Below are positions 1 through 62,932 of a stretch of DNA of 62,932 nt, in pieces. Each line of letters opens with the position of its first letter. Positions within the stretch are counted from its first letter, which is position 1. Origin of the DNA: Candidatus Aminicenantes bacterium (GTDB lineage: Bacteria > Acidobacteriota > Aminicenantia > Aminicenantales > Saccharicenantaceae); assembly GCA_041303965.1 (NCBI GenBank), contig JBFYOD010000165.1, positions 1 to 62,932 of the forward strand, read 5' to 3'. The position numbers and the translations under genes are program-made. The notes under the pieces were generated by a model. That model was not told the origin of the DNA. It made no database searches and saw only the letters and a list, made by a program, of their open reading frames with translations.

Positions 1-27
1 AAGATAAATATGGGTTAAAACCATTTT

Positions 28-86
28 TGGGTTAAAACATACTTTTTACGCATAAATGGTTAAAAAGTAGTTTTGACCCCCTCTTG
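28..86. repeat. Degenerate copy of the GGGGTCAAACCTAC/GTAGGTTTGACCCC inverted doublet
   Basis: 67-86 GTAGTTTTGACCCCCTCTTG matches 48239-48258 at 19/20. 28-49 TGGGTTAAAACATACTTTTTAC resembles 47536-47556 GGGGTCAAACCTACTTTTTAC. Confidence 0.65.
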
Positions 87-100
87 CTTTAGAGTATAAT
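73..100 (+). promoter_or_regulatory. sigma70-type promoter for the pst operon
   Basis: TTGACC (73-78) - 16 nt - TATAAT (95-100), about 30 nt upstream of the pstS start. Confidence 0.6.
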
Positions 101-130
101 TTCTCCCGACGCGAATATGCCCGAAATGAC

Positions 131-931
131 ATGATGCGCCATCGGTTCGCACCTATCCTCGTGGCCCTTGGTGTCGTCCTTTTTCCGGCCTGCCGCGGCG
201 GACGGTCGCAGACCGACATGACCCTGGCCGGTTCGACGAGCATCCAGCCGTTCGCCGACAAGTGGGCCGAGGTCTTCATGGAAAAGCGTCCCGGACTGGG
301 GGTCAACGTCCAGGGCGGCGGCTCGAGCGCCGGCATCCAGGCCTGCAAGAGCGGCGCTTGCCAGATCGGGATGTCCTCGCGGGAGCTCAAGGGCGACGAG
401 AAGGACCTCTTCGAGATCGTCGTGGCCCGGGACGGACTGGCCATCATCGTCCACCCCTCCAACCCGGTCCTGGGGGTTAAGCTCGCCGAGGTCAAGCAGA
501 TCTTTTCGGGCGATCTGCGCAACTGGAAACTCCTCGGAGGTAAGGACCGCGAGATGACCGTCGTCACCCGGGAGGAAGGGTCCGGGACGCGGGGGGCCTT
601 CCAGGAGCTGGTCATGGGCAAGACCCGGATCTATCGGGGTGCCATTACAGAGGACTCCAACGGCACGGTCCGGGAGATCGTCGCCCACGATCCCTATTCC
701 ATCGGCTTCATATCGCTCGGCCTGGTCAACGAACAGGTCCGGGCCCTCGAGCTCGATGGGGTCGTGGGGAACGAGGCGCATATCCGGGACGGGAGCTATA
801 AGCTCGTCCGGCCTTTTTTATTCCTCAGCCGGGGCGAACCGACGGGCCTGGCGAAGGAGTTCGTCGACTTCGTCCTTTCGGACGAAGGCCAGATGCTGAT
901 CAAGAAGGAGGGCCTCCTCCCGGTCAAGTGA
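131..931 (+). CDS. pstS: Phosphate ABC transporter substrate-binding lipoprotein
   Basis: AGSTSIQP, QGGGSSAG, REEGSGTRG motifs; lipoprotein-type signal; first gene of pst operon. Confidence 0.95.
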   Translation: MMRHRFAPILVALGVVLFPACRGGRSQTDMTLAGSTSIQPFADKWAEVFMEKRPGLGVNVQGGGSSAGIQACKSGACQIGMSSRELKGDEKDLFEIVVARDGLAIIVHPSNPVLGVKLAEVKQIFSGDLRNWKLLGGKDREMTVVTREEGSGTRGAFQELVMGKTRIYRGAITEDSNGTVREIVAHDPYSIGFISLGLVNEQVRALELDGVVGNEAHIRDGSYKLVRPFLFLSRGEPTGLAKEFVDFVLSDEGQMLIKKEGLLPVK

Positions 932-947
932 CCGGGGGCAGCGCGCG

Positions 948-1841
948 ATGGACACGTCATCGAAAGGGCGGGGCAAGAACAGGCTTGAACGCAACGATCG
1001 CCTTGTCCGCCTGGCCCTCCTTGTCGTCGCTCTGTCGGCCATCACGATCCTCCTTGTCATCACGATATTCATAATCGGGCAGGGGACTCCGATCATGTTC
1101 AAGTACGGCCTGAAGAGCTTCCTGGCGGGGGGAGAATGGTATCCTTCGGAAAAGCTCTTTGGGCTCTGGCCGATGATCGTCGGCTCCCTCTACGTCACCC
1201 TGGGTGCCATGGTCCTGGGCGTCCCCTTCGGCCTGGCCTGCGCCATCGTCCTGACGGAGTTCTCCTCCAAACGCGTCCGGCGCGTCATCAAGCCGGTGAT
1301 CGAGCTCTTGGCCGGGATCCCTTCGGTCGTCTACGGTTTCATGGGCGTCATCATCCTCGTCCCCTTCATCCGCGAGACGCTCGGAGGCCCGGGTCTCTCG
1401 GTCCTGGCCGCTTCGATCATCCTGGGCATCATGATTCTGCCGACGATCATCAGCATCTCCGTGGATTCCCTCCAGGCTATCCCTCCGAGCTACCGGGAAG
1501 GGTCTGTCGCCCTTGGGGCCACGAAGTGGCAGACCGTCAAGATGGTGCTTCTGCCGGCAGCCCGTTCGGGCATCATCGCCAGCATCATCCTGGGCATGGG
1601 CCGGGCCATCGGGGAGACCATGGCCGTCATCATGATCGCCGGGAACGCGGCCAGCGTTCCGCACTCGATCCTCGATCCGGTCCGGACCCTGACCTCGAAC
1701 ATCGCCCTGGAAATGGGCTACGCGGCCGGTGAACATCGCCAGGCCCTCTTCGCCACGGGCGTCATCCTCTTCATCATCATCATGATCCTGAACACGGTCG
1801 CCAACGTGACGGCTTCCCGGATGAAGGGCACGAAGAGATGA
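948..1841 (+). CDS. pstC: Phosphate ABC transporter permease PstC
   Basis: ELLAGIPSVVYG, LGMGRAIGETMAV motifs. Confidence 0.95.
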   Translation: MDTSSKGRGKNRLERNDRLVRLALLVVALSAITILLVITIFIIGQGTPIMFKYGLKSFLAGGEWYPSEKLFGLWPMIVGSLYVTLGAMVLGVPFGLACAIVLTEFSSKRVRRVIKPVIELLAGIPSVVYGFMGVIILVPFIRETLGGPGLSVLAASIILGIMILPTIISISVDSLQAIPPSYREGSVALGATKWQTVKMVLLPAARSGIIASIILGMGRAIGETMAVIMIAGNAASVPHSILDPVRTLTSNIALEMGYAAGEHRQALFATGVILFIIIMILNTVANVTASRMKGTKR

Positions 1842-2674
1842 GGATCGACCCCCGGACCGAGCAGAAGATCGTCCGGATCGTCCTCTGGACCTTGACCGGC
1901 ATCACGGTCGCCATCCTCTTCTTCATCATCGCCTTCATCCTTAGGAAAGGCGTTCCCGCCCTGGGATGGGACTTCCTGACCAAGAACCCCGTGGACATGG
2001 GCAAGGGCGGCGGCATTTTCTCGACCGTCGTCGGGACCATCGTCCTGACCGTGGGCGCTCTGGTCATCGCGATCCCCCTCGGAGTCGGGACGGCCATCTA
2101 CCTCACCGAATACACTTGGGAAGGCCCGGTGACCCGGGTTATCCGGTTCGGGGCCGAATGCCTAGCCGGCATCCCCTCGATCATTTTCGGCCTCTTCGGC
2201 TTCATCCTCTTCGTCACCAAGCTCAAGTTTGGCTGGTCGATCCTGAGCGGCAGCCTGACCCTGGCCTTCATGATCCTTCCGACCATCATCCGGACATCGG
2301 AGGAGGCCATCAAGAGCGTGCCTCCGGTCTACCGGACCGTCAGCTTCTCCCTGGGCAGCACGAAATGGCAGACCGTCATCCGCGTGGTCCTCCCTTCGGC
2401 CCTGCCCGGGATCGTGACGGGGGTCATCCTGAGCGTCGGCCGCAGCATCGGCGAAACCGCGGCCGTCATCTTCACGGCGGGCAGCGCCCTGCGCCTTCCG
2501 ACGTCCCTCTTTGCCTCCTCCCGGACGATGTCCGTCCATTTCTACATCCTGGCCCGGGAAGGGATCTCGATGTCCAACGCTTACGGCACCGCCGCCATAC
2601 TGATCATCGCCATCCTGGGGATCAACGTTCTGACCTATTACCTGATGAATAGATTCATCAAGAAGTACTCATGA
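1838..2674 (+). CDS. pstA: Phosphate ABC transporter permease PstA
   Basis: LAGIPSIIFGLFG, GRSIGETAA motifs; ATGA overlap with pstC. Confidence 0.95.
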   Translation: MRIDPRTEQKIVRIVLWTLTGITVAILFFIIAFILRKGVPALGWDFLTKNPVDMGKGGGIFSTVVGTIVLTVGALVIAIPLGVGTAIYLTEYTWEGPVTRVIRFGAECLAGIPSIIFGLFGFILFVTKLKFGWSILSGSLTLAFMILPTIIRTSEEAIKSVPPVYRTVSFSLGSTKWQTVIRVVLPSALPGIVTGVILSVGRSIGETAAVIFTAGSALRLPTSLFASSRTMSVHFYILAREGISMSNAYGTAAILIIAILGINVLTYYLMNRFIKKYS

Positions 2675-2693
2675 GCGGGGAGCAGCGGATAAC

Positions 2694-3452
2694 ATGAGCG
2701 ACGTGGCCATCCGGGTCCGCGGGTTCAGCCAGTTCTTCGGCGGCGTAGGCAAGATCAACGCCCTCGACCTGGACGTCCACCGGAACGAGATCCTGGGCAT
2801 CATCGGGCCGGCCCGGAGCGGCAAGTCGACCTTCCTCTGCGCCCTCAACCGCCTCAACGATCTCGTTCGCGGCTCGCGTCATGAGGGGACGATCATGATC
2901 GACGGCCGGGACATCAATGCCCCCGACGTGGACGTCGTCGAGCTGCGCCGGAAGCTGGGTATGGTCTTCGCCACGCCGGTGCCGCTGCCGCGCTCGATCT
3001 TCGAGAACGTCGCTTTCGGCGCGAGGATGGCCGGCATCCACGACCGGGCCCGGCTCGACGTCCTCGTCCGGGACAGCCTGGAGAAGGGCGGGCTATGGGA
3101 GGAGGTCAAGGACCGGCTGAGAACGAGCGGCCTGAAGCTCTCGGGCGGCCAGCAGCAGCGCCTCTGCCTGGCCCGGATCCTGGCCGTCCTTCCTGAGTTC
3201 ATCCTGCTCGATGAGCCGACCTCGGGGCTCGACCCCATCTCGACGATGAAGATCGAGGACTCTCTGCGGAAGCTCAAGAAGGACTACACGATCATCCTGG
3301 TCACCAACAACACCAAGCAGGCGGCGCGGGTCGCCGACCGTACGGCCTTCTTTCTGAGCGGCGGGCTGGTCGAGGTCGGCCCGACGGCGCAGATCTTCAC
3401 CGCGCCGACGGATCAGCGCACGGACGATTACCTCCGGGGAAGGTTCGGCTAA
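2694..3452 (+). CDS. pstB: Phosphate ABC transporter ATP-binding protein (copy 1, H-loop His replaced by Asn)
   Basis: GPARSGKST, LSGGQQQRL, LLDEPTS, VTNNTKQA, C-terminal YLRGRFG. Confidence 0.92.
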   Translation: MSDVAIRVRGFSQFFGGVGKINALDLDVHRNEILGIIGPARSGKSTFLCALNRLNDLVRGSRHEGTIMIDGRDINAPDVDVVELRRKLGMVFATPVPLPRSIFENVAFGARMAGIHDRARLDVLVRDSLEKGGLWEEVKDRLRTSGLKLSGGQQQRLCLARILAVLPEFILLDEPTSGLDPISTMKIEDSLRKLKKDYTIILVTNNTKQAARVADRTAFFLSGGLVEVGPTAQIFTAPTDQRTDDYLRGRFG

Positions 3453-3458
3453 ACCGCC

Positions 3459-4211
3459 ATGAACATCATCGAAGTCCGCGGCTTGTCCTTCCACTACGGG
3501 AAGTTCCAGGCCTTGAAGGACATCAGCCTGGACATCGGGAAAAACCGTATCACCGCCCTCATCGGCCCCTCGGGCTGCGGCAAGACCACCTTCCTCCGCT
3601 CGCTCAACCGCATGACCGACCTCATCGACGACGTCCGGGTCACGGGAACCGTCCTCATCGACGGGGAGGACATCTACCAGCCCGGCACCGATCTGCTCCG
3701 CCTCCGCAAGAAGGTGGGCATGGTCTTCCAGAGGCCTAATCCGTTCCCGCTGAGCGTCTTCGACAACGTTGTCTATGGCCTCCGGGTTCACGGCATCCGC
3801 GACTCCAAGGTCCTCGAGGAGACGCTCGTCCGCAGCCTCGAATCCGTCCATCTCTGGGACGAGCTCAAGGATCGGCTGGACGTGAACGCGCTCACCCTCT
3901 CGGGCGAACAGCAGCAGCGGCTGTGCATTGCCCGCCTGGTCGCCGTCGAGCCGGAGATCCTCCTCATGGATGAACCGTGTTCGGCCCTCGACCTGGCGGC
4001 CACGGCCAACATCGAGAACCTCATGGCCGAGCTCAAAAAGCGTTACACGATCCTCATCGTTACCCACAACATGCAGCAGGCGGCCCGGGTCTCGGACGTT
4101 ACCGGCTACTTCCTCCTCGGCGAACTTGTCGAGATCGGCGAGACCCAGCAGATATTCACCAACCCGCAAGATTCCAGGACAGAAGACTACATCACGGGGA
4201 GGTTCGGTTAG
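3459..4211 (+). CDS. pstB: Phosphate ABC transporter ATP-binding protein (copy 2, signature LSGEQ)
   Basis: [41 protein letters not shown]. Confidence 0.93.
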
Positions 4212-4296
4212 GATTGGGGGTATAATGGGGAAAGAGAGTCTTGCGGTGAAACCTCCGGAGGGAAGGGTTCGTTTCTTTCTATAGGGAGGACGAACG

Positions 4297-5133
4297 ATGA
4301 AGAGACCGCTCCTGACGGCTTCTTTGGCGGCCGCGGCCGCCGTTCTTTCAGCGGCCTGCATCATGGTCATGGACCCGGAGCAGACGACGTCCTGGCAGCC
4401 CCGGGGCGAATTCCGGCGGACGGTCGAGTTCGCGGCGGGCGGAACGCTCGCGCTCGAGAACGAGTCCGGCAATGTCGAGATCACCGGTTGGGACAAGGAT
4501 GTCGTGGAGGTCGTCGCTCAGGGCGCGTCCGCGGAACCGAGCGAGAAACGCAAGGTCCGGGCCTACGGCTTTTGGGAGATCAAGCCCGACGTCGAGATCA
4601 AGCAGACCGATGGCCGCCTCTTGATCAGGACGCGTCCCTTTGACGGCCCTGGCGACCTGCCTGCCGTTGATTACACGATCCATGTTCCGAACTCGATCAT
4701 CCTCGGCGCGATACGCATGGGCGAAGGCGACCTGACCGTCTCCGATGTCTTCGGACGCATCGAGGCCTCGCTCGACAAGGGCGGCCTCGCCGTGAGCAAT
4801 TTTTCGGGCTCCGTCGACCTCTCCATCGGGACGGGCTCGGCAGACGTCGAGGTCCTCGACGTCCGTGACCAGGATACGATCGCCATTTCGTCGCGGGTCG
4901 GCGACATCGTCCTCCGACTCGCCGCCGGCACGGGCGCCCGGATCGAGGCCGAAGCGCCCCACGGCGAAGTGAGCAGCGATCTCGACCTGGGCGCGAAGAC
5001 GCCCGCGCCGAGCGTTTCGGGCCGGATCGGCCCGGGCGGGGCGGCCGTCACGTTGAAGGCCTCGGAGGGGAGGATCAAGATCATCGCCATCAAGGATGTC
5101 TCCGGGGCCGCCGGGACCATGAAAGGGAAGTGA
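4297..5133 (+). CDS. DUF4097-like beta-strand repeat (adhesin-like) lipoprotein
   Basis: Signal ending SAAC; repeated SG/GDI/GSV beta-strand pattern; RBS GGAGG. Confidence 0.7.
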   Translation: MKRPLLTASLAAAAAVLSAACIMVMDPEQTTSWQPRGEFRRTVEFAAGGTLALENESGNVEITGWDKDVVEVVAQGASAEPSEKRKVRAYGFWEIKPDVEIKQTDGRLLIRTRPFDGPGDLPAVDYTIHVPNSIILGAIRMGEGDLTVSDVFGRIEASLDKGGLAVSNFSGSVDLSIGTGSADVEVLDVRDQDTIAISSRVGDIVLRLAAGTGARIEAEAPHGEVSSDLDLGAKTPAPSVSGRIGPGGAAVTLKASEGRIKIIAIKDVSGAAGTMKGK

Positions 5134-5142
5134 GGGAAAACC

Positions 5143-5985
5143 ATGGACGATCTCCATCTCGACGACGAACAAGCGAACGAGCCGAAGAAGATCCGGGGCC
5201 TCGCGATCGCCATCTTCGCGATCTTGGCCATCGCCGCGGCCATGTATTATCTCGTCTTCATGAAGAAACCGGCCGCGCCCGTGGCCTCGCAGGAGCCGCT
5301 TGCCGAGTCGGTGACGCCGACTGGTGGGGGGAAGACCGCTGCCGGGGGATCAGGGGAGCCGCTCGGCTTTCCCCCCGTTGCGCTCGGAGAGAGCGACGCG
5401 GCCGTCCGGGAATTCGCCCTCGCCCTGTCGACGAACCCGGAGTTCGCCAAGTGGCTGTTGACGAAGGACCTCGTCCGGAAATTCGTCGTGGCCGTCGACA
5501 ATGTCGCCAACGGTCTGAGCCCCAAGCCGCACGTCGATTTCTTTGCGCTCACCGGGCAATTCCGCGTCGTCAGGACGAAAGAGGGCACATTCGTCGATGA
5601 GGCGTCGTATTCCCGCTACGACCCCGTCACCGGCGTCGTTCTTTCCTTGGATGCGGCTTCCGCCGCCCGCCTCTACAGGGCCGTCAAGCCGCTCCTCCAG
5701 GAGGCCTACCGGGACCTTGGCTATCCCGGCGTCGACTTCGAGGACACGCTCGTCCGGGCCATGGCCGAACTCCTCGGAACGCCCGTCGTGGAAGGCCCCG
5801 TCAGGCTGGAGCAGAAGATCCTGAGCTACGAGATGACCGACGAGAAGCTCGAGAGCCTAAGCCAGGCGCAGAAGCAGCTCCTTCGTCTGGGCCCGAAGGG
5901 CGTCCGCGCGGTGCAGAGTAAGCTGAGGGAGCTAGCCGCCGCGCTCGGGATCTTGGAATCGCGCCTGCCGCAATCAAAAACCTAA
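5143..5985 (+). CDS. DUF3014 domain membrane-anchored protein
   Basis: Single TM; VDNVANG, SYSRYD, PLLQEAYRDLGYP, LSQAQKQLLRLGP motifs. Confidence 0.8.
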   Translation: MDDLHLDDEQANEPKKIRGLAIAIFAILAIAAAMYYLVFMKKPAAPVASQEPLAESVTPTGGGKTAAGGSGEPLGFPPVALGESDAAVREFALALSTNPEFAKWLLTKDLVRKFVVAVDNVANGLSPKPHVDFFALTGQFRVVRTKEGTFVDEASYSRYDPVTGVVLSLDAASAARLYRAVKPLLQEAYRDLGYPGVDFEDTLVRAMAELLGTPVVEGPVRLEQKILSYEMTDEKLESLSQAQKQLLRLGPKGVRAVQSKLRELAAALGILESRLPQSKT

Positions 5986-6022
5986 ATCCCCGGGTCCGAT
6001 TGAGCCGCGGCCCAGAACGGGC

Positions 6023-6982
6023 CTATTTCCAGCGGAAGGGTTCGTCTTTCCTGAAATCGGGGACGAGATGTTCGTCCGGCCGGAAGGGTTCCGGCTGGAG
6101 GAAGAGGCGTTCGAAGCCGAGCCCGAGGGCCTCGTCGGCGGCCCGCCGGTATTCTTCCTCGGAAACGCCGCGCTGGATCTCGTCCGGCGCCCGGAAACAG
6201 GGATGATACTGGCTCATCAGGCTCAATCCGATGAACGGAGAGAGGTTCTCGCGGACCCACTTCAGGATGACGAGCGTGTCTTCGACCGAGCCGGGGAGGA
6301 TGAGATGCCGGATGACGAGCCCCCTGCGGGCCGTCCCGCCGGGTACGAGGTCGAGGGCGGGCTGCTGGAGGGCCATCTCCCGGACGGCTTCGGAGGCCCG
6401 GACGAAATAGTCTCCGGCCGCCGAATACTTTTTCGAGATGGCCGGCGAATGGTATTTCAGGTCGGGCAGATAGATATCAACGATCCCCTCCAGGGCCTGG
6501 ATGACCGCGATGCTATCGTAGCCGTTGGAATTCCAGACGAGGGGTATGTCGAGGCCTTCGGAGAGGGCGATGCGGAGGGCCCGGAGGATGGGCAGGACGA
6601 CGTGAGAAGGCGAGACGAAATTGATGTTATGGGCGCCTTTAACTTGGAGCCCGAGCATCAGGGCCGCGAGCTCCTCGTCGGTGACGGGCTTTCCCTCAAG
6701 GAGCCAGCTGATCTGGTAGTTTTGGCAGAAAAGGCACTTGAGGTTGCAGCCCGTGAAGAAGATGGTCCCGGAACCGGACTTGCCGCTGATCACCGGCTCC
6801 TCGCCGAAGTGGAGCAGGGCGTGGGAGACCGAGGCGAGACGGCCCGTTTGGCAGACGCCTTCCGCTCCCTTCGTCCTATCCACCCGGCAATCCCGCGGAC
6901 AGAGCGTGCAGGCCGATTCGAGAGGAGAGAGCCGGGCCAGGGCCTTCTCGACCAGCTCCAATTTCCTATCCGCATACGCCAT
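6023..6982 (-). CDS. PflX-family radical SAM protein
   Basis: CTLCPRDCRVDR, GSGTIFFTGCNLKCLFCQNYQIS, DIYLPDLKY, RHLILPG. Confidence 0.9.
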   Translation of the reverse strand: MAYADRKLELVEKALARLSPLESACTLCPRDCRVDRTKGAEGVCQTGRLASVSHALLHFGEEPVISGKSGSGTIFFTGCNLKCLFCQNYQISWLLEGKPVTDEELAALMLGLQVKGAHNINFVSPSHVVLPILRALRIALSEGLDIPLVWNSNGYDSIAVIQALEGIVDIYLPDLKYHSPAISKKYSAAGDYFVRASEAVREMALQQPALDLVPGGTARRGLVIRHLILPGSVEDTLVILKWVRENLSPFIGLSLMSQYHPCFRAPDEIQRGVSEEEYRRAADEALGLGFERLFLQPEPFRPDEHLVPDFRKDEPFRWK

Positions 6983-7050
6983 GCCGTCTATTTTAACACA
7001 GAGCCCCGGCCATTGATTCGAGGGGCGGCCGCGGGTATAGTAGGGGACTC

Positions 7051-7716
7051 ATGGAACTGATCAACAAGATCCTCGACATCGCGCTTCATCTCGACAAGTA
7101 TCTCAGCGCCATCATCCAGCAGTACGGCCTGTGGACTTACGCCATTCTTTTCGTGGTCATCTTCATCGAGACCGGATTCGTGGTCATGCCCTTCCTGCCG
7201 GGGGATTCCCTGCTTTTCGCCGCGGGGACGTTCGCCGCGCTCGGGGCGCTCAAGGTCGGTTGGCTGATCGCGCTCCTGGCCGCGGCGGCCATCATCGGGG
7301 ATACGGTGAACTACTGGGTCGGCCATTTCCTCGGGCCCAAGGTCTTCAGCAAGGAAAAAGCCCGGTTCTTCAAGAAGGAACACCTCGACAGGACGCACGC
7401 CTTCTACGAAAAGCACGGCGGCAAGACGATCATCATCGCCCGCTTCGTGCCGATCGTCCGGTCCTTCGCCCCCTTGGTCGCGGGGATCGGGCGGATGTCC
7501 TACGGCAAGTTCATCGCCTATAACGTCATCGGGGGGGTCGGCTGGGTCGTCCTGCTCGTCGGCGCGGGCTATTTCTTCGGCAACATCCCGGTCGTGAAAA
7601 ATAATTTTTCCCTGGCCATCCTGGCCATCATCGCCCTATCGACGGTCCCCATCGTGACCGAATATCTGCGCCACCATAAAAAAAAGCCGGTTTCTCCGCC
7701 CGAGCGTCGCCCCTAG
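7051..7716 (+). CDS. dedA: DedA family membrane protein
   Basis: ETGFVVMPFLPGDSLLF, HGGKTIIIARFVP. Confidence 0.93.
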   Translation: MELINKILDIALHLDKYLSAIIQQYGLWTYAILFVVIFIETGFVVMPFLPGDSLLFAAGTFAALGALKVGWLIALLAAAAIIGDTVNYWVGHFLGPKVFSKEKARFFKKEHLDRTHAFYEKHGGKTIIIARFVPIVRSFAPLVAGIGRMSYGKFIAYNVIGGVGWVVLLVGAGYFFGNIPVVKNNFSLAILAIIALSTVPIVTEYLRHHKKKPVSPPERRP

Positions 7717-7718
7717 GA

Positions 7719-7959
7719 GCCGCTCAGGCGGTGCTGAGGCCGCCCTGAAGACCCCCGTAGCGGAAGGGCGGCAGGGGAGCGAAGTCTTCGTAGCGACCAG
7801 CAGAAGTGAGGTGGAGCGGCCCGGAGCGGCACTTCTGGGAAGTATTTGAATCGAGTCTTGGATATCAGGTCTCAGAAGATTCCCTGGCCGACCGCCGGGA
7901 CTGGTTCCCTGGGGGGCCGGGGGGCAAAGGGTGGCCTCAGTACCGAAAACCTGAGCGGC
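7719..7959. repeat. MITE/REP-like modular palindromic element
   Basis: Imperfect terminal inverted repeats 7719-7746 and 7928-7959. Arms are shared with 50316-50349 (32/34) and 50379-50400 (22/22). The internal hairpin is shared with 47473-47527 and 48163-48217. Confidence 0.8.
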
Positions 7960-8006
7960 GATATCTCGGATGATGAATGACAGAAAATCGAGGATGAAAA
8001 CGCAGT

Positions 8007-8813
8007 CTATCGCTTGCCCGACGCCAGCGTTTTGGCCAGGCTGCGGAGCTTAGGGGAGGACAGGGCGTGGTGGGCGGTCATGTCGGTGTGCAACGGGGTC
8101 AACGAGATGTAGCCTTCATGGGCGGCCATGACGTCGGTGCTGGCGTCGCCGACCCGCCTGGGAACTCCGGTCCCGATCCAGAAATAGGTCGAGTTGCGCG
8201 GGTCGATCTTTTCGATGATCTCCGGGTCGTAGAACTTCCAGCCCAGTCGAGTGATCTTGACGCCCTTGACCGGCGGGGGCGGGATGTTGACGTTGAGGGC
8301 CGTCCCGGGCGGCAGGCCCGAGGCCAGGACGCTTGCGGCGATCGTCCGGACGGCCTCCGCGGCGAACTTCAGGTCGAAGCCGCCGGATGCGCCGGGAAGA
8401 AGAGAAACCGCGATCGACGGGATGCCGAGAAACGTCCCCTGGATCGCTCCGGCGACCGTCCCGGAGTAGTTGATGTCCTGCTGGCCGAGGTTCGGCCCGG
8501 GGTTCATCCCCGAAATGATGAGGTCGGGGCGGCGGGGGAGGAGCTTCTGGAGGGCGAAATAGATGCAGTCGCCCGGCGTCCCCTCGACGGCCCAGACCCT
8601 CGGCTTGACGTGTTGGATGCGAAGGGGCTGGCGGAGGGTGATGGCCAGCGAACAGGCGCTTTTTTCCCGGTCCGGCGCGACGATGTAGGTCCGGCCGAGC
8701 GTCTGAAGACGGCGGTAGAGGATCTGGATCGTCTCAACGTAGAAGCCGTCGTCGTTGGTCAGAAGGATGACGGGGCGGCGGGCGGCGGCCCGGGCCTTCG
8801 GGGCGTTTTTCAC
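8007..8813 (-). CDS. surE: 5'/3'-nucleotidase SurE
   Basis: ILLTNDDG, APDREKSACS, EGTPGDC, SGMNPGPNLG, YSGTVAGA. GTG start at 8813 overlaps the cupin stop; the longer ORF call runs through the tRNA. Confidence 0.92.
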   Translation of the reverse strand: MKNAPKARAAARRPVILLTNDDGFYVETIQILYRRLQTLGRTYIVAPDREKSACSLAITLRQPLRIQHVKPRVWAVEGTPGDCIYFALQKLLPRRPDLIISGMNPGPNLGQQDINYSGTVAGAIQGTFLGIPSIAVSLLPGASGGFDLKFAAEAVRTIAASVLASGLPPGTALNVNIPPPPVKGVKITRLGWKFYDPEIIEKIDPRNSTYFWIGTGVPRRVGDASTDVMAAHEGYISLTPLHTDMTAHHALSSPKLRSLAKTLASGKR

Positions 8814-9160
8814 GCGGACTTCTTGATCATGACGAGGAGCATCTTGAACCGGGTCACGGCCCGGAGGGCGTGCGGGATCGCGGCCGGCATGATGATCATC
8901 TCGCCCGGTTTGACCCGGTTGACCTTGCCGCCGATGGTGACGTCGGCCTCGCCGTCGAGGTCGATGGCCATGGCGTCGAAAGGCGCCGTGTGCTCGCTCA
9001 GCTGCTCGCCCTCGTCGAAGGCGAACGCGGTCACCGTGCCCGTCGGCTGGCTGACGACCTCGCGGCTGACGATGGCGCCGTCCTGGTAATTGACAAGCCC
9101 GGCCAGGTCGATGGCCCGGGCCTTCAGGTCTTCCGTGCTCTTGTCTTTGGTGATCTTCAT
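8810..9160 (-). CDS. Cupin domain protein
   Basis: GAIVSR, AFDEGEQLSEHTAP, MPAAIPHAL; ATG at 9160. Confidence 0.88.
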   Translation of the reverse strand: MKITKDKSTEDLKARAIDLAGLVNYQDGAIVSREVVSQPTGTVTAFAFDEGEQLSEHTAPFDAMAIDLDGEADVTIGGKVNRVKPGEMIIMPAAIPHALRAVTRFKMLLVMIKKSA

Positions 9161-9188
9161 TGAAACGATCCTTTGGAGGAAGAGAAAG

Positions 9189-9265
9189 TGGTCGGGACGG
9201 GCGGATTTGAACCGCCGACCCCATGCACCCCAAGCATGTGCGCTACCAGGCTGCGCCACGTCCCG
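9189..9265 (-). tRNA. tRNA-Pro(GGG)
   Basis: CGGGACG acceptor; anticodon stem CATGC/GCATG with loop TTGGGGT; GGTTCAAATCC T arm; CCA end. Confidence 0.96.
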
Positions 9266-9297
9266 AACAGAGGCCCCTTATTATAGCAGAAACGGGG

Positions 9298-9744
9298 CTA
9301 TTTACGACCTTTTTTCCGTCCGTCGTCGAGAGAGGAAACGATGTCCTGGAGCTCGTCGCGGACGTTGTTGAGGGCCTTGCGAAGCCGCTCCGGGTGGACC
9401 GGGTTCGAGCGGGCGAAGCCGAACTCGTCCTCGATCTTCCGCTTGATCCCGGCCATGGTCAGGGTTTTCCCGGCCATGAGCTCCTTGATCCGGCCGATGA
9501 TGGCCACGTCCTGCTGCCGGAAGAATTTCTCGCCGCTTCCCGTCAGGCCGGCGTTGAGGAAGGGGAATTCCTCCTCCCACGAGGCTAGGGTCGCGGCGTC
9601 GACGGCCGTCATCCGACTGACCTCGTCGAGCTTGTAGACGAGCTTCATCCTCGTTTTTTCGTCCTTGAAGAGATTGGCCTGAGCGGTTTCTTTTTTCACG
9701 GGCTTCCGGAGGCCAACATTAGCATTTCCCAGGGTTTTGGTCAA
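9298..9744 (-). CDS. MerR-family HTH regulator
   Basis: YKLDEVSRMTAVDAATLASWEEEFP. The merR - tRNA-Pro(GGG) - surE order is a familiar conserved arrangement. Start uncertain. Confidence 0.8.
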   Translation of the reverse strand: MTKTLGNANVGLRKPVKKETAQANLFKDEKTRMKLVYKLDEVSRMTAVDAATLASWEEEFPFLNAGLTGSGEKFFRQQDVAIIGRIKELMAGKTLTMAGIKRKIEDEFGFARSNPVHPERLRKALNNVRDELQDIVSSLDDGRKKGRK

Positions 9745-9838
9745 GGCGCGTTACCGACCCGCCGGGGCGGTTCTCCTCCCGTGCCGCTATGATCAGGCCT
9801 GAGGGCGGTTGTGATATAATCCGGGCCGGGCGCCGCGC

Positions 9839-11173
9839 ATGGATAAGAACACAAGAGGTCAGGGAAAGGGGACCCACACGCCCCTGGCCGAGCGGATGAG
9901 GCCGCAGACCTTCGACCGGGTCTACGGCCAGGACCATATCCTGGGCAAGGGCAAGCTACTCTCCGAGCTCATCGATTCGAACCGGCTCGTTTCCATCATC
10001 TTCTGGGGCCCGCCGGGTTCGGGCAAGACGACCTTGGGCACCATGCTGGCCCGCCAATTCGACCTACCCTGCGAGTTCTTCAGCGCCGTCCTCTCCGGGA
10101 TCAAAGAGGTCAAGGAGTTCATGGCCCGGGCCGAACAGCAGAGGAAGCTCTTCGGCAAGCCCATGGTCCTCTTCATCGACGAGATCCACCGCTTCAACAA
10201 GGCCCAGCAGGCCGCCTTCCTGCCCTACGTCGAGAAGGGGGACATCATCCTGTTCGGATCGACCACGGAAAATCCCTCGTTCGAAGTCATCGCTCCGCTC
10301 CTGTCCCGGACGCGGGTCCTCGTTCTCAAGGAGCTCGACCGCGAAGCGCTTGTCCGGATCATCCATGACGCGCTCGAAGACAAGGAGCGCGGGCTAGGCG
10401 CGATGGGCCTCGCCATCGACCCGAGCGGCCTGGACATGCTCGTCGATTTCGCCAACGGCGACGCCCGCCGGGCCCTGAACACTCTGGAGATCGCGGCCAG
10501 CCTGGCCCGCGGCAAGACGATGACGATGGAGAACGTCCAGGAGGCCCTCCAGAAACGGACCCTTCTTTACGACAAATCGGGCGAAGAGCATTTCAACCTG
10601 ATCTCGGCCCTCCACAAAAGCCTGCGCAACAGCGACGTCGACGCCGCGCTCTATTGGCTCGTTCGGATGCTGGCCTCGGGCGAGGACCCGCTCTATGTCG
10701 CCCGGCGCATGGTCCGTTTCGCCTCCGAGGACATCGGTCTGGCCGACCCCCAGGCCCTGGCCATAACGCTTAACGCCAAGACCGCCTACGACTTCCTCGG
10801 CTCGCCGGAGGGCGAATTGGCCCTGGCCGAGGCCGTCGTCTACCTCGCCTCCGCGCCAAAAAGCAACCGTATCTACACGGCCTATGGCGCCGTCCAGAAG
10901 GACGTCGAACGCAGCCCGCACGAGCCCGTCCCGCTCAACATCCGCAACTCCGTGACGCCTCTGATGAAGGAGATCGGCTACGGCCAGGACTACCAGTACG
11001 CCCACGACAACGTCCTGGCGACGACCGATATGGAGACGATGCCCGAGCGGCTGAAGGGCCGAAAGTACTACGAACCCGGCAACCTCGGCTTCGAGAAAGA
11101 GGTCCGGAAGCGGATCGAATGGTGGAATGCCCTGAAGGCCAAGCTCAGGGAGCGGGGCAAGGAAAAGACCTAG
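9839..11173 (+). CDS. rarA: Replication-associated recombination protein A (MgsA/RarA)
   Basis: PLAERMRP, WGPPGSGKTT, DEIHRFNKAQQ, GSTTENPSFEV, EDIGLADP. Confidence 0.96.
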   Translation: MDKNTRGQGKGTHTPLAERMRPQTFDRVYGQDHILGKGKLLSELIDSNRLVSIIFWGPPGSGKTTLGTMLARQFDLPCEFFSAVLSGIKEVKEFMARAEQQRKLFGKPMVLFIDEIHRFNKAQQAAFLPYVEKGDIILFGSTTENPSFEVIAPLLSRTRVLVLKELDREALVRIIHDALEDKERGLGAMGLAIDPSGLDMLVDFANGDARRALNTLEIAASLARGKTMTMENVQEALQKRTLLYDKSGEEHFNLISALHKSLRNSDVDAALYWLVRMLASGEDPLYVARRMVRFASEDIGLADPQALAITLNAKTAYDFLGSPEGELALAEAVVYLASAPKSNRIYTAYGAVQKDVERSPHEPVPLNIRNSVTPLMKEIGYGQDYQYAHDNVLATTDMETMPERLKGRKYYEPGNLGFEKEVRKRIEWWNALKAKLRERGKEKT

Positions 11174-11176
11174 GCC

Positions 11177-11374
11177 TCAGCCCTCGGCGGCCGGCGGGGG
11201 GGCGTCCTTCTCCTCTTTTTCCTTGAGCAGGTAATAGACTTCCCAGCTGATGTCGTCGGCCAGGCAGCCGATGCAGGACTTCGGGGTCGTGGCGATCTCG
11301 TCGTCGGCGATCTTGTCCTTGAGGATCTTCTTGACGATGCGGCGGATCTTGTACAGCAGAATGTAATTGACCAT
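11177..11374 (-). CDS. Small hypothetical protein with CxxC (65 aa)
   Basis: Host-like codon usage; SCIGC motif; upstream TTGCCT-N17-TATCAT (11422-11394). Confidence 0.6.
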   Translation of the reverse strand: MVNYILLYKIRRIVKKILKDKIADDEIATTPKSCIGCLADDISWEVYYLLKEKEEKDAPPPAAEG

Positions 11375-11423
11375 GCCCGGCTCTCAGCCGGAAATGATAT
11401 CAGTTTCGGCCGCTCAAGGCAAA

Positions 11424-11565
11424 AGAAGGCCTCGGGGATCGTCTTCGTTCGCTGCAGTGATTCTTTATGCCTTCCCGGTCCGGATCCGATGGGAGGAGTC
11501 CGCGTATCCGGCCCGTGACGGCTAAATCACCGCAGGGGCAGATAGAGTTCTTGGGCGGTCTTTCT
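11424..11565. ncRNA. Candidate rod-shaped structured RNA, family unassigned
   Basis: Nested stems CTGCAGTGATT/AATCACCGCAG (11452-11462/11525-11535), CGGTCCGGAT/ATCCGGCCCG and outer AGAAGGCC/GGTCTTTCT, in an otherwise empty intergenic gap. Confidence 0.3.
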
Positions 11566-11640
11566 CAATCAAGCAGAATTATCCTCTACCTGAAGGGGGA
11601 GAAGTGGAGAAGGCTTCTGTTATATAATCCTTCATGACGC

Positions 11641-12768
11641 ATGAATAAATTCAAGCTTTTCGGTGTGCTTGCATTATCGGGCATTACGGCGGTCAACTGC
11701 GCAGTTCCACGGAAAAACCCGCTCGTCGACCCGTCGGCCGTCCGTTTCCCTCTCATCGAGGCGGGGAAGCTCGAGATCGAGGGGGCAGTCGTTGGACAGC
11801 CGCGGGCGCGGGACGGGATCGCCTATTTAGCGACGAGAGAGGGCTTCCTTACGGCCGTCGTCGTCCAGGACCGACAGGTCTTCTGGAAGTTCAAGGCCGA
11901 CCACACCATCTCCGCATCGCCCGAACTCGGCAAGAGCCATATCCTTCTCCGCGACGACGAGAACGTCATTTACGTCCTCGACTTCAAGGGCTCACTTGTC
12001 CTCAAGAAACAGCTTGGCGAGGACGTGACATCGGCCGTTCGGGAAGACAACGGGAGGGCTTATTTCGGGACGGCCAGCGGAAAGGTCATGGCCCTCGACC
12101 TTTCGCCCAATGGGGGGTCGGTCTGGGAATTTCCGGCCGCCGCGGCCATTGAGGCCGGCCCGGTGTTTTTCGGTGACTTGACCATCTTCGGCGCCGCCGA
12201 CGGCAAACTCATGGCCTTTGACCGGTCCGGGAAGATCGCTTGGGAATTCGCCGCCAACGGGGCGACAACCACTGACCCGGCTGTCGCAGACGGCCGCCTC
12301 TATTTCGGTACGGAGAACCGCTTCTTCTATTGCTTAAATGCCGAAACCGGCAAGAAACGCTGGGCCCGCCGCCTCCAGGGCGCCCCTCTTCATCCGGCTC
12401 TCCTTCACGGCCGGCGGCTCGTGCTTCTCGCTTCGAACAGCGTGGTCTATTTTATCTCCCGTCGGGGCGGCTCGATCCTCTCCTGGGCGGCGATCCCATC
12501 GAGGATCGTCCACGACCTGGCCGCCGCCGGGCCGCTCGTTCTCATCACTTCGGGGGGGGCGCGCCTTGTCTCCTACGATATTGCGACCGGAAAGCGCCTC
12601 GGCGAACACCTCGCGTCCGGCCCCCTTGCCGCGGGCGCGCTTTGGGTTCCGCCGTTTATCGTTTGCACTGAAGAGGCTCCGGATTCCGGCCGACAACAGA
12701 TCGTCTTTTTCAGGTCGCAGCCGGCAATCGCATCCTTTACGGCGGGAGCCCGTTCTCCCGACGACTAG
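11641..12768 (+). CDS. PQQ-like beta-propeller repeat lipoprotein (BamB-like)
   Basis: Repeated YFGT/ALD/WEF/W-P units; signal with Cys. Confidence 0.8.
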   Translation: MNKFKLFGVLALSGITAVNCAVPRKNPLVDPSAVRFPLIEAGKLEIEGAVVGQPRARDGIAYLATREGFLTAVVVQDRQVFWKFKADHTISASPELGKSHILLRDDENVIYVLDFKGSLVLKKQLGEDVTSAVREDNGRAYFGTASGKVMALDLSPNGGSVWEFPAAAAIEAGPVFFGDLTIFGAADGKLMAFDRSGKIAWEFAANGATTTDPAVADGRLYFGTENRFFYCLNAETGKKRWARRLQGAPLHPALLHGRRLVLLASNSVVYFISRRGGSILSWAAIPSRIVHDLAAAGPLVLITSGGARLVSYDIATGKRLGEHLASGPLAAGALWVPPFIVCTEEAPDSGRQQIVFFRSQPAIASFTAGARSPDD

Positions 12769-12829
12769 GGTTGTCGTAGACAGTAACCATGCCGTTGGGC
12801 TATCCTAGCGTTGATACACGGAGGACAAC

Positions 12830-13273
12830 ATGAAAAAGATCGGCATTATCATCTGCGGCCGCTATCAATCCTGCGGCGGCGGGAAATGCCTCAGGTCCGT
12901 CCGGGAACGCGTCGGGGGTTTCGCCCGCTATTCCAAGGACGAGCCCGTCGAGGTCGTCGGATTCTCCTATTGCGGCGGCTGTCCCGGCGGCAACGTCGAG
13001 TACGTCCCCGAAGAGATGAAAAAGAACGGCGCGGAGGTCATCCACCTGGCCACCGGGCTGGTCGTGGGCTACCCGCCCTGTCCGTACATCCGGCAATTCA
13101 AACAGTTCATCGAGACGCGCTATGGACTGCCCGTGGTCGTCGGCACCCATCCCATCCCCCTCAAGTATCTGGAGGCCCACCGCCGGCTGCCCTTCTGGGA
13201 TGACATGAATATGGCGGAGATCGCCGGCGACCTGATGAAAGAAGACCGGGCGGTCATGGAGGACTACAACTGA
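12830..13273 (+). CDS. CGGC domain protein
   Basis: IIICGRYQSCGGGKC, CGGCPG, IHLATG, CPY, VVGTH. Confidence 0.88.
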   Translation: MKKIGIIICGRYQSCGGGKCLRSVRERVGGFARYSKDEPVEVVGFSYCGGCPGGNVEYVPEEMKKNGAEVIHLATGLVVGYPPCPYIRQFKQFIETRYGLPVVVGTHPIPLKYLEAHRRLPFWDDMNMAEIAGDLMKEDRAVMEDYN

Positions 13274-13361
13274 GCCGTCGCCGGGATCGACCACCGCATC
13301 GGTGGCCTTGGGAATAACCCGGCCTGGAACATCGAGTCTTTGATGGAAAGGCACACGTCGT

Positions 13362-13847
13362 ATGAGCGCTGACGACCGAAAAGACAAACTGGAACAGGCG
13401 GTCCAAAAACTGCAGGAAGAGATCGAGCGGGACGTCCTTGCGACTTACGGGGCCACGGTGTTTGAGCACTGGAAGCATCCCCGGAATCTCGGGCTCTTGG
13501 AGAATCCCGACGGGTACGCCAGGGTCAAGGGGACCTGCGGAGACACGATGGAGATGTCCGTGCGGGTGGACAAGGACGTCGTCGTCGCCTGCGGGTTTCA
13601 GACGGACGGCTGCGGCACGACGACGGTCTGCGGCAGCGCTGCCACCTGGCTGGCCACGAACCGGACCTTCATCGAAGCGCTGGGCGCTGTGACCTGCCGC
13701 GGCATCCTGGAGGTGCTGGGGGGGCTGCCCGAGGCGGACGTCCACTGCGCCGAGCTCGCCGCCGAAACGCTCCGGCGGGCCCTGGCCGATCACCTGGCCC
13801 ACAAGAACGAGCCGTGGAAGAACCTTTACCGTAAGCCAAGTCCGTGA
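13362..13847 (+). CDS. IscU/NifU-like Fe-S scaffold protein
   Basis: GTCGDTM, DGCGTTTVC, HCAELAAETL. Confidence 0.85.
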   Translation: MSADDRKDKLEQAVQKLQEEIERDVLATYGATVFEHWKHPRNLGLLENPDGYARVKGTCGDTMEMSVRVDKDVVVACGFQTDGCGTTTVCGSAATWLATNRTFIEALGAVTCRGILEVLGGLPEADVHCAELAAETLRRALADHLAHKNEPWKNLYRKPSP

Positions 13848-13934
13848 AGCGGACGGGGATCGGAGGGCGCGACGGCGGTTGAAATGGACGTCCGATTGCC
13901 GTAGAATCCCGCCTTCAAGAAAAGGAGAACGCCG

Positions 13935-14480
13935 ATGACTCGTGAAGAAGCGTTGGACCTGCTCAAGCAACACCTGAAGAATAAGAACCTGGTCAAGCAC
14001 TGCCTGTCGGTCGAGGCCTGCATGCGGGCCCTGGCCGTACGGTTGGGGCACGACCCCGAACCCTGGGCACTGGCCGGCATCCTCCACGACCTCGACTACG
14101 AGGTCACGGACAAGAGCCCCGAGCTGCACACGACCGAGACGGTCAAGGTCTTGCGGGAGAAGGGCATCGCCGAGCCGGTCATCCACGCCGTCCAGGCCCA
14201 CGCCGGCAAGGTCCCGTGCGAATCGCCCATGGACTGGGCCATCTTTTCCGTCGATCCCCTGACCGGCCTGATCATCTCCGCGACGCTGATGCACCCGGCG
14301 AAGAAGCTCAAAGCCATCGACCTCGAGTTCCTGAAAAGGCGCTACAAGGAGAAGAGTTTCGCCCGGGGCGCCCGCCGCGAGGAGATCGAGCAGTGTCAGA
14401 ACCTCGGCCTCGAGCTGGACGAGTTCCTGACGGTCGCCATCACGGCGATGCAGGGGATCGACCAAGAGCTCGGGCTCTAG
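13935..14480 (+). CDS. HD-domain metal-dependent phosphohydrolase
   Basis: KHCLSVE, GILHDLDYE, HAVQAH, VDPLTGLI. Confidence 0.85.
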   Translation: MTREEALDLLKQHLKNKNLVKHCLSVEACMRALAVRLGHDPEPWALAGILHDLDYEVTDKSPELHTTETVKVLREKGIAEPVIHAVQAHAGKVPCESPMDWAIFSVDPLTGLIISATLMHPAKKLKAIDLEFLKRRYKEKSFARGARREEIEQCQNLGLELDEFLTVAITAMQGIDQELGL

Positions 14481-14483
14481 TCC

Positions 14484-16442
14484 CTACTTCAGCACGTCCA
14501 GTCGCAGTCCCACCTCGAAGTACCGCCCCCGCCAGGGGAAGCCGGGCTCGGTGTAGAAGTAGTGGTTGAGGACGTTGCCGAGCTTAATGAAGACCTGGTA
14601 GCGCTCCCTGAATTCGTAGCTGACGATGCCATCGAGGTTGAAATACGCGGGGATCTCCAACAGCGTGGCGGGGTTGGTCCGCGTGTTCCACCACCAGGAC
14701 TTCGAGCCCAGCAGCCCGTAGAGGCCGGCCCGGACGCCCTTGGCCGGCAGGACCGAGACGTCGAAATTGAGGTTGTTCTTGGGCTGGGCGTCGAGGGGCC
14801 TGTCGTCCGTGTCGTTCCGCGGATCGAGGAAGGTGTAGTTGACGGTCGCTTCCAGCCAGCTTAGCTTCTTCTGGGCCTGGACCTCGAAGCCGTAGATGTG
14901 GGCCTCGCCGACGTTGACGTACAGTCGCGTTCCACCCTCCAAGGTGATGGTGTCGATGAAGTTCCTGAACCGGTTGAAGAAGACGGTCCCCGTCAGGTAG
15001 ACCGGCCCGTTCCAGGTCGCGGCGAGCTCGAAGCTCGTTCCCGACTCGGCCAGGAGGTCCGGATTCCCCGAGCTCGTTGAATAGAGGGAGCGCATCGAGG
15101 GGAAGCGCGACTTGCGGGCGAAGGAAACGTGGAAGTCGAGGTCGTCGTTGGGCGTGAACTTGACGCCGATCAGGGGATTGAGGGAGGTGTTGTTCTCGCC
15201 TCCCTCGTACTTGTCGATAGAGTCGAGACTCAGGCCGCCGATGACCTTCCACTGGTCGGTCAGGCGGAATTCGTCCTCGATGCCGGCCGAGAGCGTCCCC
15301 TGGTCGTAGCGATCCCAGGGCAGCCCCGCATCGTCCTGGATGCGGGCGATATCCTTCTGGTAGAGCAGGCTGGCCTTGAGCGTGTTCTGCTCGCCGGCGG
15401 GCACTTCGGCCAGCGCGAAGCCGCCGTAGGACGAGTTGTCGTAGGTGCTCGACGAATCGAGCTCGGTCATCGCCGGGTCGGCGAACCAGTCGAGCGTGTT
15501 GAAGTAATTGACATAGAAGCCGCGGAAGCGCAGAACGGCGTCGCCGCCGAGCGAAGTGAAGCCGCCGGCGCTCAGGCTCGAGCGGTCCCACTTCGGGAAT
15601 CGCCAATACCGGGCGCGCTGGGTGAAGAGGGCGGGGGGCATGCCGTACTCGGACTGGTACGTCCCGCCGCTCACCATGATCTCGGTCTTGTCCGAGGGCG
15701 TGAAGTAGAGCTTGCCGCTGAGGTTGAGGCGCTCGAAGTCGCCGTTGGCCCGCAGGGTCTTGCCGGCCTCGGGATCGGGATAGGTGAAGCCGTCCGAGGC
15801 CTGGTACAAGGCGCTGGCCGCGAGCGAGAAGCTCTTCCAGGCGTACGACGCGTCGGCGCCCAGGCCCGCAGTGGCTTTGTCGCCATAGCTGCCGGTGAGC
15901 GAGAGGTAGGGCTGGGAGGAGGGCCGTCGGGTGATGACGTTGACCAGGCCGCCGAGCGTATTGGGACCGTAGAGGACCGAGGACGGGCCCTTGGTCACCT
16001 GCAGAGTATCGATGCCGCCGGCCGAGACCGTCTTCAGGTCGAAGGTGGAAAAGTAGGGCTCGTAGACGGGCACGCCGTCGACGAGCAGAGCGATCCGGTT
16101 GGCGCCGATGCCGCGGAGCTTCAGGTTGTAGGTGTCCTTGTCGCCGAAGGTGACCATGGAGCCGGGAATGTACTTGACCACATCGGAGAGGTCGCGGGGC
16201 TTGAGCTTGCCGATGTCCGTGGCCACGATCGTCGAGACGGTGGCTAGGGGAACGTCCTTGGGGGCCTTGCCGACGACCAGGATCTCCTCGGTGATCCTGA
16301 CCGCCTTTTCTTCACCTTTTTTCTTGGCTTTCTGCTCGTCCTTCGCGACCTGAGCGAGGGCCGGCGATAGACCTAGAGAAAGAGCAAAAATAATGAAGCC
16401 GACGATGATGAGTTTGGGAATGGAGCGCAGAGGTAAAATCAT
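14484..16442 (-). CDS. TonB-dependent outer membrane receptor
   Basis: Signal peptide; TonB-box-like EEILVVG; plug LRGIG...LLVDGVP, VTKGPSSVLYGPNTLGGLVN; C-terminal GRYFEVGLRLDVL. Confidence 0.93.
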   Translation of the reverse strand: MILPLRSIPKLIIVGFIIFALSLGLSPALAQVAKDEQKAKKKGEEKAVRITEEILVVGKAPKDVPLATVSTIVATDIGKLKPRDLSDVVKYIPGSMVTFGDKDTYNLKLRGIGANRIALLVDGVPVYEPYFSTFDLKTVSAGGIDTLQVTKGPSSVLYGPNTLGGLVNVITRRPSSQPYLSLTGSYGDKATAGLGADASYAWKSFSLAASALYQASDGFTYPDPEAGKTLRANGDFERLNLSGKLYFTPSDKTEIMVSGGTYQSEYGMPPALFTQRARYWRFPKWDRSSLSAGGFTSLGGDAVLRFRGFYVNYFNTLDWFADPAMTELDSSSTYDNSSYGGFALAEVPAGEQNTLKASLLYQKDIARIQDDAGLPWDRYDQGTLSAGIEDEFRLTDQWKVIGGLSLDSIDKYEGGENNTSLNPLIGVKFTPNDDLDFHVSFARKSRFPSMRSLYSTSSGNPDLLAESGTSFELAATWNGPVYLTGTVFFNRFRNFIDTITLEGGTRLYVNVGEAHIYGFEVQAQKKLSWLEATVNYTFLDPRNDTDDRPLDAQPKNNLNFDVSVLPAKGVRAGLYGLLGSKSWWWNTRTNPATLLEIPAYFNLDGIVSYEFRERYQVFIKLGNVLNHYFYTEPGFPWRGRYFEVGLRLDVLK

Positions 16443-16446
16443 GAGG

Positions 16447-16545
16447 TTCTCCTTTTCGAAAATGGAAGGAAAAACCGTTTCCCGTTTTTCCCTATCGGTC
16501 GGAGGGCGTGGCCGGATAAGGCGTTAGCTCCTCCGACTCGGAGAA
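16447..16545 (-). promoter_or_regulatory. Moco/Tuco-class riboswitch candidate
   Basis: Minus strand reads UUCUCCGAGUCGGAGG-AGCUAAC...CCACG-CCCUCCGAC-CGAUAGGG-AAAAACGGGAAACGGUUUUU-CCUUCC-AUUUUC-GAAAAGGAGAA. P1 (UUCUCC/GGAGAA) contains the RBS. Confidence 0.7.
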
Positions 16546-16598
16546 AGGGCGAAGGCTATCATGGACCGTTAGGATTGTAAAGACCCGATGATCTCCCT

Positions 16599-18014
16599 TT
16601 AGTTCCCCTTGGCCGGTTCCTGCAGCTTGCTGTGGCGGACGCCGTACATGAAATAGATCGCCAAGCCGGCCAGCAGCCAGATGCCGAACCTGATCCAGGT
16701 CACTTTCGGCAGACTGGCCATCAGGTAGAAACAGAAGGCGACCGTGATGAGTGGAGTGAACGGGACGCCGGGCGTCTTGAACTTCCGCTCGACTTCCGGC
16801 CGCGTTTTCCTCAGGACGACCACACCGACGGAAACGAGGATGAAGGCGAACAGCGTGCCGATGTTGCAAAGGTCGATGATCATGGGCAGGGGGAAGAGCC
16901 CGGCGATGAGCGCCGTGGCGATCCCGGTGATCCAGGTGCAGATATGAGGCGTCTGATGCTTGGGATGGACCTTGGCGAAAGCCGCGGGCAGGAGGCCGTC
17001 GCGGGCCATGACCATGAAGATGCGGATCTGGCCGTAGAGCGTGACCAGCAGGGTCGAGATCATGCCGATGATGGCCCCCGTCGCGACCAGGGCCCCGCCC
17101 CACTGGATGCCGATACGGCCCAAGGCCGCCGGCAGGGCGTTGCCGACGTCGATCAGCTTGTAAGGGACGATGCCCGTCAGGACGAAAGCGACGGAAACGT
17201 AGAGGACGATAACGACGCCCAGGCAGAGCATGAGCCCCAGCGGGACGTCCCTCTTGGGGTTCTTCGTCTCTTCAGCCGCCGTGGACACGGCGTCGAAGCC
17301 GATATAGGCGAAGAAGATGATGGCCGCGCCGGCCATGACGCCCTTCCAGCCGAATGGCATCATGGGCTGGAGGTTGGCCAGGTTGACGTGGCGGACGCCT
17401 AGGAAGACGAACAGGAGGATGACGGCGATCTTGACGAGGACGATGATGTTGTTGATCTTGGCGCTCTCGCGGATGCCGATGTAGAGGACCCAGGTGATGA
17501 GCAGGGTGATGACGATGGCCGGGACATCGACGATGCCGCCGGACAGGACGATGCGGCCGTCGATCGTCGTGATCGGCGGAGTCAGGAGAGCTCTCGGCAG
17601 CTTGACCCCGGCGCTCTGGATGAGGCCGATGAAGGTCGTCGACCAGCCCGAGGCCACGGCGCTCGCGGCGACGAGGTATTCGAGCATGAGGTCCCAGCCG
17701 ATGATCCAGGCGATGACCTCGCCGAAGGCGACGTAGGAATATGAGTAGGTGCTGCCGGCGACCGGGAACATGCAGGCCAGCTCCGAGTAGGTCAGGGCGC
17801 AGAAGCCGCAGGTGACGGCGGCGATGATGAACGAGATGAGGATACCGGGGCCGGCCAGCTGGGCCCCCTGGCCGGTGGCTACGAAGATGCCCGTCCCGAC
17901 GACGGAGCCGATGCCCAGGGCGGCCAGGTCGACGGCGGTCAGGTTTTTCTTGAGTTGAGTGTGTGAGGCGGCCTCTTCGATCTGGGCCGGAGTTTTCGTA
18001 ATCCAGATGTTCAT
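16599..18014 (-). CDS. APC-family amino acid permease
   Basis: GIGSVVGTGIF, GSTYSY, AYIGFDAVSTAAEETKNP; ATG at 18014 with RBS. Confidence 0.93.
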   Translation of the reverse strand: MNIWITKTPAQIEEAASHTQLKKNLTAVDLAALGIGSVVGTGIFVATGQGAQLAGPGILISFIIAAVTCGFCALTYSELACMFPVAGSTYSYSYVAFGEVIAWIIGWDLMLEYLVAASAVASGWSTTFIGLIQSAGVKLPRALLTPPITTIDGRIVLSGGIVDVPAIVITLLITWVLYIGIRESAKINNIIVLVKIAVILLFVFLGVRHVNLANLQPMMPFGWKGVMAGAAIIFFAYIGFDAVSTAAEETKNPKRDVPLGLMLCLGVVIVLYVSVAFVLTGIVPYKLIDVGNALPAALGRIGIQWGGALVATGAIIGMISTLLVTLYGQIRIFMVMARDGLLPAAFAKVHPKHQTPHICTWITGIATALIAGLFPLPMIIDLCNIGTLFAFILVSVGVVVLRKTRPEVERKFKTPGVPFTPLITVAFCFYLMASLPKVTWIRFGIWLLAGLAIYFMYGVRHSKLQEPAKGN

Positions 18015-18138
18015 GGCGGGCCTCTCCTTTTTTGGCGGTAAAGAGAGGGAGTATATCCAAGTCCGGGCGGAAAGCAATCCCCCGCGGCGGCCCGGCCCGC
18101 TTTGACTTGCCGATGGGTGGTGTGCTAATTAAAACAAG

Positions 18139-18807
18139 ATGAAGATCGTCGCCGTCGTCGGCTTTTCGGAGAGCGGGAAGACGCGGCTCATCGTCCGGCT
18201 CATCGGGGAATTGAAGAGAAGAGGGCTGCGGGCGTATGCGCTCAAGCGCTGTTCGCACGCTTTCTCCCTGGACACCGAAGGCAAGGACACCTCGGACTTC
18301 ACCGAAGCGGGCGCCGACGGGGTGGCCATGGTCTCGCCGGACGGCTGGGCGGCGCTGAGCAAGGCGCCTGTCGCGGATGTCCCGGCGCTGGCCGGCCGGC
18401 TTTTCCCCGGCGCGGACGTCGTCCTCGTCGAGGGAGGCAAGGAGGCTGCCGGGTTGCCCAAAATAGAAGTCCTGCGGGCCGGCGTGTCCGAGGTCCTGGT
18501 CAGCCGACCCGACGAGCTTCTCGCCGTCGTTTCGGATTTCCCCCTGCCCGACGGGCTCCCGGTCCCCACCTTCAAACCCGAAGAGACGACGAAGATCTGC
18601 GACCTGATCCTTAGCCTGGAGGAGGACAACATGGCCGACATCAAGCTCGAAGTGGACGGCCGGGAGGTCAACCTGAACCCGTTCGTCCGGACGTTCATCG
18701 AAAAGACGGTCCTGGCGATGGTCACGTCGCTCAGCGGCATCGACCCCGAGCCGAAGACGATCTCCCTAGTCATCGACAGGAAAGAGGCGGCCGCGAAGCC
18801 GCGCTGA
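18139..18807 (+). CDS. mobB: Molybdopterin-guanine dinucleotide biosynthesis protein MobB with C-terminal extension
   Basis: VVGFSESGKTRL, DTEGKDT, DVVLVEGGK, PKIEV. Confidence 0.85.
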   Translation: MKIVAVVGFSESGKTRLIVRLIGELKRRGLRAYALKRCSHAFSLDTEGKDTSDFTEAGADGVAMVSPDGWAALSKAPVADVPALAGRLFPGADVVLVEGGKEAAGLPKIEVLRAGVSEVLVSRPDELLAVVSDFPLPDGLPVPTFKPEETTKICDLILSLEEDNMADIKLEVDGREVNLNPFVRTFIEKTVLAMVTSLSGIDPEPKTISLVIDRKEAAAKPR

Positions 18808-18812
18808 ATTCG

Positions 18813-19469
18813 ATGAAAGCCCCGCTGAAGCCCGACTCGCTCGCCTTCGCCAGGGAATTTTTCTCACGCAGGGATCCGGACGTCCTGGCCGTTCTGCGGC
18901 GGAGCTCGGTCGGCATCGCCGGCGCCGGCGGACTGGGGTCCAACGTGGCCGTCTCCCTGGCCCGGGCTGGCGTCGGGCGCCTGGTCATCGCCGACTTCGA
19001 CAAGATCGAACCGTCCAACCTCAACCGTCAGCAGTACACCATAGACCAGGCGGGGGAGAGGAAGGTCGAGGCGCTACGCGACAACCTGCTGGCCATCAAC
19101 CCCTATTCGCTCTACGAGGTCCACGACGTCCGCGTCACGCGCAGGAACGCGGCCAGGATCTTCGCCAGGGTCGACGTCCTCGTCGAGGCCTTCGACCGCG
19201 CCGAGGCCAAAGAAATGCTCATCGAGACCTGTCTGACGAAGTTCCCCGGCCGGCCCATCGTGGCCGCCTCGGGACTGGCCGGCTACGGCGGGAACCGGAA
19301 GATCCACACTCGCAGGATGGGGAATCTCTATATCTGCGGCGATGAGGAGAGCCAGTGCCCCAAGGGCGTCAGCCCGATGGCCCCCCGGGTCGCCCTGGTC
19401 GCGGCCATGCAGGCCAACCTCGTCGTGGAATTATTAATTAAAATGAGAGGTCGTCATGTTCAAAGTTAA
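18813..19469 (+). CDS. thiF: ThiF/MoeB-family sulfur-carrier adenylyltransferase
   Basis: [33 protein letters not shown]. Confidence 0.82.
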
Positions 19470-19737
19470 CGAGTATTTCGACGGAAAGGTGAAGTCGCTG
19501 GCATTCCAGGCTGCGGGCGGTCCGGCGACGGTCGGCGTCATGGCCGCGGGCGACTACGAGTTCGGCACGTCCACGCTGGAGATCATGACCGTCGTCAGCG
19601 GCAAGCTGACGGTCAAGCTGCCGGGAAGCGATGTCTGGAAGGGCTACAAAGCGGGGGAGATCTTCACGGTCGAAGCCGGGAAGAAATTCCAGCTCAAGGT
19701 CGCCGCCGACGCAGCCTACCTCTGTCTTTACAGGTGA
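19456..19737 (+). CDS. ppnP: Pyrimidine/purine nucleoside phosphorylase (YaiE family)
   Basis: [31 protein letters not shown]. Confidence 0.9.
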
Positions 19738-19835
19738 TCGGCCGGCTGGAGGAATTGCGGATCCCGGAAACTGAGATCCTCTTGTTTTAGGCCCCATCCG
19801 TCCGGCGCGTTATGGCAAGAAGAGCGCGCTGTTTC

Positions 19836-21422
19836 TCAGAGCGATCTTTGCGTCCATTCGCCGTCGACGAAGCGCCACATGGTTCCGGTCGGGTTTACGC
19901 CCCTTAGCTCGGAAGGCAGGCGATCGGGGCGGACGTTATCGTAGCACCTTAGGGCCGCGAACCTGAACATAGCCGCCGGGAATCCGACTGCGGTGAATCC
20001 CGGATGCCCGGTGGCCGGGTAGGGTCCGCCGTGGTTCATGGCCGGCGAAACGGCGACCCCGGTGGGCATCTTGTCGTTTAACAAGCGGCCGACCTTGGTG
20101 CGCAGGATGGGTTCGATCTCGTCGTACTCCCGATCGTCTCTCCCTTCGCTATGGCTGTAAACTGACCCGGTGAGGTGTCCCTCCAAACGCGAAGCGATCT
20201 CCTTCATCTCGGCCATGTCTTTGGCCAGGACGATCAACGACAAGGTGCCGAAGGATTCGACCTGGAAGGCCGCGGGCTGCCGCAGGAATCCTGTCCCCGA
20301 AAGGCTGAATAGGGTGGGCGAAAACCTGAATCCCTGTCCCGCTGGTTCACGCCCTCCGGCGATGGGTTCGGCTCCGTCCCGAGCCAAGCGGGCCGAGGCT
20401 TCCCGGAGCCCCTCGAGGACTTTCGGGCCGAGGAGGATCACCGGCTCCGCTGCATGAAAGGCGTCTTTGACTTTATCGACGAAGGTCCGGCCGGCGGGAT
20501 CGTCGAGGATGACCACCAAACCGGGTTTAGTGCACATCTGTCCGCCCGCCAACATGCAAGATAGGAAAAGCTCTCCGGCGACCTCCTCCGCCCGCTCGGA
20601 GAGGGCTCCCGGAAGAATGAAGACGGGGTTGGCGCTCGACATTTCCAGGTAGATGGGCTTTCCCGCCCGGTCTGCGGCTTCCTTGAGGGTCATCCCCGAG
20701 GGACGGCTGCCGGTGAAAGCCGTAGCTGCGACGGAAGGGTGTGAGACAAGCCGCAGGCCGTCTTCCGGGGCGAAATGGTAGAGAAGCTGGACGGTCGCGG
20801 CCGGGAGCCCCGCCGTTCCGAGGGCCTCCTGGGCCGCCTCGGCCATGATCCTTGTGGTTGACGGGTGCCCGGGGTGGGACTTGGCCAGGACCGGGTTCCC
20901 CGCGGCTAGGGCTGACGCGAAATCCCCTCCACCTATGGCGTTGTAGGCGAAGGGAAAATTGTTCGGCCCCATGATGACGACCGGACCGCCCAAGGGTCCA
21001 AGCATGGAGCGGATATTCAGTTTCGTATCGATCGTGGCCCGGCACCAAGAGCGGTCACGGCAAGCCGCCGCCGCTTGGCGCAACTGGTCGAGGAGCCGCG
21101 GCAATTCGACGGACGCGAGGCGGGGCTCGGACGGGAGGGCGGTTTCAAGATGGGCGGCGGCGACGAGTTCTTCCTTCCGTCCCTCCACAAGCTCGGAAAA
21201 TATCTCGAGGAAACGCGCGACGGGTTGGGGGCCGACGGCGGCCATTTCCAGCGCAGCCCGTGCGCCTGCCGCCAAGGCCTCGGCGATATCGGTCCATGGG
21301 GAGATCGGATATTCTCCCGGGAGGAACTCGCCTGTCGCCGGATTGACGGCCCGGAAAGTCTCCGCAGCTCCGGCGGGCCGCCAATACCCGTCGACGAGTA
21401 TTGGGAACGCTCTCGATCGCAT
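19836..21422 (-). CDS. NAD(P)+-dependent aldehyde dehydrogenase (alpha-ketoglutaric semialdehyde dehydrogenase-like)
   Basis: GPNNFPFAYN, KSHPGHP, FTGS, EMSSANP, GQMCTKPG, E-FG, HGGPYPAT. Confidence 0.88.
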   Translation of the reverse strand: MRSRAFPILVDGYWRPAGAAETFRAVNPATGEFLPGEYPISPWTDIAEALAAGARAALEMAAVGPQPVARFLEIFSELVEGRKEELVAAAHLETALPSEPRLASVELPRLLDQLRQAAAACRDRSWCRATIDTKLNIRSMLGPLGGPVVIMGPNNFPFAYNAIGGGDFASALAAGNPVLAKSHPGHPSTTRIMAEAAQEALGTAGLPAATVQLLYHFAPEDGLRLVSHPSVAATAFTGSRPSGMTLKEAADRAGKPIYLEMSSANPVFILPGALSERAEEVAGELFLSCMLAGGQMCTKPGLVVILDDPAGRTFVDKVKDAFHAAEPVILLGPKVLEGLREASARLARDGAEPIAGGREPAGQGFRFSPTLFSLSGTGFLRQPAAFQVESFGTLSLIVLAKDMAEMKEIASRLEGHLTGSVYSHSEGRDDREYDEIEPILRTKVGRLLNDKMPTGVAVSPAMNHGGPYPATGHPGFTAVGFPAAMFRFAALRCYDNVRPDRLPSELRGVNPTGTMWRFVDGEWTQRSL

Positions 21423-21482
21423 CAAAGGTCCTCCGTCAAAGGCCTGCGGCGGCGCGTCCCCGTCGAGGTTCCGGCCAGAGGT

Positions 21483-21710
21483 TCACCCACCCGAGTAGAT
21501 CGGCGAGATGACGACCCTGTCACCGTCCGCCAGGGCTTCGTCGGGCGCGGCGGCGCGGCCGTTCCGGGTGACGATCTTGGGCCGGCCCTTGTCGATGCTG
21601 ACCAGCGCGATAAGCCCGTCAGCCGTCGTCCCCTCCGGAACATCCAGCTCCTTTTCGCTGAAGCCGAAGGCCTGGACGAAAGGCCCGATGAGCTTGACCG
21701 TGACTTTCAT
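21483..21710 (-). CDS. moaD: MoaD/ThiS-family sulfur carrier protein
   Basis: 75 aa ubiquitin-like fold ending SPIYSGG, directly downstream of aor. Confidence 0.85.
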   Translation of the reverse strand: MKVTVKLIGPFVQAFGFSEKELDVPEGTTADGLIALVSIDKGRPKIVTRNGRAAAPDEALADGDRVVISPIYSGG

Positions 21711-21733
21711 GCCGCGCCCATCGCCCTTTTGGC

Positions 21734-23572
21734 TCAGGTCATCGAGCCGAATTTCTCCGCCGCCTTGGCCTCTTCCGCGAGTCCCAGCCGCTCCAGGGTG
21801 GCCTTGGTCGGGATGCCGCGCTTGTCGTAGCCGCGGATATCGTAGTAATGCTGGAGCAGGCCATCGTACTTGTCGTATTCGAGGACCATGCCGGCGATCG
21901 GCCCCTCGGTGTCGGCGTTGGCCGGGTCGAACCAGACGGCGGGCGGGTAGTCGAGCTTGCGGTCGGTCTGGGGGTATTCCCGGAGCCAGAAGAGCTTTAT
22001 CACGGAGTAGATCCGATCCGAGACCGTCCAGAAGTCGTCGAGGGTCCAGTCGAGCCCGGTGACGAGCTTGAAATATTTCGGGTAATTCTCGAGGCCCCAG
22101 CCGACTTCGATCCAGGGGAAGCGGCAGGAGACCATGTACTCGAACAGGCCGCCCCTGATCCTCTGGAGCTCGATGACTTTCTTGGCCTTTTCGGGTCCGT
22201 AGGATTCGCGCGAGGTCTGTTTGAGCTCGAAGGTGATGACCCAGGACTCCTTGTGGTGGGCGCCGATGGGGCTGACCCCGAAGGCCAGGGCCATCCCAGG
22301 GATGAACTTGCAGTTGTAAGCGGCGACCTCGAGACCCTTGACCTGCATGGCGTAGGCCTCGGAGCCGTGGCCGAACTTCCGGGCGGCCCGGAGCGAGCCC
22401 TCGGCCAGAAGGTTGCCGATCTCGCCTTCGCGCCGGGCGATCAGGCCCAGGAGCTTCTTGGCCCCGTCGGCGTCGCCGAACTTGAAATCTCCGGCCACGG
22501 CCCCGTGGTCGATGGCGTCGGCGTAGAAGCTCAGGACGCATCCGGCCGACATCGTGTCGATGCCGTATTCGTCGCAGAGATAATTGAGCGAGCCGATCTG
22601 GGGAAAGTCGAAGATCTCCAAGTTGGGGCCGAGGAGGCCGATGTTCTCGTAATCGAGCTCAGACTCGCGCCCCTCGTCGTCGTGGATGGTGATGCCGCAG
22701 CGCATGGTGCAGTTCGGACAGCCGTAGGTCGCGATCCGGGCGTTGTTCAGGCGCTCGCCGTCGACCTTCCAGGCGTCGGGGTGGTGGGTTTTGCGGAAGT
22801 TTCGCACGGGTAGGGCGGCCACTTCGTTGCACCAGGCGAGGACGCCGTTGGTGCTCTGGATGGACCAGCCGGTCTTTTTGTCGATCTCATGGACTTCCCG
22901 CAGGTCGTCGTGTCCGATCTTTTTCATGCCGGCGGGGTCAGCCTGGGGTATGGGCTTCGTGCCCTTGACGACGACGGCTTTGAGGAGCTTCGAGCCCATG
23001 ACGGCGCCCATGCCCGTCCTGCCCCCGGCCCGGCCCTCGAGGCTGCGGACGACGGCGTAGCGGACCATGTTCTCGCCGCCCTGTCCGATGTTGAGGACGC
23101 CCACGCCCTTGCCGTATTTCGCGTAGATCCAGTCGTTGGTGGCGTAGGTGCCCTGGCCCCAGACGGCGTCGGCCGGGAGAAACTCGACCTTATCGTCCTC
23201 GATATAGAGCATTGTCGGGCGCTCGGCCTTGCCCTCGACGATGAGGGCGTCGTAACCGGCCTTCCGGAGCTCCACGGCTACCCGCGTCCCCAGGTTGCCG
23301 TCGCCGTAGCCGCCGGTCATCGGGGACTTGCCGGCGACGACCGCTTTCCCGGTGTTGGGGGCGGGGATGCCGGCGATGGGGCCGAGGGCGACGATGAACT
23401 TGTTGTCGGGGCCGAGGGGGTCGATCCCCGGCTTGAGCTCGTCGTAAAGGATCTTGGCGGCAAATCCGCGTCCGCCGATCCATTTCCGGGCGAATTCCTC
23501 GGAGAACGGTTCTTTCTTAAAGGTCTTCGCGGTCAGGTTGACTCTCAGGATCTGGCCGGTCCAGCCGTTCAT
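21734..23572 (-). CDS. aor: Aldehyde:ferredoxin oxidoreductase (tungsten-containing family)
   Basis: WIGGRG, KSPMTGG, GRAGGRTGMGAVMGSK, CPNCTMRC, EYENIG, LCDEYGIDT. Confidence 0.94.
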   Translation of the reverse strand: MNGWTGQILRVNLTAKTFKKEPFSEEFARKWIGGRGFAAKILYDELKPGIDPLGPDNKFIVALGPIAGIPAPNTGKAVVAGKSPMTGGYGDGNLGTRVAVELRKAGYDALIVEGKAERPTMLYIEDDKVEFLPADAVWGQGTYATNDWIYAKYGKGVGVLNIGQGGENMVRYAVVRSLEGRAGGRTGMGAVMGSKLLKAVVVKGTKPIPQADPAGMKKIGHDDLREVHEIDKKTGWSIQSTNGVLAWCNEVAALPVRNFRKTHHPDAWKVDGERLNNARIATYGCPNCTMRCGITIHDDEGRESELDYENIGLLGPNLEIFDFPQIGSLNYLCDEYGIDTMSAGCVLSFYADAIDHGAVAGDFKFGDADGAKKLLGLIARREGEIGNLLAEGSLRAARKFGHGSEAYAMQVKGLEVAAYNCKFIPGMALAFGVSPIGAHHKESWVITFELKQTSRESYGPEKAKKVIELQRIRGGLFEYMVSCRFPWIEVGWGLENYPKYFKLVTGLDWTLDDFWTVSDRIYSVIKLFWLREYPQTDRKLDYPPAVWFDPANADTEGPIAGMVLEYDKYDGLLQHYYDIRGYDKRGIPTKATLERLGLAEEAKAAEKFGSMT

Positions 23573-23607
23573 GTTCCATCCTCCAGTTGATTAAAAGTGC
23601 ATTTACA

Positions 23608-23636
23608 ATCCTATCTGGGCCCCCTGGCTTAGTCAA
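23608..23636 (-). promoter_or_regulatory. sigma70-type promoter of aor-moaD
   Basis: TTGACT-N17-TAGGAT on the minus strand. Confidence 0.55.
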
Positions 23637-23717
23637 GACGAAAAGGGCGAAAAAGCCGGGAATTACGTATAATATACGGATGGGAGGCGCGGCCTTCCTC
23701 CGGAAAGGAGAATTTCC

Positions 23718-23918
23718 ATGACCAAGAAGCTCTATCGGTCGGCCAGCCAGAAGATGCTCGGCGGCCTCTGCGGCGGATTAGCCGAGTATTTCGACCTCGA
23801 CGTCTCGCTCGTCCGCCTTCTCTTCGTCGGCATCGGCCTGGTCACGGCGGTCCTGCCCATGACCTTCTTCTACATCATCGCCTGGATCGTCGTACCCCAG
23901 GAGGGGCCCAAACCCTAG
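23718..23918 (+). CDS. PspC domain protein
   Basis: KKLYRS...[32 protein letters not shown]. Confidence 0.88.
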
Positions 23919-23938
23919 GGGCGCGGCGGATTTGGTCG

Positions 23939-23967
23939 TTGACATATAGTCAGACATCGGCTATAAA
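23939..23967 (+). promoter_or_regulatory. sigma70-type promoter of the kinase-pan operon
   Basis: TTGACA-N17-TATAAA. Confidence 0.65.
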
Positions 23968-23980
23968 CTAATCGGTTTTC

Positions 23981-24661
23981 ATGATGGGTATGAAGAGCGC
24001 TCTCGAGATCCCGTTCAAGCACATCGCCATCGAGGGCGTTTTCCGTTCGAAGAAGACCCAACTGGCCAACGTGCTGGCCCAGAGGATCGGGGGCAAGGTC
24101 ATCTTCGACAACGTCGGCAACCCCTACCTCAAGGATTTCTACGGCGAGAAGGATGGATCGGCCTTCCTGACCCAGCTCGTCTTCCTGGCCAACCGCTACA
24201 ACCAGCAGATCCGCCTCCTCCAGAGGGACCTGTTCATCGACCGCATCATCTGCGATTACCTCTTCGAGAAGGACAAGATCTACGCCTATCAGACCCTTTC
24301 CGACGACGAACTCCTTGTTTACGAGAAGATCTACGGCATCCTGTCCGAGCGCGTCCCCAAACCCGACCTGGTCATCTATCTCCAGATCTCGCTTGCGTCA
24401 CTCACCCGGCGGGTGGCCAAGGAGGGCGACACCCTGGAGAAGAACATCTCCGAGAAGTACCTCGAGGACATCGTCGAGGCCTTCGACTATTTCTTTTTCA
24501 ACTACCAGGGGGCGCCGCTCCTTGTGGTCAAGGCCGACGACATCGATTTCGGCCGTGAGGAGGACGTCCTCGACCTCCTCGACCAGCTGCGGGAGATGAA
24601 GAAGAGCTCCCTCTACTACGTCCCTCAGAGCTACGGAGGGAAAGGCGCGAAGAAAGTCTGA
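23981..24661 (+). CDS. Deoxynucleoside kinase family protein
   Basis: HIAIEG, NPYLKDFY, DYLFEKDKIYA, PKPDLVIYL; typical neighbour of panB. Confidence 0.85.
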   Translation: MMGMKSALEIPFKHIAIEGVFRSKKTQLANVLAQRIGGKVIFDNVGNPYLKDFYGEKDGSAFLTQLVFLANRYNQQIRLLQRDLFIDRIICDYLFEKDKIYAYQTLSDDELLVYEKIYGILSERVPKPDLVIYLQISLASLTRRVAKEGDTLEKNISEKYLEDIVEAFDYFFFNYQGAPLLVVKADDIDFGREEDVLDLLDQLREMKKSSLYYVPQSYGGKGAKKV

Positions 24662-24779
24662 ATCAACGGATATGGCCCGGACCCCGCGAAGCGCGGGGCC
24701 GGGACCGGACGCTCCGATTGAAGAAAAAGACTTTACCTCAATCCCGCGGGGAAGGCGGGATGGGGAGAAAGGACGGACC

Positions 24780-25664
24780 ATGGAAGACCCGCGCGGTGAC
24801 AAGGTCACCGTCCCCTCGCTCTTGGTCAGGAAGGCTTCAGGGCCGAAGATCGTCTGCCTGACGGCCTATGACTTCCCGACGGCGAAGATCCTGGACGAGG
24901 GAGGCGTCGACCTCATCCTGGTCGGTGACTCCCTGGGCATGGTCGTGCTGGGCTACGCGAACACCGTGCCCGTGACCATGGACGAGATGATCCACCACAC
25001 ACGGGCCGTCAGCCGGGCGGTGAAGAGGGCTCTCATTGTCGGCGATATGCCCTACTTCTCGTTCCATCTGAGCGCCGACGAGACCGTCCGTAATGCTTCC
25101 CGCTTCCTCAAGGAGGGCGGTGCCGCGGCGGTCAAGATCGAGGGAGCCTCGAAGAAACGCCTGAAGCTCGTCGAAGCCATGGTCGAGGCCGAGATCCCGG
25201 TCATGGGCCACGTCGGCCTTACGCCCCAGTCCATCCATCACCTGGGCCGCTACCGGGTCAAGGGGACGGGGGCGGAGGAAGCCCGGCGCATCGTCACCGA
25301 CGCCGTCAACCTGGAAAAGGCCGGGGCTTTCGCCGTCGTCCTCGAATCCATGCCCGTGGAGATCGCCGAAGCTATCACCCGGAAGCTCGGGATCCCGACG
25401 ATCGGGATCGGCGCAGGCCCGGCCTGCGACGGCCAGGTCCTCGTCTTCCACGACTTGATGGGATACTCGACGGACTACCTGCCCAAGTTCGTCAGGAAAT
25501 ACGCCGACCTCCATGGGGTCATAAGCGGGGCTGTCGCGGCCTACTCCGGGGATGTCCGGGCAGGCCGTTTCCCGGACGACGCCACGTCTTACCACCTGAA
25601 GCCCGAGGTCGCCGCGGTCGCGCGGCCCAAGGGGCGGTGCTCGAAGGGGAGCGCGAAGCGATGA
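24780..25664 (+). CDS. panB: 3-methyl-2-oxobutanoate hydroxymethyltransferase
   Basis: LTAYD, LVGDSLGMV, GDMP, GHVGLTPQS, IGIGAG, DGQVLVFHD; ATG at 24780 after RBS. Confidence 0.96.
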   Translation: MEDPRGDKVTVPSLLVRKASGPKIVCLTAYDFPTAKILDEGGVDLILVGDSLGMVVLGYANTVPVTMDEMIHHTRAVSRAVKRALIVGDMPYFSFHLSADETVRNASRFLKEGGAAAVKIEGASKKRLKLVEAMVEAEIPVMGHVGLTPQSIHHLGRYRVKGTGAEEARRIVTDAVNLEKAGAFAVVLESMPVEIAEAITRKLGIPTIGIGAGPACDGQVLVFHDLMGYSTDYLPKFVRKYADLHGVISGAVAAYSGDVRAGRFPDDATSYHLKPEVAAVARPKGRCSKGSAKR

Positions 25665-26506
25665 AAGTCGTCACCGGCGTCGCCGGGATGAAAGCCCTCG
25701 CCCGGCAATGGAAGAAAGAAGGGAAGAAGGTCGGCTTCGTCCCGACGATGGGCTATCTCCATGAAGGGCACCTCAGCCTCGTCCGCGAGTCGAAGAAACG
25801 GACCGACATCACGGTCGTCAGCATCTTCGTCAATCCGGCCCAGTTCGGTCCCAACGAGGACTTCAAGAAATATCCGCGGGACCTCGAAAAGGACTCGGCC
25901 TACCTGGAGAAGGGCGGCGTCGACTGCCTCTTCTACCCCGATGCCGCGGAGATCTATCCCCCCGGTTACAGGACCTATGTCGAGGTCCGCGGCCTCCAGG
26001 ACCGGCTCTGCGGCAAATCCCGGCCCGGCCATTTCCAGGGTGTCGCGACCGTCGTCCTCAAGCTCTTCGATATCGTCGGGCCCGACCACGCTTTCTTCGG
26101 CGCGAAAGACGCCCAGCAGGTCTTGATCATCGAGAAGATGGCCGCGGACCTCGACCTGGGCGTCGAGGTCGTGACCTGTCCGCTCGTCCGTGAACCCGAC
26201 GGGCTGGCCCTGAGCTCGCGCAACGCCTATCTGTCCCCCGAAGAAAGAAAGGCCGCCCTCGTCCTGTCGATAAGCCTGCGCTGGGCCGAGCGGGCGATAT
26301 CGGCAGGGGAGAGGGACTCGGCCAAGGTGATCGCCGGCATCCGGGCCGTGATCGAAGCCGAACCGCTGGCCCGGGTCGATTACGTCGAGGCCGTCGACCC
26401 GGTCGACCTCGACCCGGTCGCCGAGATCCGCGGCGACGTCCTCATCGCCCTGGCCGTCTTTTTCGGCTCGACCCGCCTTATCGACAACATCCGCCTTCAC
26501 GTCTGA
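25661..26506 (+). CDS. panC: Pantoate-beta-alanine ligase
   Basis: VPTMGYLHEGH, SIFVNPAQF, RPGHFQGV, GLALSSRN, RLIDN. Confidence 0.97.
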   Translation: MKVVTGVAGMKALARQWKKEGKKVGFVPTMGYLHEGHLSLVRESKKRTDITVVSIFVNPAQFGPNEDFKKYPRDLEKDSAYLEKGGVDCLFYPDAAEIYPPGYRTYVEVRGLQDRLCGKSRPGHFQGVATVVLKLFDIVGPDHAFFGAKDAQQVLIIEKMAADLDLGVEVVTCPLVREPDGLALSSRNAYLSPEERKAALVLSISLRWAERAISAGERDSAKVIAGIRAVIEAEPLARVDYVEAVDPVDLDPVAEIRGDVLIALAVFFGSTRLIDNIRLHV

Positions 26507-26517
26507 GGAGAACCGCC

Positions 26518-26874
26518 ATGCTCAGAGCCTTCCTTCGTTCGAAGATCCACCGGGCCACCGTGACCCACGTCGACATCGAATACGAGGGCAGCCTATCCCT
26601 GGACGAAGATCTGATGACGGCCGCTGGGCTTTGGCCCTTTGAGAGGATCGACGTCTGGAACGTCTCGAACGGCGAGCGCTTTTCGACCTACATTATCCGC
26701 GGCGAGAAAGGCTCCCGTCAGGTCGGGGTCTACGGCGCCGCCGGCCGAAAGGTCAAGGTCGGCGATATCATCATCATCGCCGCGTACGCCTATCTCGAGG
26801 ACGGCGAGGTCGAGTTCTTCACGCCGAAGCTCGTGCTGATGGGCGAGGAGAACCGGATCGCCGGGATCAAGTGA
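26518..26874 (+). CDS. panD: Aspartate 1-decarboxylase
   Basis: KIHRATVT, YEGSLSLD, NGERFSTY. Confidence 0.96.
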   Translation: MLRAFLRSKIHRATVTHVDIEYEGSLSLDEDLMTAAGLWPFERIDVWNVSNGERFSTYIIRGEKGSRQVGVYGAAGRKVKVGDIIIIAAYAYLEDGEVEFFTPKLVLMGEENRIAGIK

Positions 26875-26968
26875 ACCGCAGGTGGTCGGGCCCGGAACTC
26901 CTTGACACACGGAGCGCTCCCCAGTAAGATTCCATCAAGTTCGTGAAGACCAAACACGGGGATCGCGA

Positions 26969-28339
26969 TTGAGCCTCATCCCAAGTGCGATCGCGTTCGT
27001 CGGAAACATCGGGGCCGATCCGTCCGACTCCGAGCAAGTCCGGCTGCTCAAGCGGATCTGGACGATCACCTTGGCCTTGGCCGTGCCGCTCACCGCGGGA
27101 ATGGCTTTGACCTACCAGCTGATGGGCCAATGGCCGCCCGCCGTGTTCTGGCTCATCCACGCTGTCTTCTGGACCGGCTCCCTGTTCCTGTTCGCCGTCG
27201 TCCGGAATAATATCGAGAACTTCGCTCTCAGCAGCCAGACCTTCCTCGTCCTCAGTTCCTTCGTCATAACCGGTCTCCTTGGCGGTTTTTTCCGGTCGGA
27301 CGGAGCTATCTTCATGGGGCTGATCGGCGTTCTCTACGCCATGGTCTTTCCCAGCCGGAGGCGGGCCTTCTTCCTGTTCCTTCTCTATCTCTCCCTGTTT
27401 TCCGTTTCCCTGATCCTTGAGCTGACGGTCTTTCGGTCCGACGCGGTTCAGCCCCGTGTCTCCACTCTTTTTTTCTGGATCACCTTCGCATTGGTCGCCG
27501 CCTTTACGGTCCTTACGATCTATTATTTCGTCGGCCAGCGAGACCGGAATTTCCGGCTCCTCCAGGCCGAAAAGGAGCGGTCGGAAGGCCTCCTTCAACG
27601 GATCGCGAACGACCTCGACCTGGCGGCCAAGATCCAACGGGATTTCCTTCCCCGCCAGGACCCTCGGGTCGAGCATTTTGATATCAGCGGATTGAACGTC
27701 TCCTGCTACGAAGTCGGCGGAGATTATTACGACTTCGTGCCGGTCGATCCTTATCGCCTCGGCATCGCCGTGGGCGATGTCTCCGGCAAGGGCATCGGTG
27801 CCGCTCTCCTGATGGCGTCCCTGCGGGCGGCCTTCCGGGCCGAGGTTCATCCCGGTTACCGGATCGAGGACATGGCCTTCAAGATCAACGATTTCGTCTA
27901 TCACAGCTCGGCCAAATCGAGCTTCATCACGTTTTTCTATGCCGAGATCGACCGGAACCGCGAGGAAGTACTGTATGTCAACGCCGGCCACAATCCTCCG
28001 CTGCTGCTGAGGACCGATGGATCCCTGGAGAAACTCGAGAGCACGGGCTTCTGCTTAGGGATGTTCCCGAGCGCGGTTTTTGAGACGAAATCGGTCCGCA
28101 TGAAGGTAGGAGACATCGCCCTCCTCTACTCGGACGGCATCCCGGATAGTCGGAATGCCGACGACGCGGAATACTCCATGGACCGGCTGATTTCTCTCCT
28201 GCGCCGTCTGTCGCATCTCACCGGGGCCGAGATCGTGGCCGCCATCGCCGAAGACGCCAAGAACTTCGTCGGCGACGCACGGCAGTTTGATGATCAGACG
28301 CTCGTCGTCGTCAAAAGGACGGCGGCAGGAGCCATTTAA
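26969..28339 (+). CDS. Membrane-bound PP2C/SpoIIE-family protein phosphatase
   Basis: About 6 N-terminal TM helices; AAKIQ, VGGDYYD, GDVSGKG, NAGHNPP, YSDG, DDQT; TTG start. Confidence 0.9.
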   Translation: MSLIPSAIAFVGNIGADPSDSEQVRLLKRIWTITLALAVPLTAGMALTYQLMGQWPPAVFWLIHAVFWTGSLFLFAVVRNNIENFALSSQTFLVLSSFVITGLLGGFFRSDGAIFMGLIGVLYAMVFPSRRRAFFLFLLYLSLFSVSLILELTVFRSDAVQPRVSTLFFWITFALVAAFTVLTIYYFVGQRDRNFRLLQAEKERSEGLLQRIANDLDLAAKIQRDFLPRQDPRVEHFDISGLNVSCYEVGGDYYDFVPVDPYRLGIAVGDVSGKGIGAALLMASLRAAFRAEVHPGYRIEDMAFKINDFVYHSSAKSSFITFFYAEIDRNREEVLYVNAGHNPPLLLRTDGSLEKLESTGFCLGMFPSAVFETKSVRMKVGDIALLYSDGIPDSRNADDAEYSMDRLISLLRRLSHLTGAEIVAAIAEDAKNFVGDARQFDDQTLVVVKRTAAGAI

Positions 28340-28351
28340 GGTCCTCCTTCG

Positions 28352-28771
28352 CTATTTCCCGGCGGCCGTCTGCAGGAAGTAGTAACCCGCCGTGATCAGG
28401 AAGATGACCAGGGTCAGCGAGAAGAGCGCCATGCCAAGCGCGGGCGCGTTCTTTATAAGCTGACGGTGCGTCCTGACCGTGAGGAACTTGAGGGCAAGGA
28501 CGGCCAAGAGGGCCATGGCCAGGACGAAATGGAATGTCCCTCTCACCGAGAGGCCATCGCCCATTTCGATGAGAAAGTCGGCTCCCATGAATGCCAGGGG
28601 CGCCAGGAGCGCAATGTAAACATACGCTGACGCCTTATGGATTTTCCGGAGCCTTGCGGCCCGGCCCTCGTCGCCCGGTCTGCCGTATCGGGCCATCATG
28701 CTCAGGAAGGCCGTGAGTCCTGCGCCGAGAAGTAAGACGCTGAGGAGCGCTTTGATCAGATAGTTGGACAC
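28352..28771 (-). CDS. Four-helix membrane protein with two His (cytochrome b/DUF6529-like)
   Basis: GTG start after AGGGAG; four hydrophobic segments; IHK and FHF. Confidence 0.65.
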   Translation of the reverse strand: MSNYLIKALLSVLLLGAGLTAFLSMMARYGRPGDEGRAARLRKIHKASAYVYIALLAPLAFMGADFLIEMGDGLSVRGTFHFVLAMALLAVLALKFLTVRTHRQLIKNAPALGMALFSLTLVIFLITAGYYFLQTAAGK

Positions 28772-28785
28772 GGCCGCTCCCTTCC

Positions 28786-30252
28786 TCAGTCGAGGTGGTA
28801 GTTCGGGGCCTCCTGGGTGATGACAACGTCGTGGACGTGGCTTTCCTTGAGCGAGGCCTGGGTGATCTTGATGAACCGGGCCTTCGTCTTGAGCTCCTCG
28901 ATCGTCCGGCAGCCGGCGTAGCCCATGCCCGCCTTGAGCCCGCCGACGAGCATCTGGATGGTGACCGTCGTGCTGCCTTTGTAGGGCACGCGGCCCTCGA
29001 TCCCCTCGGGGACGAGCTTGCTCTCGCTCGGCTGCATGTCCTGCTGGTAACGGTCGCGGCTCTTGCCCTCTTTCATGACGGACAGCGAGCCCATGCCCCG
29101 GTAGAGCTTGTAGGCCCGGCCCTGGTACATGACGACCTCGCCCGGCGCTTCCTCGGTCCCGGCGAGCAGGTTGCCCAGCATGATGGTATCCGCCCCGGCC
29201 GCGACGGCCTTGGTCACGTCGCCCGAATACTTGACGCCGCCGTCGGCGATGAGCGGGACGCCCTTTTTCCGGGTGACCTCGAAGACGTCGGCGATGGCCG
29301 TGATCTGGGGAATGCCGGCCCCGGTGATGATGCGGGTCGTGCAGATCGAGCCGGGGCCGACGCCGACCTTGACGGCGTCGACGCCGAGGTCGACGAGTTC
29401 CTCGGCCGCCCGGGCCGTGCCGATGTTGCCGGCGATGAGCTCCTGCGCGGGGAACTCTTTCTTGAGGGTCCGGACCGTGTCGAGGACCCTCTGGGAGTGG
29501 CCGTGGGCGTTGTCGACGACGAGGACATCGCATTTGGCCGCGACGAGAGCCCTGGCCCGGTCGAGGAAATCGGAGCCGACGCCGATGGCGGCGCCGACCC
29601 TCAGCCGGCCCAAACTGTCCTTGGCCGCGTCGGGGTACTGAATCCTCTTGAGGATGTCCTTGTAGGTGATCAGCCCCTTGAGGTGGTAGCCGTCGTCGAC
29701 GACGAGGAGTTTCTCGATCTTGTGCTCGTGGAAGACCTTCTCCGCGTCCCCGAGCGAAGTGCCGACGGGGACGGTGACGAGCTTGCGGGTCATGATCTCG
29801 GCGATGGGCAAGTTGAGGCGGCTTTCGAAGCGGATGTCGCGGTTGGTCAGTATGCCGACGAGCTTGTTCGATTCGTCGGTGATGGGCAGGCCCGAGATGT
29901 GGTGCTCCTTCATGACTTCGAGGGCCCGGGAGATCTTGTCCTGGGGCCGGAGGGTGATGGGCTCGACGACCATGCCGCTTTCGTGGCGCTTGACCTTGTC
30001 CACTTCCTCGGCCTGGCCTTCGATCGACAGGTTGCGATGGATGATGCCGATGCCGCCCTGCTGGGCCAAGGCGATGGCCATCCGCGACATGGTCACCGTG
30101 TCCATGGCCGCGCTGACGATGGGGATGTTGAGGGAGATGTTGCGGCTGAGCCGCGTCGCGACCGAGGCCGTGGAGGGGACGACGTCCGACTTGGCCGGGA
30201 GGATGAGGACGTCGTCGAACGTTAAGGCTTCCCTGATCTTGTCGTCGAGCAT
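28786..30252 (-). CDS. guaB: IMP dehydrogenase
   Basis: [11 protein letters not shown] pair, [30 protein letters not shown]. Confidence 0.98.
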
Positions 30253-30274
30253 GGCTCCTCCTTGGCTCCGTGAC

Positions 30275-32866
<2,592 letters not shown>

Positions 32867-32952
32867 TTACCATTATTTAACAGAAACCCCCTCCAAAGTC
32901 AATTTGACCCCCGTCAGGGGGATCCGGGCCTAAGCGCGCCGCGCCCAGGGCA

Positions 32953-33852
32953 CTACCACGCGATGTCCCGGTGGAACCAGAGGACGGTGTCCTTGACCTT
33001 TAAGCGCATTCCCCCGCCGCTGAAGACGATCTCGTTTCGGCCAGACCGAAGGATCCTGGCATGGAAGGTGACGGACCAGGCTCTGGTCCCGGCGTGCCCG
33101 AACTCGATGGACTCTACGTCTTGGCCGTTGATGCTGATATAGAGCCGGTTTTGGACGCCTCCGACTGCAGCATTCACCATGAATGTCAGCACCACACGGT
33201 CATCGAGCCTGACGTCGGCCGGGAGCATAAAAGCCAAGGGGTAGCGGATACCAATCTTGATGTCCAGTTCATTCAGTCCGATCGTTATGTAGTCTGTAAC
33301 CGGCGTGGGAAGCCGCTTCGCCTTCATGGCGATCCCCGGAGTGGTCATGCCCTGTGCTTCCTGGGCCTCCCCGCGCACTCCCGGTGTCGTCATCTTTTCC
33401 TTTGCCCGGATGGCTTCCTGTTTCGCGCGCGGATCGGCGCCGGGCACGGGCTTCTGGGCGGCCTGAGCCGGAGCTGAAGTGACCCGGAAAAGCCTGTCCC
33501 CGGAAGAGGCGAGCACATCACCACGACGATTAAGCCAAAGCAACCGGCACGAGCCCAGGTTGAGACTGGCGTCCCGGGGGATCTGGACCAGAAGCCAAGC
33601 CCCATGGTACTCAAGCGTTCTTAGCACGAGGTCTGTCTGTGGCCCTTGGGCTTGGGAAGGCCGAAGGACCATGCGCATCTCCGCGGCACGTTCCGCGTCG
33701 AGCCCGATGACCGGGTTGACGTCGATCCTGAACGATGTTCCGGGGGCGCTCCTGGAAACGCTGGGCGTGAGGGTCGCTGGACGGGGCTGCGTCTCCCCGA
33801 CGGAGACGAAGGCGGCTACGAGCAGGAAGATCGCCAGAAGCGCCCAGGACAT
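32953..33852 (-). CDS. Secreted hypothetical protein (predicted beta-sandwich domains)
   Basis: Signal peptide MSWALLAIFLLVAAFVS; RBS GAGG; no recognised family. Confidence 0.6.
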   Translation of the reverse strand: MSWALLAIFLLVAAFVSVGETQPRPATLTPSVSRSAPGTSFRIDVNPVIGLDAERAAEMRMVLRPSQAQGPQTDLVLRTLEYHGAWLLVQIPRDASLNLGSCRLLWLNRRGDVLASSGDRLFRVTSAPAQAAQKPVPGADPRAKQEAIRAKEKMTTPGVRGEAQEAQGMTTPGIAMKAKRLPTPVTDYITIGLNELDIKIGIRYPLAFMLPADVRLDDRVVLTFMVNAAVGGVQNRLYISINGQDVESIEFGHAGTRAWSVTFHARILRSGRNEIVFSGGGMRLKVKDTVLWFHRDIAW

Positions 33853-33973
33853 GCTCAAACGGCCTTTTTTCTGATGCATTTACCCTCCTCGACGTTGCGG
33901 TCTCAAAGCGTATGAGAATAACGATTAATGAGTGCCGAAGCCGGACTGAACATATCCTCTCGAATATGCGGCC

Positions 33974-34002
33974 ATTATCAGTTGGGCGGCAGGCAAAGTC
34001 AA
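33974..34002 (-). promoter_or_regulatory. sigma70-type promoter
   Basis: TTGACT-N17-GATAAT on the minus strand. Confidence 0.5.
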
Positions 34003-34291
34003 GGGCTATTCACGCCCGTATTCATTGGTAATGCCTGCCCGGCAAGCGCCCTCTTTTTCAGCGGTCAGCGCCCGACCTTAAAGGGGGTCCGGCCTGCGTT
34101 CTCAGGCAGTCCGGCAAGCCGCAAGAACGGCCTGTGGCCGCCGGCCTCGTTCTAGGAATCCGCGTCGAGCGATGGGCCAAACCGCACATTCCGAAAAATC
34201 CGTTTGTTGCTGATGTTGCGTTGACGCATGTTATCCCCCCTGCCGGTGAAGTGCTCTCCTGAGCACGATCCGGACCGGCGTAACGATGCGT

Positions 34292-36775
34292 TCAGCTCTT
34301 TCGGATGGCCGGCGTTACCGGCTTCACCGTCGCGAGCGGCGTGAGCCTGATGCGGAGGGACGTCGTCCCGCCGGCCTTGATGGTGAAAGAGTCGCTTCCG
34401 TCTTTGAACCCGGCCCTCTTGACGCTGACCGAGTGAGCGCCCGGAGTCAGGTCCGCGAACCGGAATTGCCCGGAGCCGTCGGTCTTGGCGCCGGGCTTGC
34501 CCTTCAAGATGACCGTCGCTCCTGGGACCGGCTTTCCGGTCTTTCCATCGAGAACGGTTCCCCGGACCTCCCCCTTTGTGACCGCTGGCTGAACTTGAAC
34601 AGCCTTAGAATTCGCGCTTTTTGTGGATCCGGAGGCGCTCTTCGGAGGGACCGGTGTGCTCTTGTCTTTAGGAATCGGCGTGCTCTTGTCCTTCGGCGAG
34701 GAGACGCGCGCCGACGCCGAAGTAGCCGCCCCCGTCCGCGGCCGGTCCCGGCTGGAGACGGCTTTCCGCACGGCCGCCGAAGACGACTCGCTGAGCCTGA
34801 AGTCCCGGACGGTCGTTCCGTTCTTCTTCACTTCGACCGTCGCGGCAGAATCCGCGTAGCCGCTCTTCGCGGCCAGCACGCGGTATTTCCCCTGCTTCAG
34901 GTCGCGGAACTCGTAGGCGCCGCGCTCGTTGGAAAAGGCGACGAGGGCCCCGCCGGGATAGAGGACGGTCACTTTGGAACGGGAGAGCGTCTTGCCGCGC
35001 GCATCGGCCACTTTTCCCTTGATGCGCGTGTTTTCCCCCCGGACGAGAACGCGGGCGCTGGCCTTTGCGGCCGGACGTAGGGCCGTTTTCGCGAAGACCG
35101 TCCGGGGACGGAGGGTCTGGAGGCCCACCAACTTGATTTTTTGGATTAGGGGCGCGGACCCGGAACGCTGAACGGAGAGCTCATAACTTCCCTGGGGAAC
35201 ATGGACGAACGTATACCGGCCGCCGGAGTCCGTGCGGACCGCCCCCACGCCCTTTATCAAGACCAGCGTCCGGGAGAGCGGTTTCCCTTTGTCGTCGAGC
35301 ACGACCCCTTGGATAGTCCCCGTCTTGGACCTGATTCCCGCGTTTTTAGCGATGCAGCTGGAAGGTATGATCTTGCTCGCCGGGGGAGTCGATCCGCGGG
35401 CGCCCGCCCCGACTTGCCAGTCGGCTATCCCGGTCCCCTTGGGCGGGACATCGACCCGGCCCGTGGCTACCGTCCGGCCTCCTTTGACCACCCGGAGCGT
35501 GGCGATCCGGCCGCCTGGAACCCCGGTGATCGTGTAGGAGCCTCCACCGTCCGTCACCGCCTCCGCCCCCGTTTCAGTCTCGAAGATGGTCGCGCCCTCG
35601 ACCGGATTTCCTGCCTCGTCATAGACGACGCCGCTAATGTCGGAGCCCGGCTCCTCCGAGTAAGCATAGTCATCGGTGCCCGGGTCGGCGTATTCCTCCC
35701 CGCCCGCATAAGCGTATTGGGCGGCTTCGTCCTGAAGACCCAGCGCGGCCCGAATGTTCTGGATATTAAGCAGGGACGTCAGTGCCGATTGCAGGAGATC
35801 TTGGAGCGTCGAAGTCAGGGCGCTCTTCTCGGCCGGGGCGTCCTGCGAGTAATCCTGCGGCGGAGGCGCCTCCGCGAGTTGCTGGGTGTAGCCGTCCACG
35901 AGACCCTGGAGCTCTTCCTGGCGCTGGCGGATTTCCAGGTCAACCGTGGACGTATTCTGGGCCTCTTCGAGGAGTTTGAGCTTGGAGTCCATGGCCGAGA
36001 GGAGCCCCTCGAGCGATCGTTGGAGGGGGGTGATGTCGCCGAGGCTCACGGCCGCGCCGCCGGAGATCAACGACTCGGCCTGGGCGATGACCTGCTGGAG
36101 GTCTTGATCTGACTCGTACGTATCGACGGCGGCTTCCGCGGCCGGAGGGGCTAGTTCCTCCGCCGCGTCCATCGCTTTGGCCGGCCGGGGGCCAGTTGTC
36201 GCCGATGTGTGGACCTGTTCCGCGAGGCCCGCCAGCGAGGAGGTGAGGGCCTGGCCTAAAGTGGAACGGCCGAATTCCGGATTGTCCCAGTCGATGGAAT
36301 CCCAGCTCAGCGCGCTCGCCAGAGAGGTGTTCTTCTCAAGACCCGAGCCTTCGGCGCGGAAGCTGGAGACGCCAAGGCTGCCGGCATCGATCAGGTCGCA
36401 GAAGAATTCAAGCCGGCATTCGAGGTCCCTGCCGCGCTTTTCCGAAACGGCCGCCAGCAGGCCGCCGCGGATGACGAACCGGACACCTTGCTGACGTCCG
36501 AAGGATCCTAGTTGCTCGATGCTCATGGCTGCCGGCGCACCCGGCATTTCGCCGGAGAGAGTGCGGGGGAGTACGTCTTTGAAGGACGAAGCCAGCTGCC
36601 GCCGAAATTCCTGAACAGCCCGCCGGAGAAATTCAGGCGATGCCTGGGTGCCGCTTTCATCATGGAACGGCAGGATGCCGACTGTCATCAACTGGCCGCT
36701 TTGGGAATCGGCCCCCGCGACTCTCGGCCAACAGATCAACGCAAGAAATACGAGTCCCCCAAGAAGCCTTTTCAT
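34292..36775 (-). CDS. Secreted multi-domain protein with carboxypeptidase-regulatory-like repeats
   Basis: Signal MKRLLGGLVFLALIC; N-terminal VGILPF (TolB_N/CsgG-like); coiled region; four ISG-V-D...P-GATV...TD-G-Y/F units. Start taken at 36775. Confidence 0.75.
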   Translation of the reverse strand: MKRLLGGLVFLALICWPRVAGADSQSGQLMTVGILPFHDESGTQASPEFLRRAVQEFRRQLASSFKDVLPRTLSGEMPGAPAAMSIEQLGSFGRQQGVRFVIRGGLLAAVSEKRGRDLECRLEFFCDLIDAGSLGVSSFRAEGSGLEKNTSLASALSWDSIDWDNPEFGRSTLGQALTSSLAGLAEQVHTSATTGPRPAKAMDAAEELAPPAAEAAVDTYESDQDLQQVIAQAESLISGGAAVSLGDITPLQRSLEGLLSAMDSKLKLLEEAQNTSTVDLEIRQRQEELQGLVDGYTQQLAEAPPPQDYSQDAPAEKSALTSTLQDLLQSALTSLLNIQNIRAALGLQDEAAQYAYAGGEEYADPGTDDYAYSEEPGSDISGVVYDEAGNPVEGATIFETETGAEAVTDGGGSYTITGVPGGRIATLRVVKGGRTVATGRVDVPPKGTGIADWQVGAGARGSTPPASKIIPSSCIAKNAGIRSKTGTIQGVVLDDKGKPLSRTLVLIKGVGAVRTDSGGRYTFVHVPQGSYELSVQRSGSAPLIQKIKLVGLQTLRPRTVFAKTALRPAAKASARVLVRGENTRIKGKVADARGKTLSRSKVTVLYPGGALVAFSNERGAYEFRDLKQGKYRVLAAKSGYADSAATVEVKKNGTTVRDFRLSESSSAAVRKAVSSRDRPRTGAATSASARVSSPKDKSTPIPKDKSTPVPPKSASGSTKSANSKAVQVQPAVTKGEVRGTVLDGKTGKPVPGATVILKGKPGAKTDGSGQFRFADLTPGAHSVSVKRAGFKDGSDSFTIKAGGTTSLRIRLTPLATVKPVTPAIRKS

Positions 36776-37162
36776 GAAAGTCCTCTCCTGCACGGATATC
36801 CCTGCCGGGATTGTAGATGTGCTGACCGGCATTGTCAACAAAAGGCGAATGGGATCATCTTGGCGGCGACGGAATGGAGCCGCAACGGATGGACCTTGGA
36901 GATGACCGCGACTTTGAACCTGGGATCGGCGATCAAGGCGGCCGAGAGTCCGGCCAATCCTCCGCTGACGCGGTGAAAGACCCAGATGAACATGGCCTTT
37001 TCTCCCTCGCGTTCTTAGGGTGTGGCAGATCCCCCAGCATTCTACGATAAATACCCTATTAAAACGATAGTGTATATTAAAACTTTTTGTTATTGACATC
37101 CACTTCATCCCTGGCCTAGACTTCTGACCAAAGGGTATCCTGTCAATGGGGAGGAGATCACC

Positions 37163-37993
37163 ATGAAAAAAGCCGTAGCCGTATTTTTAGCCGTAGTCTG
37201 CCTGGGGGCCGGTGTCCGTCTATTCGGACAGCTCACCGCGGCCGAACAGGGCGAATATGACAAATGGGAGGATTTCCTGAAGACGGCGAAGATCATCGCC
37301 CAGGAGCAGATGAGGGGAGATCAGGCCGTGACCCAACCTTGGGTCCTGACCCTGGAGAAGGACGGCGTTCAGCGCCGCGCCCTCTGGAAGAACGTCTTGG
37401 GAGAGAAGATCCGCGGCTACAAAGAGACGTGGAAAGGCGAGGTCGCCGCTTACCGGCTGAGCCGCCACTTGGAACTCCACATGGTCCCGGCCACGGTCGA
37501 GCGCGAATTCCAGGGTGACCGGGGATCGTGCCAGATCTGGTTCGATTCCTGGAACACCATGGAGAGCATCCTCGCCAAGAAGATCAAAACGCCGGGCCCC
37601 AAGGTCAACGGCTTTTTCCGGGCCCTGTTCCTCCAGCGGGCCTTCGACAACCTGATCTCCAACGAGGACCGTCACCAGCGCAACTACCTCATCATGGACG
37701 ACTGGCGAATGATCCTCATCGACCACTCCCGGTCGTTCCGGACGACGAAAAAATTCACCACCAAGCTGATCTACGACGAAAATTTCAAGGAAGGGCCGAA
37801 CTTCATCATGGCCGAGCTTCCGAGGGCCATCGTGGACGCCATGAAGGCCCTGACTCCCGAGGTCATCCGCCAGGTCGTCGGCGAGTATCTCACCGACGAG
37901 GAGATCAAGGCGACGATGGCCCGCCGCGACCTGATCATCGCCTGGCTCGACAAGCGTATCGCCGAGCTCGGGGAGGCCAAGGTCATCTACTGA
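37163..37993 (+). CDS. Secreted atypical kinase-fold protein (PI3/4-kinase/HipA-like motifs)
   Basis: Signal peptide; ALWK, EVAAYRLS, GSCQIW, NEDRHQRNYL, LIDHSRSF. Confidence 0.6.
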   Translation: MKKAVAVFLAVVCLGAGVRLFGQLTAAEQGEYDKWEDFLKTAKIIAQEQMRGDQAVTQPWVLTLEKDGVQRRALWKNVLGEKIRGYKETWKGEVAAYRLSRHLELHMVPATVEREFQGDRGSCQIWFDSWNTMESILAKKIKTPGPKVNGFFRALFLQRAFDNLISNEDRHQRNYLIMDDWRMILIDHSRSFRTTKKFTTKLIYDENFKEGPNFIMAELPRAIVDAMKALTPEVIRQVVGEYLTDEEIKATMARRDLIIAWLDKRIAELGEAKVIY

Positions 37994-39129
37994 GGGCGGA
38001 AAACCGTCCGGACGAGATGGAGGAACCCGTCCGGGTCGTCCTTGAACTCGAGCAGTCCGTAGAGGCCGCGTTCGGTCAGGACGATCCTCTTGAACCGCCA
38101 GTCCGCGGAAAGGACGAGGGGTCCCGGTTCGAGCTCGAAATCGCACAGAAGATCCCCGACCGGAGAATAGACCCGGATGAGGAGCGGACAATCCTCCAGG
38201 CATTCGGTCCTCCGGCAGACGAGGATGTTCCCCTCGGAATCGGTCCAGACGTCCTGGAGGATCTCGAGGACTTCGGGCAGGAGGGGGTCGTTCGTCGGCG
38301 GTTGATGGCCTTCCGCTTCCGCCTGCCGGCGCCGAAGGTCTTTGTACTTTTCCCTGTATCCGGAGGTGACGGGAATGGCTTTCCAACCGGTGTCGAGCGT
38401 CCGCAGCTTGACGCCGTCAGGCGAGAAGATGTCCAGGTTGGGGCCTTGTGTCGTGCCCACGACCAGACCCCCATCGTGGGTCCGGGAGAGGACGATGGCC
38501 CCGGAGGCGGCCCCGACGATGCCCCCGCCGGGCATGCGCTTGATGGGATTCCTGATCTTGTGGCGGACGATGGATCTCTGCGCGCCCGTACGCCAGTCGA
38601 GGATAAAGACCTCTCCAACGTTGACCATCTCGTCCGCTTCCATCTTGCCCTGGAGGCTGACGTAAGCGATCTTTCCGTCCTTCAGGGCTAACGCTTGGGA
38701 CGTGAAGTGTCCGGTCCCGACGATCTTGACGAACGTGCCGTCGAGTTCGAAGAGGCTGATGCGCTGGTTCGTGGCATATTCGCCGACGACCAGATATTTA
38801 TCGTCCAGGATGGACAGTCTCCCCGGATAGGTCAGGTCTCCGGGGCCCTGGCCTGGGCCTCCGAACTCCTTGACAAATTTTCCGGCGGCGTTGAATTTAT
38901 AGACTATGTGCCGGGTCGTGTTCGAGACGAAAACGGACCCGTCGGTCGCGACGGCGATATCGCCGCGGCTTTCGAAGACAAGGTCGGCGGGCAGGTTGGA
39001 TGTCCAGTCTTCGTCGGCTCGCAGAAGGATCCGTCCCGCGCGGTAACGATCGGCCAACGTCGTCGTCGCCGGCACGGCCGCTCCGGCAGTCAGCGCCGCA
39101 GAAAGAAAAATGGCCATGGCTCTGAGCAT
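37987..39129 (-). CDS. Six-bladed beta-propeller (NHL-like) secreted protein
   Basis: DIAVATDGSVFV, FGGPGQGPGDL, DSEGNILV. Confidence 0.75.
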   Translation of the reverse strand: MLRAMAIFLSAALTAGAAVPATTTLADRYRAGRILLRADEDWTSNLPADLVFESRGDIAVATDGSVFVSNTTRHIVYKFNAAGKFVKEFGGPGQGPGDLTYPGRLSILDDKYLVVGEYATNQRISLFELDGTFVKIVGTGHFTSQALALKDGKIAYVSLQGKMEADEMVNVGEVFILDWRTGAQRSIVRHKIRNPIKRMPGGGIVGAASGAIVLSRTHDGGLVVGTTQGPNLDIFSPDGVKLRTLDTGWKAIPVTSGYREKYKDLRRRQAEAEGHQPPTNDPLLPEVLEILQDVWTDSEGNILVCRRTECLEDCPLLIRVYSPVGDLLCDFELEPGPLVLSADWRFKRIVLTERGLYGLLEFKDDPDGFLHLVRTVFRPQ

Positions 39130-39210
39130 TATCGCGCTTTCTCCATCGTGTCATCCCACTAAAAGGCGGACCTGCAAGAACCGCCCGTCGAACTCGTCAT
39201 TAAACACTAG

Positions 39211-41292
39211 TTACTTCTTCGCCAGGACCTCGTCCACGAGCGGTTTGGCGTCGTAGATCTTGAGCAGGACCTCGATGATACCTTGGGAGTGGACCATGAC
39301 CGAACGCGAGACCGTGTCCTCGTAGACGAACCGGCTCGGCAGGGACTGGATGTTGCCGTCGAAGAGAACGCCGACGAACTCGCCCTTCCTGTTGACGAGG
39401 GGCGAGCCCGAGTTCCCGCCGATCGAATCGGCCGTGGACACGAAGTTGACGGGCGTCGCCAACCGGACCGCGGACTTCTTCTTGAGGAAGCTCTCGGGCA
39501 GCTCGTAGGGATCCTTGTTTCCCGCCTTGGCCGATTTGTCGTAGAGGCCGGCGAACGTCGTTTGGTAGGGGATCTTCTTCCCGTTCTCGACATAGCTTTT
39601 GACGGCGCCGAAGCTGAGGCGCAGCGTCCCGGTGGCGTCGGGCGGGATGGAGGTCCCTTTGAGCTTGAACATGGCCCTGGCGATCCGCGCGCCGTTCTTT
39701 GTTTCCACGGCTTCGACCAGGTTCTCGTATCTCGATCGCAGGCCGCGCGAAACCGGGTCGACGAGCAAGGCCAGCTTGATCATCGGGTCCTGGCACTGGT
39801 AGATGGCTTCGAGACCGCCCTCCAGGAGCGTCTTGCGGAAGTCGAGGTCCTTGAGCCTTGTGCCGCCGACGAGTTCGGCGGCGACGTCCTTGGGGGAGCG
39901 GTCGCCGAGGATCCACTTGACCTCTTGCGTCCCGCCGAGCTCCTCCTTGAGCTGGGTCAAAGAGTCGGCCAGCTTGATCGTCTCGAACTCGTCGTAGATC
40001 GGGGCGGGGGAGAGGATGCCGCGCTCGAGGGAGGGGAGCGCGGCGTCGCGGAACTCGCGGAGCCTGTCCGCGTTCGGTTTGGGCTTTTCCATGGCCAGGC
40101 GGACGAGGTTCCGGGCGACGCCGAAATAGGTCGTATAGAAGCCGTTGGCCCGTTCGAAGAAGGTCATGGGCTTATAGAAAGAGGCGTAGGCATGCTGGGC
40201 CGCCGCGACTTCGTCCCAAGCGGACCCGAATTCCTTCTCGAGCTCCGGGCTCTTGCGGACCTCTTCGCGCAGGGCCTGTTCTTCGCGGCGCTTTTTCTCC
40301 ATGAGCCTCCTGTCGAGGAGGCCCGATTGGTAGCCGATGGTCGCCTTGAGGCTGTTCTCTATTCCGAATAGATTGCGCAGGGCGATCCGCTTTTCCTCTT
40401 CGCCCTTTTTGGCGTATTCGTGCATGAAGGCCTGGCGGCGCTTGAGGTTGGCGATGTTGAAGGGGTAGCCCGTGTCGCGCAGGGACTCGAGCTGGCTAGT
40501 GGTCAGAAGGCGGCCCGTCGAACCCGGGTGGCCGGAACACAGGACGAGGTCGCCCTCGGCCACACCCTTGGCCGACCACTTGATGTAGTGGTCGCTTGGA
40601 AAGGGCTTGCCGTTCTCGTAGATCCGGAAGAGGCAGATGTCCAGATCGTAGCGGGGGTAGGTGAAATTGTCCTGGTCGCCGCCGAAGAAGGCGGCCAGGT
40701 ATTCGGGGGCGAAGACGAGCCGGACGTCGCCATGGATCTTATACTTGTAGAGGTGGTACATGCCGCCGGAATAAAGAGTGACGACGACGGCGCGGAAGCC
40801 GCCCGCATCGGCCGTCGCTTTTTCCAGGGCGGCGACGACCTTTTGGCGGGCCTCGGCGGCTTCGGCCGCGGACATGCCGGGCTTCTCCGCGCCGAGGACC
40901 TGGTCGGTGACGTCGGTTATCTCGTGGAGGACGCGGAGCTCCATGCCGGGGACCTTGAGTTCCTCGCCGCGCGTCCGGGCGTAGAAGCCGGTCTTCATCA
41001 GGTCGCGCTCCTTGGTCGAGAGGTTCTGGATGGCGCCCTGGCCGACGTGGTGGTTGGTCAGGACGAGCCCTTCGGGCGAGATGAACGATCCGGAAGCCCC
41101 GCCGAAGGAGATCGAGGCCAGGCGCAGGTAGTCCATGAACTCCGGCGTGACCGTGAAGCCGTATTGCTTCTGAAGGATGTCCTTCGGGGGCTTGTTGAAG
41201 AGCCACATCCCCTCGTCGGCCGCGACGGGCAGGATGAGTGCGACGGCCAGGATCAGGGCGGAGATCGAGCGGCGGATTTCGTGTCTATTCAT
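39211..41292 (-). CDS. S46 family dipeptidyl-peptidase
   Basis: ADEGMW, LTNHHV, FGGDQDNFTYPR, PDATGTLRLSFG, DSIGGNSGS. Confidence 0.94.
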   Translation of the reverse strand: MNRHEIRRSISALILAVALILPVAADEGMWLFNKPPKDILQKQYGFTVTPEFMDYLRLASISFGGASGSFISPEGLVLTNHHVGQGAIQNLSTKERDLMKTGFYARTRGEELKVPGMELRVLHEITDVTDQVLGAEKPGMSAAEAAEARQKVVAALEKATADAGGFRAVVVTLYSGGMYHLYKYKIHGDVRLVFAPEYLAAFFGGDQDNFTYPRYDLDICLFRIYENGKPFPSDHYIKWSAKGVAEGDLVLCSGHPGSTGRLLTTSQLESLRDTGYPFNIANLKRRQAFMHEYAKKGEEEKRIALRNLFGIENSLKATIGYQSGLLDRRLMEKKRREEQALREEVRKSPELEKEFGSAWDEVAAAQHAYASFYKPMTFFERANGFYTTYFGVARNLVRLAMEKPKPNADRLREFRDAALPSLERGILSPAPIYDEFETIKLADSLTQLKEELGGTQEVKWILGDRSPKDVAAELVGGTRLKDLDFRKTLLEGGLEAIYQCQDPMIKLALLVDPVSRGLRSRYENLVEAVETKNGARIARAMFKLKGTSIPPDATGTLRLSFGAVKSYVENGKKIPYQTTFAGLYDKSAKAGNKDPYELPESFLKKKSAVRLATPVNFVSTADSIGGNSGSPLVNRKGEFVGVLFDGNIQSLPSRFVYEDTVSRSVMVHSQGIIEVLLKIYDAKPLVDEVLAKK

Positions 41293-41364
41293 GGGCGGCG
41301 ACTCCTTCCGGAAAATACCTCGGTATTATGCGTGAACCCGGGGACGCGGTCAAACCACCGCGAG

Positions 41365-41398
41365 TTGACGCCGGCGGCCTAAAATCCTATAATTTTAG
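41365..41398 (+). promoter_or_regulatory. feoAB promoter with overlapping palindromic operator
   Basis: TTGACG-N17-TATAAT, overlapped by CTAAAAT-CCTATA-ATTTTAG (41379-41398). Confidence 0.65.
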
Positions 41399-41474
41399 TA
41401 GGATATATTGGCCGGTGCAGGGCAAATCTCTTGATTCCCCGGCTAAATTGGATAAACTTGAAAGATGGTGACCG

Positions 41475-41717
41475 ATGAACCTCGTCAATGCGCCTCATAA
41501 TACGCCCTTGCGGATCGTAGACCTTGTCGGCGGCGAGGGCACCCGCCGACGCCTCATGGCCCTGGGTTTTCACAAGGGCGACATCGTCGAGCTCGACGGC
41601 CAGGCCATCTTCCGGGGTCCGCTCCTCGTCCGCGGCTGCCGTTCGGACACCACGATCGCCCTCGGCCGAGGCGTAGCCCAAAAGGTCCTCGTCGAACTCG
41701 TCCATGAACAGCCCTAA
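41475..41717 (+). CDS. feoA: Ferrous iron transport protein A
   Basis: RRRLMALGF, GPLLV, IALGRGVA; overlaps feoB. Confidence 0.92.
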   Translation: MNLVNAPHNTPLRIVDLVGGEGTRRRLMALGFHKGDIVELDGQAIFRGPLLVRGCRSDTTIALGRGVAQKVLVELVHEQP

Positions 41718-43635
41718 GGTCCCGATCGTCATCTTCATCGGCCAGCCGAACAGCGGCAAGAGCACGCTCTTCAACTCCATCGCCGGGCACAAGGCGGAAA
41801 CCTCGAATTTTCCCGGCACGTCGATCAAGCACACCCACAGCCGGGTCAACATCGAGGGCCGGCTCCTCGACATCGTCGACCTGCCCGGGACATATTCGCT
41901 CTGCACGACCGACCCCGCCGAGCAGGTCGTCCTGACGCACCTGTTCTCGGAGCGGCCCGACCTCGTCGTCAACGTCGTCGACGCCTCGACCCTCAGCCGC
42001 GGCCTGGAGCTCACGCTCGAGCTCGTCGAGCTTGGCTATCCAATGGTCGTCGCCCTCAACATGATGGACGTGGCCGAGAGGAAGGGCATCCAGGTGGACG
42101 CGCTGAAGATCGAAAAGATCCTTGGAGCCCCGGTGACGCCGACCATCGCCGCCCACGGCCGAGGCGTCAAGGAACTCCTGGAACGGGCCTTCGACGTCCT
42201 GGACAATGGGCAGTCTCTCCGGACGGTCCGCTGGTCGGGCGATATCGAAGAGAAGGTCGCGGATGTCGAGCGCCTCCTTCCGCCGGGCTTTCCGGTCATT
42301 TCCAACTCCCGGTTCACGGCCGTCAAGCTGATCGAGACGGCCGGCCACGCCTGCGGAGATTTTCTGGGGGAGGTCGAACCCGGGCTGAAGGAGACCGTCG
42401 ACCGCGTCCGGAGGGCCATCGAGGAGCACCGCGGTGCCCCCGGCTACGAAGTCATTTCCGCGGAACGCCACCACCAGGCTATGAAACTCTTTGAGGAAAC
42501 CGGCCGCGTCCTCCACGGCAAGCGGATGACCTGGGACAAGAAGGTCGATGCCGTCCTCATGCACCCGTTCCTCGGCTATGTCATCTTGGCGGCTGTATTC
42601 CTGGCCTTTTTCCTCATCATCTTCAAAGTCGGCAGTCCGCTCGAATCACTCCTCCTCGGGCCCTTCACCAAGCTGAAGGAGGCGCTATCCGCGCGTCTCG
42701 GAGGCGGCCTGATGTTCTACCTCGCCGAGGGGCTCATCCAGGGGGTCGGCGGGGGAGTGGCCATCGTCCTACCGTACTTTCTGCCTCTCCTCTTCCTGAT
42801 GTCGGCCCTCGAAGACCTCGGCTATCTCGCCCGGGCCGGCTTTCTCCTCGACGCCTTCATGCACCGGATCGGGCTCCACGGCAAGTCGGTCTCGCCGTTC
42901 ATCCTGGGCTTCGGGTGCAACGTTCCGGCCATCGTCTCGACGAGGATCCTCGAGTCCCATCGGGACAGGGTCCTGACCTCGATCCTCATCCCCTTCATTC
43001 CCTGCTCGGCCAGGACGACCATCGTCTTGGCTCTCGTGGCCTTCTATCTGGGGCCGCTCTGGGCCATGGGTTTCTACGTTGGGAACCTGCTCGTCGTCGC
43101 CGTCATCGGCTGGGTCATCAGCCGGTTCATGAAGGAGCCGTCGCCCGGGCTTATCTTAGAGATCCCCTCTCTCAAGGCGCCCCGGCTCGTTTCCATCCTG
43201 CGCAAAACCTGGCTCCAGGTTTATTCCTTCGTCAAGTTCGCCTGGCCCCTCCTCATCGGGGGCAGCCTCGTCTTGAGCTTGCTGAGTTACTTCCGGGCCG
43301 ACCGCTGGATCAACGACATTCTCGCCCCGCTCGTCGTCAAGGGCCTCGGCCTGCCCCATGAGCTCGGCGTGACCCTCGTCTTCGGCTTCCTGCGCAAGGA
43401 GCTGTCGCTCATCATGATGCTCCAGGCGCTCGGGGTCGACTATCAGAACCTCATGACCGTCATCAGCCGCGAGCAGATCATCGTCTTCACGGTCTTCATC
43501 AGCTTCTTCATCCCCTGCCTGTCCACCTTCGTCATCCTGTGGAAGGAGATCGGGAAGAAGTGGGCCTTCGTCTCGGCCGGGCTGAGCATCGGGATCGCCC
43601 TCGTCCTGAGCTGGGCCGTCCGTCTCGTCCTCTGA
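41704..43635 (+). CDS. feoB: Ferrous iron transport protein B
   Basis: GQPNSGKS, DLPGTYSL, NMMD, EDLGYLARAGF, PCSART. Confidence 0.96.
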   Translation: MNSPKVPIVIFIGQPNSGKSTLFNSIAGHKAETSNFPGTSIKHTHSRVNIEGRLLDIVDLPGTYSLCTTDPAEQVVLTHLFSERPDLVVNVVDASTLSRGLELTLELVELGYPMVVALNMMDVAERKGIQVDALKIEKILGAPVTPTIAAHGRGVKELLERAFDVLDNGQSLRTVRWSGDIEEKVADVERLLPPGFPVISNSRFTAVKLIETAGHACGDFLGEVEPGLKETVDRVRRAIEEHRGAPGYEVISAERHHQAMKLFEETGRVLHGKRMTWDKKVDAVLMHPFLGYVILAAVFLAFFLIIFKVGSPLESLLLGPFTKLKEALSARLGGGLMFYLAEGLIQGVGGGVAIVLPYFLPLLFLMSALEDLGYLARAGFLLDAFMHRIGLHGKSVSPFILGFGCNVPAIVSTRILESHRDRVLTSILIPFIPCSARTTIVLALVAFYLGPLWAMGFYVGNLLVVAVIGWVISRFMKEPSPGLILEIPSLKAPRLVSILRKTWLQVYSFVKFAWPLLIGGSLVLSLLSYFRADRWINDILAPLVVKGLGLPHELGVTLVFGFLRKELSLIMMLQALGVDYQNLMTVISREQIIVFTVFISFFIPCLSTFVILWKEIGKKWAFVSAGLSIGIALVLSWAVRLVL

Positions 43636-43655
43636 CGCCTTCCCCCGCTAAGAAC

Positions 43656-43682
43656 GGGACTATCCCCGCAGGGGACTGTCCC
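43656..43682. repeat. Short GGGAC/GTCCC palindrome between convergent genes
   Basis: GGGACTATCCCC-GCA-GGGGACTGTCCC. Confidence 0.55.
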
Positions 43683-43684
43683 TC

Positions 43685-45466
43685 TTAATCCCCCAACTCC
43701 GCCTCGAGCCGCTCGTACAATCTCGCCGCCGCGGCCGCGCCGACGAGTTTTTCGAGTTCCTCCCGCGGGGCGGCTCTCATCGCTTCGAGGCTCGAGTAAC
43801 GGGAAAGCAGCGCGGTCCTCTTTTTCGGGCCGACGCCCGGGATGCCGTCGAGCCTCGAGGCGAAACTCCTCTTCTCCCGGCGGCCGCGGTGAAAGGCGAT
43901 GGCGAAGCGGTGAGTTTCGTCACGGATGGCCTGGATGAGTTTCAATGCCGACGAAGTCCTGTCGAGGCGGATGCCGTCGCGCGCTTCCGGGGTGAACAAG
44001 ATCTCCTCTTTTTTAGCGATGGAAACGAGTGGGACGGCGGAGATGCCAAGCGCCGCCAAGGCCTTGAGGGCGGCTCCGAGCTGCGGCTTCCCGCCGTCGA
44101 CCATGATCAGGTCGGGGAGAGGCCCCTTTTCGTCGAGCGCCCTCCGGTATCTCCGGGAGATGACTTCCTCCAAACTGGCCACGTCGTTGGCGCCCTCGAC
44201 CGTCCGGATGAGGAATTTCCTATAGCCGTCCTTGTCCGGCCGGCCCTCCCTGAAAACGATGAGGGATCCGACGGACTCCTCGCCGCCCGTATTGGAGATG
44301 TCGAATCCTTCGATCCAGCGCGGGACCGCGGGTAGGCCCAGAACAGTTTTTAGCTCCTCGAGCGGCCGGATGTCCTTTGTCTGCTCGCGGAGATAGGCCT
44401 CGGCGTTGCGGACGGCCATGTCGACGAGCTTCCGGTCCTTGCCGCCGCGTGGGACGAGGACGCGGACCTTGGCCCAGCCGAGCAGCGTTTGAAGACCCGT
44501 CGTCTGCGCGGGCCGGACGGGGAGGAGGAGCCGGGGCGGCGATTCGTGGTCCCTGTAGAAGACGGCCAGGAACTCGCCCAGGACGCCCGCGTCGGGGATG
44601 CCTACCGGGGTTTCGATGAGGCGCGCCGCCGAATTCCGGATCTTGCCCTTGCGCATGAAGAAAACATAGACGACCGCCCGGTTTTCATCCCGGGCCAGGC
44701 CGACGACGTCCTGGTCCTCTAGGGCTGTGGAGATCGTCCCGGGCCGGTCCCGGTAGTCCTCGATCGTGCGCAGGAGGTCGCGCCAGCGGGCCGCCTCCTC
44801 GAAATTTTCCTCGCCTGCCGCGCGCTCCATTCTTTTCTTCAACGTCCGGGCCAGCTCGGGCATCCGTCCTTCGAGGAAGAGGCAGGCGTTTTCGACGTTC
44901 TCCCGGTAGTCCTCCTCCGGGATGTACTTGACGCAGGGGGCCGAGCAGAGCCTGAGCTCGTGCTCCAGGCAGGGGCGCTTGCGGTTCCGGAAAATGGTGT
45001 CCTCGCATCCCCGGACGAGGAAGTGCTTGTTGACGAGGTGGATGGAGGAGCGGGCCCGGTGGGCCGGACTGAAAGGCCCGAAGTAGCGCGACCCGTCGTC
45101 CTCAACGCGCCGGCTGAAATATATCCCCGGATACGCTTCGCCGGTCGTCACCTTGATATAGGGGAAGCTCTTGTCGTCCTTGAGCCGGAGGTTGAAACGG
45201 GGCTGGTGCTGCTGGACGTAGTTGTTCTCGAGGAAGGCGGCTTCCTTTTCGGAACCGGTCAGGATGAAGTCGATGTCGGTCGTCTCGCGGAGGATGTTCC
45301 GGACCTTGAAGTCGGGGTTGGTCAGGAAGTAGGAGCGGACGCGGTCGCGGAGGGAGCGGGCCTTGCCGATGTAGACGACCTCGCCGGCCGCGTTCTTGAA
45401 GAAATAAATGCCGGGCTTGGCCGGCAGTTCGGCCGCCCGAGCTTTGAGTTCTTCGTAGTCCGCCAT
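43685..45466 (-). CDS. uvrC: Excinuclease ABC subunit C
   Basis: YIGKARSLR, FNLRLKDDK, IEGFDISN, DLIMVDGG, RDETHRFA, HhH motif. Confidence 0.97.
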   Translation of the reverse strand: MADYEELKARAAELPAKPGIYFFKNAAGEVVYIGKARSLRDRVRSYFLTNPDFKVRNILRETTDIDFILTGSEKEAAFLENNYVQQHQPRFNLRLKDDKSFPYIKVTTGEAYPGIYFSRRVEDDGSRYFGPFSPAHRARSSIHLVNKHFLVRGCEDTIFRNRKRPCLEHELRLCSAPCVKYIPEEDYRENVENACLFLEGRMPELARTLKKRMERAAGEENFEEAARWRDLLRTIEDYRDRPGTISTALEDQDVVGLARDENRAVVYVFFMRKGKIRNSAARLIETPVGIPDAGVLGEFLAVFYRDHESPPRLLLPVRPAQTTGLQTLLGWAKVRVLVPRGGKDRKLVDMAVRNAEAYLREQTKDIRPLEELKTVLGLPAVPRWIEGFDISNTGGEESVGSLIVFREGRPDKDGYRKFLIRTVEGANDVASLEEVISRRYRRALDEKGPLPDLIMVDGGKPQLGAALKALAALGISAVPLVSIAKKEEILFTPEARDGIRLDRTSSALKLIQAIRDETHRFAIAFHRGRREKRSFASRLDGIPGVGPKKRTALLSRYSSLEAMRAAPREELEKLVGAAAAARLYERLEAELGD

Positions 45467-45473
45467 GTGACGC

Positions 45474-47468
<1,995 letters not shown>

Positions 47469-47472
47469 TTCA

Positions 47473-47527
47473 GATATTTCCCAGAAGCGCGACTCCGAGC
47501 CGCTCCGCCGCGCTTCTGTTGGTCGCT
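47473..47527. repeat. CAGAAG-hairpin repeat module, copy 1
   Basis: Near-identical to 48163-48217 and to the reverse complement of 7792-7846. Confidence 0.8.
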
Positions 47528-47533
47528 CCTAAG

Positions 47534-47600
47534 AAGGGGTCAAACCTACTTTTTACACCCTTCTTGGCCCGAAAAGTGCAAAAGGTAGGTTTGACCCCTT
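47534..47600. repeat. GGGGTCAAACCTAC/GTAGGTTTGACCCC inverted doublet
   Basis: Arms 47536-47549 and 47585-47598. Confidence 0.85.
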
Positions 47601-47602
47601 TT

Positions 47603-47977
47603 TCATTCCTTCATGCGTATGGCGCCGCTGAAACGGGCGCCGTTGGCGATCGTGATCTTGGGCGAGATCACGTCGCCGTCCATCTCGGCCGTTTCGGAAA
47701 GGACCGTTTTTTCGGCGGCCCGGACGGTTCCCTTGAGCTCACCATGGAGGATGAGGGCCCGGACGCGGACGTCGGCTTCGACCCGGGCGCCCTTGGCCAC
47801 GGTCAGCGTGCCCGAGGGGAGGGTGATCTTCCCCTGGACCCGGCCTTCGACGAGCATGTCCTCGTGGGCCTCGACATCGCCGTTGAGGACGATCGTCGAG
47901 CCCAGCCGGGTGACGCCGGGAAATAGGGGCCTCTCGGGGCTTTGGGACTGAGGCGGATTCGGGATTTCATTGGACAT
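47603..47977 (-). CDS. Bactofilin (polymer-forming cytoskeletal protein)
   Basis: TRLGSTIVLNGDV...VEGRVQGKI...GARVEADV...GDVISPKITIANGARFSG; ATG at 47977. Confidence 0.9.
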   Translation of the reverse strand: MSNEIPNPPQSQSPERPLFPGVTRLGSTIVLNGDVEAHEDMLVEGRVQGKITLPSGTLTVAKGARVEADVRVRALILHGELKGTVRAAEKTVLSETAEMDGDVISPKITIANGARFSGAIRMKE

Positions 47978-48049
47978 CTTGGTCTCTCCCTCCCGGACGT
48001 TCTCCCTCGGATTATATTGTCGGCCGCCCCGCCTGTCAACGCGGCGGAA

Positions 48050-48252
48050 GGGGTCAAACCTACGGCGGTGAGCGGATTCTGAGGAGCGAGCTGCAGAATT
48101 GGGGCTGAGTGCTCCAGGCCCCAATTCTGCGAGATATCTTAGACGAGCGTACGCTTTATTCCGATATTCCCCAGAAGCGCGGCTCCGAGCCGCTCCGCCG
48201 CGCTTCTGATGGTCGCTTCGGAGACCTCGCTCCCTGCCGTAGGTTTGACCCC
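48050..48252. repeat. Inverted doublet enclosing two hairpins
   Basis: 17-bp perfect arms 48050-48066/48236-48252. Encloses a GCAGAATTGGGGC/GCCCCAATTCTGC hairpin and the CAGAAG module (48163-48217). Confidence 0.85.
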
Positions 48253-48295
48253 CTCTTGGGTTTGCCTCCATCTTCTTCCCCTCCTGATCGGCGCG

Positions 48296-48323
48296 TTGAC
48301 TTGTCGGCGGATTGTGTTAGAAT
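48296..48323 (+). promoter_or_regulatory. tRNA-Gly promoter
   Basis: TTGACT-N16-TAGAAT with extended TG. Confidence 0.6.
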
Positions 48324-48338
48324 CCTAAGACGTTGTGA

Positions 48339-48413
48339 GCGGGCATAGCTCAATGGTAGAGTACCGGCTTCCCAAGCCGGGTGTTGTGGGTTCGAGTCCC
48401 ATTGCCCGCTCCA
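48339..48413 (+). tRNA. tRNA-Gly(CCC)
   Basis: GCGGGCA acceptor; CCGGC-TTCCCAA-GCCGG; GGTTCGAGTCC; CCA end. Confidence 0.96.
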
Positions 48414-48438
48414 TTTTTTTCCCCAGAAGGAGCAAGCT

Positions 48439-48489
48439 AGATGGGGTCAAACCTACATTTTACTGCAAAAGGTAGGTTTGACCCCATCT
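48439..48489. repeat. Short inverted doublet after tRNA-Gly
   Basis: 18-bp perfect arms AGATGGGGTCAAACCTAC (48439-48456) / GTAGGTTTGACCCCATCT (48472-48489). Confidence 0.85.
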
Positions 48490-48517
48490 TAAGCTGGCCC
48501 CCTCTTGATGGTCCTGA

Positions 48518-49321
48518 ATGAAGACTTGGTCACTGATCGTTGAATCCGCCCCACTTCCCGGTTCCTGGAACATGGCCGTCGACGAATTCCTCTTCCGCCA
48601 GGCCGAGACGGCAACGCGCACCTTCCTCCGATTCTACCAATGGGAGAAGCCGACGGCGTCCCTGGGATATTCCCAGGACGCGAGCAAGGTCGTCGACGCG
48701 GCCTTCTGCGCGGCCCACGGCATCGACATCGTCCGGCGCATGACCGGCGGCAAGCTCGTCCTTCACGACCGGGAGGTGACCTATGCCTTGGCCTCGTCCG
48801 ACACCGAGGCCTTCACCGAGACCCTCCGCGACTCGTATCAGCTCATTTCCCGGGCCCTCCTGAAAGGGCTTGCCATCATGGGCCTCTCGGCCCGCCTGGC
48901 CGAGGCTCCACCGCCTTCCTATATCAAGGGGACGATGCCCTGCTTCGCCTTCCCGGCCCGCGACGAGATCGAGATCGGCGGCAAGAAGATCGTAGGCAGC
49001 GCCCAGAAGCGTAACGGGGCGCTCTTCCTCCAGCACGGCTCCATCCCCCTGGAGAAGGACGAGGCCCTCCTAGCCGCCGTTTCCAGGCCCGGCGAATCGG
49101 AGGAGGGAGCGGGCATGACCTCTCTTTCCGAAGCGCTCGGCCGGCCTGTGGATTTCGACGGGGCCGTCGGGCCCCTCGTCCAAGGATTCGCCGATTTCTT
49201 CGGGATCTCCTTCGAGCGTTTCGCCCTGGCCCCCGCCGACAAGGAGGCCGTCCGCGCCCTCCAAGCCTCGAAATACGCGTCCGATGCCTGGACCTATCGG
49301 GGGGGGACCGCCGCCCGTTGA
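48518..49321 (+). CDS. Lipoate-protein ligase family (LipM/LplA catalytic domain only)
   Basis: WNMAVDE, LRFYQW, VRRMTGGKLVLHD, KKIVGSAQ, QHGSI. Confidence 0.9.
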   Translation: MKTWSLIVESAPLPGSWNMAVDEFLFRQAETATRTFLRFYQWEKPTASLGYSQDASKVVDAAFCAAHGIDIVRRMTGGKLVLHDREVTYALASSDTEAFTETLRDSYQLISRALLKGLAIMGLSARLAEAPPPSYIKGTMPCFAFPARDEIEIGGKKIVGSAQKRNGALFLQHGSIPLEKDEALLAAVSRPGESEEGAGMTSLSEALGRPVDFDGAVGPLVQGFADFFGISFERFALAPADKEAVRALQASKYASDAWTYRGGTAAR

Positions 49322-49371
49322 CTTTTCTTCGACCCGGGTGTTACACTCCGGTCAGAAACGAGGTCAACGCC

Positions 49372-50271
49372 ATGAACGAAGTGGAAGAACTCTCCAAGCT
49401 GGACCCGGCCAGCCTTCCTCACCTCAAGCCCCTGCTGCTCGACGATCTTTACCTGAGCGTCTCCAAGAACCTGCACCTCGAGCTCGGCCGCGGCCCCGTA
49501 CTCTACCTCCTCTCGCCGAGCTTCTCCGTCCTTAACCCGACGGCCGACGAGAGCATCACCGAATTCATTACCCGGAAAGAAGTCCTCCTCGACTACCTCA
49601 AGGAAGCCATCGTTCAGAACCTGGCCGTCTACTCGGTGCTCATCGACATCAGCAGCTACTTCATCGAGCAGAACAACGGCCTCGTCCTGGCCCGCCTCCG
49701 GGAGCGGGATTCCGAGGGCCGTCGCTTCGAGATCAAGTTCTATACCCACTCGCCCCTTGAGCTTCTGACCCGCTACGAGGACAAGATCTACATCGGGCGG
49801 GATTTCCTCGACCTGTTCAGCCCCAACCGGAAATACTTCGGCGTCAAGGACTCGATCGTTTCCCTCAAGGCCCAGTTCGTGAGGCTGTCCGAGCGGGCCG
49901 GGTCCAAGCTGAAAAAGGTCCAGGAATTCGGGTCCTACTTCCAGGAGATCGGCGATTCGGTCAACGAGCTCCACAACGAGGGCCTGCTCATCCTGCAGAG
50001 CCTCCCGCCGCACCTCGATTTCGCCAAGCTTTCCGGCAAGGACCTCATCGACATCAATGCCCAGTACCGGACGATCAACCACTACGTCGTCGAGCTCCAC
50101 GATACGATCGCCGAGTTCGAGAACCTCCTCCGCTTCAAGGAGCGCTCCGACTTCGTGCGCTATGTCACGAAGTACAAGAAGGACGTGACCAACCTGATCT
50201 CCTACTTCAACATCAAGGTCAACGGCGTCATCGCCGAGCGCATCCGCCATTGTAAGACCAAGCACGTTTGA
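49372..50271 (+). CDS. Hypothetical soluble protein (299 aa)
   Basis: Strong host-like codon bias; RBS GAGG; no family recognised. Confidence 0.75.
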   Translation: MNEVEELSKLDPASLPHLKPLLLDDLYLSVSKNLHLELGRGPVLYLLSPSFSVLNPTADESITEFITRKEVLLDYLKEAIVQNLAVYSVLIDISSYFIEQNNGLVLARLRERDSEGRRFEIKFYTHSPLELLTRYEDKIYIGRDFLDLFSPNRKYFGVKDSIVSLKAQFVRLSERAGSKLKKVQEFGSYFQEIGDSVNELHNEGLLILQSLPPHLDFAKLSGKDLIDINAQYRTINHYVVELHDTIAEFENLLRFKERSDFVRYVTKYKKDVTNLISYFNIKVNGVIAERIRHCKTKHV

Positions 50272-50281
50272 AATCGGCATC

Positions 50282-50424
50282 AACCGCCGGTTTACGGCGA
50301 TGAAGTCCCCCTTCTCCCCCCGGCCCCCCCGGGAACCAGTCCCGACGGTTCCCCCATCGGCAAGCCGATGGGTCCTCCTCCGCTACGGGGGTCTTCAGGG
50401 GGACATTCATCGCCCCCGGCGGTT
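50282..50424. repeat. MITE/REP-like modular palindromic element, short form
   Basis: Inverted ends GGCGATGAA(T)GTCCCCCT; two arms shared with the 7719-7959 element in opposite orientation. Confidence 0.8.
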
Positions 50425-50444
50425 TCGCCGATATCGTCTGAAAT

Positions 50445-50480
50445 AAAAAAAAGACCGGTTCCCCAGGATGGGAACCGGCC
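50445..50480 (-). terminator. Rho-independent terminator of the ECF-DUF4097 operon
   Basis: CCGGTTCCC stem, 6-nt loop, 8-U tail on the minus strand. Confidence 0.8.
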
Positions 50481-50503
50481 TTAGTGGTCTTGTCTACTTA
50501 GTA

Positions 50504-51826
50504 CTAGAATTTCCGGCTGGCCGCCTCGATACGGATGTTCTCGTAGGTCGTGGACAGGTAGATCAACGGACTGTCCGAGTTGGCCGTGAAGGCCTTGACC
50601 AGGGACACGCCGTTCGTCTGATCGACGTCGGGCTTTTCCGGAAGGCCCCACTGGACCTCCCCGCCTTTCGATCGGGCCTCGAGACGCGGCGTTTCGCCGT
50701 CCGGCCAGGCCAGGTGGATCGTCCCGTACTCGTTGCGGACGTCCATGCCGTGCTTCAGGTCGCGGGGCTTGAGGACGACGTTGCCGTTGCGGAGGACGAC
50801 CGTGACCTCCGCCGAGAAATCGTCCAGGATGATGTTTTCATAGGAGGAGGCGATCGATATCCGGCTGCCCACAACGCCCGTCGCCGAAACGTCGGAGTTG
50901 CTGGCGGAGACCAGAAGATCCCCCTGGATCTTGGAGGCCTGGACGGGCTCGTAACTCGTGCTGATATCCAGTGCTCCGCGAACATTCTCCGCCATGACGG
51001 CCGAGTGGTGGGCGCGGACTGTGGCCGGGCCGACGTCGGAGAGGAAGACCTTTTCGTAGGACGTGTCGACGGAAACCGGCCCGGCGACGCGGCGCGCGTC
51101 GACGCCGACGTGCGAGCCGCGAAGCTCGGCCTTTTGCCCGGCGTCCTCGACCCGGATCCGGGCGTAGCTCGTCTCGACCCAGAGGTCGCCCGCGACCGAG
51201 ACGGCCCGGACATCGGCGTGGCTATTGGTGATCCGGCATTCGCCCCGGATGTCCTGAGCCTCGAGGTCTTCGTAGCTCGTCTCGAGCGTGCAGGGGCCCC
51301 CGATGTCGGATGCGAAGAGCTCGCCGTGGCGGTTACGGACGGAGGCCTCCTTGACCCCCTCGACGCGGACGACGCCGTAGCCGTTGGTGACACGGATGGC
51401 CATCGCCCGTGGTACGGTCAGGATGAACCCGGTCTCGAAGTTCTTCTTGCGGAATTCGTCCCTGTTGGTGTCGAGCGTCAACCGGTCGGACGCCGCGGTC
51501 AGGTTGTACTTGAGCCTCCCGGCGATATCCTTGGCTTCCTCCTCCGTCTTGCGCCAGACGACCTTCTTGAACGTCAGCTGGATGTCGGTCTGGTCTCCGC
51601 CGCGGACCTCCACCCACCCATGGCCGTTCGCGACCTCGAGGAGGGCGGGAAGGGGAGCTTCGATCGTGCGGGTCTCTTCATAGGTGAACTCCCGGCCGGC
51701 ACCGATGAAATCATCCCCCCAGTCATCCCAGTTGAGGTCGAGGTTCCAGTGACCCGTCTGGACCTGGTAGACGACGAGGCCGGCCAGGATCAGGACGACG
51801 ACGAGGAGGACTTCCCTAAATTTCAT
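50504..51826 (-). CDS. DUF4097 beta-strand repeat protein
   Basis: N-terminal TM followed by about 10 T-N/S-YG/HG beta repeats. Confidence 0.75.
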   Translation of the reverse strand: MKFREVLLVVVLILAGLVVYQVQTGHWNLDLNWDDWGDDFIGAGREFTYEETRTIEAPLPALLEVANGHGWVEVRGGDQTDIQLTFKKVVWRKTEEEAKDIAGRLKYNLTAASDRLTLDTNRDEFRKKNFETGFILTVPRAMAIRVTNGYGVVRVEGVKEASVRNRHGELFASDIGGPCTLETSYEDLEAQDIRGECRITNSHADVRAVSVAGDLWVETSYARIRVEDAGQKAELRGSHVGVDARRVAGPVSVDTSYEKVFLSDVGPATVRAHHSAVMAENVRGALDISTSYEPVQASKIQGDLLVSASNSDVSATGVVGSRISIASSYENIILDDFSAEVTVVLRNGNVVLKPRDLKHGMDVRNEYGTIHLAWPDGETPRLEARSKGGEVQWGLPEKPDVDQTNGVSLVKAFTANSDSPLIYLSTTYENIRIEAASRKF

Positions 51827-52040
51827 GGGTTTTGTCCGGGGCAGGCATCTCGGCGCGCTCTCTCCTCTCCTTGAGCCCGAGAAAGAGCTTGTTGGCGCCC
51901 CAGACGATCAGGATGACGGGCCAGAACCGCCAGACCTGGTCCCAGACGTCGATGTGGAACTGCTCGAGGAGGAAGATCCCGCCGAGGACGATGAGGATGA
52001 CGCCCCAGATGAGCGAATCGCGGTGTTTCTGTCTTGCCAT
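51816..52040 (-). CDS. LiaF/DUF5668-like small membrane protein
   Basis: WGVILIVLGGIFLL...WRFWPVILIVWG. Confidence 0.8.
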   Translation of the reverse strand: MARQKHRDSLIWGVILIVLGGIFLLEQFHIDVWDQVWRFWPVILIVWGANKLFLGLKERRERAEMPAPDKTHEI

Positions 52041-52052
52041 GGTTGACCTCCG

Positions 52053-52547
52053 TCAATTGCCTTTCTTGGACTTGGCCACGGACTCGGCGACGAGCTTGAG
52101 CCCGATGGCGATGACAACGGCCGGCCAGAAGCGGAACAGGTCTTCGTAGAGGATGATCTCGAAGTTGGCCAGGATGAGCAGGACGCCGAGGACGATGAGG
52201 AAAATGCCCCAAAAGATCGAGCCCGAAGGAACGAGCTCGGGGAGTCCCTGTCCGGAGGGCCCGGCGTCCGGCTTCAGGCCGGCGGCATTGAGGTTGATCG
52301 TTTTGGCGACCTGGATGCTGTCGATGATCTGAAAGAAATAGAACCCGGCCAGGAGCAGGGCTTTGAAGGGCTGCCCCCCGCCGCCGTCCTGGATGGTGAT
52401 CAGGCCGGCGAAGAGGATCATGTAGAAGATCCCCTTGGCGATCTGGCCGTTGTAGAGAGCGCCAGTGCCGGGGAAGATGATCGAAAGGATACCGGCCGCG
52501 GCCGGCGACTTCGGGGGCCGCTGTTGGATGACGACTTTCTCTTCCAT
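52053..52547 (-). CDS. TM2-like plus DUF5668 membrane protein
   Basis: KSPAAAGILSIIFPGTGALYNGQ; GSIFWGIFLIVLG...FWPAVVIAIG; ATG at 52547. Confidence 0.75.
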   Translation of the reverse strand: MEEKVVIQQRPPKSPAAAGILSIIFPGTGALYNGQIAKGIFYMILFAGLITIQDGGGGQPFKALLLAGFYFFQIIDSIQVAKTINLNAAGLKPDAGPSGQGLPELVPSGSIFWGIFLIVLGVLLILANFEIILYEDLFRFWPAVVIAIGLKLVAESVAKSKKGN

Positions 52548-52567
52548 GAATATTACCTCCGTTGGCG

Positions 52568-53083
52568 TTATTGAATTCCCTCGCCGCCCTTGAGGAGGTC
52601 GAGGGTTTTGATGGACTTGACGACGTTGCCGGCGAACGATCCGACTTCGGATTTGAGCGACCCGGCTCCGGCGTAGAGCTTTTCGACCGTGCCGATGCCG
52701 CGGTGGAACGTCAGGTCGAACTGCTTCCGGATCCCCCGGCCTTCCGGATGGAAGAGGACGAAGGAGACGGCGACGAAAAGGACGGTGAAAGCGGCGTAGA
52801 CGGGCTGGAGCGCGGGCCGGGTCAGCCAATCGAAGGCCGGCCGGAAAAATCCTTTTTTCTCGCGCTTCGCGGCCGGGATGGCGTAGAGGCTCGAGAGCAG
52901 GGCCGGCGAAGGCTCGGCCTCGGGGAAGGCGGCCATGGCCCCCGTCAGGTCCTTCATCAAGGCGAGGAGCCCGGCGCATTCGGGACAGGCGGCGAGATGA
53001 GCGTCCATTTCGGCCCGTTCGGCGGCGGCCAGATCGCCCTCGAGGTAGGCGGACAGCAGTTCTTCGAACCTTTGGCAGGTCAT
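52568..53083 (-). CDS. zf-HC2 anti-sigma factor
   Basis: MTC...LSAYLEG...HLAACPEC followed by a TM helix. Confidence 0.9.
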   Translation of the reverse strand: MTCQRFEELLSAYLEGDLAAAERAEMDAHLAACPECAGLLALMKDLTGAMAAFPEAEPSPALLSSLYAIPAAKREKKGFFRPAFDWLTRPALQPVYAAFTVLFVAVSFVLFHPEGRGIRKQFDLTFHRGIGTVEKLYAGAGSLKSEVGSFAGNVVKSIKTLDLLKGGEGIQ

Positions 53084-53634
53084 GAGGTCCCTCCTCGTTT
53101 TTCCCTCAGGACCTCGGCCAGCTGGATCCGCGCCCTGTTGACGCGCGATTTGACCGTCCCCAGGGGGAGGTGGAGGGTCTCGGCGACCTCCTCGTAGCTC
53201 CTGCCCTGCAGGTCCCTCAGGATGATGACCATCCGCATGTCCGCCGACAACCGATTGAGGCCCTCCCAGACGAGGGCCTTGGTCTCCTTCTCGACGAGGC
53301 TCGTTTCAGGGCCGTCGTGGGCGGGTTGGGCCAGGACGCGGTCGTCAAACTCGTCCCTCTGCGTCTTCTCCCACTTGGTCCGGCGGTACTCGTCGATGAG
53401 GTGGTTCTTGGCCAGGGTGAGCAGCCAGGCCGTGAAGTTCTTGCCGAAGTCGTATTTCGGCAGGGCGCCGTGAAGCTTGAGGAAGACGTCCTGGGTCCTG
53501 TCCTCGGCTTCCTGCCGGCTCCCGCAGAACTGATAGGCCATGTTAAAGATCCTCCTGGCGAACGTGTTCACCAGAGTTTCCCACGCTCCCTGGCTCCCGG
53601 CCAGGCATTCCCTGATGACTTCGTTCAAATCCAC
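53080..53634 (-). CDS. ECF RNA polymerase sigma factor
   Basis: AEDRTQDVF, FTAWLLTLAKN, SYEEVA, GTVKSRVNRAR. Confidence 0.93.
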   Translation of the reverse strand: MDLNEVIRECLAGSQGAWETLVNTFARRIFNMAYQFCGSRQEAEDRTQDVFLKLHGALPKYDFGKNFTAWLLTLAKNHLIDEYRRTKWEKTQRDEFDDRVLAQPAHDGPETSLVEKETKALVWEGLNRLSADMRMVIILRDLQGRSYEEVAETLHLPLGTVKSRVNRARIQLAEVLREKRGGTS

Positions 53635-53648
53635 TCAATTCACCCTGG

Positions 53649-53676
53649 TTGACGGAGTCGGATGGAGGAAAGTTCC
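53649..53676 (-). promoter_or_regulatory. ECF-type autoregulatory promoter
   Basis: GGAACT-N16-CGTCAA on the minus strand, directly upstream of the sigma gene. Confidence 0.65.
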
Positions 53677-53765
53677 ATTCCCGGCCCATTTTCCATCATT
53701 TCGGCCTATAATAATAGGGAGAAAACGAAACTTTCCTGGGGAAATCGAGGTTTTAGGATACGAGA

Positions 53766-54350
53766 ATGGACGAACAAGAGCTGATCCGGCGCGTCCAGGA
53801 CGGAGACGAGTGGGCGTTCGGCCAGATCATGGGTCTCTATAAGGACAAGATCGTGAATTATCTTTACCAATTCTCGGGCGACTATCAGAAAGCCTCCGAG
53901 CTGGCCCAGGAGACCTTCATCCGGGTCTATTTCAAGGCCGACAAATACCGGCCCATCGCCCCCCTGTCCTCCTGGATCTACACCATCGCCTCGAACCTGG
54001 CCAAGACGGAGTGCCGGAGGTCGAGGAAAATGGCGACGGTCTCTCTTGAAGATATTCCCAACAATTTCTCGAGCGGCACCTATTACGAGGACCCGGCCGA
54101 TCCCGGGCTCGTCCGCAACCTCCGCGAGGCCCTGGACGAGCTCCACCCCCGCTACCGCGTCCCGGTCGTCCTCAAGGACATGGAGGGCTTCTCCCAGGAG
54201 GAGATCGCCCGGATCATCAAGCGGCCGGTCGGGACCGTCAAGGCCCGGATCAGCCGCGGCCGGGAACAACTCAGGAAAAAGCTGGAAAAGGCCATGGACA
54301 GCGAGCCCTGTCCGGCCGAAAAAGAGGTGAGTGAACATGGAAGGGCATGA
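53766..54350 (+). CDS. ECF RNA polymerase sigma factor (second, divergent)
   Basis: ELAQETFIRVY, SSWIYTIASN, FSQEEIA, GTVKARISRGR. Confidence 0.93.
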   Translation: MDEQELIRRVQDGDEWAFGQIMGLYKDKIVNYLYQFSGDYQKASELAQETFIRVYFKADKYRPIAPLSSWIYTIASNLAKTECRRSRKMATVSLEDIPNNFSSGTYYEDPADPGLVRNLREALDELHPRYRVPVVLKDMEGFSQEEIARIIKRPVGTVKARISRGREQLRKKLEKAMDSEPCPAEKEVSEHGRA

Positions 54351-54705
54351 ACTTCTCGCCAAAATGAACAGGGTCGCGGCCCCCGCGGGCTTCGAAGAAG
54401 CCGTCATGGCCAGAATTGCGGCCGCCCGCAAGGAGCGGGCGCGCACCCGCCGGGCGAATTTCCGCTACGCGTTCGCCGGCTCGGCCGCCCTCGTCCTCAT
54501 CGGCTTCATCCTCCTCAACCCGTCCCTTTTCCAGAAGGAGTCCATTCTGACATACGCCGAGCGGGAGGCCCTGACCGCGCCCTCCATCCCCGTTTTCGAG
54601 ACCATGGACTACGCGTCCGAATTCCGTAACGCTCAATCCCAACCCCGCACGGTTTACATACTGGAGCAGGTTTCCGAGTCCGTATCTTCGGAAATCATTT
54701 ATTAG
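54337..54705 (+). CDS. Putative membrane anti-sigma factor
   Basis: AP-GFEEAVMARI followed by one TM; overlaps the sigma stop. Confidence 0.65.
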   Translation: MEGHELLAKMNRVAAPAGFEEAVMARIAAARKERARTRRANFRYAFAGSAALVLIGFILLNPSLFQKESILTYAEREALTAPSIPVFETMDYASEFRNAQSQPRTVYILEQVSESVSSEIIY

Positions 54706-54719
54706 GAGGTTATCACGCC

Positions 54720-56339
54720 ATGAACAGGATCATCAGACCGGCTCTCGTGATCATGGCTTCCCTGGCCGTCCTGGCCCCCTCTTTCGGGGTCGAAACGGCC
54801 GGGGCGAAGGGTATCGAACCCGACATCAAGGACGTCGCCAAAAGGGTCTTTCCTTCGGTCGTCCAGGTCGAGGTGCAGAACCATAGGCGCCGGGTGGCCA
54901 CCGGCGTCGTGGTCGAGAAGGGCGGCTACATCGTCACCACCGCCCTCATTTCCCCGCGCGAAGAAAAGATCACCATCACGACATCGGAAGGCAAGACCAT
55001 CAACGCCGAGTTCCTGGGCTTCGACACGGAGACTCAACTTGCCCTGCTCAGGGCCAAGGACGCGGGCCTGCCCGCCATCGCCCTCGGAAAGGCCGGGGAC
55101 CTGGCGCCGGGCTCCTGGGTTTGCGTCGTCGGTGTTTCGCCCGAACGGACCGCGACGGTGACCCAGGGCATCGTCAGCTCCGTCGCGGAGGATAAGCTGC
55201 GGCTCAACGTCTGGGTGACGCCCGGATCGAGCGGCGGCCCTGTGGTCGACGCCGACGGCCGCATGGTGGGGCTCCTCCGCGGCATCTACATGGAGGAGAA
55301 ACCCGTCGTCTTCCAGTTCAGGGACAGGGAGCAGTCGGGCTCCGGAGTCGTCTTCAACAGCCGGGCCGAGGCCCCGTCCTCGGGCATGGCACTGGCCGTT
55401 CCCGTGGACGTCGTCAAGGACATCAGCGCCCAGATCAAGGACAAGGGTAAAGTCGAACGGGGCTGGCTGGGAGTGGGGATCGGCCAGAAAGAGAACGGCC
55501 AGACCGAGATCGGCGCGATCGATCCGGACAGCCCGGCCGAACTGGCCAAGCTCCAGACCGGCGACGTCGTCCTCAAGATAGGGGATAAGGACATCTCCAG
55601 CCCCGACGTGCTTGCCGCCGAGATCCGGAAGAGGAAGCCGGGCCAGGACGTCACCTTGAAGATCGAGCGGGACGGTAAGCCCATGGACGTCAAGGTCAAG
55701 CTGGGGGAATACGCAGAAAACGATGCCCTGAAGGAGATGGAGATCCGCTTCCCCGGGTTCTTCGGGCCGGATGCGCCGATGCCCGGCGCGGTGCCCAAGT
55801 CGGTTTCTCCTGATAAGGCCCCCAGGCAGGGCGCGCCGCGCCCGCTCGTCCCTGCGACGCCCGAGTGGTCCTTTGAGACGCGGAAATTCATCGGCGTCTA
55901 TTGCGGCGAGCTCAACCGCGAGCTGGCCGAGCATTTCGGGGTCAAGGAGGGGACGGGTCTCATCGTTTCCAAGCTGACCGAGGGCGGCCCCGCGGAAAAG
56001 GCCAAGCTTAAAGTTGGGGACATCATCATCATGGTGGACGGCAAGCGCGTGGAGAGCGCGAACGACCTCATCGACCTCGTCCAGGCCAAGGAGAAAGGGA
56101 CCAAGATCAAGCTCGAGATCCTCAGGGACAAGAAGGCCATGACCATCGACGTCGAGGTCTCCGAAGAGGAGAGCGGGGGGCTCTTCGACTCCGGGAACTT
56201 CCAGGGCTTTCTCGAATCCTGGCAGGGATACACCGACGCTTTCAAGACCGAGCTCAAGAAATGGCAGTCCGAGGGGATGCCCGAGCTCCGGCAGAACATA
56301 AGGAAGATCGGTCCAAAGGGGCTTTTGAAAAGGATCTGA
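54720..56339 (+). CDS. HtrA/DegP-like protein with two PDZ domains, degenerate catalytic triad
   Basis: Signal peptide; ATGVVV, GYIVTTALI, DTETQLALL, PGSSGGP; two PDZ units. Confidence 0.85.
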   Translation: MNRIIRPALVIMASLAVLAPSFGVETAGAKGIEPDIKDVAKRVFPSVVQVEVQNHRRRVATGVVVEKGGYIVTTALISPREEKITITTSEGKTINAEFLGFDTETQLALLRAKDAGLPAIALGKAGDLAPGSWVCVVGVSPERTATVTQGIVSSVAEDKLRLNVWVTPGSSGGPVVDADGRMVGLLRGIYMEEKPVVFQFRDREQSGSGVVFNSRAEAPSSGMALAVPVDVVKDISAQIKDKGKVERGWLGVGIGQKENGQTEIGAIDPDSPAELAKLQTGDVVLKIGDKDISSPDVLAAEIRKRKPGQDVTLKIERDGKPMDVKVKLGEYAENDALKEMEIRFPGFFGPDAPMPGAVPKSVSPDKAPRQGAPRPLVPATPEWSFETRKFIGVYCGELNRELAEHFGVKEGTGLIVSKLTEGGPAEKAKLKVGDIIIMVDGKRVESANDLIDLVQAKEKGTKIKLEILRDKKAMTIDVEVSEEESGGLFDSGNFQGFLESWQGYTDAFKTELKKWQSEGMPELRQNIRKIGPKGLLKRI

Positions 56340-56365
56340 GAGACCTGCTCCCGTCTCTTTTTTTC

Positions 56366-56405
56366 GGGGACATGCTCCGCTTCAAGAGAAGCGGTGCGTG
56401 TCCCC
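56366..56405. repeat. GGGGAC...GTCCCC 40-bp hairpin, copy 1
   Basis: 37/40 identical to 57063-57102. Confidence 0.8.
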
Positions 56406-56422
56406 CTTCTTAACTTCTAGGC

Positions 56423-57013
56423 CTAGTCAGCAGGCAGGTTAAGCCATTTTTTCTTCAGCCGCTCGAACTCCTCGGCTGGGAGCTGCGTTTTGTCGAAATA
56501 GCCTTTCGCGGCTCTTTGCCTCAGGGCTTCGTAGAGGATGACCGCGACCGAGACCGACAGGTTGAGGCTCTGGACCATGCCCAGCATGGGGATGCGGACG
56601 ACCTTGTCGGCGAAGGCTAGGGCTCCCTCCGAAATGCCCGCGGCCTCGCTGCCGAAGACAAGGGCGATCGGCTTGGCGAAATCGACGTCCGTGTAGGGGA
56701 CGCCGTCTTTCCGGAGATGAGTGGCGACGATCTCGAAGCCCGCCTTCTTCAAGGGCTCAAGACACTCGGCCGGCGTCGGGTGGACGGCGATCTCGAGCCA
56801 CTTGTCGGCTCGGGTCGAGATGGCCTCATTGAAACGGAGGAGCTCCGGGTTGGGCGAAACGAGGTCGAGATGGAGGATGCCCGCCGCGTCGCAGGTCCGG
56901 ATGACGGCGCTGGCGTTGTGGGCGATGGTCACGCCTTCGAGCACGACGCGCAAGTCGGGCTGGCGCAACGATAGGACACGGGTGACCTTCTCGATCCTCT
57001 CGGGCGTCGGCAT
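56423..57013 (-). CDS. trmH: tRNA (guanosine-2'-O)-methyltransferase, TrmH/SpoU family
   Basis: RQPDLRVVLEGV..AHNASAVIRTCDA, ALVFGSE..GIS, IPMLGMVQSLNLSV. Confidence 0.92.
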   Translation of the reverse strand: MPTPERIEKVTRVLSLRQPDLRVVLEGVTIAHNASAVIRTCDAAGILHLDLVSPNPELLRFNEAISTRADKWLEIAVHPTPAECLEPLKKAGFEIVATHLRKDGVPYTDVDFAKPIALVFGSEAAGISEGALAFADKVVRIPMLGMVQSLNLSVSVAVILYEALRQRAAKGYFDKTQLPAEEFERLKKKWLNLPAD

Positions 57014-57062
57014 GTCGGAACTATATCAGACCGGCCGGGGGATAGGCAACGGACAGGAAATC

Positions 57063-57102
57063 GGGGACATGCCCCGCTTCAAGAGAAGCGGGGCATGTCC
57101 CC
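57063..57102. repeat. GGGGAC...GTCCCC 40-bp hairpin, copy 2
   Basis: Perfect 18-bp stem with AAGA loop. Confidence 0.85.
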
Positions 57103-57174
57103 AGATTTCCGTCCCCAGATTTCCGGCTTTAAATTGAACGATCGTATATGCCTCTTTAGGGGGGCCGACGCGCC

Positions 57175-57203
57175 TTGTAAATCGCTGCGACTTCCCTTAT
57201 AGT
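57175..57203 (+). promoter_or_regulatory. tRNA-Leu promoter
   Basis: TTGTAA-N17-TATAGT. Confidence 0.55.
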
Positions 57204-57213
57204 TATTGGCCGT

Positions 57214-57302
57214 GCCGGTGTGGCGGAACTGGCAGACGCGCGGGACTCAAAATCCCGTGCCCTTTGCGGGGCGTGTGGGTTCGATTCCCTCCACCGGCAC
57301 CA
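57214..57302 (+). tRNA. tRNA-Leu(CAA)
   Basis: GCCGGTG/CACCGGC acceptor; CGGGA-CTCAAAA-TCCCG; long variable arm; CCA end. Confidence 0.96.
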
Positions 57303-58296
57303 CCAATATCAACAACTTAGACCTCAGATAGAGGTCTGCTTTGCTGAGGGGTCAAGGGAGCCAAAAGGAGCCAAAAACAGCCGTTTTCAGCCACCAACAC
57401 GAAAGGTGACACGAAAGGTGGTTGGAAGCCGAAAGGGCCGGATACCCTGACGCTTTCCTTTTGACAGACCAGATCATTCGGACTTTTAACTAGCGGTTCC
57501 CCGGCTTCTTATCTATTTTTGGGCGGCGAGGCGCGTTATTTCCACGGTAATTTGCGTGTTCTTGACGTATCGGACTCCCCTCACGCTTCCTCTCACGCAA
57601 AATTCTAAGTCGAAACCAGTGTTCATCAAACGGTTGATAATTCGGATCGCCTCGTTTTGAGGGACAGCCTCATTGTTTGCTGTATAGAGGACATCAAATC
57701 CTGAAGTCCAGCCAGTGAGATAGGTGTTTCTTTCCATCCTGATTTTCGAAGTGCGAGTGAACCTGTTTTGTCCGGTCGAGACGCCGGCTAAATTGACATC
57801 CGCGATTTCCGTCCCAGCCCCCCCCGTGCTGACCGATATGCCCGCCGGGATTACGGGGGACTTGACGGCTAAATTTAGGCCGGTGTTAAAAATCCGATAG
57901 GCGCCAGGACCCCAAGACCACCAGTACTGTCCCGTGAATTCGAAGAAAACGGCATCGCTTAAAGGGGAGGGGGGAACATGAACTGTCAATTGAGGGCTTG
58001 AAACAAAGTCCTCCAAATTGCCCTGATCCGCGGGTACATACGTGTATCCGTTAACTGGATCGAACCCCCCCGCAGTTAGGACGTACTCAATCAGCTTGGG
58101 TTTTTGCTGCTGAGCTAGGACTAGGGTTGAGATAAGAACTACGCCAAGAAGGGACACCAATACACGAATGCAATTTTTCATTTGATCCTCCTTGATTTGT
58201 ATCCTAATTGTAATGTCAGATAGAAATCAAGTGGAACTTTTCTGGGAGGACCATTGCCCGAGCACTGCCCCGAAAAAGACTCCGTTCTGAAGGCCA
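57246..58296. mobile_element. Integrase-less mini-island 1 at tRNA-Leu (about 1.05 kb)
   Basis: Lies between the anticodon loop and the first displaced tRNA 3' half; IHF consensus at 57307-57319; tandem repeats 57357-57376 and 57397-57420; visibly A/T-richer. Confidence 0.7.
57513..58181 (-). CDS. Secreted hypothetical protein (island cargo)
   Basis: RBS AAGGAGG; signal peptide; atypical codon usage. Confidence 0.75.
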   Translation of the reverse strand: MKNCIRVLVSLLGVVLISTLVLAQQQKPKLIEYVLTAGGFDPVNGYTYVPADQGNLEDFVSSPQLTVHVPPSPLSDAVFFEFTGQYWWSWGPGAYRIFNTGLNLAVKSPVIPAGISVSTGGAGTEIADVNLAGVSTGQNRFTRTSKIRMERNTYLTGWTSGFDVLYTANNEAVPQNEAIRIINRLMNTGFDLEFCVRGSVRGVRYVKNTQITVEITRLAAQK

Positions 58297-58351
58297 TTAA
58301 AAATCCCGTGTCTAGCAATAGGCATGTGGGTTCGATTCCCTCCACCGGCAC
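58297..58351 (+). repeat. Displaced tRNA-Leu 3' half (att junction 2)
   Basis: Runs from the anticodon loop through the acceptor; 26-bp block identical to the tRNA; its own variable arm TGTCTA-GCAA-TAGGCA. Confidence 0.9.
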
Positions 58352-58577
58352 GCCTTATTTCCCTGGGATGTCAGCGATTTACGATGAGCCCTGACCCTCT
58401 CATCGCCTTCCGTCCGAAACCGTAATTTCACTGCGCTTTCAGCCTATTTTGTCACGCCACCGTCACACGGCGAGAGGCCTGCCTTCTTGCCCGGCGAATC
58501 GTCCTACCACTTGAATTAATATTGTATTTCAACAGTGCCTTAGGTTAAACTACGGACAGTTTAATAGGAGGGGAAGA

Positions 58578-59117
58578 ATGAAAAAGTATTTCTATGTGGT
58601 CCCGTTGGTCCTTGTGTTCTGTTTCACCATTGCCTGTCAGGACAAAGCGGCGATGGCCGAGCTGGAGAAGTATAAGGCACAGGCGAAGGTCGAACAGCAG
58701 AATAAAGAGATAGTCCGCAATTTCTTTGCGGCCATAGACAAGAACGATTTCGGCAAACTCAAAGAGCTTTCATCCGATGATTTTTCACTTAAGGCTCCCG
58801 GTCTAGCTGAACCGTGGGGCTTCGACGGGATTATTCAAGCCATCAAAGCCCATTATGCTTCATTCCCGGATTGGAAGCATGCGATTGAAGACATGGTGGC
58901 CGAAGGCGATATCGTGGCAGTTAAACTCGTTCAAAATGGGACTCACGAAGCTCCATATGAGGGAATCCTCCCGACTGAAAAAAATGTGACAATGCCAGCT
59001 CAATGTCTACTTGTAGTTTTAAACGGGAAAGTCAAGGAATTTTGGGTTGTTGAGGACTATCTTGGTTTTTATCAACAGCTCGGCATGGAGCTAAAGCCGG
59101 TAGAGGCGAAGAAATAG
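58578..59117 (+). CDS. SnoaL-like ester cyclase family lipoprotein
   Basis: Signal ending IAC; QNKEIVRNFF, FPDW...IEDMVAEGD.V...GTH. Confidence 0.85.
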   Translation: MKKYFYVVPLVLVFCFTIACQDKAAMAELEKYKAQAKVEQQNKEIVRNFFAAIDKNDFGKLKELSSDDFSLKAPGLAEPWGFDGIIQAIKAHYASFPDWKHAIEDMVAEGDIVAVKLVQNGTHEAPYEGILPTEKNVTMPAQCLLVVLNGKVKEFWVVEDYLGFYQQLGMELKPVEAKK

Positions 59118-59148
59118 AATTCGGCACGAGCTATGAAGGAGGGGGAAA

Positions 59149-59691
59149 ATGAAGAAGTGTCTTTGTGCCGTTCCGCTCGTTCTCCTGCTTTGCTTCTCAT
59201 TCGCCTGTCAGGACAAGGCGGCAAAGGCGAAGCTGGAAATAAATAATGCCCAGGCGAAGGTTGAGGAACAGAATAAGGTTCTTTTAGGCCGGATGTGGGA
59301 AATGTGGAATAAAGGAAACTTTGAGGCGTGGAAGCAAGTGCATGCCGATGAGTATGTGTATTACTCGCCATCAAATAGCACAAAGGGCTTATCCAGAGAG
59401 GAAACAATTGAAATGGGGAAGGCATTTTTCAAGAGCTTCCCTGATGCCACGACGAGCATTGAAGAACTGATTGCCGATGGGGACAAGGTTGTCACGAGGT
59501 GGATATTGAGGGGGACTCATAAGGGAGAATTTTCGGGAATCTCTGCAACTGGGAATAAGGTCGAAAATAGCGGCATTATGATTACTCGAATTGAAAATGG
59601 AAAAATTGTCGAGGATAAAGAAGATTATGATACCCTTGGCATGATGCAACAACTCGGCATGGGGCTCAAGCCGATAGAAGCGAAGAAATAG
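59149..59691 (+). CDS. SnoaL-like ester cyclase family lipoprotein (tandem paralog)
   Basis: Signal ending FAC; FPD...IEELIADGDKVVTRW...GTHKGEF.GI.ATG. Confidence 0.88.
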   Translation: MKKCLCAVPLVLLLCFSFACQDKAAKAKLEINNAQAKVEEQNKVLLGRMWEMWNKGNFEAWKQVHADEYVYYSPSNSTKGLSREETIEMGKAFFKSFPDATTSIEELIADGDKVVTRWILRGTHKGEFSGISATGNKVENSGIMITRIENGKIVEDKEDYDTLGMMQQLGMGLKPIEAKK

Positions 59692-59770
59692 AATTCGCCT
59701 GTAGGAATCACGAGCGAGGGACGTTTTGCGACGTTCCCAACCGAATTGTTGCCGAAGGGAGACCCTGGCC

Positions 59771-59827
59771 CTCATAATCCCGTTCGGGGCAACTCGAGCG
59801 TGGGTTCGATTCCCTCCACCGGCACCA
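59771..59827 (+). repeat. Displaced tRNA-Leu 3' half (distal att, probable native half)
   Basis: CTCATAA-TCCCG; variable arm TTCGGG-GCAA-CTCGAG; identical T arm and acceptor; ends CCA; host-like GC sequence resumes after it. Confidence 0.9.
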
Positions 59828-59943
59828 GGATCCTTTCCCCTAAATATGGCCAGGCGGCGTCTGGGCGGGCACTCGTTTCTGCCCCCTTGACATCGGTTTC
59901 CGATCGGCGTGTAATTTCCTCTGTAGCCAAAAGGAGGGGATCC

Positions 59944-60526
59944 ATGACGCAGCCTTCGTTAAGGACCGTCCTGATCGTGGGACTCATGGCCTTTTTCGTG
60001 GGGGCGAGCGCCGCTTGCCGAGGCGAGAGGACATACACGGTCGAGGTCAAGGACGGAGTCCGGTACGTCCACAACCTCAAACCGGTTTCCGAAAAACCCG
60101 TGGCGGACCTCTCCTTTGTCCGGAAGATCGGCGAGCTCGAGTCGAAGGACCCCGATTTTCAATTCGCGAGACCCGATGATGGTCGATTTCGGCGATCCGG
60201 ACAGGCTGGTCGTGTCTACGATGTCTTCGGAGTTCCATGTTTTCGATCATGACGGTATGTACGTCGATCGGTTCCGCCTGCCCCCATACCGGGGAATAAG
60301 TCCGGCCATCCTGAGCTCCGACAGGCTCGTCGCCTATGCGTTCCAGATGAATGGCGAGAACAGCCGGGACAACCATGTTCTGGCCATCTTTGATTTCAAA
60401 GGCGGCATCCCGGGCGAGGTCGTTAAATTCGACAACATGACCATGCACGGCGACCATGTCTTTTTTGTCGATCCCTTCGACCAGGCCTGCGTGTACGAAT
60501 ACACGGTTGTCGACAACCGAGATTGA
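59944..60526 (+). pseudogene. Fragmented beta-propeller lipoprotein gene
   Basis: N-terminus (signal ..AAC, VEVKDGVRYVHN) in one frame and propeller-like remainder in another frame; far shorter than the 380-aa relative at 37987. Confidence 0.65.
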
Positions 60527-60713
60527 GATCAGCCGTTTGGCCGGCGGGCACTGAAGGGGAATCGAATGGGTTGATTGACGCTTTCCGGAGTCGGTGCTAT
60601 CCTTTGATCAAGGCTCCGGTTAGGGGAGAAACGTTGCGAATTCTCCCTTCAGACGGATAATAAGAGCCATGATCCGACTAAACAGTAAGAAGTTGCCTTT
60701 CAAAGGAGGTCCC

Positions 60714-62219
60714 ATGTCCAAACGTCATCTCGCGGTCTTTGCCCTGGCCATCCTCTTGGCTTCATCCGCCCTCTCCGGGGCCGAGGTCAAGCTGACAGCC
60801 CTGAGCCTTCAGGCCGGAAAAACATTCGACGTCAATTTCGCCAAGACCTCCCGAGCCCCCTCCCAGGCCGCGATGCAGGCGACGCTCCTTTACGACAACG
60901 GACAGGCGTCGGTCAAGCTGAGCTTCCAGAAAATGGAACCGGCCGTACTCTTCGCCGGCGACATCTCGGCCTTCGTTCTCTGGGCCGTGACGCTTGACGG
61001 TTCCGTCGAGAACCTGGGCGAGGTCGTCGCCGACAAGAAGAGCGCCTCCGGTTCCCTGCAGGGTTTCACCGGCAAGAAGGTCTTCGCCCTGATGGTCACG
61101 GCGGAGCCGTTCGCCACCGTCACCCGGCCGACCGAACTCGTTGTCTTCGTATCGGGCGAGGTCGGGGGGACGAGCATCCAAAACACGCCCTTCTCTTTCA
61201 CCGGCTTTTCGACGGATTATAAGCCCGCTCTCGATTCGATATCCGGCATCCAGTACAACGACTCCACGCCGGCGGCAGTCAAACAGGCCACCAAGGCCCT
61301 CGAGATCGCCAAGAAGCTCGATGCGGCCGCGGTCAATCCGAAGGCCATGGACGCGGCGACGGTGGCCTTCGGCAAAGCCATGGCTTCGACGGGAAACAAG
61401 AAGGTCATGGCCGACCAGGCCCGGATCGCCGCTCAGCTGGCCTCCCAAGCCATCAAGGATACCGTGAAGGCCAATGAGGCCAAGGCCGCCGCCGAAGCCG
61501 AAGCCAAGAGGCTGGCGGAAAAGGCCGTTCTCGAGCAGAGGGCGACTTCGGCCGAGGGCGAGTCGCAACGGATCGGCCAAGAGCTCAAGGAAGTCCAGGT
61601 CCAACGGGAAGCCCTGGCCAGCGAAACCAAGAACCTAGCCCTGCTCACCGAGAAGCTCACCGCTGAGAAGGACGCCATCGCCGCCGATCGGGATGCCGTC
61701 AAGGCTGACCGGGACGCGGTCAAGGCCGAACGGGACAAAGTCGCCGCCGAGCGCGACGCCGTCAAGTCCGAACGCGAGGCGATCAAGAAGGAACGCGACG
61801 ACCTGGCCGGGATGCTCAAGGGCGCGCTCTCCTCTGTGGCCGATACCACCGAAACGGCCCGCGGCGTCATCGTCAGCCTCTCCGGCATCCTCTTCGATGT
61901 CGGCAAGGCCACTCTCAAGCCGGCCTCCCAGCTCTCGGTGGCCAAGCTGGCCGGGATCCTCATGGTCTTCCCGAACATGAACCTGAGCATCGAAGGCTAC
62001 ACCGATTCCACGGGCTCGAGCGACCTCAACATGAGGCTGTCCGCGGACAGGGCCCGCTCGGTCTACGAATTCCTCATGGGCCAGGGGATCTCCAACAGCC
62101 GGATGAGGTACCAGGGCTTCGGCCCGGACAACCCGGTCGCCCCCAACGACACGGAGGCCAACCGGGCCAAGAACCGGCGGGTCGAGGTCGTCCTGACCCA
62201 GGCGGCAAAGACCCCGTAA
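60714..62219 (+). CDS. OmpA/Pal-like C-terminal domain protein with long coiled coil
   Basis: Signal peptide; heptad repeats; GILFDVGKA, IEGYTDSTG, LSADRA, NRRVEV; ATG at 60714 after AAGGAGG. Confidence 0.88.
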   Translation: MSKRHLAVFALAILLASSALSGAEVKLTALSLQAGKTFDVNFAKTSRAPSQAAMQATLLYDNGQASVKLSFQKMEPAVLFAGDISAFVLWAVTLDGSVENLGEVVADKKSASGSLQGFTGKKVFALMVTAEPFATVTRPTELVVFVSGEVGGTSIQNTPFSFTGFSTDYKPALDSISGIQYNDSTPAAVKQATKALEIAKKLDAAAVNPKAMDAATVAFGKAMASTGNKKVMADQARIAAQLASQAIKDTVKANEAKAAAEAEAKRLAEKAVLEQRATSAEGESQRIGQELKEVQVQREALASETKNLALLTEKLTAEKDAIAADRDAVKADRDAVKAERDKVAAERDAVKSEREAIKKERDDLAGMLKGALSSVADTTETARGVIVSLSGILFDVGKATLKPASQLSVAKLAGILMVFPNMNLSIEGYTDSTGSSDLNMRLSADRARSVYEFLMGQGISNSRMRYQGFGPDNPVAPNDTEANRAKNRRVEVVLTQAAKTP

Positions 62220-62304
62220 TTTCCACCGCCGGCTTATCGAAATCCGAAACTTTTCCGTCGTGCTCTACGTCTTTAAGGTTATAAGCCGACGCTCGAGGTG
62301 TATC

Positions 62305-62932
62305 ATGAAAAAATGGATCCTCCGGGGCATGTCCCTTGTGCTCCTCCTGACGTTCTTCTATTTCCTTTTCGCCTGCGGCAAGAAAAAAGAGGAGACGAAG
62401 TTCGTCTCCGCCACCCGGGGCGACATCCGGGAAAAGGCCCTGGCCGTGGGCACGATCGAACCGGAGAAGGAGACCAAGGTCAAATCGACCATCCCCGGGA
62501 TCGTCGCCGAGGTCCTGTTCAAGGTCGGCGATGCCGTCAAAGCGGGAGCGCCTCTCTTCAAGATCTCGCCCAACCCGACCCCCCTCGAATACGTGGAGGC
62601 CCGCCGCAGCATGGAACTGGCCCAAGTGACCATGCAGAAGCTCAAAAGCGACTGGACGCGTCAGCTCGAGCTCTATAAAGGGAACCTCATCTCCAAGTCC
62701 GAAATGGACGCCACCGAGGCCTCATACAGGGAAACCGAACTGAGGTATAAGACCGCCGCGGAGCGCCTCGAACTCATGGAAAAGGGGCGGATCCGCATGT
62801 CCAACAGGGAAATCGACTCCCTGCTCAGGTCCCCGATCACCGGCATCGTCCTGTCCCAGAGCGTCTTCCAGGGGGACCCCGTCGTCCCGCTGACCAACTA
62901 CCAGCCCGGCACCGAACTCTGCTCCCTCGCCG
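62305..62932 (+). CDS. RND/ABC efflux periplasmic adaptor subunit (truncated by window end)
   Basis: Reads MKKWILRG...FAC, GTIEPEKETKVKSTIPGIV, KVGDAVKAG, helical hairpin, LRSPITGIV. Confidence 0.88.
   Translation, partial: MKKWILRGMSLVLLLTFFYFLFACGKKKEETKFVSATRGDIREKALAVGTIEPEKETKVKSTIPGIVAEVLFKVGDAVKAGAPLFKISPNPTPLEYVEARRSMELAQVTMQKLKSDWTRQLELYKGNLISKSEMDATEASYRETELRYKTAAERLELMEKGRIRMSNREIDSLLRSPITGIVLSQSVFQGDPVVPLTNYQPGTELCSLA

Follow-up and report, generated by a model that had tools for sequence, protein, structure and literature searches.

A P3-less Moco/Tuco-type riboswitch ahead of a TonB-dependent receptor gene in Aminicenantes points to an outer-membrane uptake route for tungsten/molybdenum or a pterin cofactor

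The window, that is the whole stretch of DNA analysed, comprises 62,932 nucleotides of a Candidatus Aminicenantes bacterium (contig JBFYOD010000165.1). Our interest lies in a gene for a TonB-dependent outer-membrane receptor, which is preceded by a structured leader RNA. The genes at this locus are as follows.

13935–14480, + strand: HD-domain gene, convergent with the receptor gene and ending 3 nt from its stop codon
14484–16442, − strand: TonB-dependent outer-membrane receptor of 652 aa, with Pfam Plug and barrel domains
16599–18077, − strand: amino-acid permease of the APC family, encoded immediately upstream in the same orientation; it lies outside the regulated unit, the promoter sitting between this gene and the aptamer
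18139–18807, + strand: MobB, molybdopterin-guanine dinucleotide synthesis protein B (PF03205, 101.7 bits; TIGR00176, 91.7 bits against a cut-off of 76.2)
18813–19469, + strand: adenylyltransferase of the ThiF/MoeB family (NCBIfam name ThiF), syntenic with MobB
21734–23572, − strand: protein of the aldehyde:ferredoxin oxidoreductase (AOR) family, a tungstoenzyme family (AFOR_N, 249 bits; AFOR_C, 334 bits)

The proximity of the convergent HD-domain gene to the receptor stop codon makes the receptor gene monocistronic. A 403-aa open reading frame downstream of the receptor (13254–14465, − strand) was treated as spurious; it has no family match, and both the NifU gene and the HD gene on the opposite strand overlap it.

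That the gene encodes a TonB-dependent receptor, as an earlier note on this DNA had proposed for the riboswitch-regulated gene, is borne out by matches to Plug (PF07715, 70.5 bits) and barrel (PF00593, 116.2 bits). The protein consists of a putative signal peptide (about residues 1–30), a Lys-rich linker, the plug (residues 67–165) and a 22-strand barrel. By eye, the N-terminus is hydrophobic and ends in ALA-Q, and a TonB-box-like segment, ITEEILVVG, is located near residue 50, where Glu52 and Glu53 are nearly invariant. The AlphaFold model (pLDDT 83.4, pTM 0.84) gave BtuB (TM-score 0.78/0.86) and OprC (TM-score 0.78/0.77) as its top Foldseek matches. Sequence and fold searches against the PDB identify these two proteins, a cofactor importer and a metal importer, as the closest solved relatives, with about 19% identity. 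The fold, as modelled, says nothing about the substrate. The receptor shares its compact 22-strand architecture and similar size with OprC (copper), ZnuD (zinc) and CntO (metal–pseudopaline), but those are under the control of protein regulators.

The source annotations name the protein an iron-complex receptor, and it falls far below every NCBIfam equivalog cut-off. A BtuB orthologue is excluded (TIGR01779, 121.4 bits against a cut-off of 599.7; NF007926, 94.5 against 836), and the siderophore and heme receptor subfamilies were likewise rejected (TIGR01783, 120 bits against 223.5; TIGR01785, 111.7 against 316.85).

The leader and the elements that precede it, all on the − strand, are arranged as follows in the direction of transcription.

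16576–16581, − strand: promoter −35 hexamer TTTACA (TTGACA in most orthologues), from the aligned upstream regions of 31 loci
16553–16561, − strand: extended −10 element TGaTAGCCT, 17 nt past the −35 hexamer, its position and sequence conserved in orthologues (consensus TGCTAATCT)
16433–16555, − strand: RF01055 aptamer in the P3-less form, from the covariance-model score and covariation in 31 sequences
16540–16545, − strand: 5′ strand of P1, UUCUCC, from the Rfam alignment; its core, CUCC, does not vary among the 31 leaders
16498–16537, − strand: P2 stem with an invariant CUAA bulge (the tetraloop-receptor side), coordinates mapped from the leader alignment
16467–16492, − strand: P4 stem capped by an invariant GAAA tetraloop, with 5 of 11 pairs covarying
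16447–16452, − strand: 3′ strand of P1, GGAGAA, from the Rfam and leader alignments; GGAG is invariant
16452–16449, − strand: Shine–Dalgarno sequence GGAG, within the 3′ strand of P1
16442–16440, − strand: start codon ATG, preceded by GGAGAA and the 6-nt spacer AACCUC

A cmscan search with Rfam 15 matched the leader to RF01055, the Moco/Tuco aptamer, at 16555–16433 (− strand) over the full model (1–135) with 70.0 bits (E 7.6e-15). The gathering score of the family is 36 bits, and the membership proposed in the earlier note is upheld. Every feature of the Moco motif listed in the earlier note, namely CUCCGAG, GCUAA, CCACG, AUAGGG, GGAAAC, CCUUCC and GAAAAGGAG, is present. The stem P3 is indeed missing between P2 and P4: model columns of approximately 62–77 are deleted, and all 31 aligned leaders have 3–4 nt at this point. 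Orthologous and analogous leaders score 54–86 bits. A looser scan of 11–25 kb returned the same single match, and no further or weaker copies were found near the AOR and MobB genes. The AOR gene is therefore without a riboswitch of its own, and the receptor is the only riboswitch-regulated gene in the window.

The structure was assessed in an alignment of 31 orthologous leaders, in which 84.7% of cells are paired and 13 pairs are altered on both sides. None of 500 shuffles matches the observed pairing score and slid registers are all worse. The main P2 helix is 93.9% paired, with five of ten pairs covarying; the main P4 helix is 90% paired, and its covarying pairs include changes from A-U to C-G, U-A or G-C. 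The conserved core, made up of CUCCGAG, CCUYCC and AAAGGAG together with the bulge CUAA and the P4 tetraloop GAAA, is invariant or nearly so in the 31 leaders. The P1 core and P5 do not vary and so are uninformative on covariation. P1 comprises four invariant pairs and two variable ones; covariation is not demonstrable for a stem so short and with a sequence conserved across the whole RF01055 family. A thermodynamic fold reproduces P2 and P4, with P1 only marginally stable without ligand. The ribosome-binding site had been placed inside P1, 6 nt from the ATG, and the alignment agrees: GGAG belongs to the 3′ strand of P1, and a start codon (ATG, GTG or TTG) follows 5–7 nt past it in nearly all 31 leaders.

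The leader itself is an ordinary member of the RF01055 family; it is the target gene that is new. Comparison of loci of about 14 kb each, from 34 Aminicenantes species genomes with DNA upstream of the orthologous receptor, placed the leader there in 30, the conservation in homologues that the earlier note had called for. The four remaining loci lack the leader and show no other visible change, so that control is dispensable. This loss might suggest that the RNA is a relic, or has another role such as a transcript-stabilizing 5′ structure, with no cofactor-responsive control of the receptor. We regard this as very improbable: the full-length aptamer is kept, with compensatory changes, even where orthologues share as little as 54% protein identity, P1 contains the ribosome-binding site without exception, and the same pairing of RNA and receptor occurs in unrelated receptor clades and phyla.

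A strict scan of 14300–16800 for σ70 promoters and terminators gave no promoter and no relevant terminator. The promoter call is made instead from conservation across loci. The proposed TTTACA-N17-TAGCCT aligns with an element, TTGACA-N17-TGnTAAnCT, that is conserved just 5′ of P1 in nearly all orthologous loci, though it fails the strict consensus. The −35 hexamer lies 18 nt past the stop codon of the permease gene, and the −10 hexamer TAGCCT (16558–16553) has TG ahead of it. No terminator was found between the aptamer and the ATG.

Since the 3′ strand of P1 carries the Shine–Dalgarno GGAG, 6 nt from the ATG, we infer control at the level of translation. Plentiful tungsten (or molybdenum) pyranopterin cofactor would bind the aptamer and stabilize P1, hiding GGAG, blocking ribosome binding and stopping synthesis of the transporter. 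With cofactor scarce, P1 would open and the transporter would be made. The overall logic would be that of an OFF switch, with feedback repression of an outer-membrane importer. In E. coli, moaA is repressed through the same arrangement, a ribosome-binding site within P1 (Regulski et al., 2008; PMC2408646). The moaA leader likewise belongs to RF01055 and shares the P1, P2, P4 and P5 architecture, the GAAA tetraloop and the CUCCGAG/AAAGGAG core, and the position of the ribosome-binding site in the 3′ strand of P1 predicts a translational OFF switch in both. The Aminicenantes leader differs in the absence of P3 and in having a TonB-dependent outer-membrane receptor as its target. We consider it highly likely that the locus carries a genuine P3-less (Tuco-type) riboswitch with its own σ70-type promoter, exerting OFF control over a single gene for a TonB-dependent outer-membrane transporter.

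RNAs lacking P3 have been proposed to sense the tungsten cofactor, as inferred from gene associations (Regulski et al., 2008; PMC2408646). The earlier note had stated this association correctly, the Tuco specificity being a correlation-based proposal of that publication. Two marks of the 'Tuco' subtype are found here, in that P3 is absent and the host has a tungsten-cofactor gene, that of the AOR-family protein (21734–23572). MobB, the ThiF-family gene and the AOR gene all lie within 7 kb of the aptamer and are syntenic across loci. The gene context, with an AOR-family gene and MobB so close, fits tungsten. AOR genes are also present in related loci, and linkage of the receptor to MobB and AOR persists even in orthologues of about 55% identity. 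Most loci, among them the distant L028, L030, L032 and L048, retain the linkage of MobB to the receptor; in L028 and L030 the receptor gene is divergent from an ALDH–MobB–x–ferredoxin–AOR operon, and in L032 it is directly divergent from MobB.

An ABC operon at 131–4211 was first suspected to encode a tungstate transporter because of its PBP_like_2 binding protein. The candidate was rejected; the NCBIfam assignments are PstS–PstC–PstA–PstB–PstB, a phosphate transporter. There is no Tup, Mod or Wtp ABC transporter within the window.

AOR enzymes contain 4Fe–4S clusters, and the transporter might import iron, as a siderophore or other chelate, with the riboswitch coupling iron supply to the production of iron–sulfur-rich tungstoenzymes. 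Such a function would accord with the source annotation as an iron-complex receptor, and the Tuco-riboswitch-controlled fetABC operons of Eubacterium limosum have been read as iron importers (PMC11725836). Nevertheless, iron import appears improbable to us, given that the annotations are generic family labels and the siderophore-receptor models all score far under their cut-offs. A ribosome-binding site in P1 predicts repression when cofactor is abundant, opposite to the needs of active tungstoenzymes. The conserved neighbourhood contains genes for the cofactor and none for iron, and the window encodes FeoB for ferrous iron, the usual iron route in anoxic habitats.

A cofactor-controlled OFF switch on the transporter would place it in the tungsten-cofactor regulon, and it most probably carries a precursor of the cofactor across the outer membrane. 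With rather modest confidence we favour a tungsten or molybdenum species, whether as the free oxyanion, as a chelate or in thio form, over a pterin as the substrate; the earlier note had named both kinds of candidate, tungstate/molybdate complexes and a pterin cofactor. The targets of P3-less riboswitches elsewhere bear on this choice. We surveyed 120 metagenomic loci with P3-less aptamers and counted the directly downstream genes among 110. TupA-like tungstate-binding proteins are the commonest (33), followed by TonB receptors (13), MoaA (8), MoeA (7) and others. The prevalence of tungstate-binding proteins, that is of metal importers, supports a metal substrate and counts against import of a pterin. 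In E. limosum, P3-less riboswitches control tupABC, siderophore-type ABC importers and a tungstoenzyme, and tungsten limitation raises the transcripts of fetABC1, one of these importer operons, and of focA, and leaves those of tupABC unchanged (PMC11725836). There, as here, P3-less RF01055 RNAs are found on uptake systems, and some of the E. limosum examples also sequester the ribosome-binding site. The regulon differs from ours in that E. limosum, being monoderm, has no outer-membrane component, while in our window the AOR gene lacks a riboswitch, the receptor being the sole regulated gene.

The receptors preceded by this RNA are not all of one type. A second receptor clade, 22–26% identical, also carries RF01055, in five further phylum-level lineages: Zixibacteria, KSB1, Acidobacteriota, Zhuqueibacterota and Krumholzibacteria. 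In one of its loci (L162) the receptor lies beside MobA, MobB and FdhD. The 264-aa lipoprotein partner of this clade has no significant Pfam match and no PDB sequence match. A third, unrelated receptor (L063) likewise carries RF01055.

These other receptors also supply evidence for a different substrate. The transporter might import an organic pterin (the tungsten/molybdenum cofactor in intact form, molybdopterin, or a precursor, for instance cPMP) under the same OFF logic and in the service of cofactor salvage. In sister clades one operon encodes both the receptor and a YkoE-like ECF S-component of family PF09819 (L145 and L160; weakly L063), and ECF transporters typically carry vitamins. Elsewhere (L070, with which L103 clusters) a P3-less riboswitch precedes a PF09819 protein with C-terminal matches to PF00174, a molybdopterin-binding domain, followed by a double ABC ATPase; the fusion of the YkoE-like component to a molybdopterin-binding fold leans towards a pterin substrate. 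BtuB is the best full-length match of the receptor in both sequence and fold, but a weak one, at 19% identity and 121 bits where the cut-off is 599.7. The cofactor-maturation genes retained beside the receptor (MobB and the ThiF-family enzyme; MobA, MobB and FdhD in L162) suggest that these genomes make their own cofactor, which argues against import. Moco, Tuco and molybdopterin are, moreover, very labile, and we know of no bacterial uptake of any of them.

Analogy with known systems favours a pterin. In the other riboswitch-controlled TonB receptors known to us, AdoCbl/btuB of E. coli and the TPP/thiamine receptors of Bacteroides (BT2390) and Caldithrix abyssi, a cofactor-sensing riboswitch represses a TonB-dependent importer for that cofactor or for a precursor of it (PMC5317091 for C. 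abyssi). The present system employs another riboswitch class, and its substrate need not be the cofactor itself. On this evidence we regard pterin import as possible, though on the whole unlikely. The specific version in which Tuco, Moco or molybdopterin is scavenged from the environment as an intact pterin, be it cofactor or precursor, assisted in sister clades by a surface lipoprotein and the YkoE-like ECF S-component, seems to us slightly more doubtful still. Uptake of a tungsten or molybdenum species remains our preferred reading.

In the literature on TonB together with riboswitches, molybdenum or tungsten, we found no paper describing a Moco/Tuco riboswitch paired with a TonB receptor, and no TonB-dependent transporter for tungsten or molybdenum in the literature searched. 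The main text of Regulski et al. (2008; PMC2408646) mentions neither TonB nor outer-membrane proteins, and the term 'outer membrane' is absent from the RegPrecise-based survey of Sun (2013). The Pelobacter carbinolicus genome paper, which places TonB channels near 'molybdopterin riboswitches', was considered as a precedent and rejected; its supplement shows only btuB with a B12 riboswitch, neighbouring aorA-2 with a Moco riboswitch.

The pairing of aptamer and receptor suggests a hitherto undescribed route by which tungsten/molybdenum or a pterin cofactor is taken up across the outer membrane. To our knowledge, the established importers of tungstate and molybdate are inner-membrane ABC systems only (Mod, Tup and Wtp), and the passage of these oxyanions through the outer membrane of diderm bacteria, at picomolar to nanomolar concentrations, is as good as uncharacterised. 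The riboswitch serves as a built-in functional label, placing in the tungsten/molybdenum-cofactor regulon a conserved TonB receptor family that is now annotated as iron or B12 receptors and is present in Aminicenantes as well as in at least five further lineages of uncultured anaerobes. The finding widens the range of targets known for the Moco/Tuco riboswitch and would correct thousands of database annotations. Tungsten-dependent aldehyde oxidoreductases are important in anaerobic digesters, in sediments and in gut microbiomes, which gives trace-metal uptake there practical weight. The receptor is a concrete candidate, amenable to cloning, for the outer-membrane step that is missing; a role in cofactor salvage is less probable. 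Should pterin import prove true, it would be the first known case of bacteria salvaging the molybdenum/tungsten cofactor, and would imply that members of anoxic communities exchange these supposedly unstable compounds much as they do B12.

An Rfam 15 scan of the whole window gave a single riboswitch match, to RF01055, the molybdenum/tungsten cofactor aptamer, at 16555..16433 on the minus strand (70.0 bits, E 7.6e-15, model positions 1-135; gathering score 36 bits), and no second copy appeared when 11-25 kb was rescanned more permissively. The earlier note had assigned the leader to this family from sequence, and the score bears the assignment out. Every motif named there is present, and the columns of helix P3, held to be absent, are deleted in the Rfam alignment. 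The window RNA is an ordinary RF01055 member of the P3-less form, proposed as a tungsten-cofactor sensor by Regulski et al. (PMC2408646). The downstream gene does encode a TonB-dependent receptor, with plug and barrel domains.

Features of the window
131-4211: phosphate ABC operon, PstS-PstC-PstA and two tandem PstB ATPase genes
14484-16442, minus strand: TonB-dependent receptor ORF, 652 aa (plug 70.5 bits, barrel 116.2 bits)
16452-16447, minus strand: P1 3' strand GGAGAA, then AACCUC, then ATG at 16442-16440
16581-16553, minus strand: promoter TTTACA-N17-(TG)aTAGCCT, from comparative alignment
Between permease and receptor, minus strand: intergenic region, 156 nt
16599-18077, minus strand: APC-family amino-acid permease, upstream of the receptor
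18139-18807: MobB (TIGR00176 91.7 bits, above the 76.2 cut-off)
18813-19469: ThiF/MoeB-family adenylyltransferase
19836-21425: aldehyde dehydrogenase
21734-23572: aldehyde:ferredoxin oxidoreductase (AOR), a classical tungstoenzyme family (AFOR_N 249 bits, AFOR_C 334 bits)

The receptor is transcribed alone, because a convergent HD-domain gene terminates 3 nt from its stop codon. Its scores against named receptor families all fall far short of the cut-offs (for BtuB, 121 bits against 599.7). The AlphaFold model (34 sequences; pLDDT 83.4, pTM 0.84) is a 22-strand barrel around a plug, for which the best Foldseek matches in the PDB are E. coli BtuB (TM-score 0.78/0.86) and the copper transporter OprC (0.78/0.77), each about 19% identical. 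A sequence search of the PDB places BtuB first (E 1e-14). The modelled fold is certain; it does not tell the substrate. A 403-aa ORF at 13254-14465 on the minus strand, antisense to NifU-like and HD-domain genes and with no family match, was rejected and is probably a high-GC artefact rather than a gene.

The nearest proteins, 73-93% identical and in >120 clusters, belong to metagenome-assembled genomes of Candidatus Aminicenantes. Among GTDB species representatives, a scan retrieved 37 loci (L-numbers), of which 36 encode a receptor with an identity of 46% or more; upstream DNA is available for 34 of the 36. Conservation among these homologues speaks for the earlier claim: a homologous leader lies immediately 5' of the receptor in 30 of the 34 (nhmmer; exact core pattern), and in the most divergent leader loci (L024, L026, L028, L030 and L032; 54-66% protein identity) cmscan gives RF01055 at 58-72 bits. 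The leader is missing at four (L017, L019, L023 and L034). In two of these, L017 and L019, from Aminicenantes MAGs of the Rifle aquifer, permease and receptor are still syntenic, but the leader has been cleanly removed, promoter and riboswitch alike, with ~20-35 nt left between the genes (L017:5970-6001, L019:3927-3960; orthologous to window 16443-16598). In several 'MFD' MAGs (L025, L031, L033) matches to the receptor, the permease or MobB are broken over 2-3 frames, which most likely reflects assembly frameshifts and not pseudogenes.

Projection of the Rfam structure onto 31 aligned orthologous leaders (alignment A1) gives standard pairs in 84.7% of cells and both-side changes at 13 pairs (48 cells), values matched by none of 500 shuffles; registers slid by 1-3 columns are all much worse (34-56% paired, 5-10 covarying pairs). 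Five covarying pairs lie in P2 and five in P4, where one position alternates A-U, C-G, U-A and G-C. No variation occurs, here or family-wide, in the CUAA bulge, the GAAA tetraloop, AAAGGAG or the CUCC/GGAG core of P1, and for P1 covariation is therefore uninformative. Thermodynamic folding of the window leader recovers P2 and P4, with P1 in the minimum-free-energy structure and missing from the centroid; so marginal a predicted P1 fits a helix that would depend on ligand for stability. Below the GAAA tetraloop of P4, the second pair (window 16475-16484; A1 columns 102/109) is non-standard in 29 of the 31 leaders, and in 27 it is a conserved G-G mismatch; the Rfam consensus there is C-G, and the mismatch is a clade-specific feature.

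The element TTGACA-N17-TGnTAAnCT aligns in the upstream regions of orthologous loci and stops ~10 nt short of the P1 core. The promoter TTTACA-N17-TAGCCT put forward in the earlier note aligns with this conserved element but is missed by a strict consensus scan, so its support is comparative. Pairing is only 38% in the outermost Rfam P1 pairs, which would fall 5' of the predicted transcription start. No terminator was found 3' of the aptamer, and a start codon (ATG, GTG or TTG) falls 5-7 nt past GGAG in nearly all 31 leaders; the window has, as had been claimed, its ribosome-binding site in P1, 6 nt from the ATG. Direct sequestration of that site by a ligand-stabilised P1 is therefore the only plausible expression platform, and we infer the same design as in E. 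coli moaA, where P1 likewise sequesters the ribosome-binding site (PMC2408646). The earlier observation is confirmed and its interpretation supported. By OFF-switch logic the receptor would be made when the cofactor is scarce; production under scarcity would suit an importer of something needed for cofactor synthesis.

MobB, the ThiF/MoeB protein, the aldehyde dehydrogenase and AOR all lie within 7 kb of the receptor, in a block syntenic in most loci, and linkage to MobB/AOR persists in loci without the permease. The riboswitch-receptor unit of L028 and L030 (about 55% identity) stands divergent to an ALDH-MobB-x-ferredoxin-AOR operon; in L032 the direct divergent neighbour is MobB. Linkage to cofactor-maturation genes suggests that the cells make their own pterin. 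Iron as the substrate would be contrary both to the direction of regulation and to this gene context, and we regard it as very improbable. The remaining window genes are housekeeping, including PstSCAB and FeoB; the ABC operon was rejected as Tup or Mod, being PstSCAB. Right after a long-arm tRNA (57214-57299), GC falls from ~0.62 to ~0.48 over 57300-59800 (ORF third-position GC from ~0.85 to ~0.55), a stretch that is probably a small horizontally acquired island.

Metagenome contigs, a convenience sample, were scanned with the class-wide conserved P3-less nucleotides (CTCCGAG, N30-50, AGGG, N7, GGAAAC, N7, CCTYCC). This pattern, which fixes the P4 length, recovers 30 of 30 Aminicenantes leaders and gave at least 120 loci. 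A downstream gene was callable for 110 of the matches listed; the genes were clustered and the clusters labelled with Pfam.

Genes downstream of P3-less aptamers (of 110, among the matches listed)
TupA-like PBP_like_2 binding protein: 33
TonB-dependent receptor: 13
MoaA: 8
MoCF_biosynth protein: 7
MoeA: 7
ModA/WtpA-like binding protein: 6
PF09819 YkoE-like membrane protein: 4
ABC permease: 3
AOR: 1

The 13 receptors among the matches listed span more than the Aminicenantes clade. Those of L044 and L156 are ~40% identical to the window protein and that of L145 25%, while the L063 receptor (771 aa, N-terminal CarboxypepD_reg domain) is unrelated to it; RF01055 scores 54-74 bits in these loci. 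At L063:6459-9430, on a low-GC (39%) contig, RF01055 is followed by the receptor and a weak PF09819-like protein, so that riboswitch and receptor are paired here independently for a third time. P3-less riboswitches also precede PF09819 YkoE-like ECF S-component proteins at L070:805-3827 and L103:3986-7084, both followed by a double ABC ATPase; the C-terminal part of the L070 protein matches the Oxidored_molyb domain PF00174. At L122:2453-4099 the gene after the riboswitch encodes a membrane protein in which PF00174 occurs twice, and a TupA-like gene comes next. These arrangements may represent an ECF-type importer of the tungsten-cofactor regulon.

L145-type receptors, the second clade, share 22-26% identity with the window protein and are found in Zixibacteria, KSB1, Ignavibacteria, Krumholzibacteria, Zhuqueibacterota and Acidobacteriota. 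In all eight database members sampled the receptor is preceded by a lipoprotein of 263-271 aa that matches no Pfam family, and in L160 and in metagenome locus L145 a PF09819 protein follows the receptor. RF01055 lies upstream of the lipoprotein-receptor operon at 73-86 bits in six loci.

Second-clade operons
Zixibacteria, L160:2930-6634: RF01055-lipoprotein-receptor-PF09819
KSB1, L161:965-4080: RF01055-lipoprotein-receptor
Acidobacteriota, L162:2446-5453: RF01055-lipoprotein-receptor, adjoining MobA, MobB and FdhD
Zhuqueibacterota, L164:2291-5444: RF01055-lipoprotein-receptor
Krumholzibacteria, L165:3-2895: RF01055-lipoprotein-receptor
Metagenome locus, L041:867-1924: RF01055 before the lipoprotein-receptor operon

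In Ignavibacteria, neither of the two lineages sampled (three loci) carries RF01055; there the pair is inserted between selA and selB, beside tRNA-Sec (L158:1556-8416, L159, L163:1182-7483); in L158 and L159 a molybdopterin oxidoreductase also adjoins it. This placement ties the pair to an Mo/W enzyme that contains selenocysteine, probably formate dehydrogenase. On the model of BtuG, which acts as capture partner for BtuB, the lipoprotein may serve the receptor in the same way at the surface.

A pterin substrate is suggested by analogy with the B12/BtuB and TPP/thiamine receptors, by the YkoE-like ECF S-components in the same operon as the receptor and by PF09819 proteins with matches to PF00174 (a molybdopterin-binding domain) behind the same riboswitch type; we hold it possible, though rather unlikely. 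We lean towards a tungsten or molybdenum species, since tungstate-binding proteins are the commonest targets of this riboswitch type among the matches listed and the receptor is linked to genes for cofactor maturation and tungstoenzymes. For very scarce metals the usual solution is TonB-dependent uptake, which also favours a metal. So does E. limosum, in which P3-less riboswitches precede siderophore-type ABC importers and transcripts of one of these, fetABC1, are induced by tungsten limitation (PMC11725836).

Outer-membrane targets are not mentioned by Regulski et al. (PMC2408646) or in the 2013 comparative riboswitch-regulon survey, and full-text searches of open-access papers and bioRxiv (Mo/W or riboswitch with TonB) found no description of the riboswitch/TonB pairing. 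The P. carbinolicus genome paper was rejected as a precedent, its one suggestive sentence concerning mere adjacency. Here a known switch is paired with a target class that is new and widely conserved, and the pairing predicts a new transporter function. The receptor offers a specific candidate for how tungsten/molybdenum (or the cofactor) would be taken up across the outer membrane in several phyla of uncultured anaerobes.

Follow-up and report, generated by a model that had tools for sequence, protein, structure and literature searches.

The DNA stretch analyzed here (referred to as the window) comprises 62,932 nucleotides of a Candidatus Aminicenantes genome (contig JBFYOD010000165.1). A single tRNA-Leu(CAA) gene was predicted at the locus by ARAGORN and matched the Rfam tRNA model with 54.8 bits, its upstream neighbor being a SpoU methyltransferase gene. 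Downstream of the intact gene, two further 3' halves of tRNA-Leu were identified (Table 1). All three copies contain an exact block of 26 nt (GTGGGTTCGATTCCCTCCACCGGCAC, starting at positions 57275, 58326, and 59800, always on the plus strand), for which zero occurrences were expected from 100 shuffles compared to the three found. In addition, a 50-nt direct-repeat family starting at 57251, 58302, and 59776 was detected, with spacings of 1051 and 1474 bp, and the units delimited by the tRNA halves are accordingly 1051 bp (unit 1) and 1474 bp (unit 2) long. This layout had been described in the first-pass annotation of the sequence and was confirmed, the starts of the tRNA halves agreeing within 3 nt.

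Table 1. Features of the tRNA-Leu(CAA) locus (positions refer to the window).
Feature	Position	Strand	Remarks
Functional tRNA-Leu(CAA)	57214–57302	+	Native 5' half and 3' half of unit 1 (57251–57302, 'var1')
Unit 1 left (P'-type) arm, 'B arm'	57303–57423	+	Hairpin at 57320–57336; repeat pairs
Unit 1 cargo, 222-aa secreted protein	57513–58181	-	ORF without Pfam family
Unit 1 right end	58182–58299	+	Non-coding; without integrase remnant or arm repeats
tRNA-Leu 3' half no. 2 ('var2')	58300–58351	+	From unit 2; displaced on unit 1 integration
Unit 2 left (P'-type) arm, 'A arm'	58352–58486	+	Core at 58400–58424; GTCAC-N6-GTCAC at 58451–58466
Unit 2 cargo, 179-aa SnoaL-family probable lipoprotein	58578–59117	+	PF07366, E = 4.6e-26
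Unit 2 cargo, 180-aa SnoaL-family probable lipoprotein	59149–59691	+	PF07366, E = 3.6e-36
Unit 2 right end	59692–59770	+	Non-coding; without integrase remnant or arm repeats
tRNA-Leu 3' half no. 3, displaced native half	59771–59827	+	Followed by native flank

Identity to the tRNA begins at 58300 (AAAATCCCGTG) in the second copy and at 59771 (CTCAtAATCCCGT) in the third, both positions being located inside the anticodon loop. When joined to the native 5' half, any of the three copies was called as a valid tRNA-Leu(CAA), and their variable arms represent three different 5-bp stems. The GC content ranged between 0.44 and 0.55 across positions 57450–59700 versus 0.60–0.66 in the flanks, the host value exceeding that of the units by 12–15%.

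Three secreted-protein genes were found in the two units, one in unit 1 and two in unit 2, and each of them is preceded by a GGAGG-type ribosome-binding site. The strands are mixed, with the gene for the 222-aa protein on the minus and the SnoaL genes on the plus strand. No recombinase domain was detected by Pfam in the three cargo ORFs, and tblastn searches with the integrases of two relatives (L021 and L044) against the whole 62.9-kb window yielded a best E-value of 0.19, in agreement with the earlier description of units carrying one or two secreted-protein genes and no recombinase. The 222-aa protein features a signal peptide, obtained no family match in the Pfam search, and has only four homologue clusters among 5.8 billion proteins. 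Its AlphaFold2 model is of moderate quality (pLDDT 71) and predicts a beta-sandwich or jelly-roll fold, for which the structure matches were limited to weak lectin or jelly-roll hits (TM-scores ≤ 0.48). The 180-aa SnoaL protein is a tandem paralogue of the 179-aa one, the two genes being connected by the direct repeats D1 and D3.

Both units start with a conserved arm of approximately 120–135 nt bearing short phased repeats, which are probably arm-type integrase-binding sites. In the B arm of unit 1, these are represented by two copies of GAGCCAAAA (57358–57377) and two copies of ACACGAAAGGTG (57397–57420); the B arm repeat is unique in the window, with zero occurrences expected by chance. Behind tRNA-Leu, the B arm is conserved at 72–93% in six relatives (L025, L028, L034, L037, L081, and L021), and in the integrase-bearing island L021, the ACACGAAAG pair was also found in the arm adjoining the integrase. 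The A arm of unit 2 is 92.5% identical to that of L031 over 134 nt, and its core was found in 67 metagenome contigs, a partly biased sample, as the A-arm contigs were collected by searching for the arm itself. In metagenomes, this arm heads dozens of integrase-less units (0.25–1.6 kb) behind tRNA-Leu, tRNA-Gln, and tRNA-Arg. A arms also follow tRNA-Arg(TCG) and tRNA-Arg(CCG) genes, while arrays of integrase-less units were detected behind tRNA-Leu, tRNA-Gln, and tRNA-Arg(ACG) genes. The recurrence of small integrase-less units elsewhere is thus widespread. The paired repeats of the A arm co-vary (GTCAC..GTCAC versus GGCAC..GGCAC), and identity among A arms (92–94%) is higher than that of the host flanks (approximately 90%) and of the cargo (72–83%).

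Other functions were also considered for the A arm. An RNA gene was rejected: the consensus energy returned by RNAalifold for 64 unique copies was 0, without any covarying pair, and an Rfam search found nothing but the tRNA above the gathering score. A dif- or attC-like palindrome (CGATGAG-N10-CTCATCG) was noticed in the arm, the left half of which is not kept behind tRNA-Gln. Scans of IMG/VR for the A and B arm motifs gave zero hits.

Integrase-bearing elements were identified in several relatives. Matches to PF00589 are located at L021:285–1325 and L044:3795–4904, and homologues of these integrases are encoded in L163, L120, and L175. In all five, the integrase gene directly adjoins the displaced tRNA fragment with its 3' end. 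The fragments in the window and those beside the integrases (L021, L044, L083, L120, and L163) are tRNA-like from the anticodon stem-loop onward. The integrase family comprises 1446 proteins at E ≤ 1e-30. The B arm recurs in satellite-like, integrase-bearing islands of 8.6–9.6 kb at the same tRNA in relatives, full-size islands with the same site and the same left arm being L021 and L163. L025 encodes only residues 209–329 of a truncated integrase beside its tRNA fragment, and its B arm is 85% identical to that in the window; judged by its sequence, this contig would represent a decay intermediate. The A arm, in turn, corresponds to the attachment-site arm of an 8.6-kb element (L149/L143/L098) that encodes an integrase along with an HK97-type capsid and an AAA_25 helicase and is enclosed by a 21-bp direct repeat. 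In L149, this element is located at a non-tRNA site. It was considered to be circular and then found to be integrated, because its ends carry the 21-bp direct repeat and host DNA. Terminase genes were also found in relatives.

In the complete elements L021, L142, L149, L163, L175, and L178, paired repeats precede the core by 60–90 nt on the side of the integrase. These integrase-side repeats were absent from all eight integrase-less units tested, including both units in the window, and a repeat scan of the last 300 nt of units 1 and 2 revealed no arm repeats. A helper integrase was not traced to the series of metagenome-assembled genomes (MAGs) to which the window belongs; two clusters present only in NCBI were looked up and originated from other assemblies.

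As the first-pass annotation had proposed for a comparison of relatives, the number and content of units at tRNA-Leu were found to vary. Among 18 unique Leu-bounded units, 14 are devoid of an integrase, and 13 of these do not exceed 1.6 kb. The integrase-less units range between 255 and 1574 bp (plus one of 9087 bp), three integrase-bearing units between 6.1 and 9.6 kb, and one unit is intermediate. The 255-bp empty units in L106 and L158 consist of an arm and a fragment only and look like deletion scars. A swapped unit order between L106 and L158 was initially regarded as shuffling and was downgraded to a possible assembly artefact, since repeats of approximately 190 nt can mislead short-read assembly. 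Unit 1 (57250–58350) is 84% identical over 1104 nt to a Leu-fragment-bounded unit in L165, which occupies another array position inside a tRNA-Gln island. In two pairs of contigs, A arms behind different tRNAs have homologous downstream regions: a GH94 gene is common to L083 and L150, and the stretch immediately following the arm is common to L004 and L100. Over 10.6 kb upstream, the strain represented by L004 matches the window with 99.9% identity, and it has the same tRNA including var1; past the tRNA, another A arm (92.8% identical) and another unit follow. The breakpoint is thereby assigned to the T-arm block common to both, a position predicted for homologous exchange. Empty-site relatives (L045 and L065) have no A arm.

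The same order of array parts was recovered in at least eight independent MAG assemblies and one JGI contig with identities of 98.9–99.9%, the JGI contig (L145) spanning the junction between units 1 and 2 (98.9% over 1319 nt). Misassembly, which had been mentioned as a possibility, can therefore be dismissed, and an assembly chimera created across the 26–31 nt repeat is exceedingly improbable, even though breaks at 57257–57259 or 57300 were seen in several contigs of this population: the exact repeat is shorter than the k of 121 given in a contig name of the same MAG series. Contigs breaking at 57257–57259 were also considered as a sign of excision polymorphism; they are not diagnostic, because relatives that co-occur and have this tRNA 5' half in common could account for them. 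Look-ups of the SnoaL proteins for such a polymorphism returned the standard array or nothing.

The order of insertion can be deduced from the variable arms. The variable arm of the distal half (TTCGGGGCAACTCGAGCG) differs by 1 nt from that of L023, L027, L033, and L083, and the flank following it (CCAGGATCC...) is of the type found at uninterrupted sites. As its variable arm and flank match those of close relatives without insertion, the distal half is the displaced native half. In L139, the distal fragment and flank are shared with the window at 90.6%, with a different unit in front. The var1 arm (GCCCTTTGCGGGGC) is unlike that of close relatives (TTCGGGGCAACTCGAG / TCCGGGGCAACTCGGG), and a var1-like half also borders the L165 homologue of unit 1 on its left side; the var2 arm is similar to the one in the distal fragment of L044. 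Since each unit contributed a tRNA half of its own, the newest unit is the one beside the tRNA. By this reading of the sequence, two successive insertions into the anticodon loop, as proposed in the first-pass annotation, took place, with unit 2 arriving first and unit 1 later.

Our results moderately favor the interpretation that the units are accreted, non-autonomous leftovers at a hot spot of site-specific integration rather than an integron-like system. Tyrosine integrases of one family would use the anticodon loop of tRNA-Leu(CAA) as their crossover site, so that an incoming element swaps the 3' half of the gene for its own copy and pushes the old half downstream. At least two such events would have occurred, involving an A-arm element with the two SnoaL genes and then a B-arm element with the gene for the 222-aa protein. 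What remains of each would be a stub composed of its own tRNA half, the arm, and one or two cargo genes, whereas the integrase gene and the integrase-side arm with the matching repeats are gone, presumably by deletion. Lacking both, the stubs could not move by themselves and would now be passive, and the array would have two sources of change in the population, namely further integration events at the tRNA and homologous recombination between copies of the tRNA and arm modules. A derivation of the units from autonomous integrative elements is suggested by the A arm shared with L149 and the B arm shared with L021 and L025. What the first-pass annotation had named as speaking against its proposal was found in part: full-size, integrase-bearing islands with this left arm occupy the site in relatives (L021 and L163), and the island in L025 has a truncated integrase.

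Plain decay, however, does not account for all observations. Unit sizes are bimodal, and random deletion should give a continuum. None of the approximately 80 A arms sampled heads a tRNA-bounded unit containing an integrase, the sole A-arm element with an integrase (L149) being located at a non-tRNA site. Furthermore, conservation is higher in the A arms than in cargo or host flanks, and whole units recur in other arrays, with A arms and similar downstream sequence following other tRNAs. These four points, which are in part biased by the collection of A-arm contigs via the arm itself, fit better to a dedicated class of non-autonomous mini-elements, namely circles in which one or two genes are combined with a tRNA 3' half and an arm of type A or B. 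Integrases encoded by resident satellite-like elements would mobilize these circles in trans, by excision and renewed insertion, with no more than the core and the P' arm being required, resulting in a tRNA-anchored gene-capture array. We regard this explanation as possible but doubtful, and rather unlikely in the form in which such mini-elements move among tRNA-Leu, tRNA-Gln, and tRNA-Arg anchors in an integron-like manner with att sites of lambda-type origin. The predominance of small integrase-less Leu-bounded units, the presence of such arrays or A arms behind tRNA-Leu, tRNA-Gln, and several tRNA-Arg genes, the co-varying repeats of the well-preserved A arm, the unit 1 homologue in the tRNA-Gln island of L165, the sequences shared between A arms of different tRNAs (L083/L150 and L004/L100), and the large size of the integrase family are consistent with mobilization in trans. 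Against it, the units are devoid of the integrase-side repeats present in every complete element examined, no integrase was found in the window or traced to the MAG series, the array is identical in at least eight MAGs, and the unit-order swap in L106 and L158 may be an artefact of the 190-nt repeats. Moreover, homologues of the window cargo diverge more than the host flanks and hence give no sign of recent transfer.

It is very unlikely that the tRNA half and the A arm are merely repeated host sequence and that the arrays arose by duplication or unequal homologous recombination, without site-specific integration. Such a scenario would agree with A arms that follow intact tRNAs with no distal fragment detectable within several kb (L031, L048, L116, L150, L159, and L161), with repeats of approximately 190 nt that suffice in length for RecA-dependent exchange, and with the breakpoint in the T-arm block of L004. 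It is largely refuted by the structure of the arrays, in which the native flank, and in no case an A arm, follows the last fragment; the arm is therefore part of a unit's left end. The start of the fragments in the anticodon loop, the compensated differences between the variable arms of the three halves in the window, the lower GC content of the units, the participation of the A arm in the attachment site of an integrase-bearing element outside tRNA genes, and its absence from the empty sites of L045 and L065 likewise speak against host-derived repeats.

Compared with known systems, the locus can be regarded as a small-scale case of the pile-up of mobile elements at tRNA genes and is comparable to CIMEs and tycheposon islands. 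CIMEs related to ICESt1 of Streptococcus thermophilus accumulate by successive site-specific integration at one att site, and some members of this type are att-flanked cargo that has lost the genes for integration and transfer (PMC5704250). Accretion at a single att site and integrase-less cargo units are common to both. However, CIMEs by definition keep functional attL and attR sites, whereas core copies and the P'-side arm without the P-arm repeat pairs were found here; units of the type seen in the window are far smaller (0.25–1.6 kb), and the parental elements are satellite-like or phage-like instead of conjugative. No autonomous element adjoins the array within the window.

Tycheposons of Prochlorococcus are described as tyrosine-integrase elements with few tRNA targets, some being PICI-like and some carrying cargo; in their islands, newcomers push older elements inward, and partial tRNAs and fragmented integrases are scattered (bioRxiv 10.1101/2020.12.28.424599). 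A full tRNA and partial tRNAs as flanks, a tandem stack, and the newest element beside the tRNA are features also present here. The window differs in originating from Aminicenantes (Acidobacteriota), and a 135-nt arm heading integrase-less mini-units behind five tRNA species was not found in the passages of the tycheposon description that were consulted (bioRxiv 10.1101/2020.12.28.424599). In Dehalococcoides, multiple tandem islands at ssrA have direct repeats of the 3' terminus of this small-RNA gene as their boundaries, and some of them have no integration module, for which the authors proposed CIMEs (PMC3146451). These islands differ by the use of a serine recombinase, the tmRNA T-loop as target, a 20-bp repeat, their larger size, and rdhA operons (PMC3146451). 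Given that tandem accretion, partial tRNAs, decayed integrases, and integrase-less CIMEs have already been described, the suggestion of an undescribed system made in the first-pass annotation was too strong.

The term integron-like, also used there, did not hold either. Ordered small units of one or two genes with a recombination site between them resemble integron cassettes. Nevertheless, the array in the window has no integrase at its head, no attI or attC-type site, and no common promoter, and its genes are distributed over both strands, each having a ribosome-binding site of its own. At the unit boundaries, the list of inverted repeats for positions 56900–60400 contained no imperfect palindrome of the attC type. 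The newest unit adjoins the anchor, but this anchor is a tRNA gene, unlike in an integron.

A large part of the flexible gene pool of bacteria resides in islands adjacent to tRNA genes, and the accumulation of single genes at such sites is poorly resolved. Within the Islander collection, the anticodon-centered crossover class accounts for 2083 of 3919 islands, and an integrase gene is demanded in every member of a tandem array (PMC4383910). An intact tDNA with displaced fragments in direct orientation and a crossover in the anticodon loop, as in the Islander definition, are present in the window, whereas an integrase per island is not. Owing to this requirement, units like those described here would be filtered out by design, and standard island finders drop integrase-less units. 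If half an attachment site indeed sufficed for mobilization, this would constitute a new route of gene capture, and the units would provide a compact substrate for studying the arm-site needs of integrases. The locus and its relatives represent a clean, small-scale record of accretion in an uncultured phylum, in which the order of arrival is legible from the variable arms. They also appear to form a decay series leading from the complete element over the truncated integrase and the stub to the empty scar, with one conserved arm being kept throughout a large population of stubs.

The 26-nt T-arm/acceptor block of the tRNA-Leu(CAA) gene was found in exactly three plus-strand copies (57275, 58326, and 59800; none expected by chance), and, from the spacing of a 50-nt repeat family, the two units measure 1051 and 1474 bp. 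Fusion of the native 5' half to any of the three 3' halves resulted in a tRNA-Leu(CAA) call by ARAGORN. These repeat counts and calls agree with the first-pass annotation, which had described three tRNA-Leu halves sharing a 26-bp block and delimiting units of these sizes, and tRNA identity of both additional halves indeed begins inside the anticodon loop, as it had noted. The halves are referred to as copies 1 to 3 (tRNA-proximal to distal), unit 1 lying between copies 1 and 2 and unit 2 between copies 2 and 3. GC content between the halves is 0.44–0.55 vs. 0.60–0.66 in the surroundings. No similarity to integrases was detected anywhere in the 62,932-nt window, in line with the earlier statement that the units lack a recombinase. 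Misassembly, named by the first-pass annotation as a possible refutation, is largely excluded as the source of the array, because independent assemblies of at least eight MAGs from one series, as well as one JGI contig, share this arrangement.

Features of the tRNA-Leu(CAA) array and of related loci (L-numbers denote contigs or loci of relatives or metagenomes compared with the window)
Feature	Location	Strand	Remarks
tRNA-Leu(CAA), intact	57214–57302		ARAGORN; sole ARAGORN tRNA-Leu(CAA) call
B arm, left end of unit 1	57303–57423 (~120 nt)		hairpin, GAGCCAAAA twice, ACACGAAAGGTG twice
Unit 1 cargo		-	222-aa secreted protein without Pfam family
Copy 2 of tRNA 3' half	tRNA-like from 58300 (AAAATCCCGTG)		direct reading; inside anticodon loop
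A arm, left end of unit 2	58352–58486 (~135 nt)		conserved across relatives and metagenomes
Unit 2 cargo		+	two SnoaL-family probable lipoproteins
Copy 3 of tRNA 3' half	tRNA-like from 59771 (CTCAtAATCCCGT)		direct reading; inside anticodon loop
Giant GH94/cyclic-glucan-synthase-like gene, 2953 aa	L083 796–9657	-	whole integrase-less unit, tRNA-Leu to its fragment
GH94 homologue behind A arm of tRNA-Arg(ACG)	L150 2813–9535	+	50% identical to L083 gene
L149-type element	L149, whole contig; L143; L098 10340–12335

The variable arms of the three halves form three different 5-bp stems, each with a 4-nt loop. Since all three halves also gave tRNA-Leu(CAA) calls, they originate from three distinct functional tRNA-Leu genes rather than from local duplication. 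An origin of the array from a duplicated host repeat is largely excluded. A single base distinguishes the variable arm of copy 3 (TTCGGGGCAACTCGAGCG) from that of the intact tRNA in L023, L027, L033, and L083, and the flank downstream (CCAGGATCC...) is of the type seen behind uninterrupted tRNA genes. In L139, whose flank is 90.6% identical, the last fragment and the flank are as in the window but preceded by a different unit. Together, these features identify copy 3 as the displaced native half. The variable arms of copies 1 and 2 are typical of other Aminicenantes lineages (L048 and L044), which agrees with anticodon-loop integration, whereby the arriving element supplies the new 3' half. 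Since each incoming element brings such a half, the tRNA-adjacent unit 1 is the newest.

The SpoU methyltransferase gene flanking the array matched 80 loci in species-representative genomes, nearly all of Candidatus Aminicenantes, and in most of them tRNA-Leu(CAA) adjoins SpoU. Between the tRNA and the conserved OmpA-family gene downstream lie from 254 bp (the empty site of L045) to more than 9 kb, and additional tRNA-Leu 3' fragments are present in six relatives (L021, L024, L025, L027, L044, and L083). The cross-genome comparison advised by the first-pass annotation thus revealed variation in both spacing and fragment content, marking this locus as a hypervariable hot spot.

Conserved B arms follow the tRNA-Leu gene in L025, L028, L034, L037, L081, and L021. 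The L021 copy opens a 9.6-kb island encoding a large terminase, an AAA_25 helicase, and a PF00589 integrase; the integrase gene abuts the displaced tRNA fragment with its 3' end, and the ACACGAAAG pair of the B arm recurs in the integrase-side arm of this island. Full-size integrase-bearing islands in relatives, which the first-pass annotation had named as one part of what would refute its mini-cassettes, thus exist, that of L021 with the same arm as unit 1, and further ones occupy tRNA-Leu(CAA) in L044, L163, L120, and L175. The L025 unit, with a B arm 85% identical to that of the window, ends in a truncated integrase (residues 209–329 only). Unit 1 as a whole is 84% identical over 1104 nt to a unit in L165 that is bounded by Leu fragments, yet is located within an island flanked by tRNA-Gln copies. 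Putative TIR-like N-termini (ISWGGD/ISFSGED motifs, by direct reading of the sequence) occur in tRNA-Leu islands of relatives (L020 6716–7591 and L044 7817–8608), suggesting a possible role of this cargo in anti-phage defence.

The A arm matches the sequence following the tRNA in L031 at 92.5% identity, the SpoU proteins of both genomes being only 78% identical. In a metagenome scan, 67 contigs matched its 25-nt core; here, the arm sits behind tRNA-Leu(CAA), tRNA-Gln(CTG), or tRNA-Arg (ACG, TCG, and CCG), as intact genes or 3' fragments, always on the strand of its tRNA and at a fixed distance. Within arrays, it follows the tRNA and each internal fragment, native DNA following the last one; the arm is therefore part of the left end of each unit. 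It contains two or three G(T/G)CAC repeats with 11-nt spacing, which co-vary between copies. A structured RNA was considered for the A arm and rejected. In the complete 8.6-kb element of L149, L143, and L098, the A arm is the attachment-site arm, and the integrase-side arm bears the same kind of repeat pair. This element is satellite-like, encoding an HK97-type capsid, an AAA_25 helicase, a terminase-like ORF, and an integrase with an N-terminal HTH_17 domain, and is integrated at a non-tRNA site beside hrcA, with the 21-bp direct repeat CTGTCAAATGACTGAAAGTCA at both flanks. The A arm is followed by a GH94 gene in both L083 (Leu) and L150 (Arg-ACG), and the A arm of L004 (Leu) with its adjoining downstream sequence has an 82% match in L100, behind a tRNA-Arg-like 3' end. 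Displaced second tRNA-Gln copies ahead of A arms in L111 (824–893, minus strand) and L112 (~2190–2260, plus strand) have the anticodon CTA instead of CTG, the former being called as a full tRNA by ARAGORN, with the label 'tRNA-Pyl(cta)'; they could be decayed copies or element-borne amber-suppressor tRNAs.

Of the 18 unique units with tRNA-Leu fragments as borders, three contain an integrase (6.1–9.6 kb), one a remnant (4258 bp), and 14 none; the latter comprise 13 units of 255–1574 bp and one of 9087 bp (L083), which carries a single GH94 glucan-synthase-like gene. The cargo consists mainly of small secreted proteins or lipoproteins (e.g., SnoaL/NTF2-like, DUF1579, and PEGA). Complete elements (L021, L142, L149, L163, L175, and L178) possess a repeat pair 60–90 nt ahead of the core on the integrase side, which was found in the last 300 nt of none of eight integrase-less units (stubs), both window units included. 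In the lambda-Int paradigm, integrative and excisive complexes draw on both arms; we infer that the stubs would not be competent integrase substrates by themselves.

On balance, we slightly favour a reading in which two remnants of satellite-like tyrosine-integrase elements, both devoid of an integrase, accreted in tandem. The main rival, that the stubs represent a dedicated class mobilised in trans, appears rather unlikely, given the missing integrase-side repeats, no helper integrase within reach, and no signal of recent transfer; however, bimodal unit sizes, recurrence of the units elsewhere, and arm conservation exceeding that of cargo (72–83%) and host flank (~90%) speak for such a class.

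Accretion of leftovers at tRNA genes has known counterparts. As outlined in the preprint on tycheposon islands, successive integration with partial tRNAs pushes older elements along, and integrases are fragmented (bioRxiv 10.1101/2020.12.28.424599). CIMEs are integrase-less att-flanked units (PMC5704250), and the ssrA islands of Dehalococcoides occur in tandem, some of them lacking an integration module (PMC3146451). The window locus is of the same general kind and represents a variant. Since Islander keeps tandem members only with their own integrase (PMC4383910), stubs like those of the window are systematically missed. Titles and abstract openings of literature on Aminicenantes, integrase, and tRNA contained no description of such units; new here is a population of mini-units in which a single conserved arm is retained at five different tRNA targets. 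As none of three defining integron features tested was found, the locus is not an integron, and the label 'integron-like' of the first-pass annotation does not fit.

Within the MAG series, only L004 deviates from the standard array. Its identity to the window is 99.9% for 10.6 kb upstream and across the tRNA, the variable arm of copy 1 included. Right after the T-arm block, however, L004 carries another A arm (92.8% identical) followed by an L108-like unit, and it lacks unit 1. This breakpoint in the shared T-arm block speaks for a homologous exchange rather than an event in the anticodon loop. Moreover, L004 has ~292 extra bases at window ~53693–53749 (insertion measured in L004 only), and a 94-aa ORF absent from the window was called there in L004 and L006; the difference is an insertion/deletion polymorphism in a 99.9%-identical population.

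In contigs L003 and L008, from the same population, 108 bp (57094–57201) are missing, including most of a promoter-like TTGTAA-17-TATAGT (57175–57203) just upstream of the tRNA; this reflects either a genuine deletion or a collapse of the assembly at the palindrome described next. A GC-rich palindromic element of ~60–80 nt (GGAAATCGGGGACATGCCCCGCTTC...GAAGCGGGGCATGTCCCC) lies on both sides of SpoU (57045–57124 and 56364–56405) and looks like a REP-type repeat that may double as a bidirectional terminator. Its upstream copy contains an exact 14-bp tandem repeat (GTCCCCAGATTTCC twice, 57097–57124); the L001 alignment has a single gap in this region, probably one 14-mer copy. The first native gene past the array (59944–60526) looks disrupted, being split into frames of 102 and 136 aa; the N-terminus of this lipoprotein resembles a 384-aa protein in L112. 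L001 is 92.6% identical to the window at 59957–60213 and 99.7% over the remainder of the contig.
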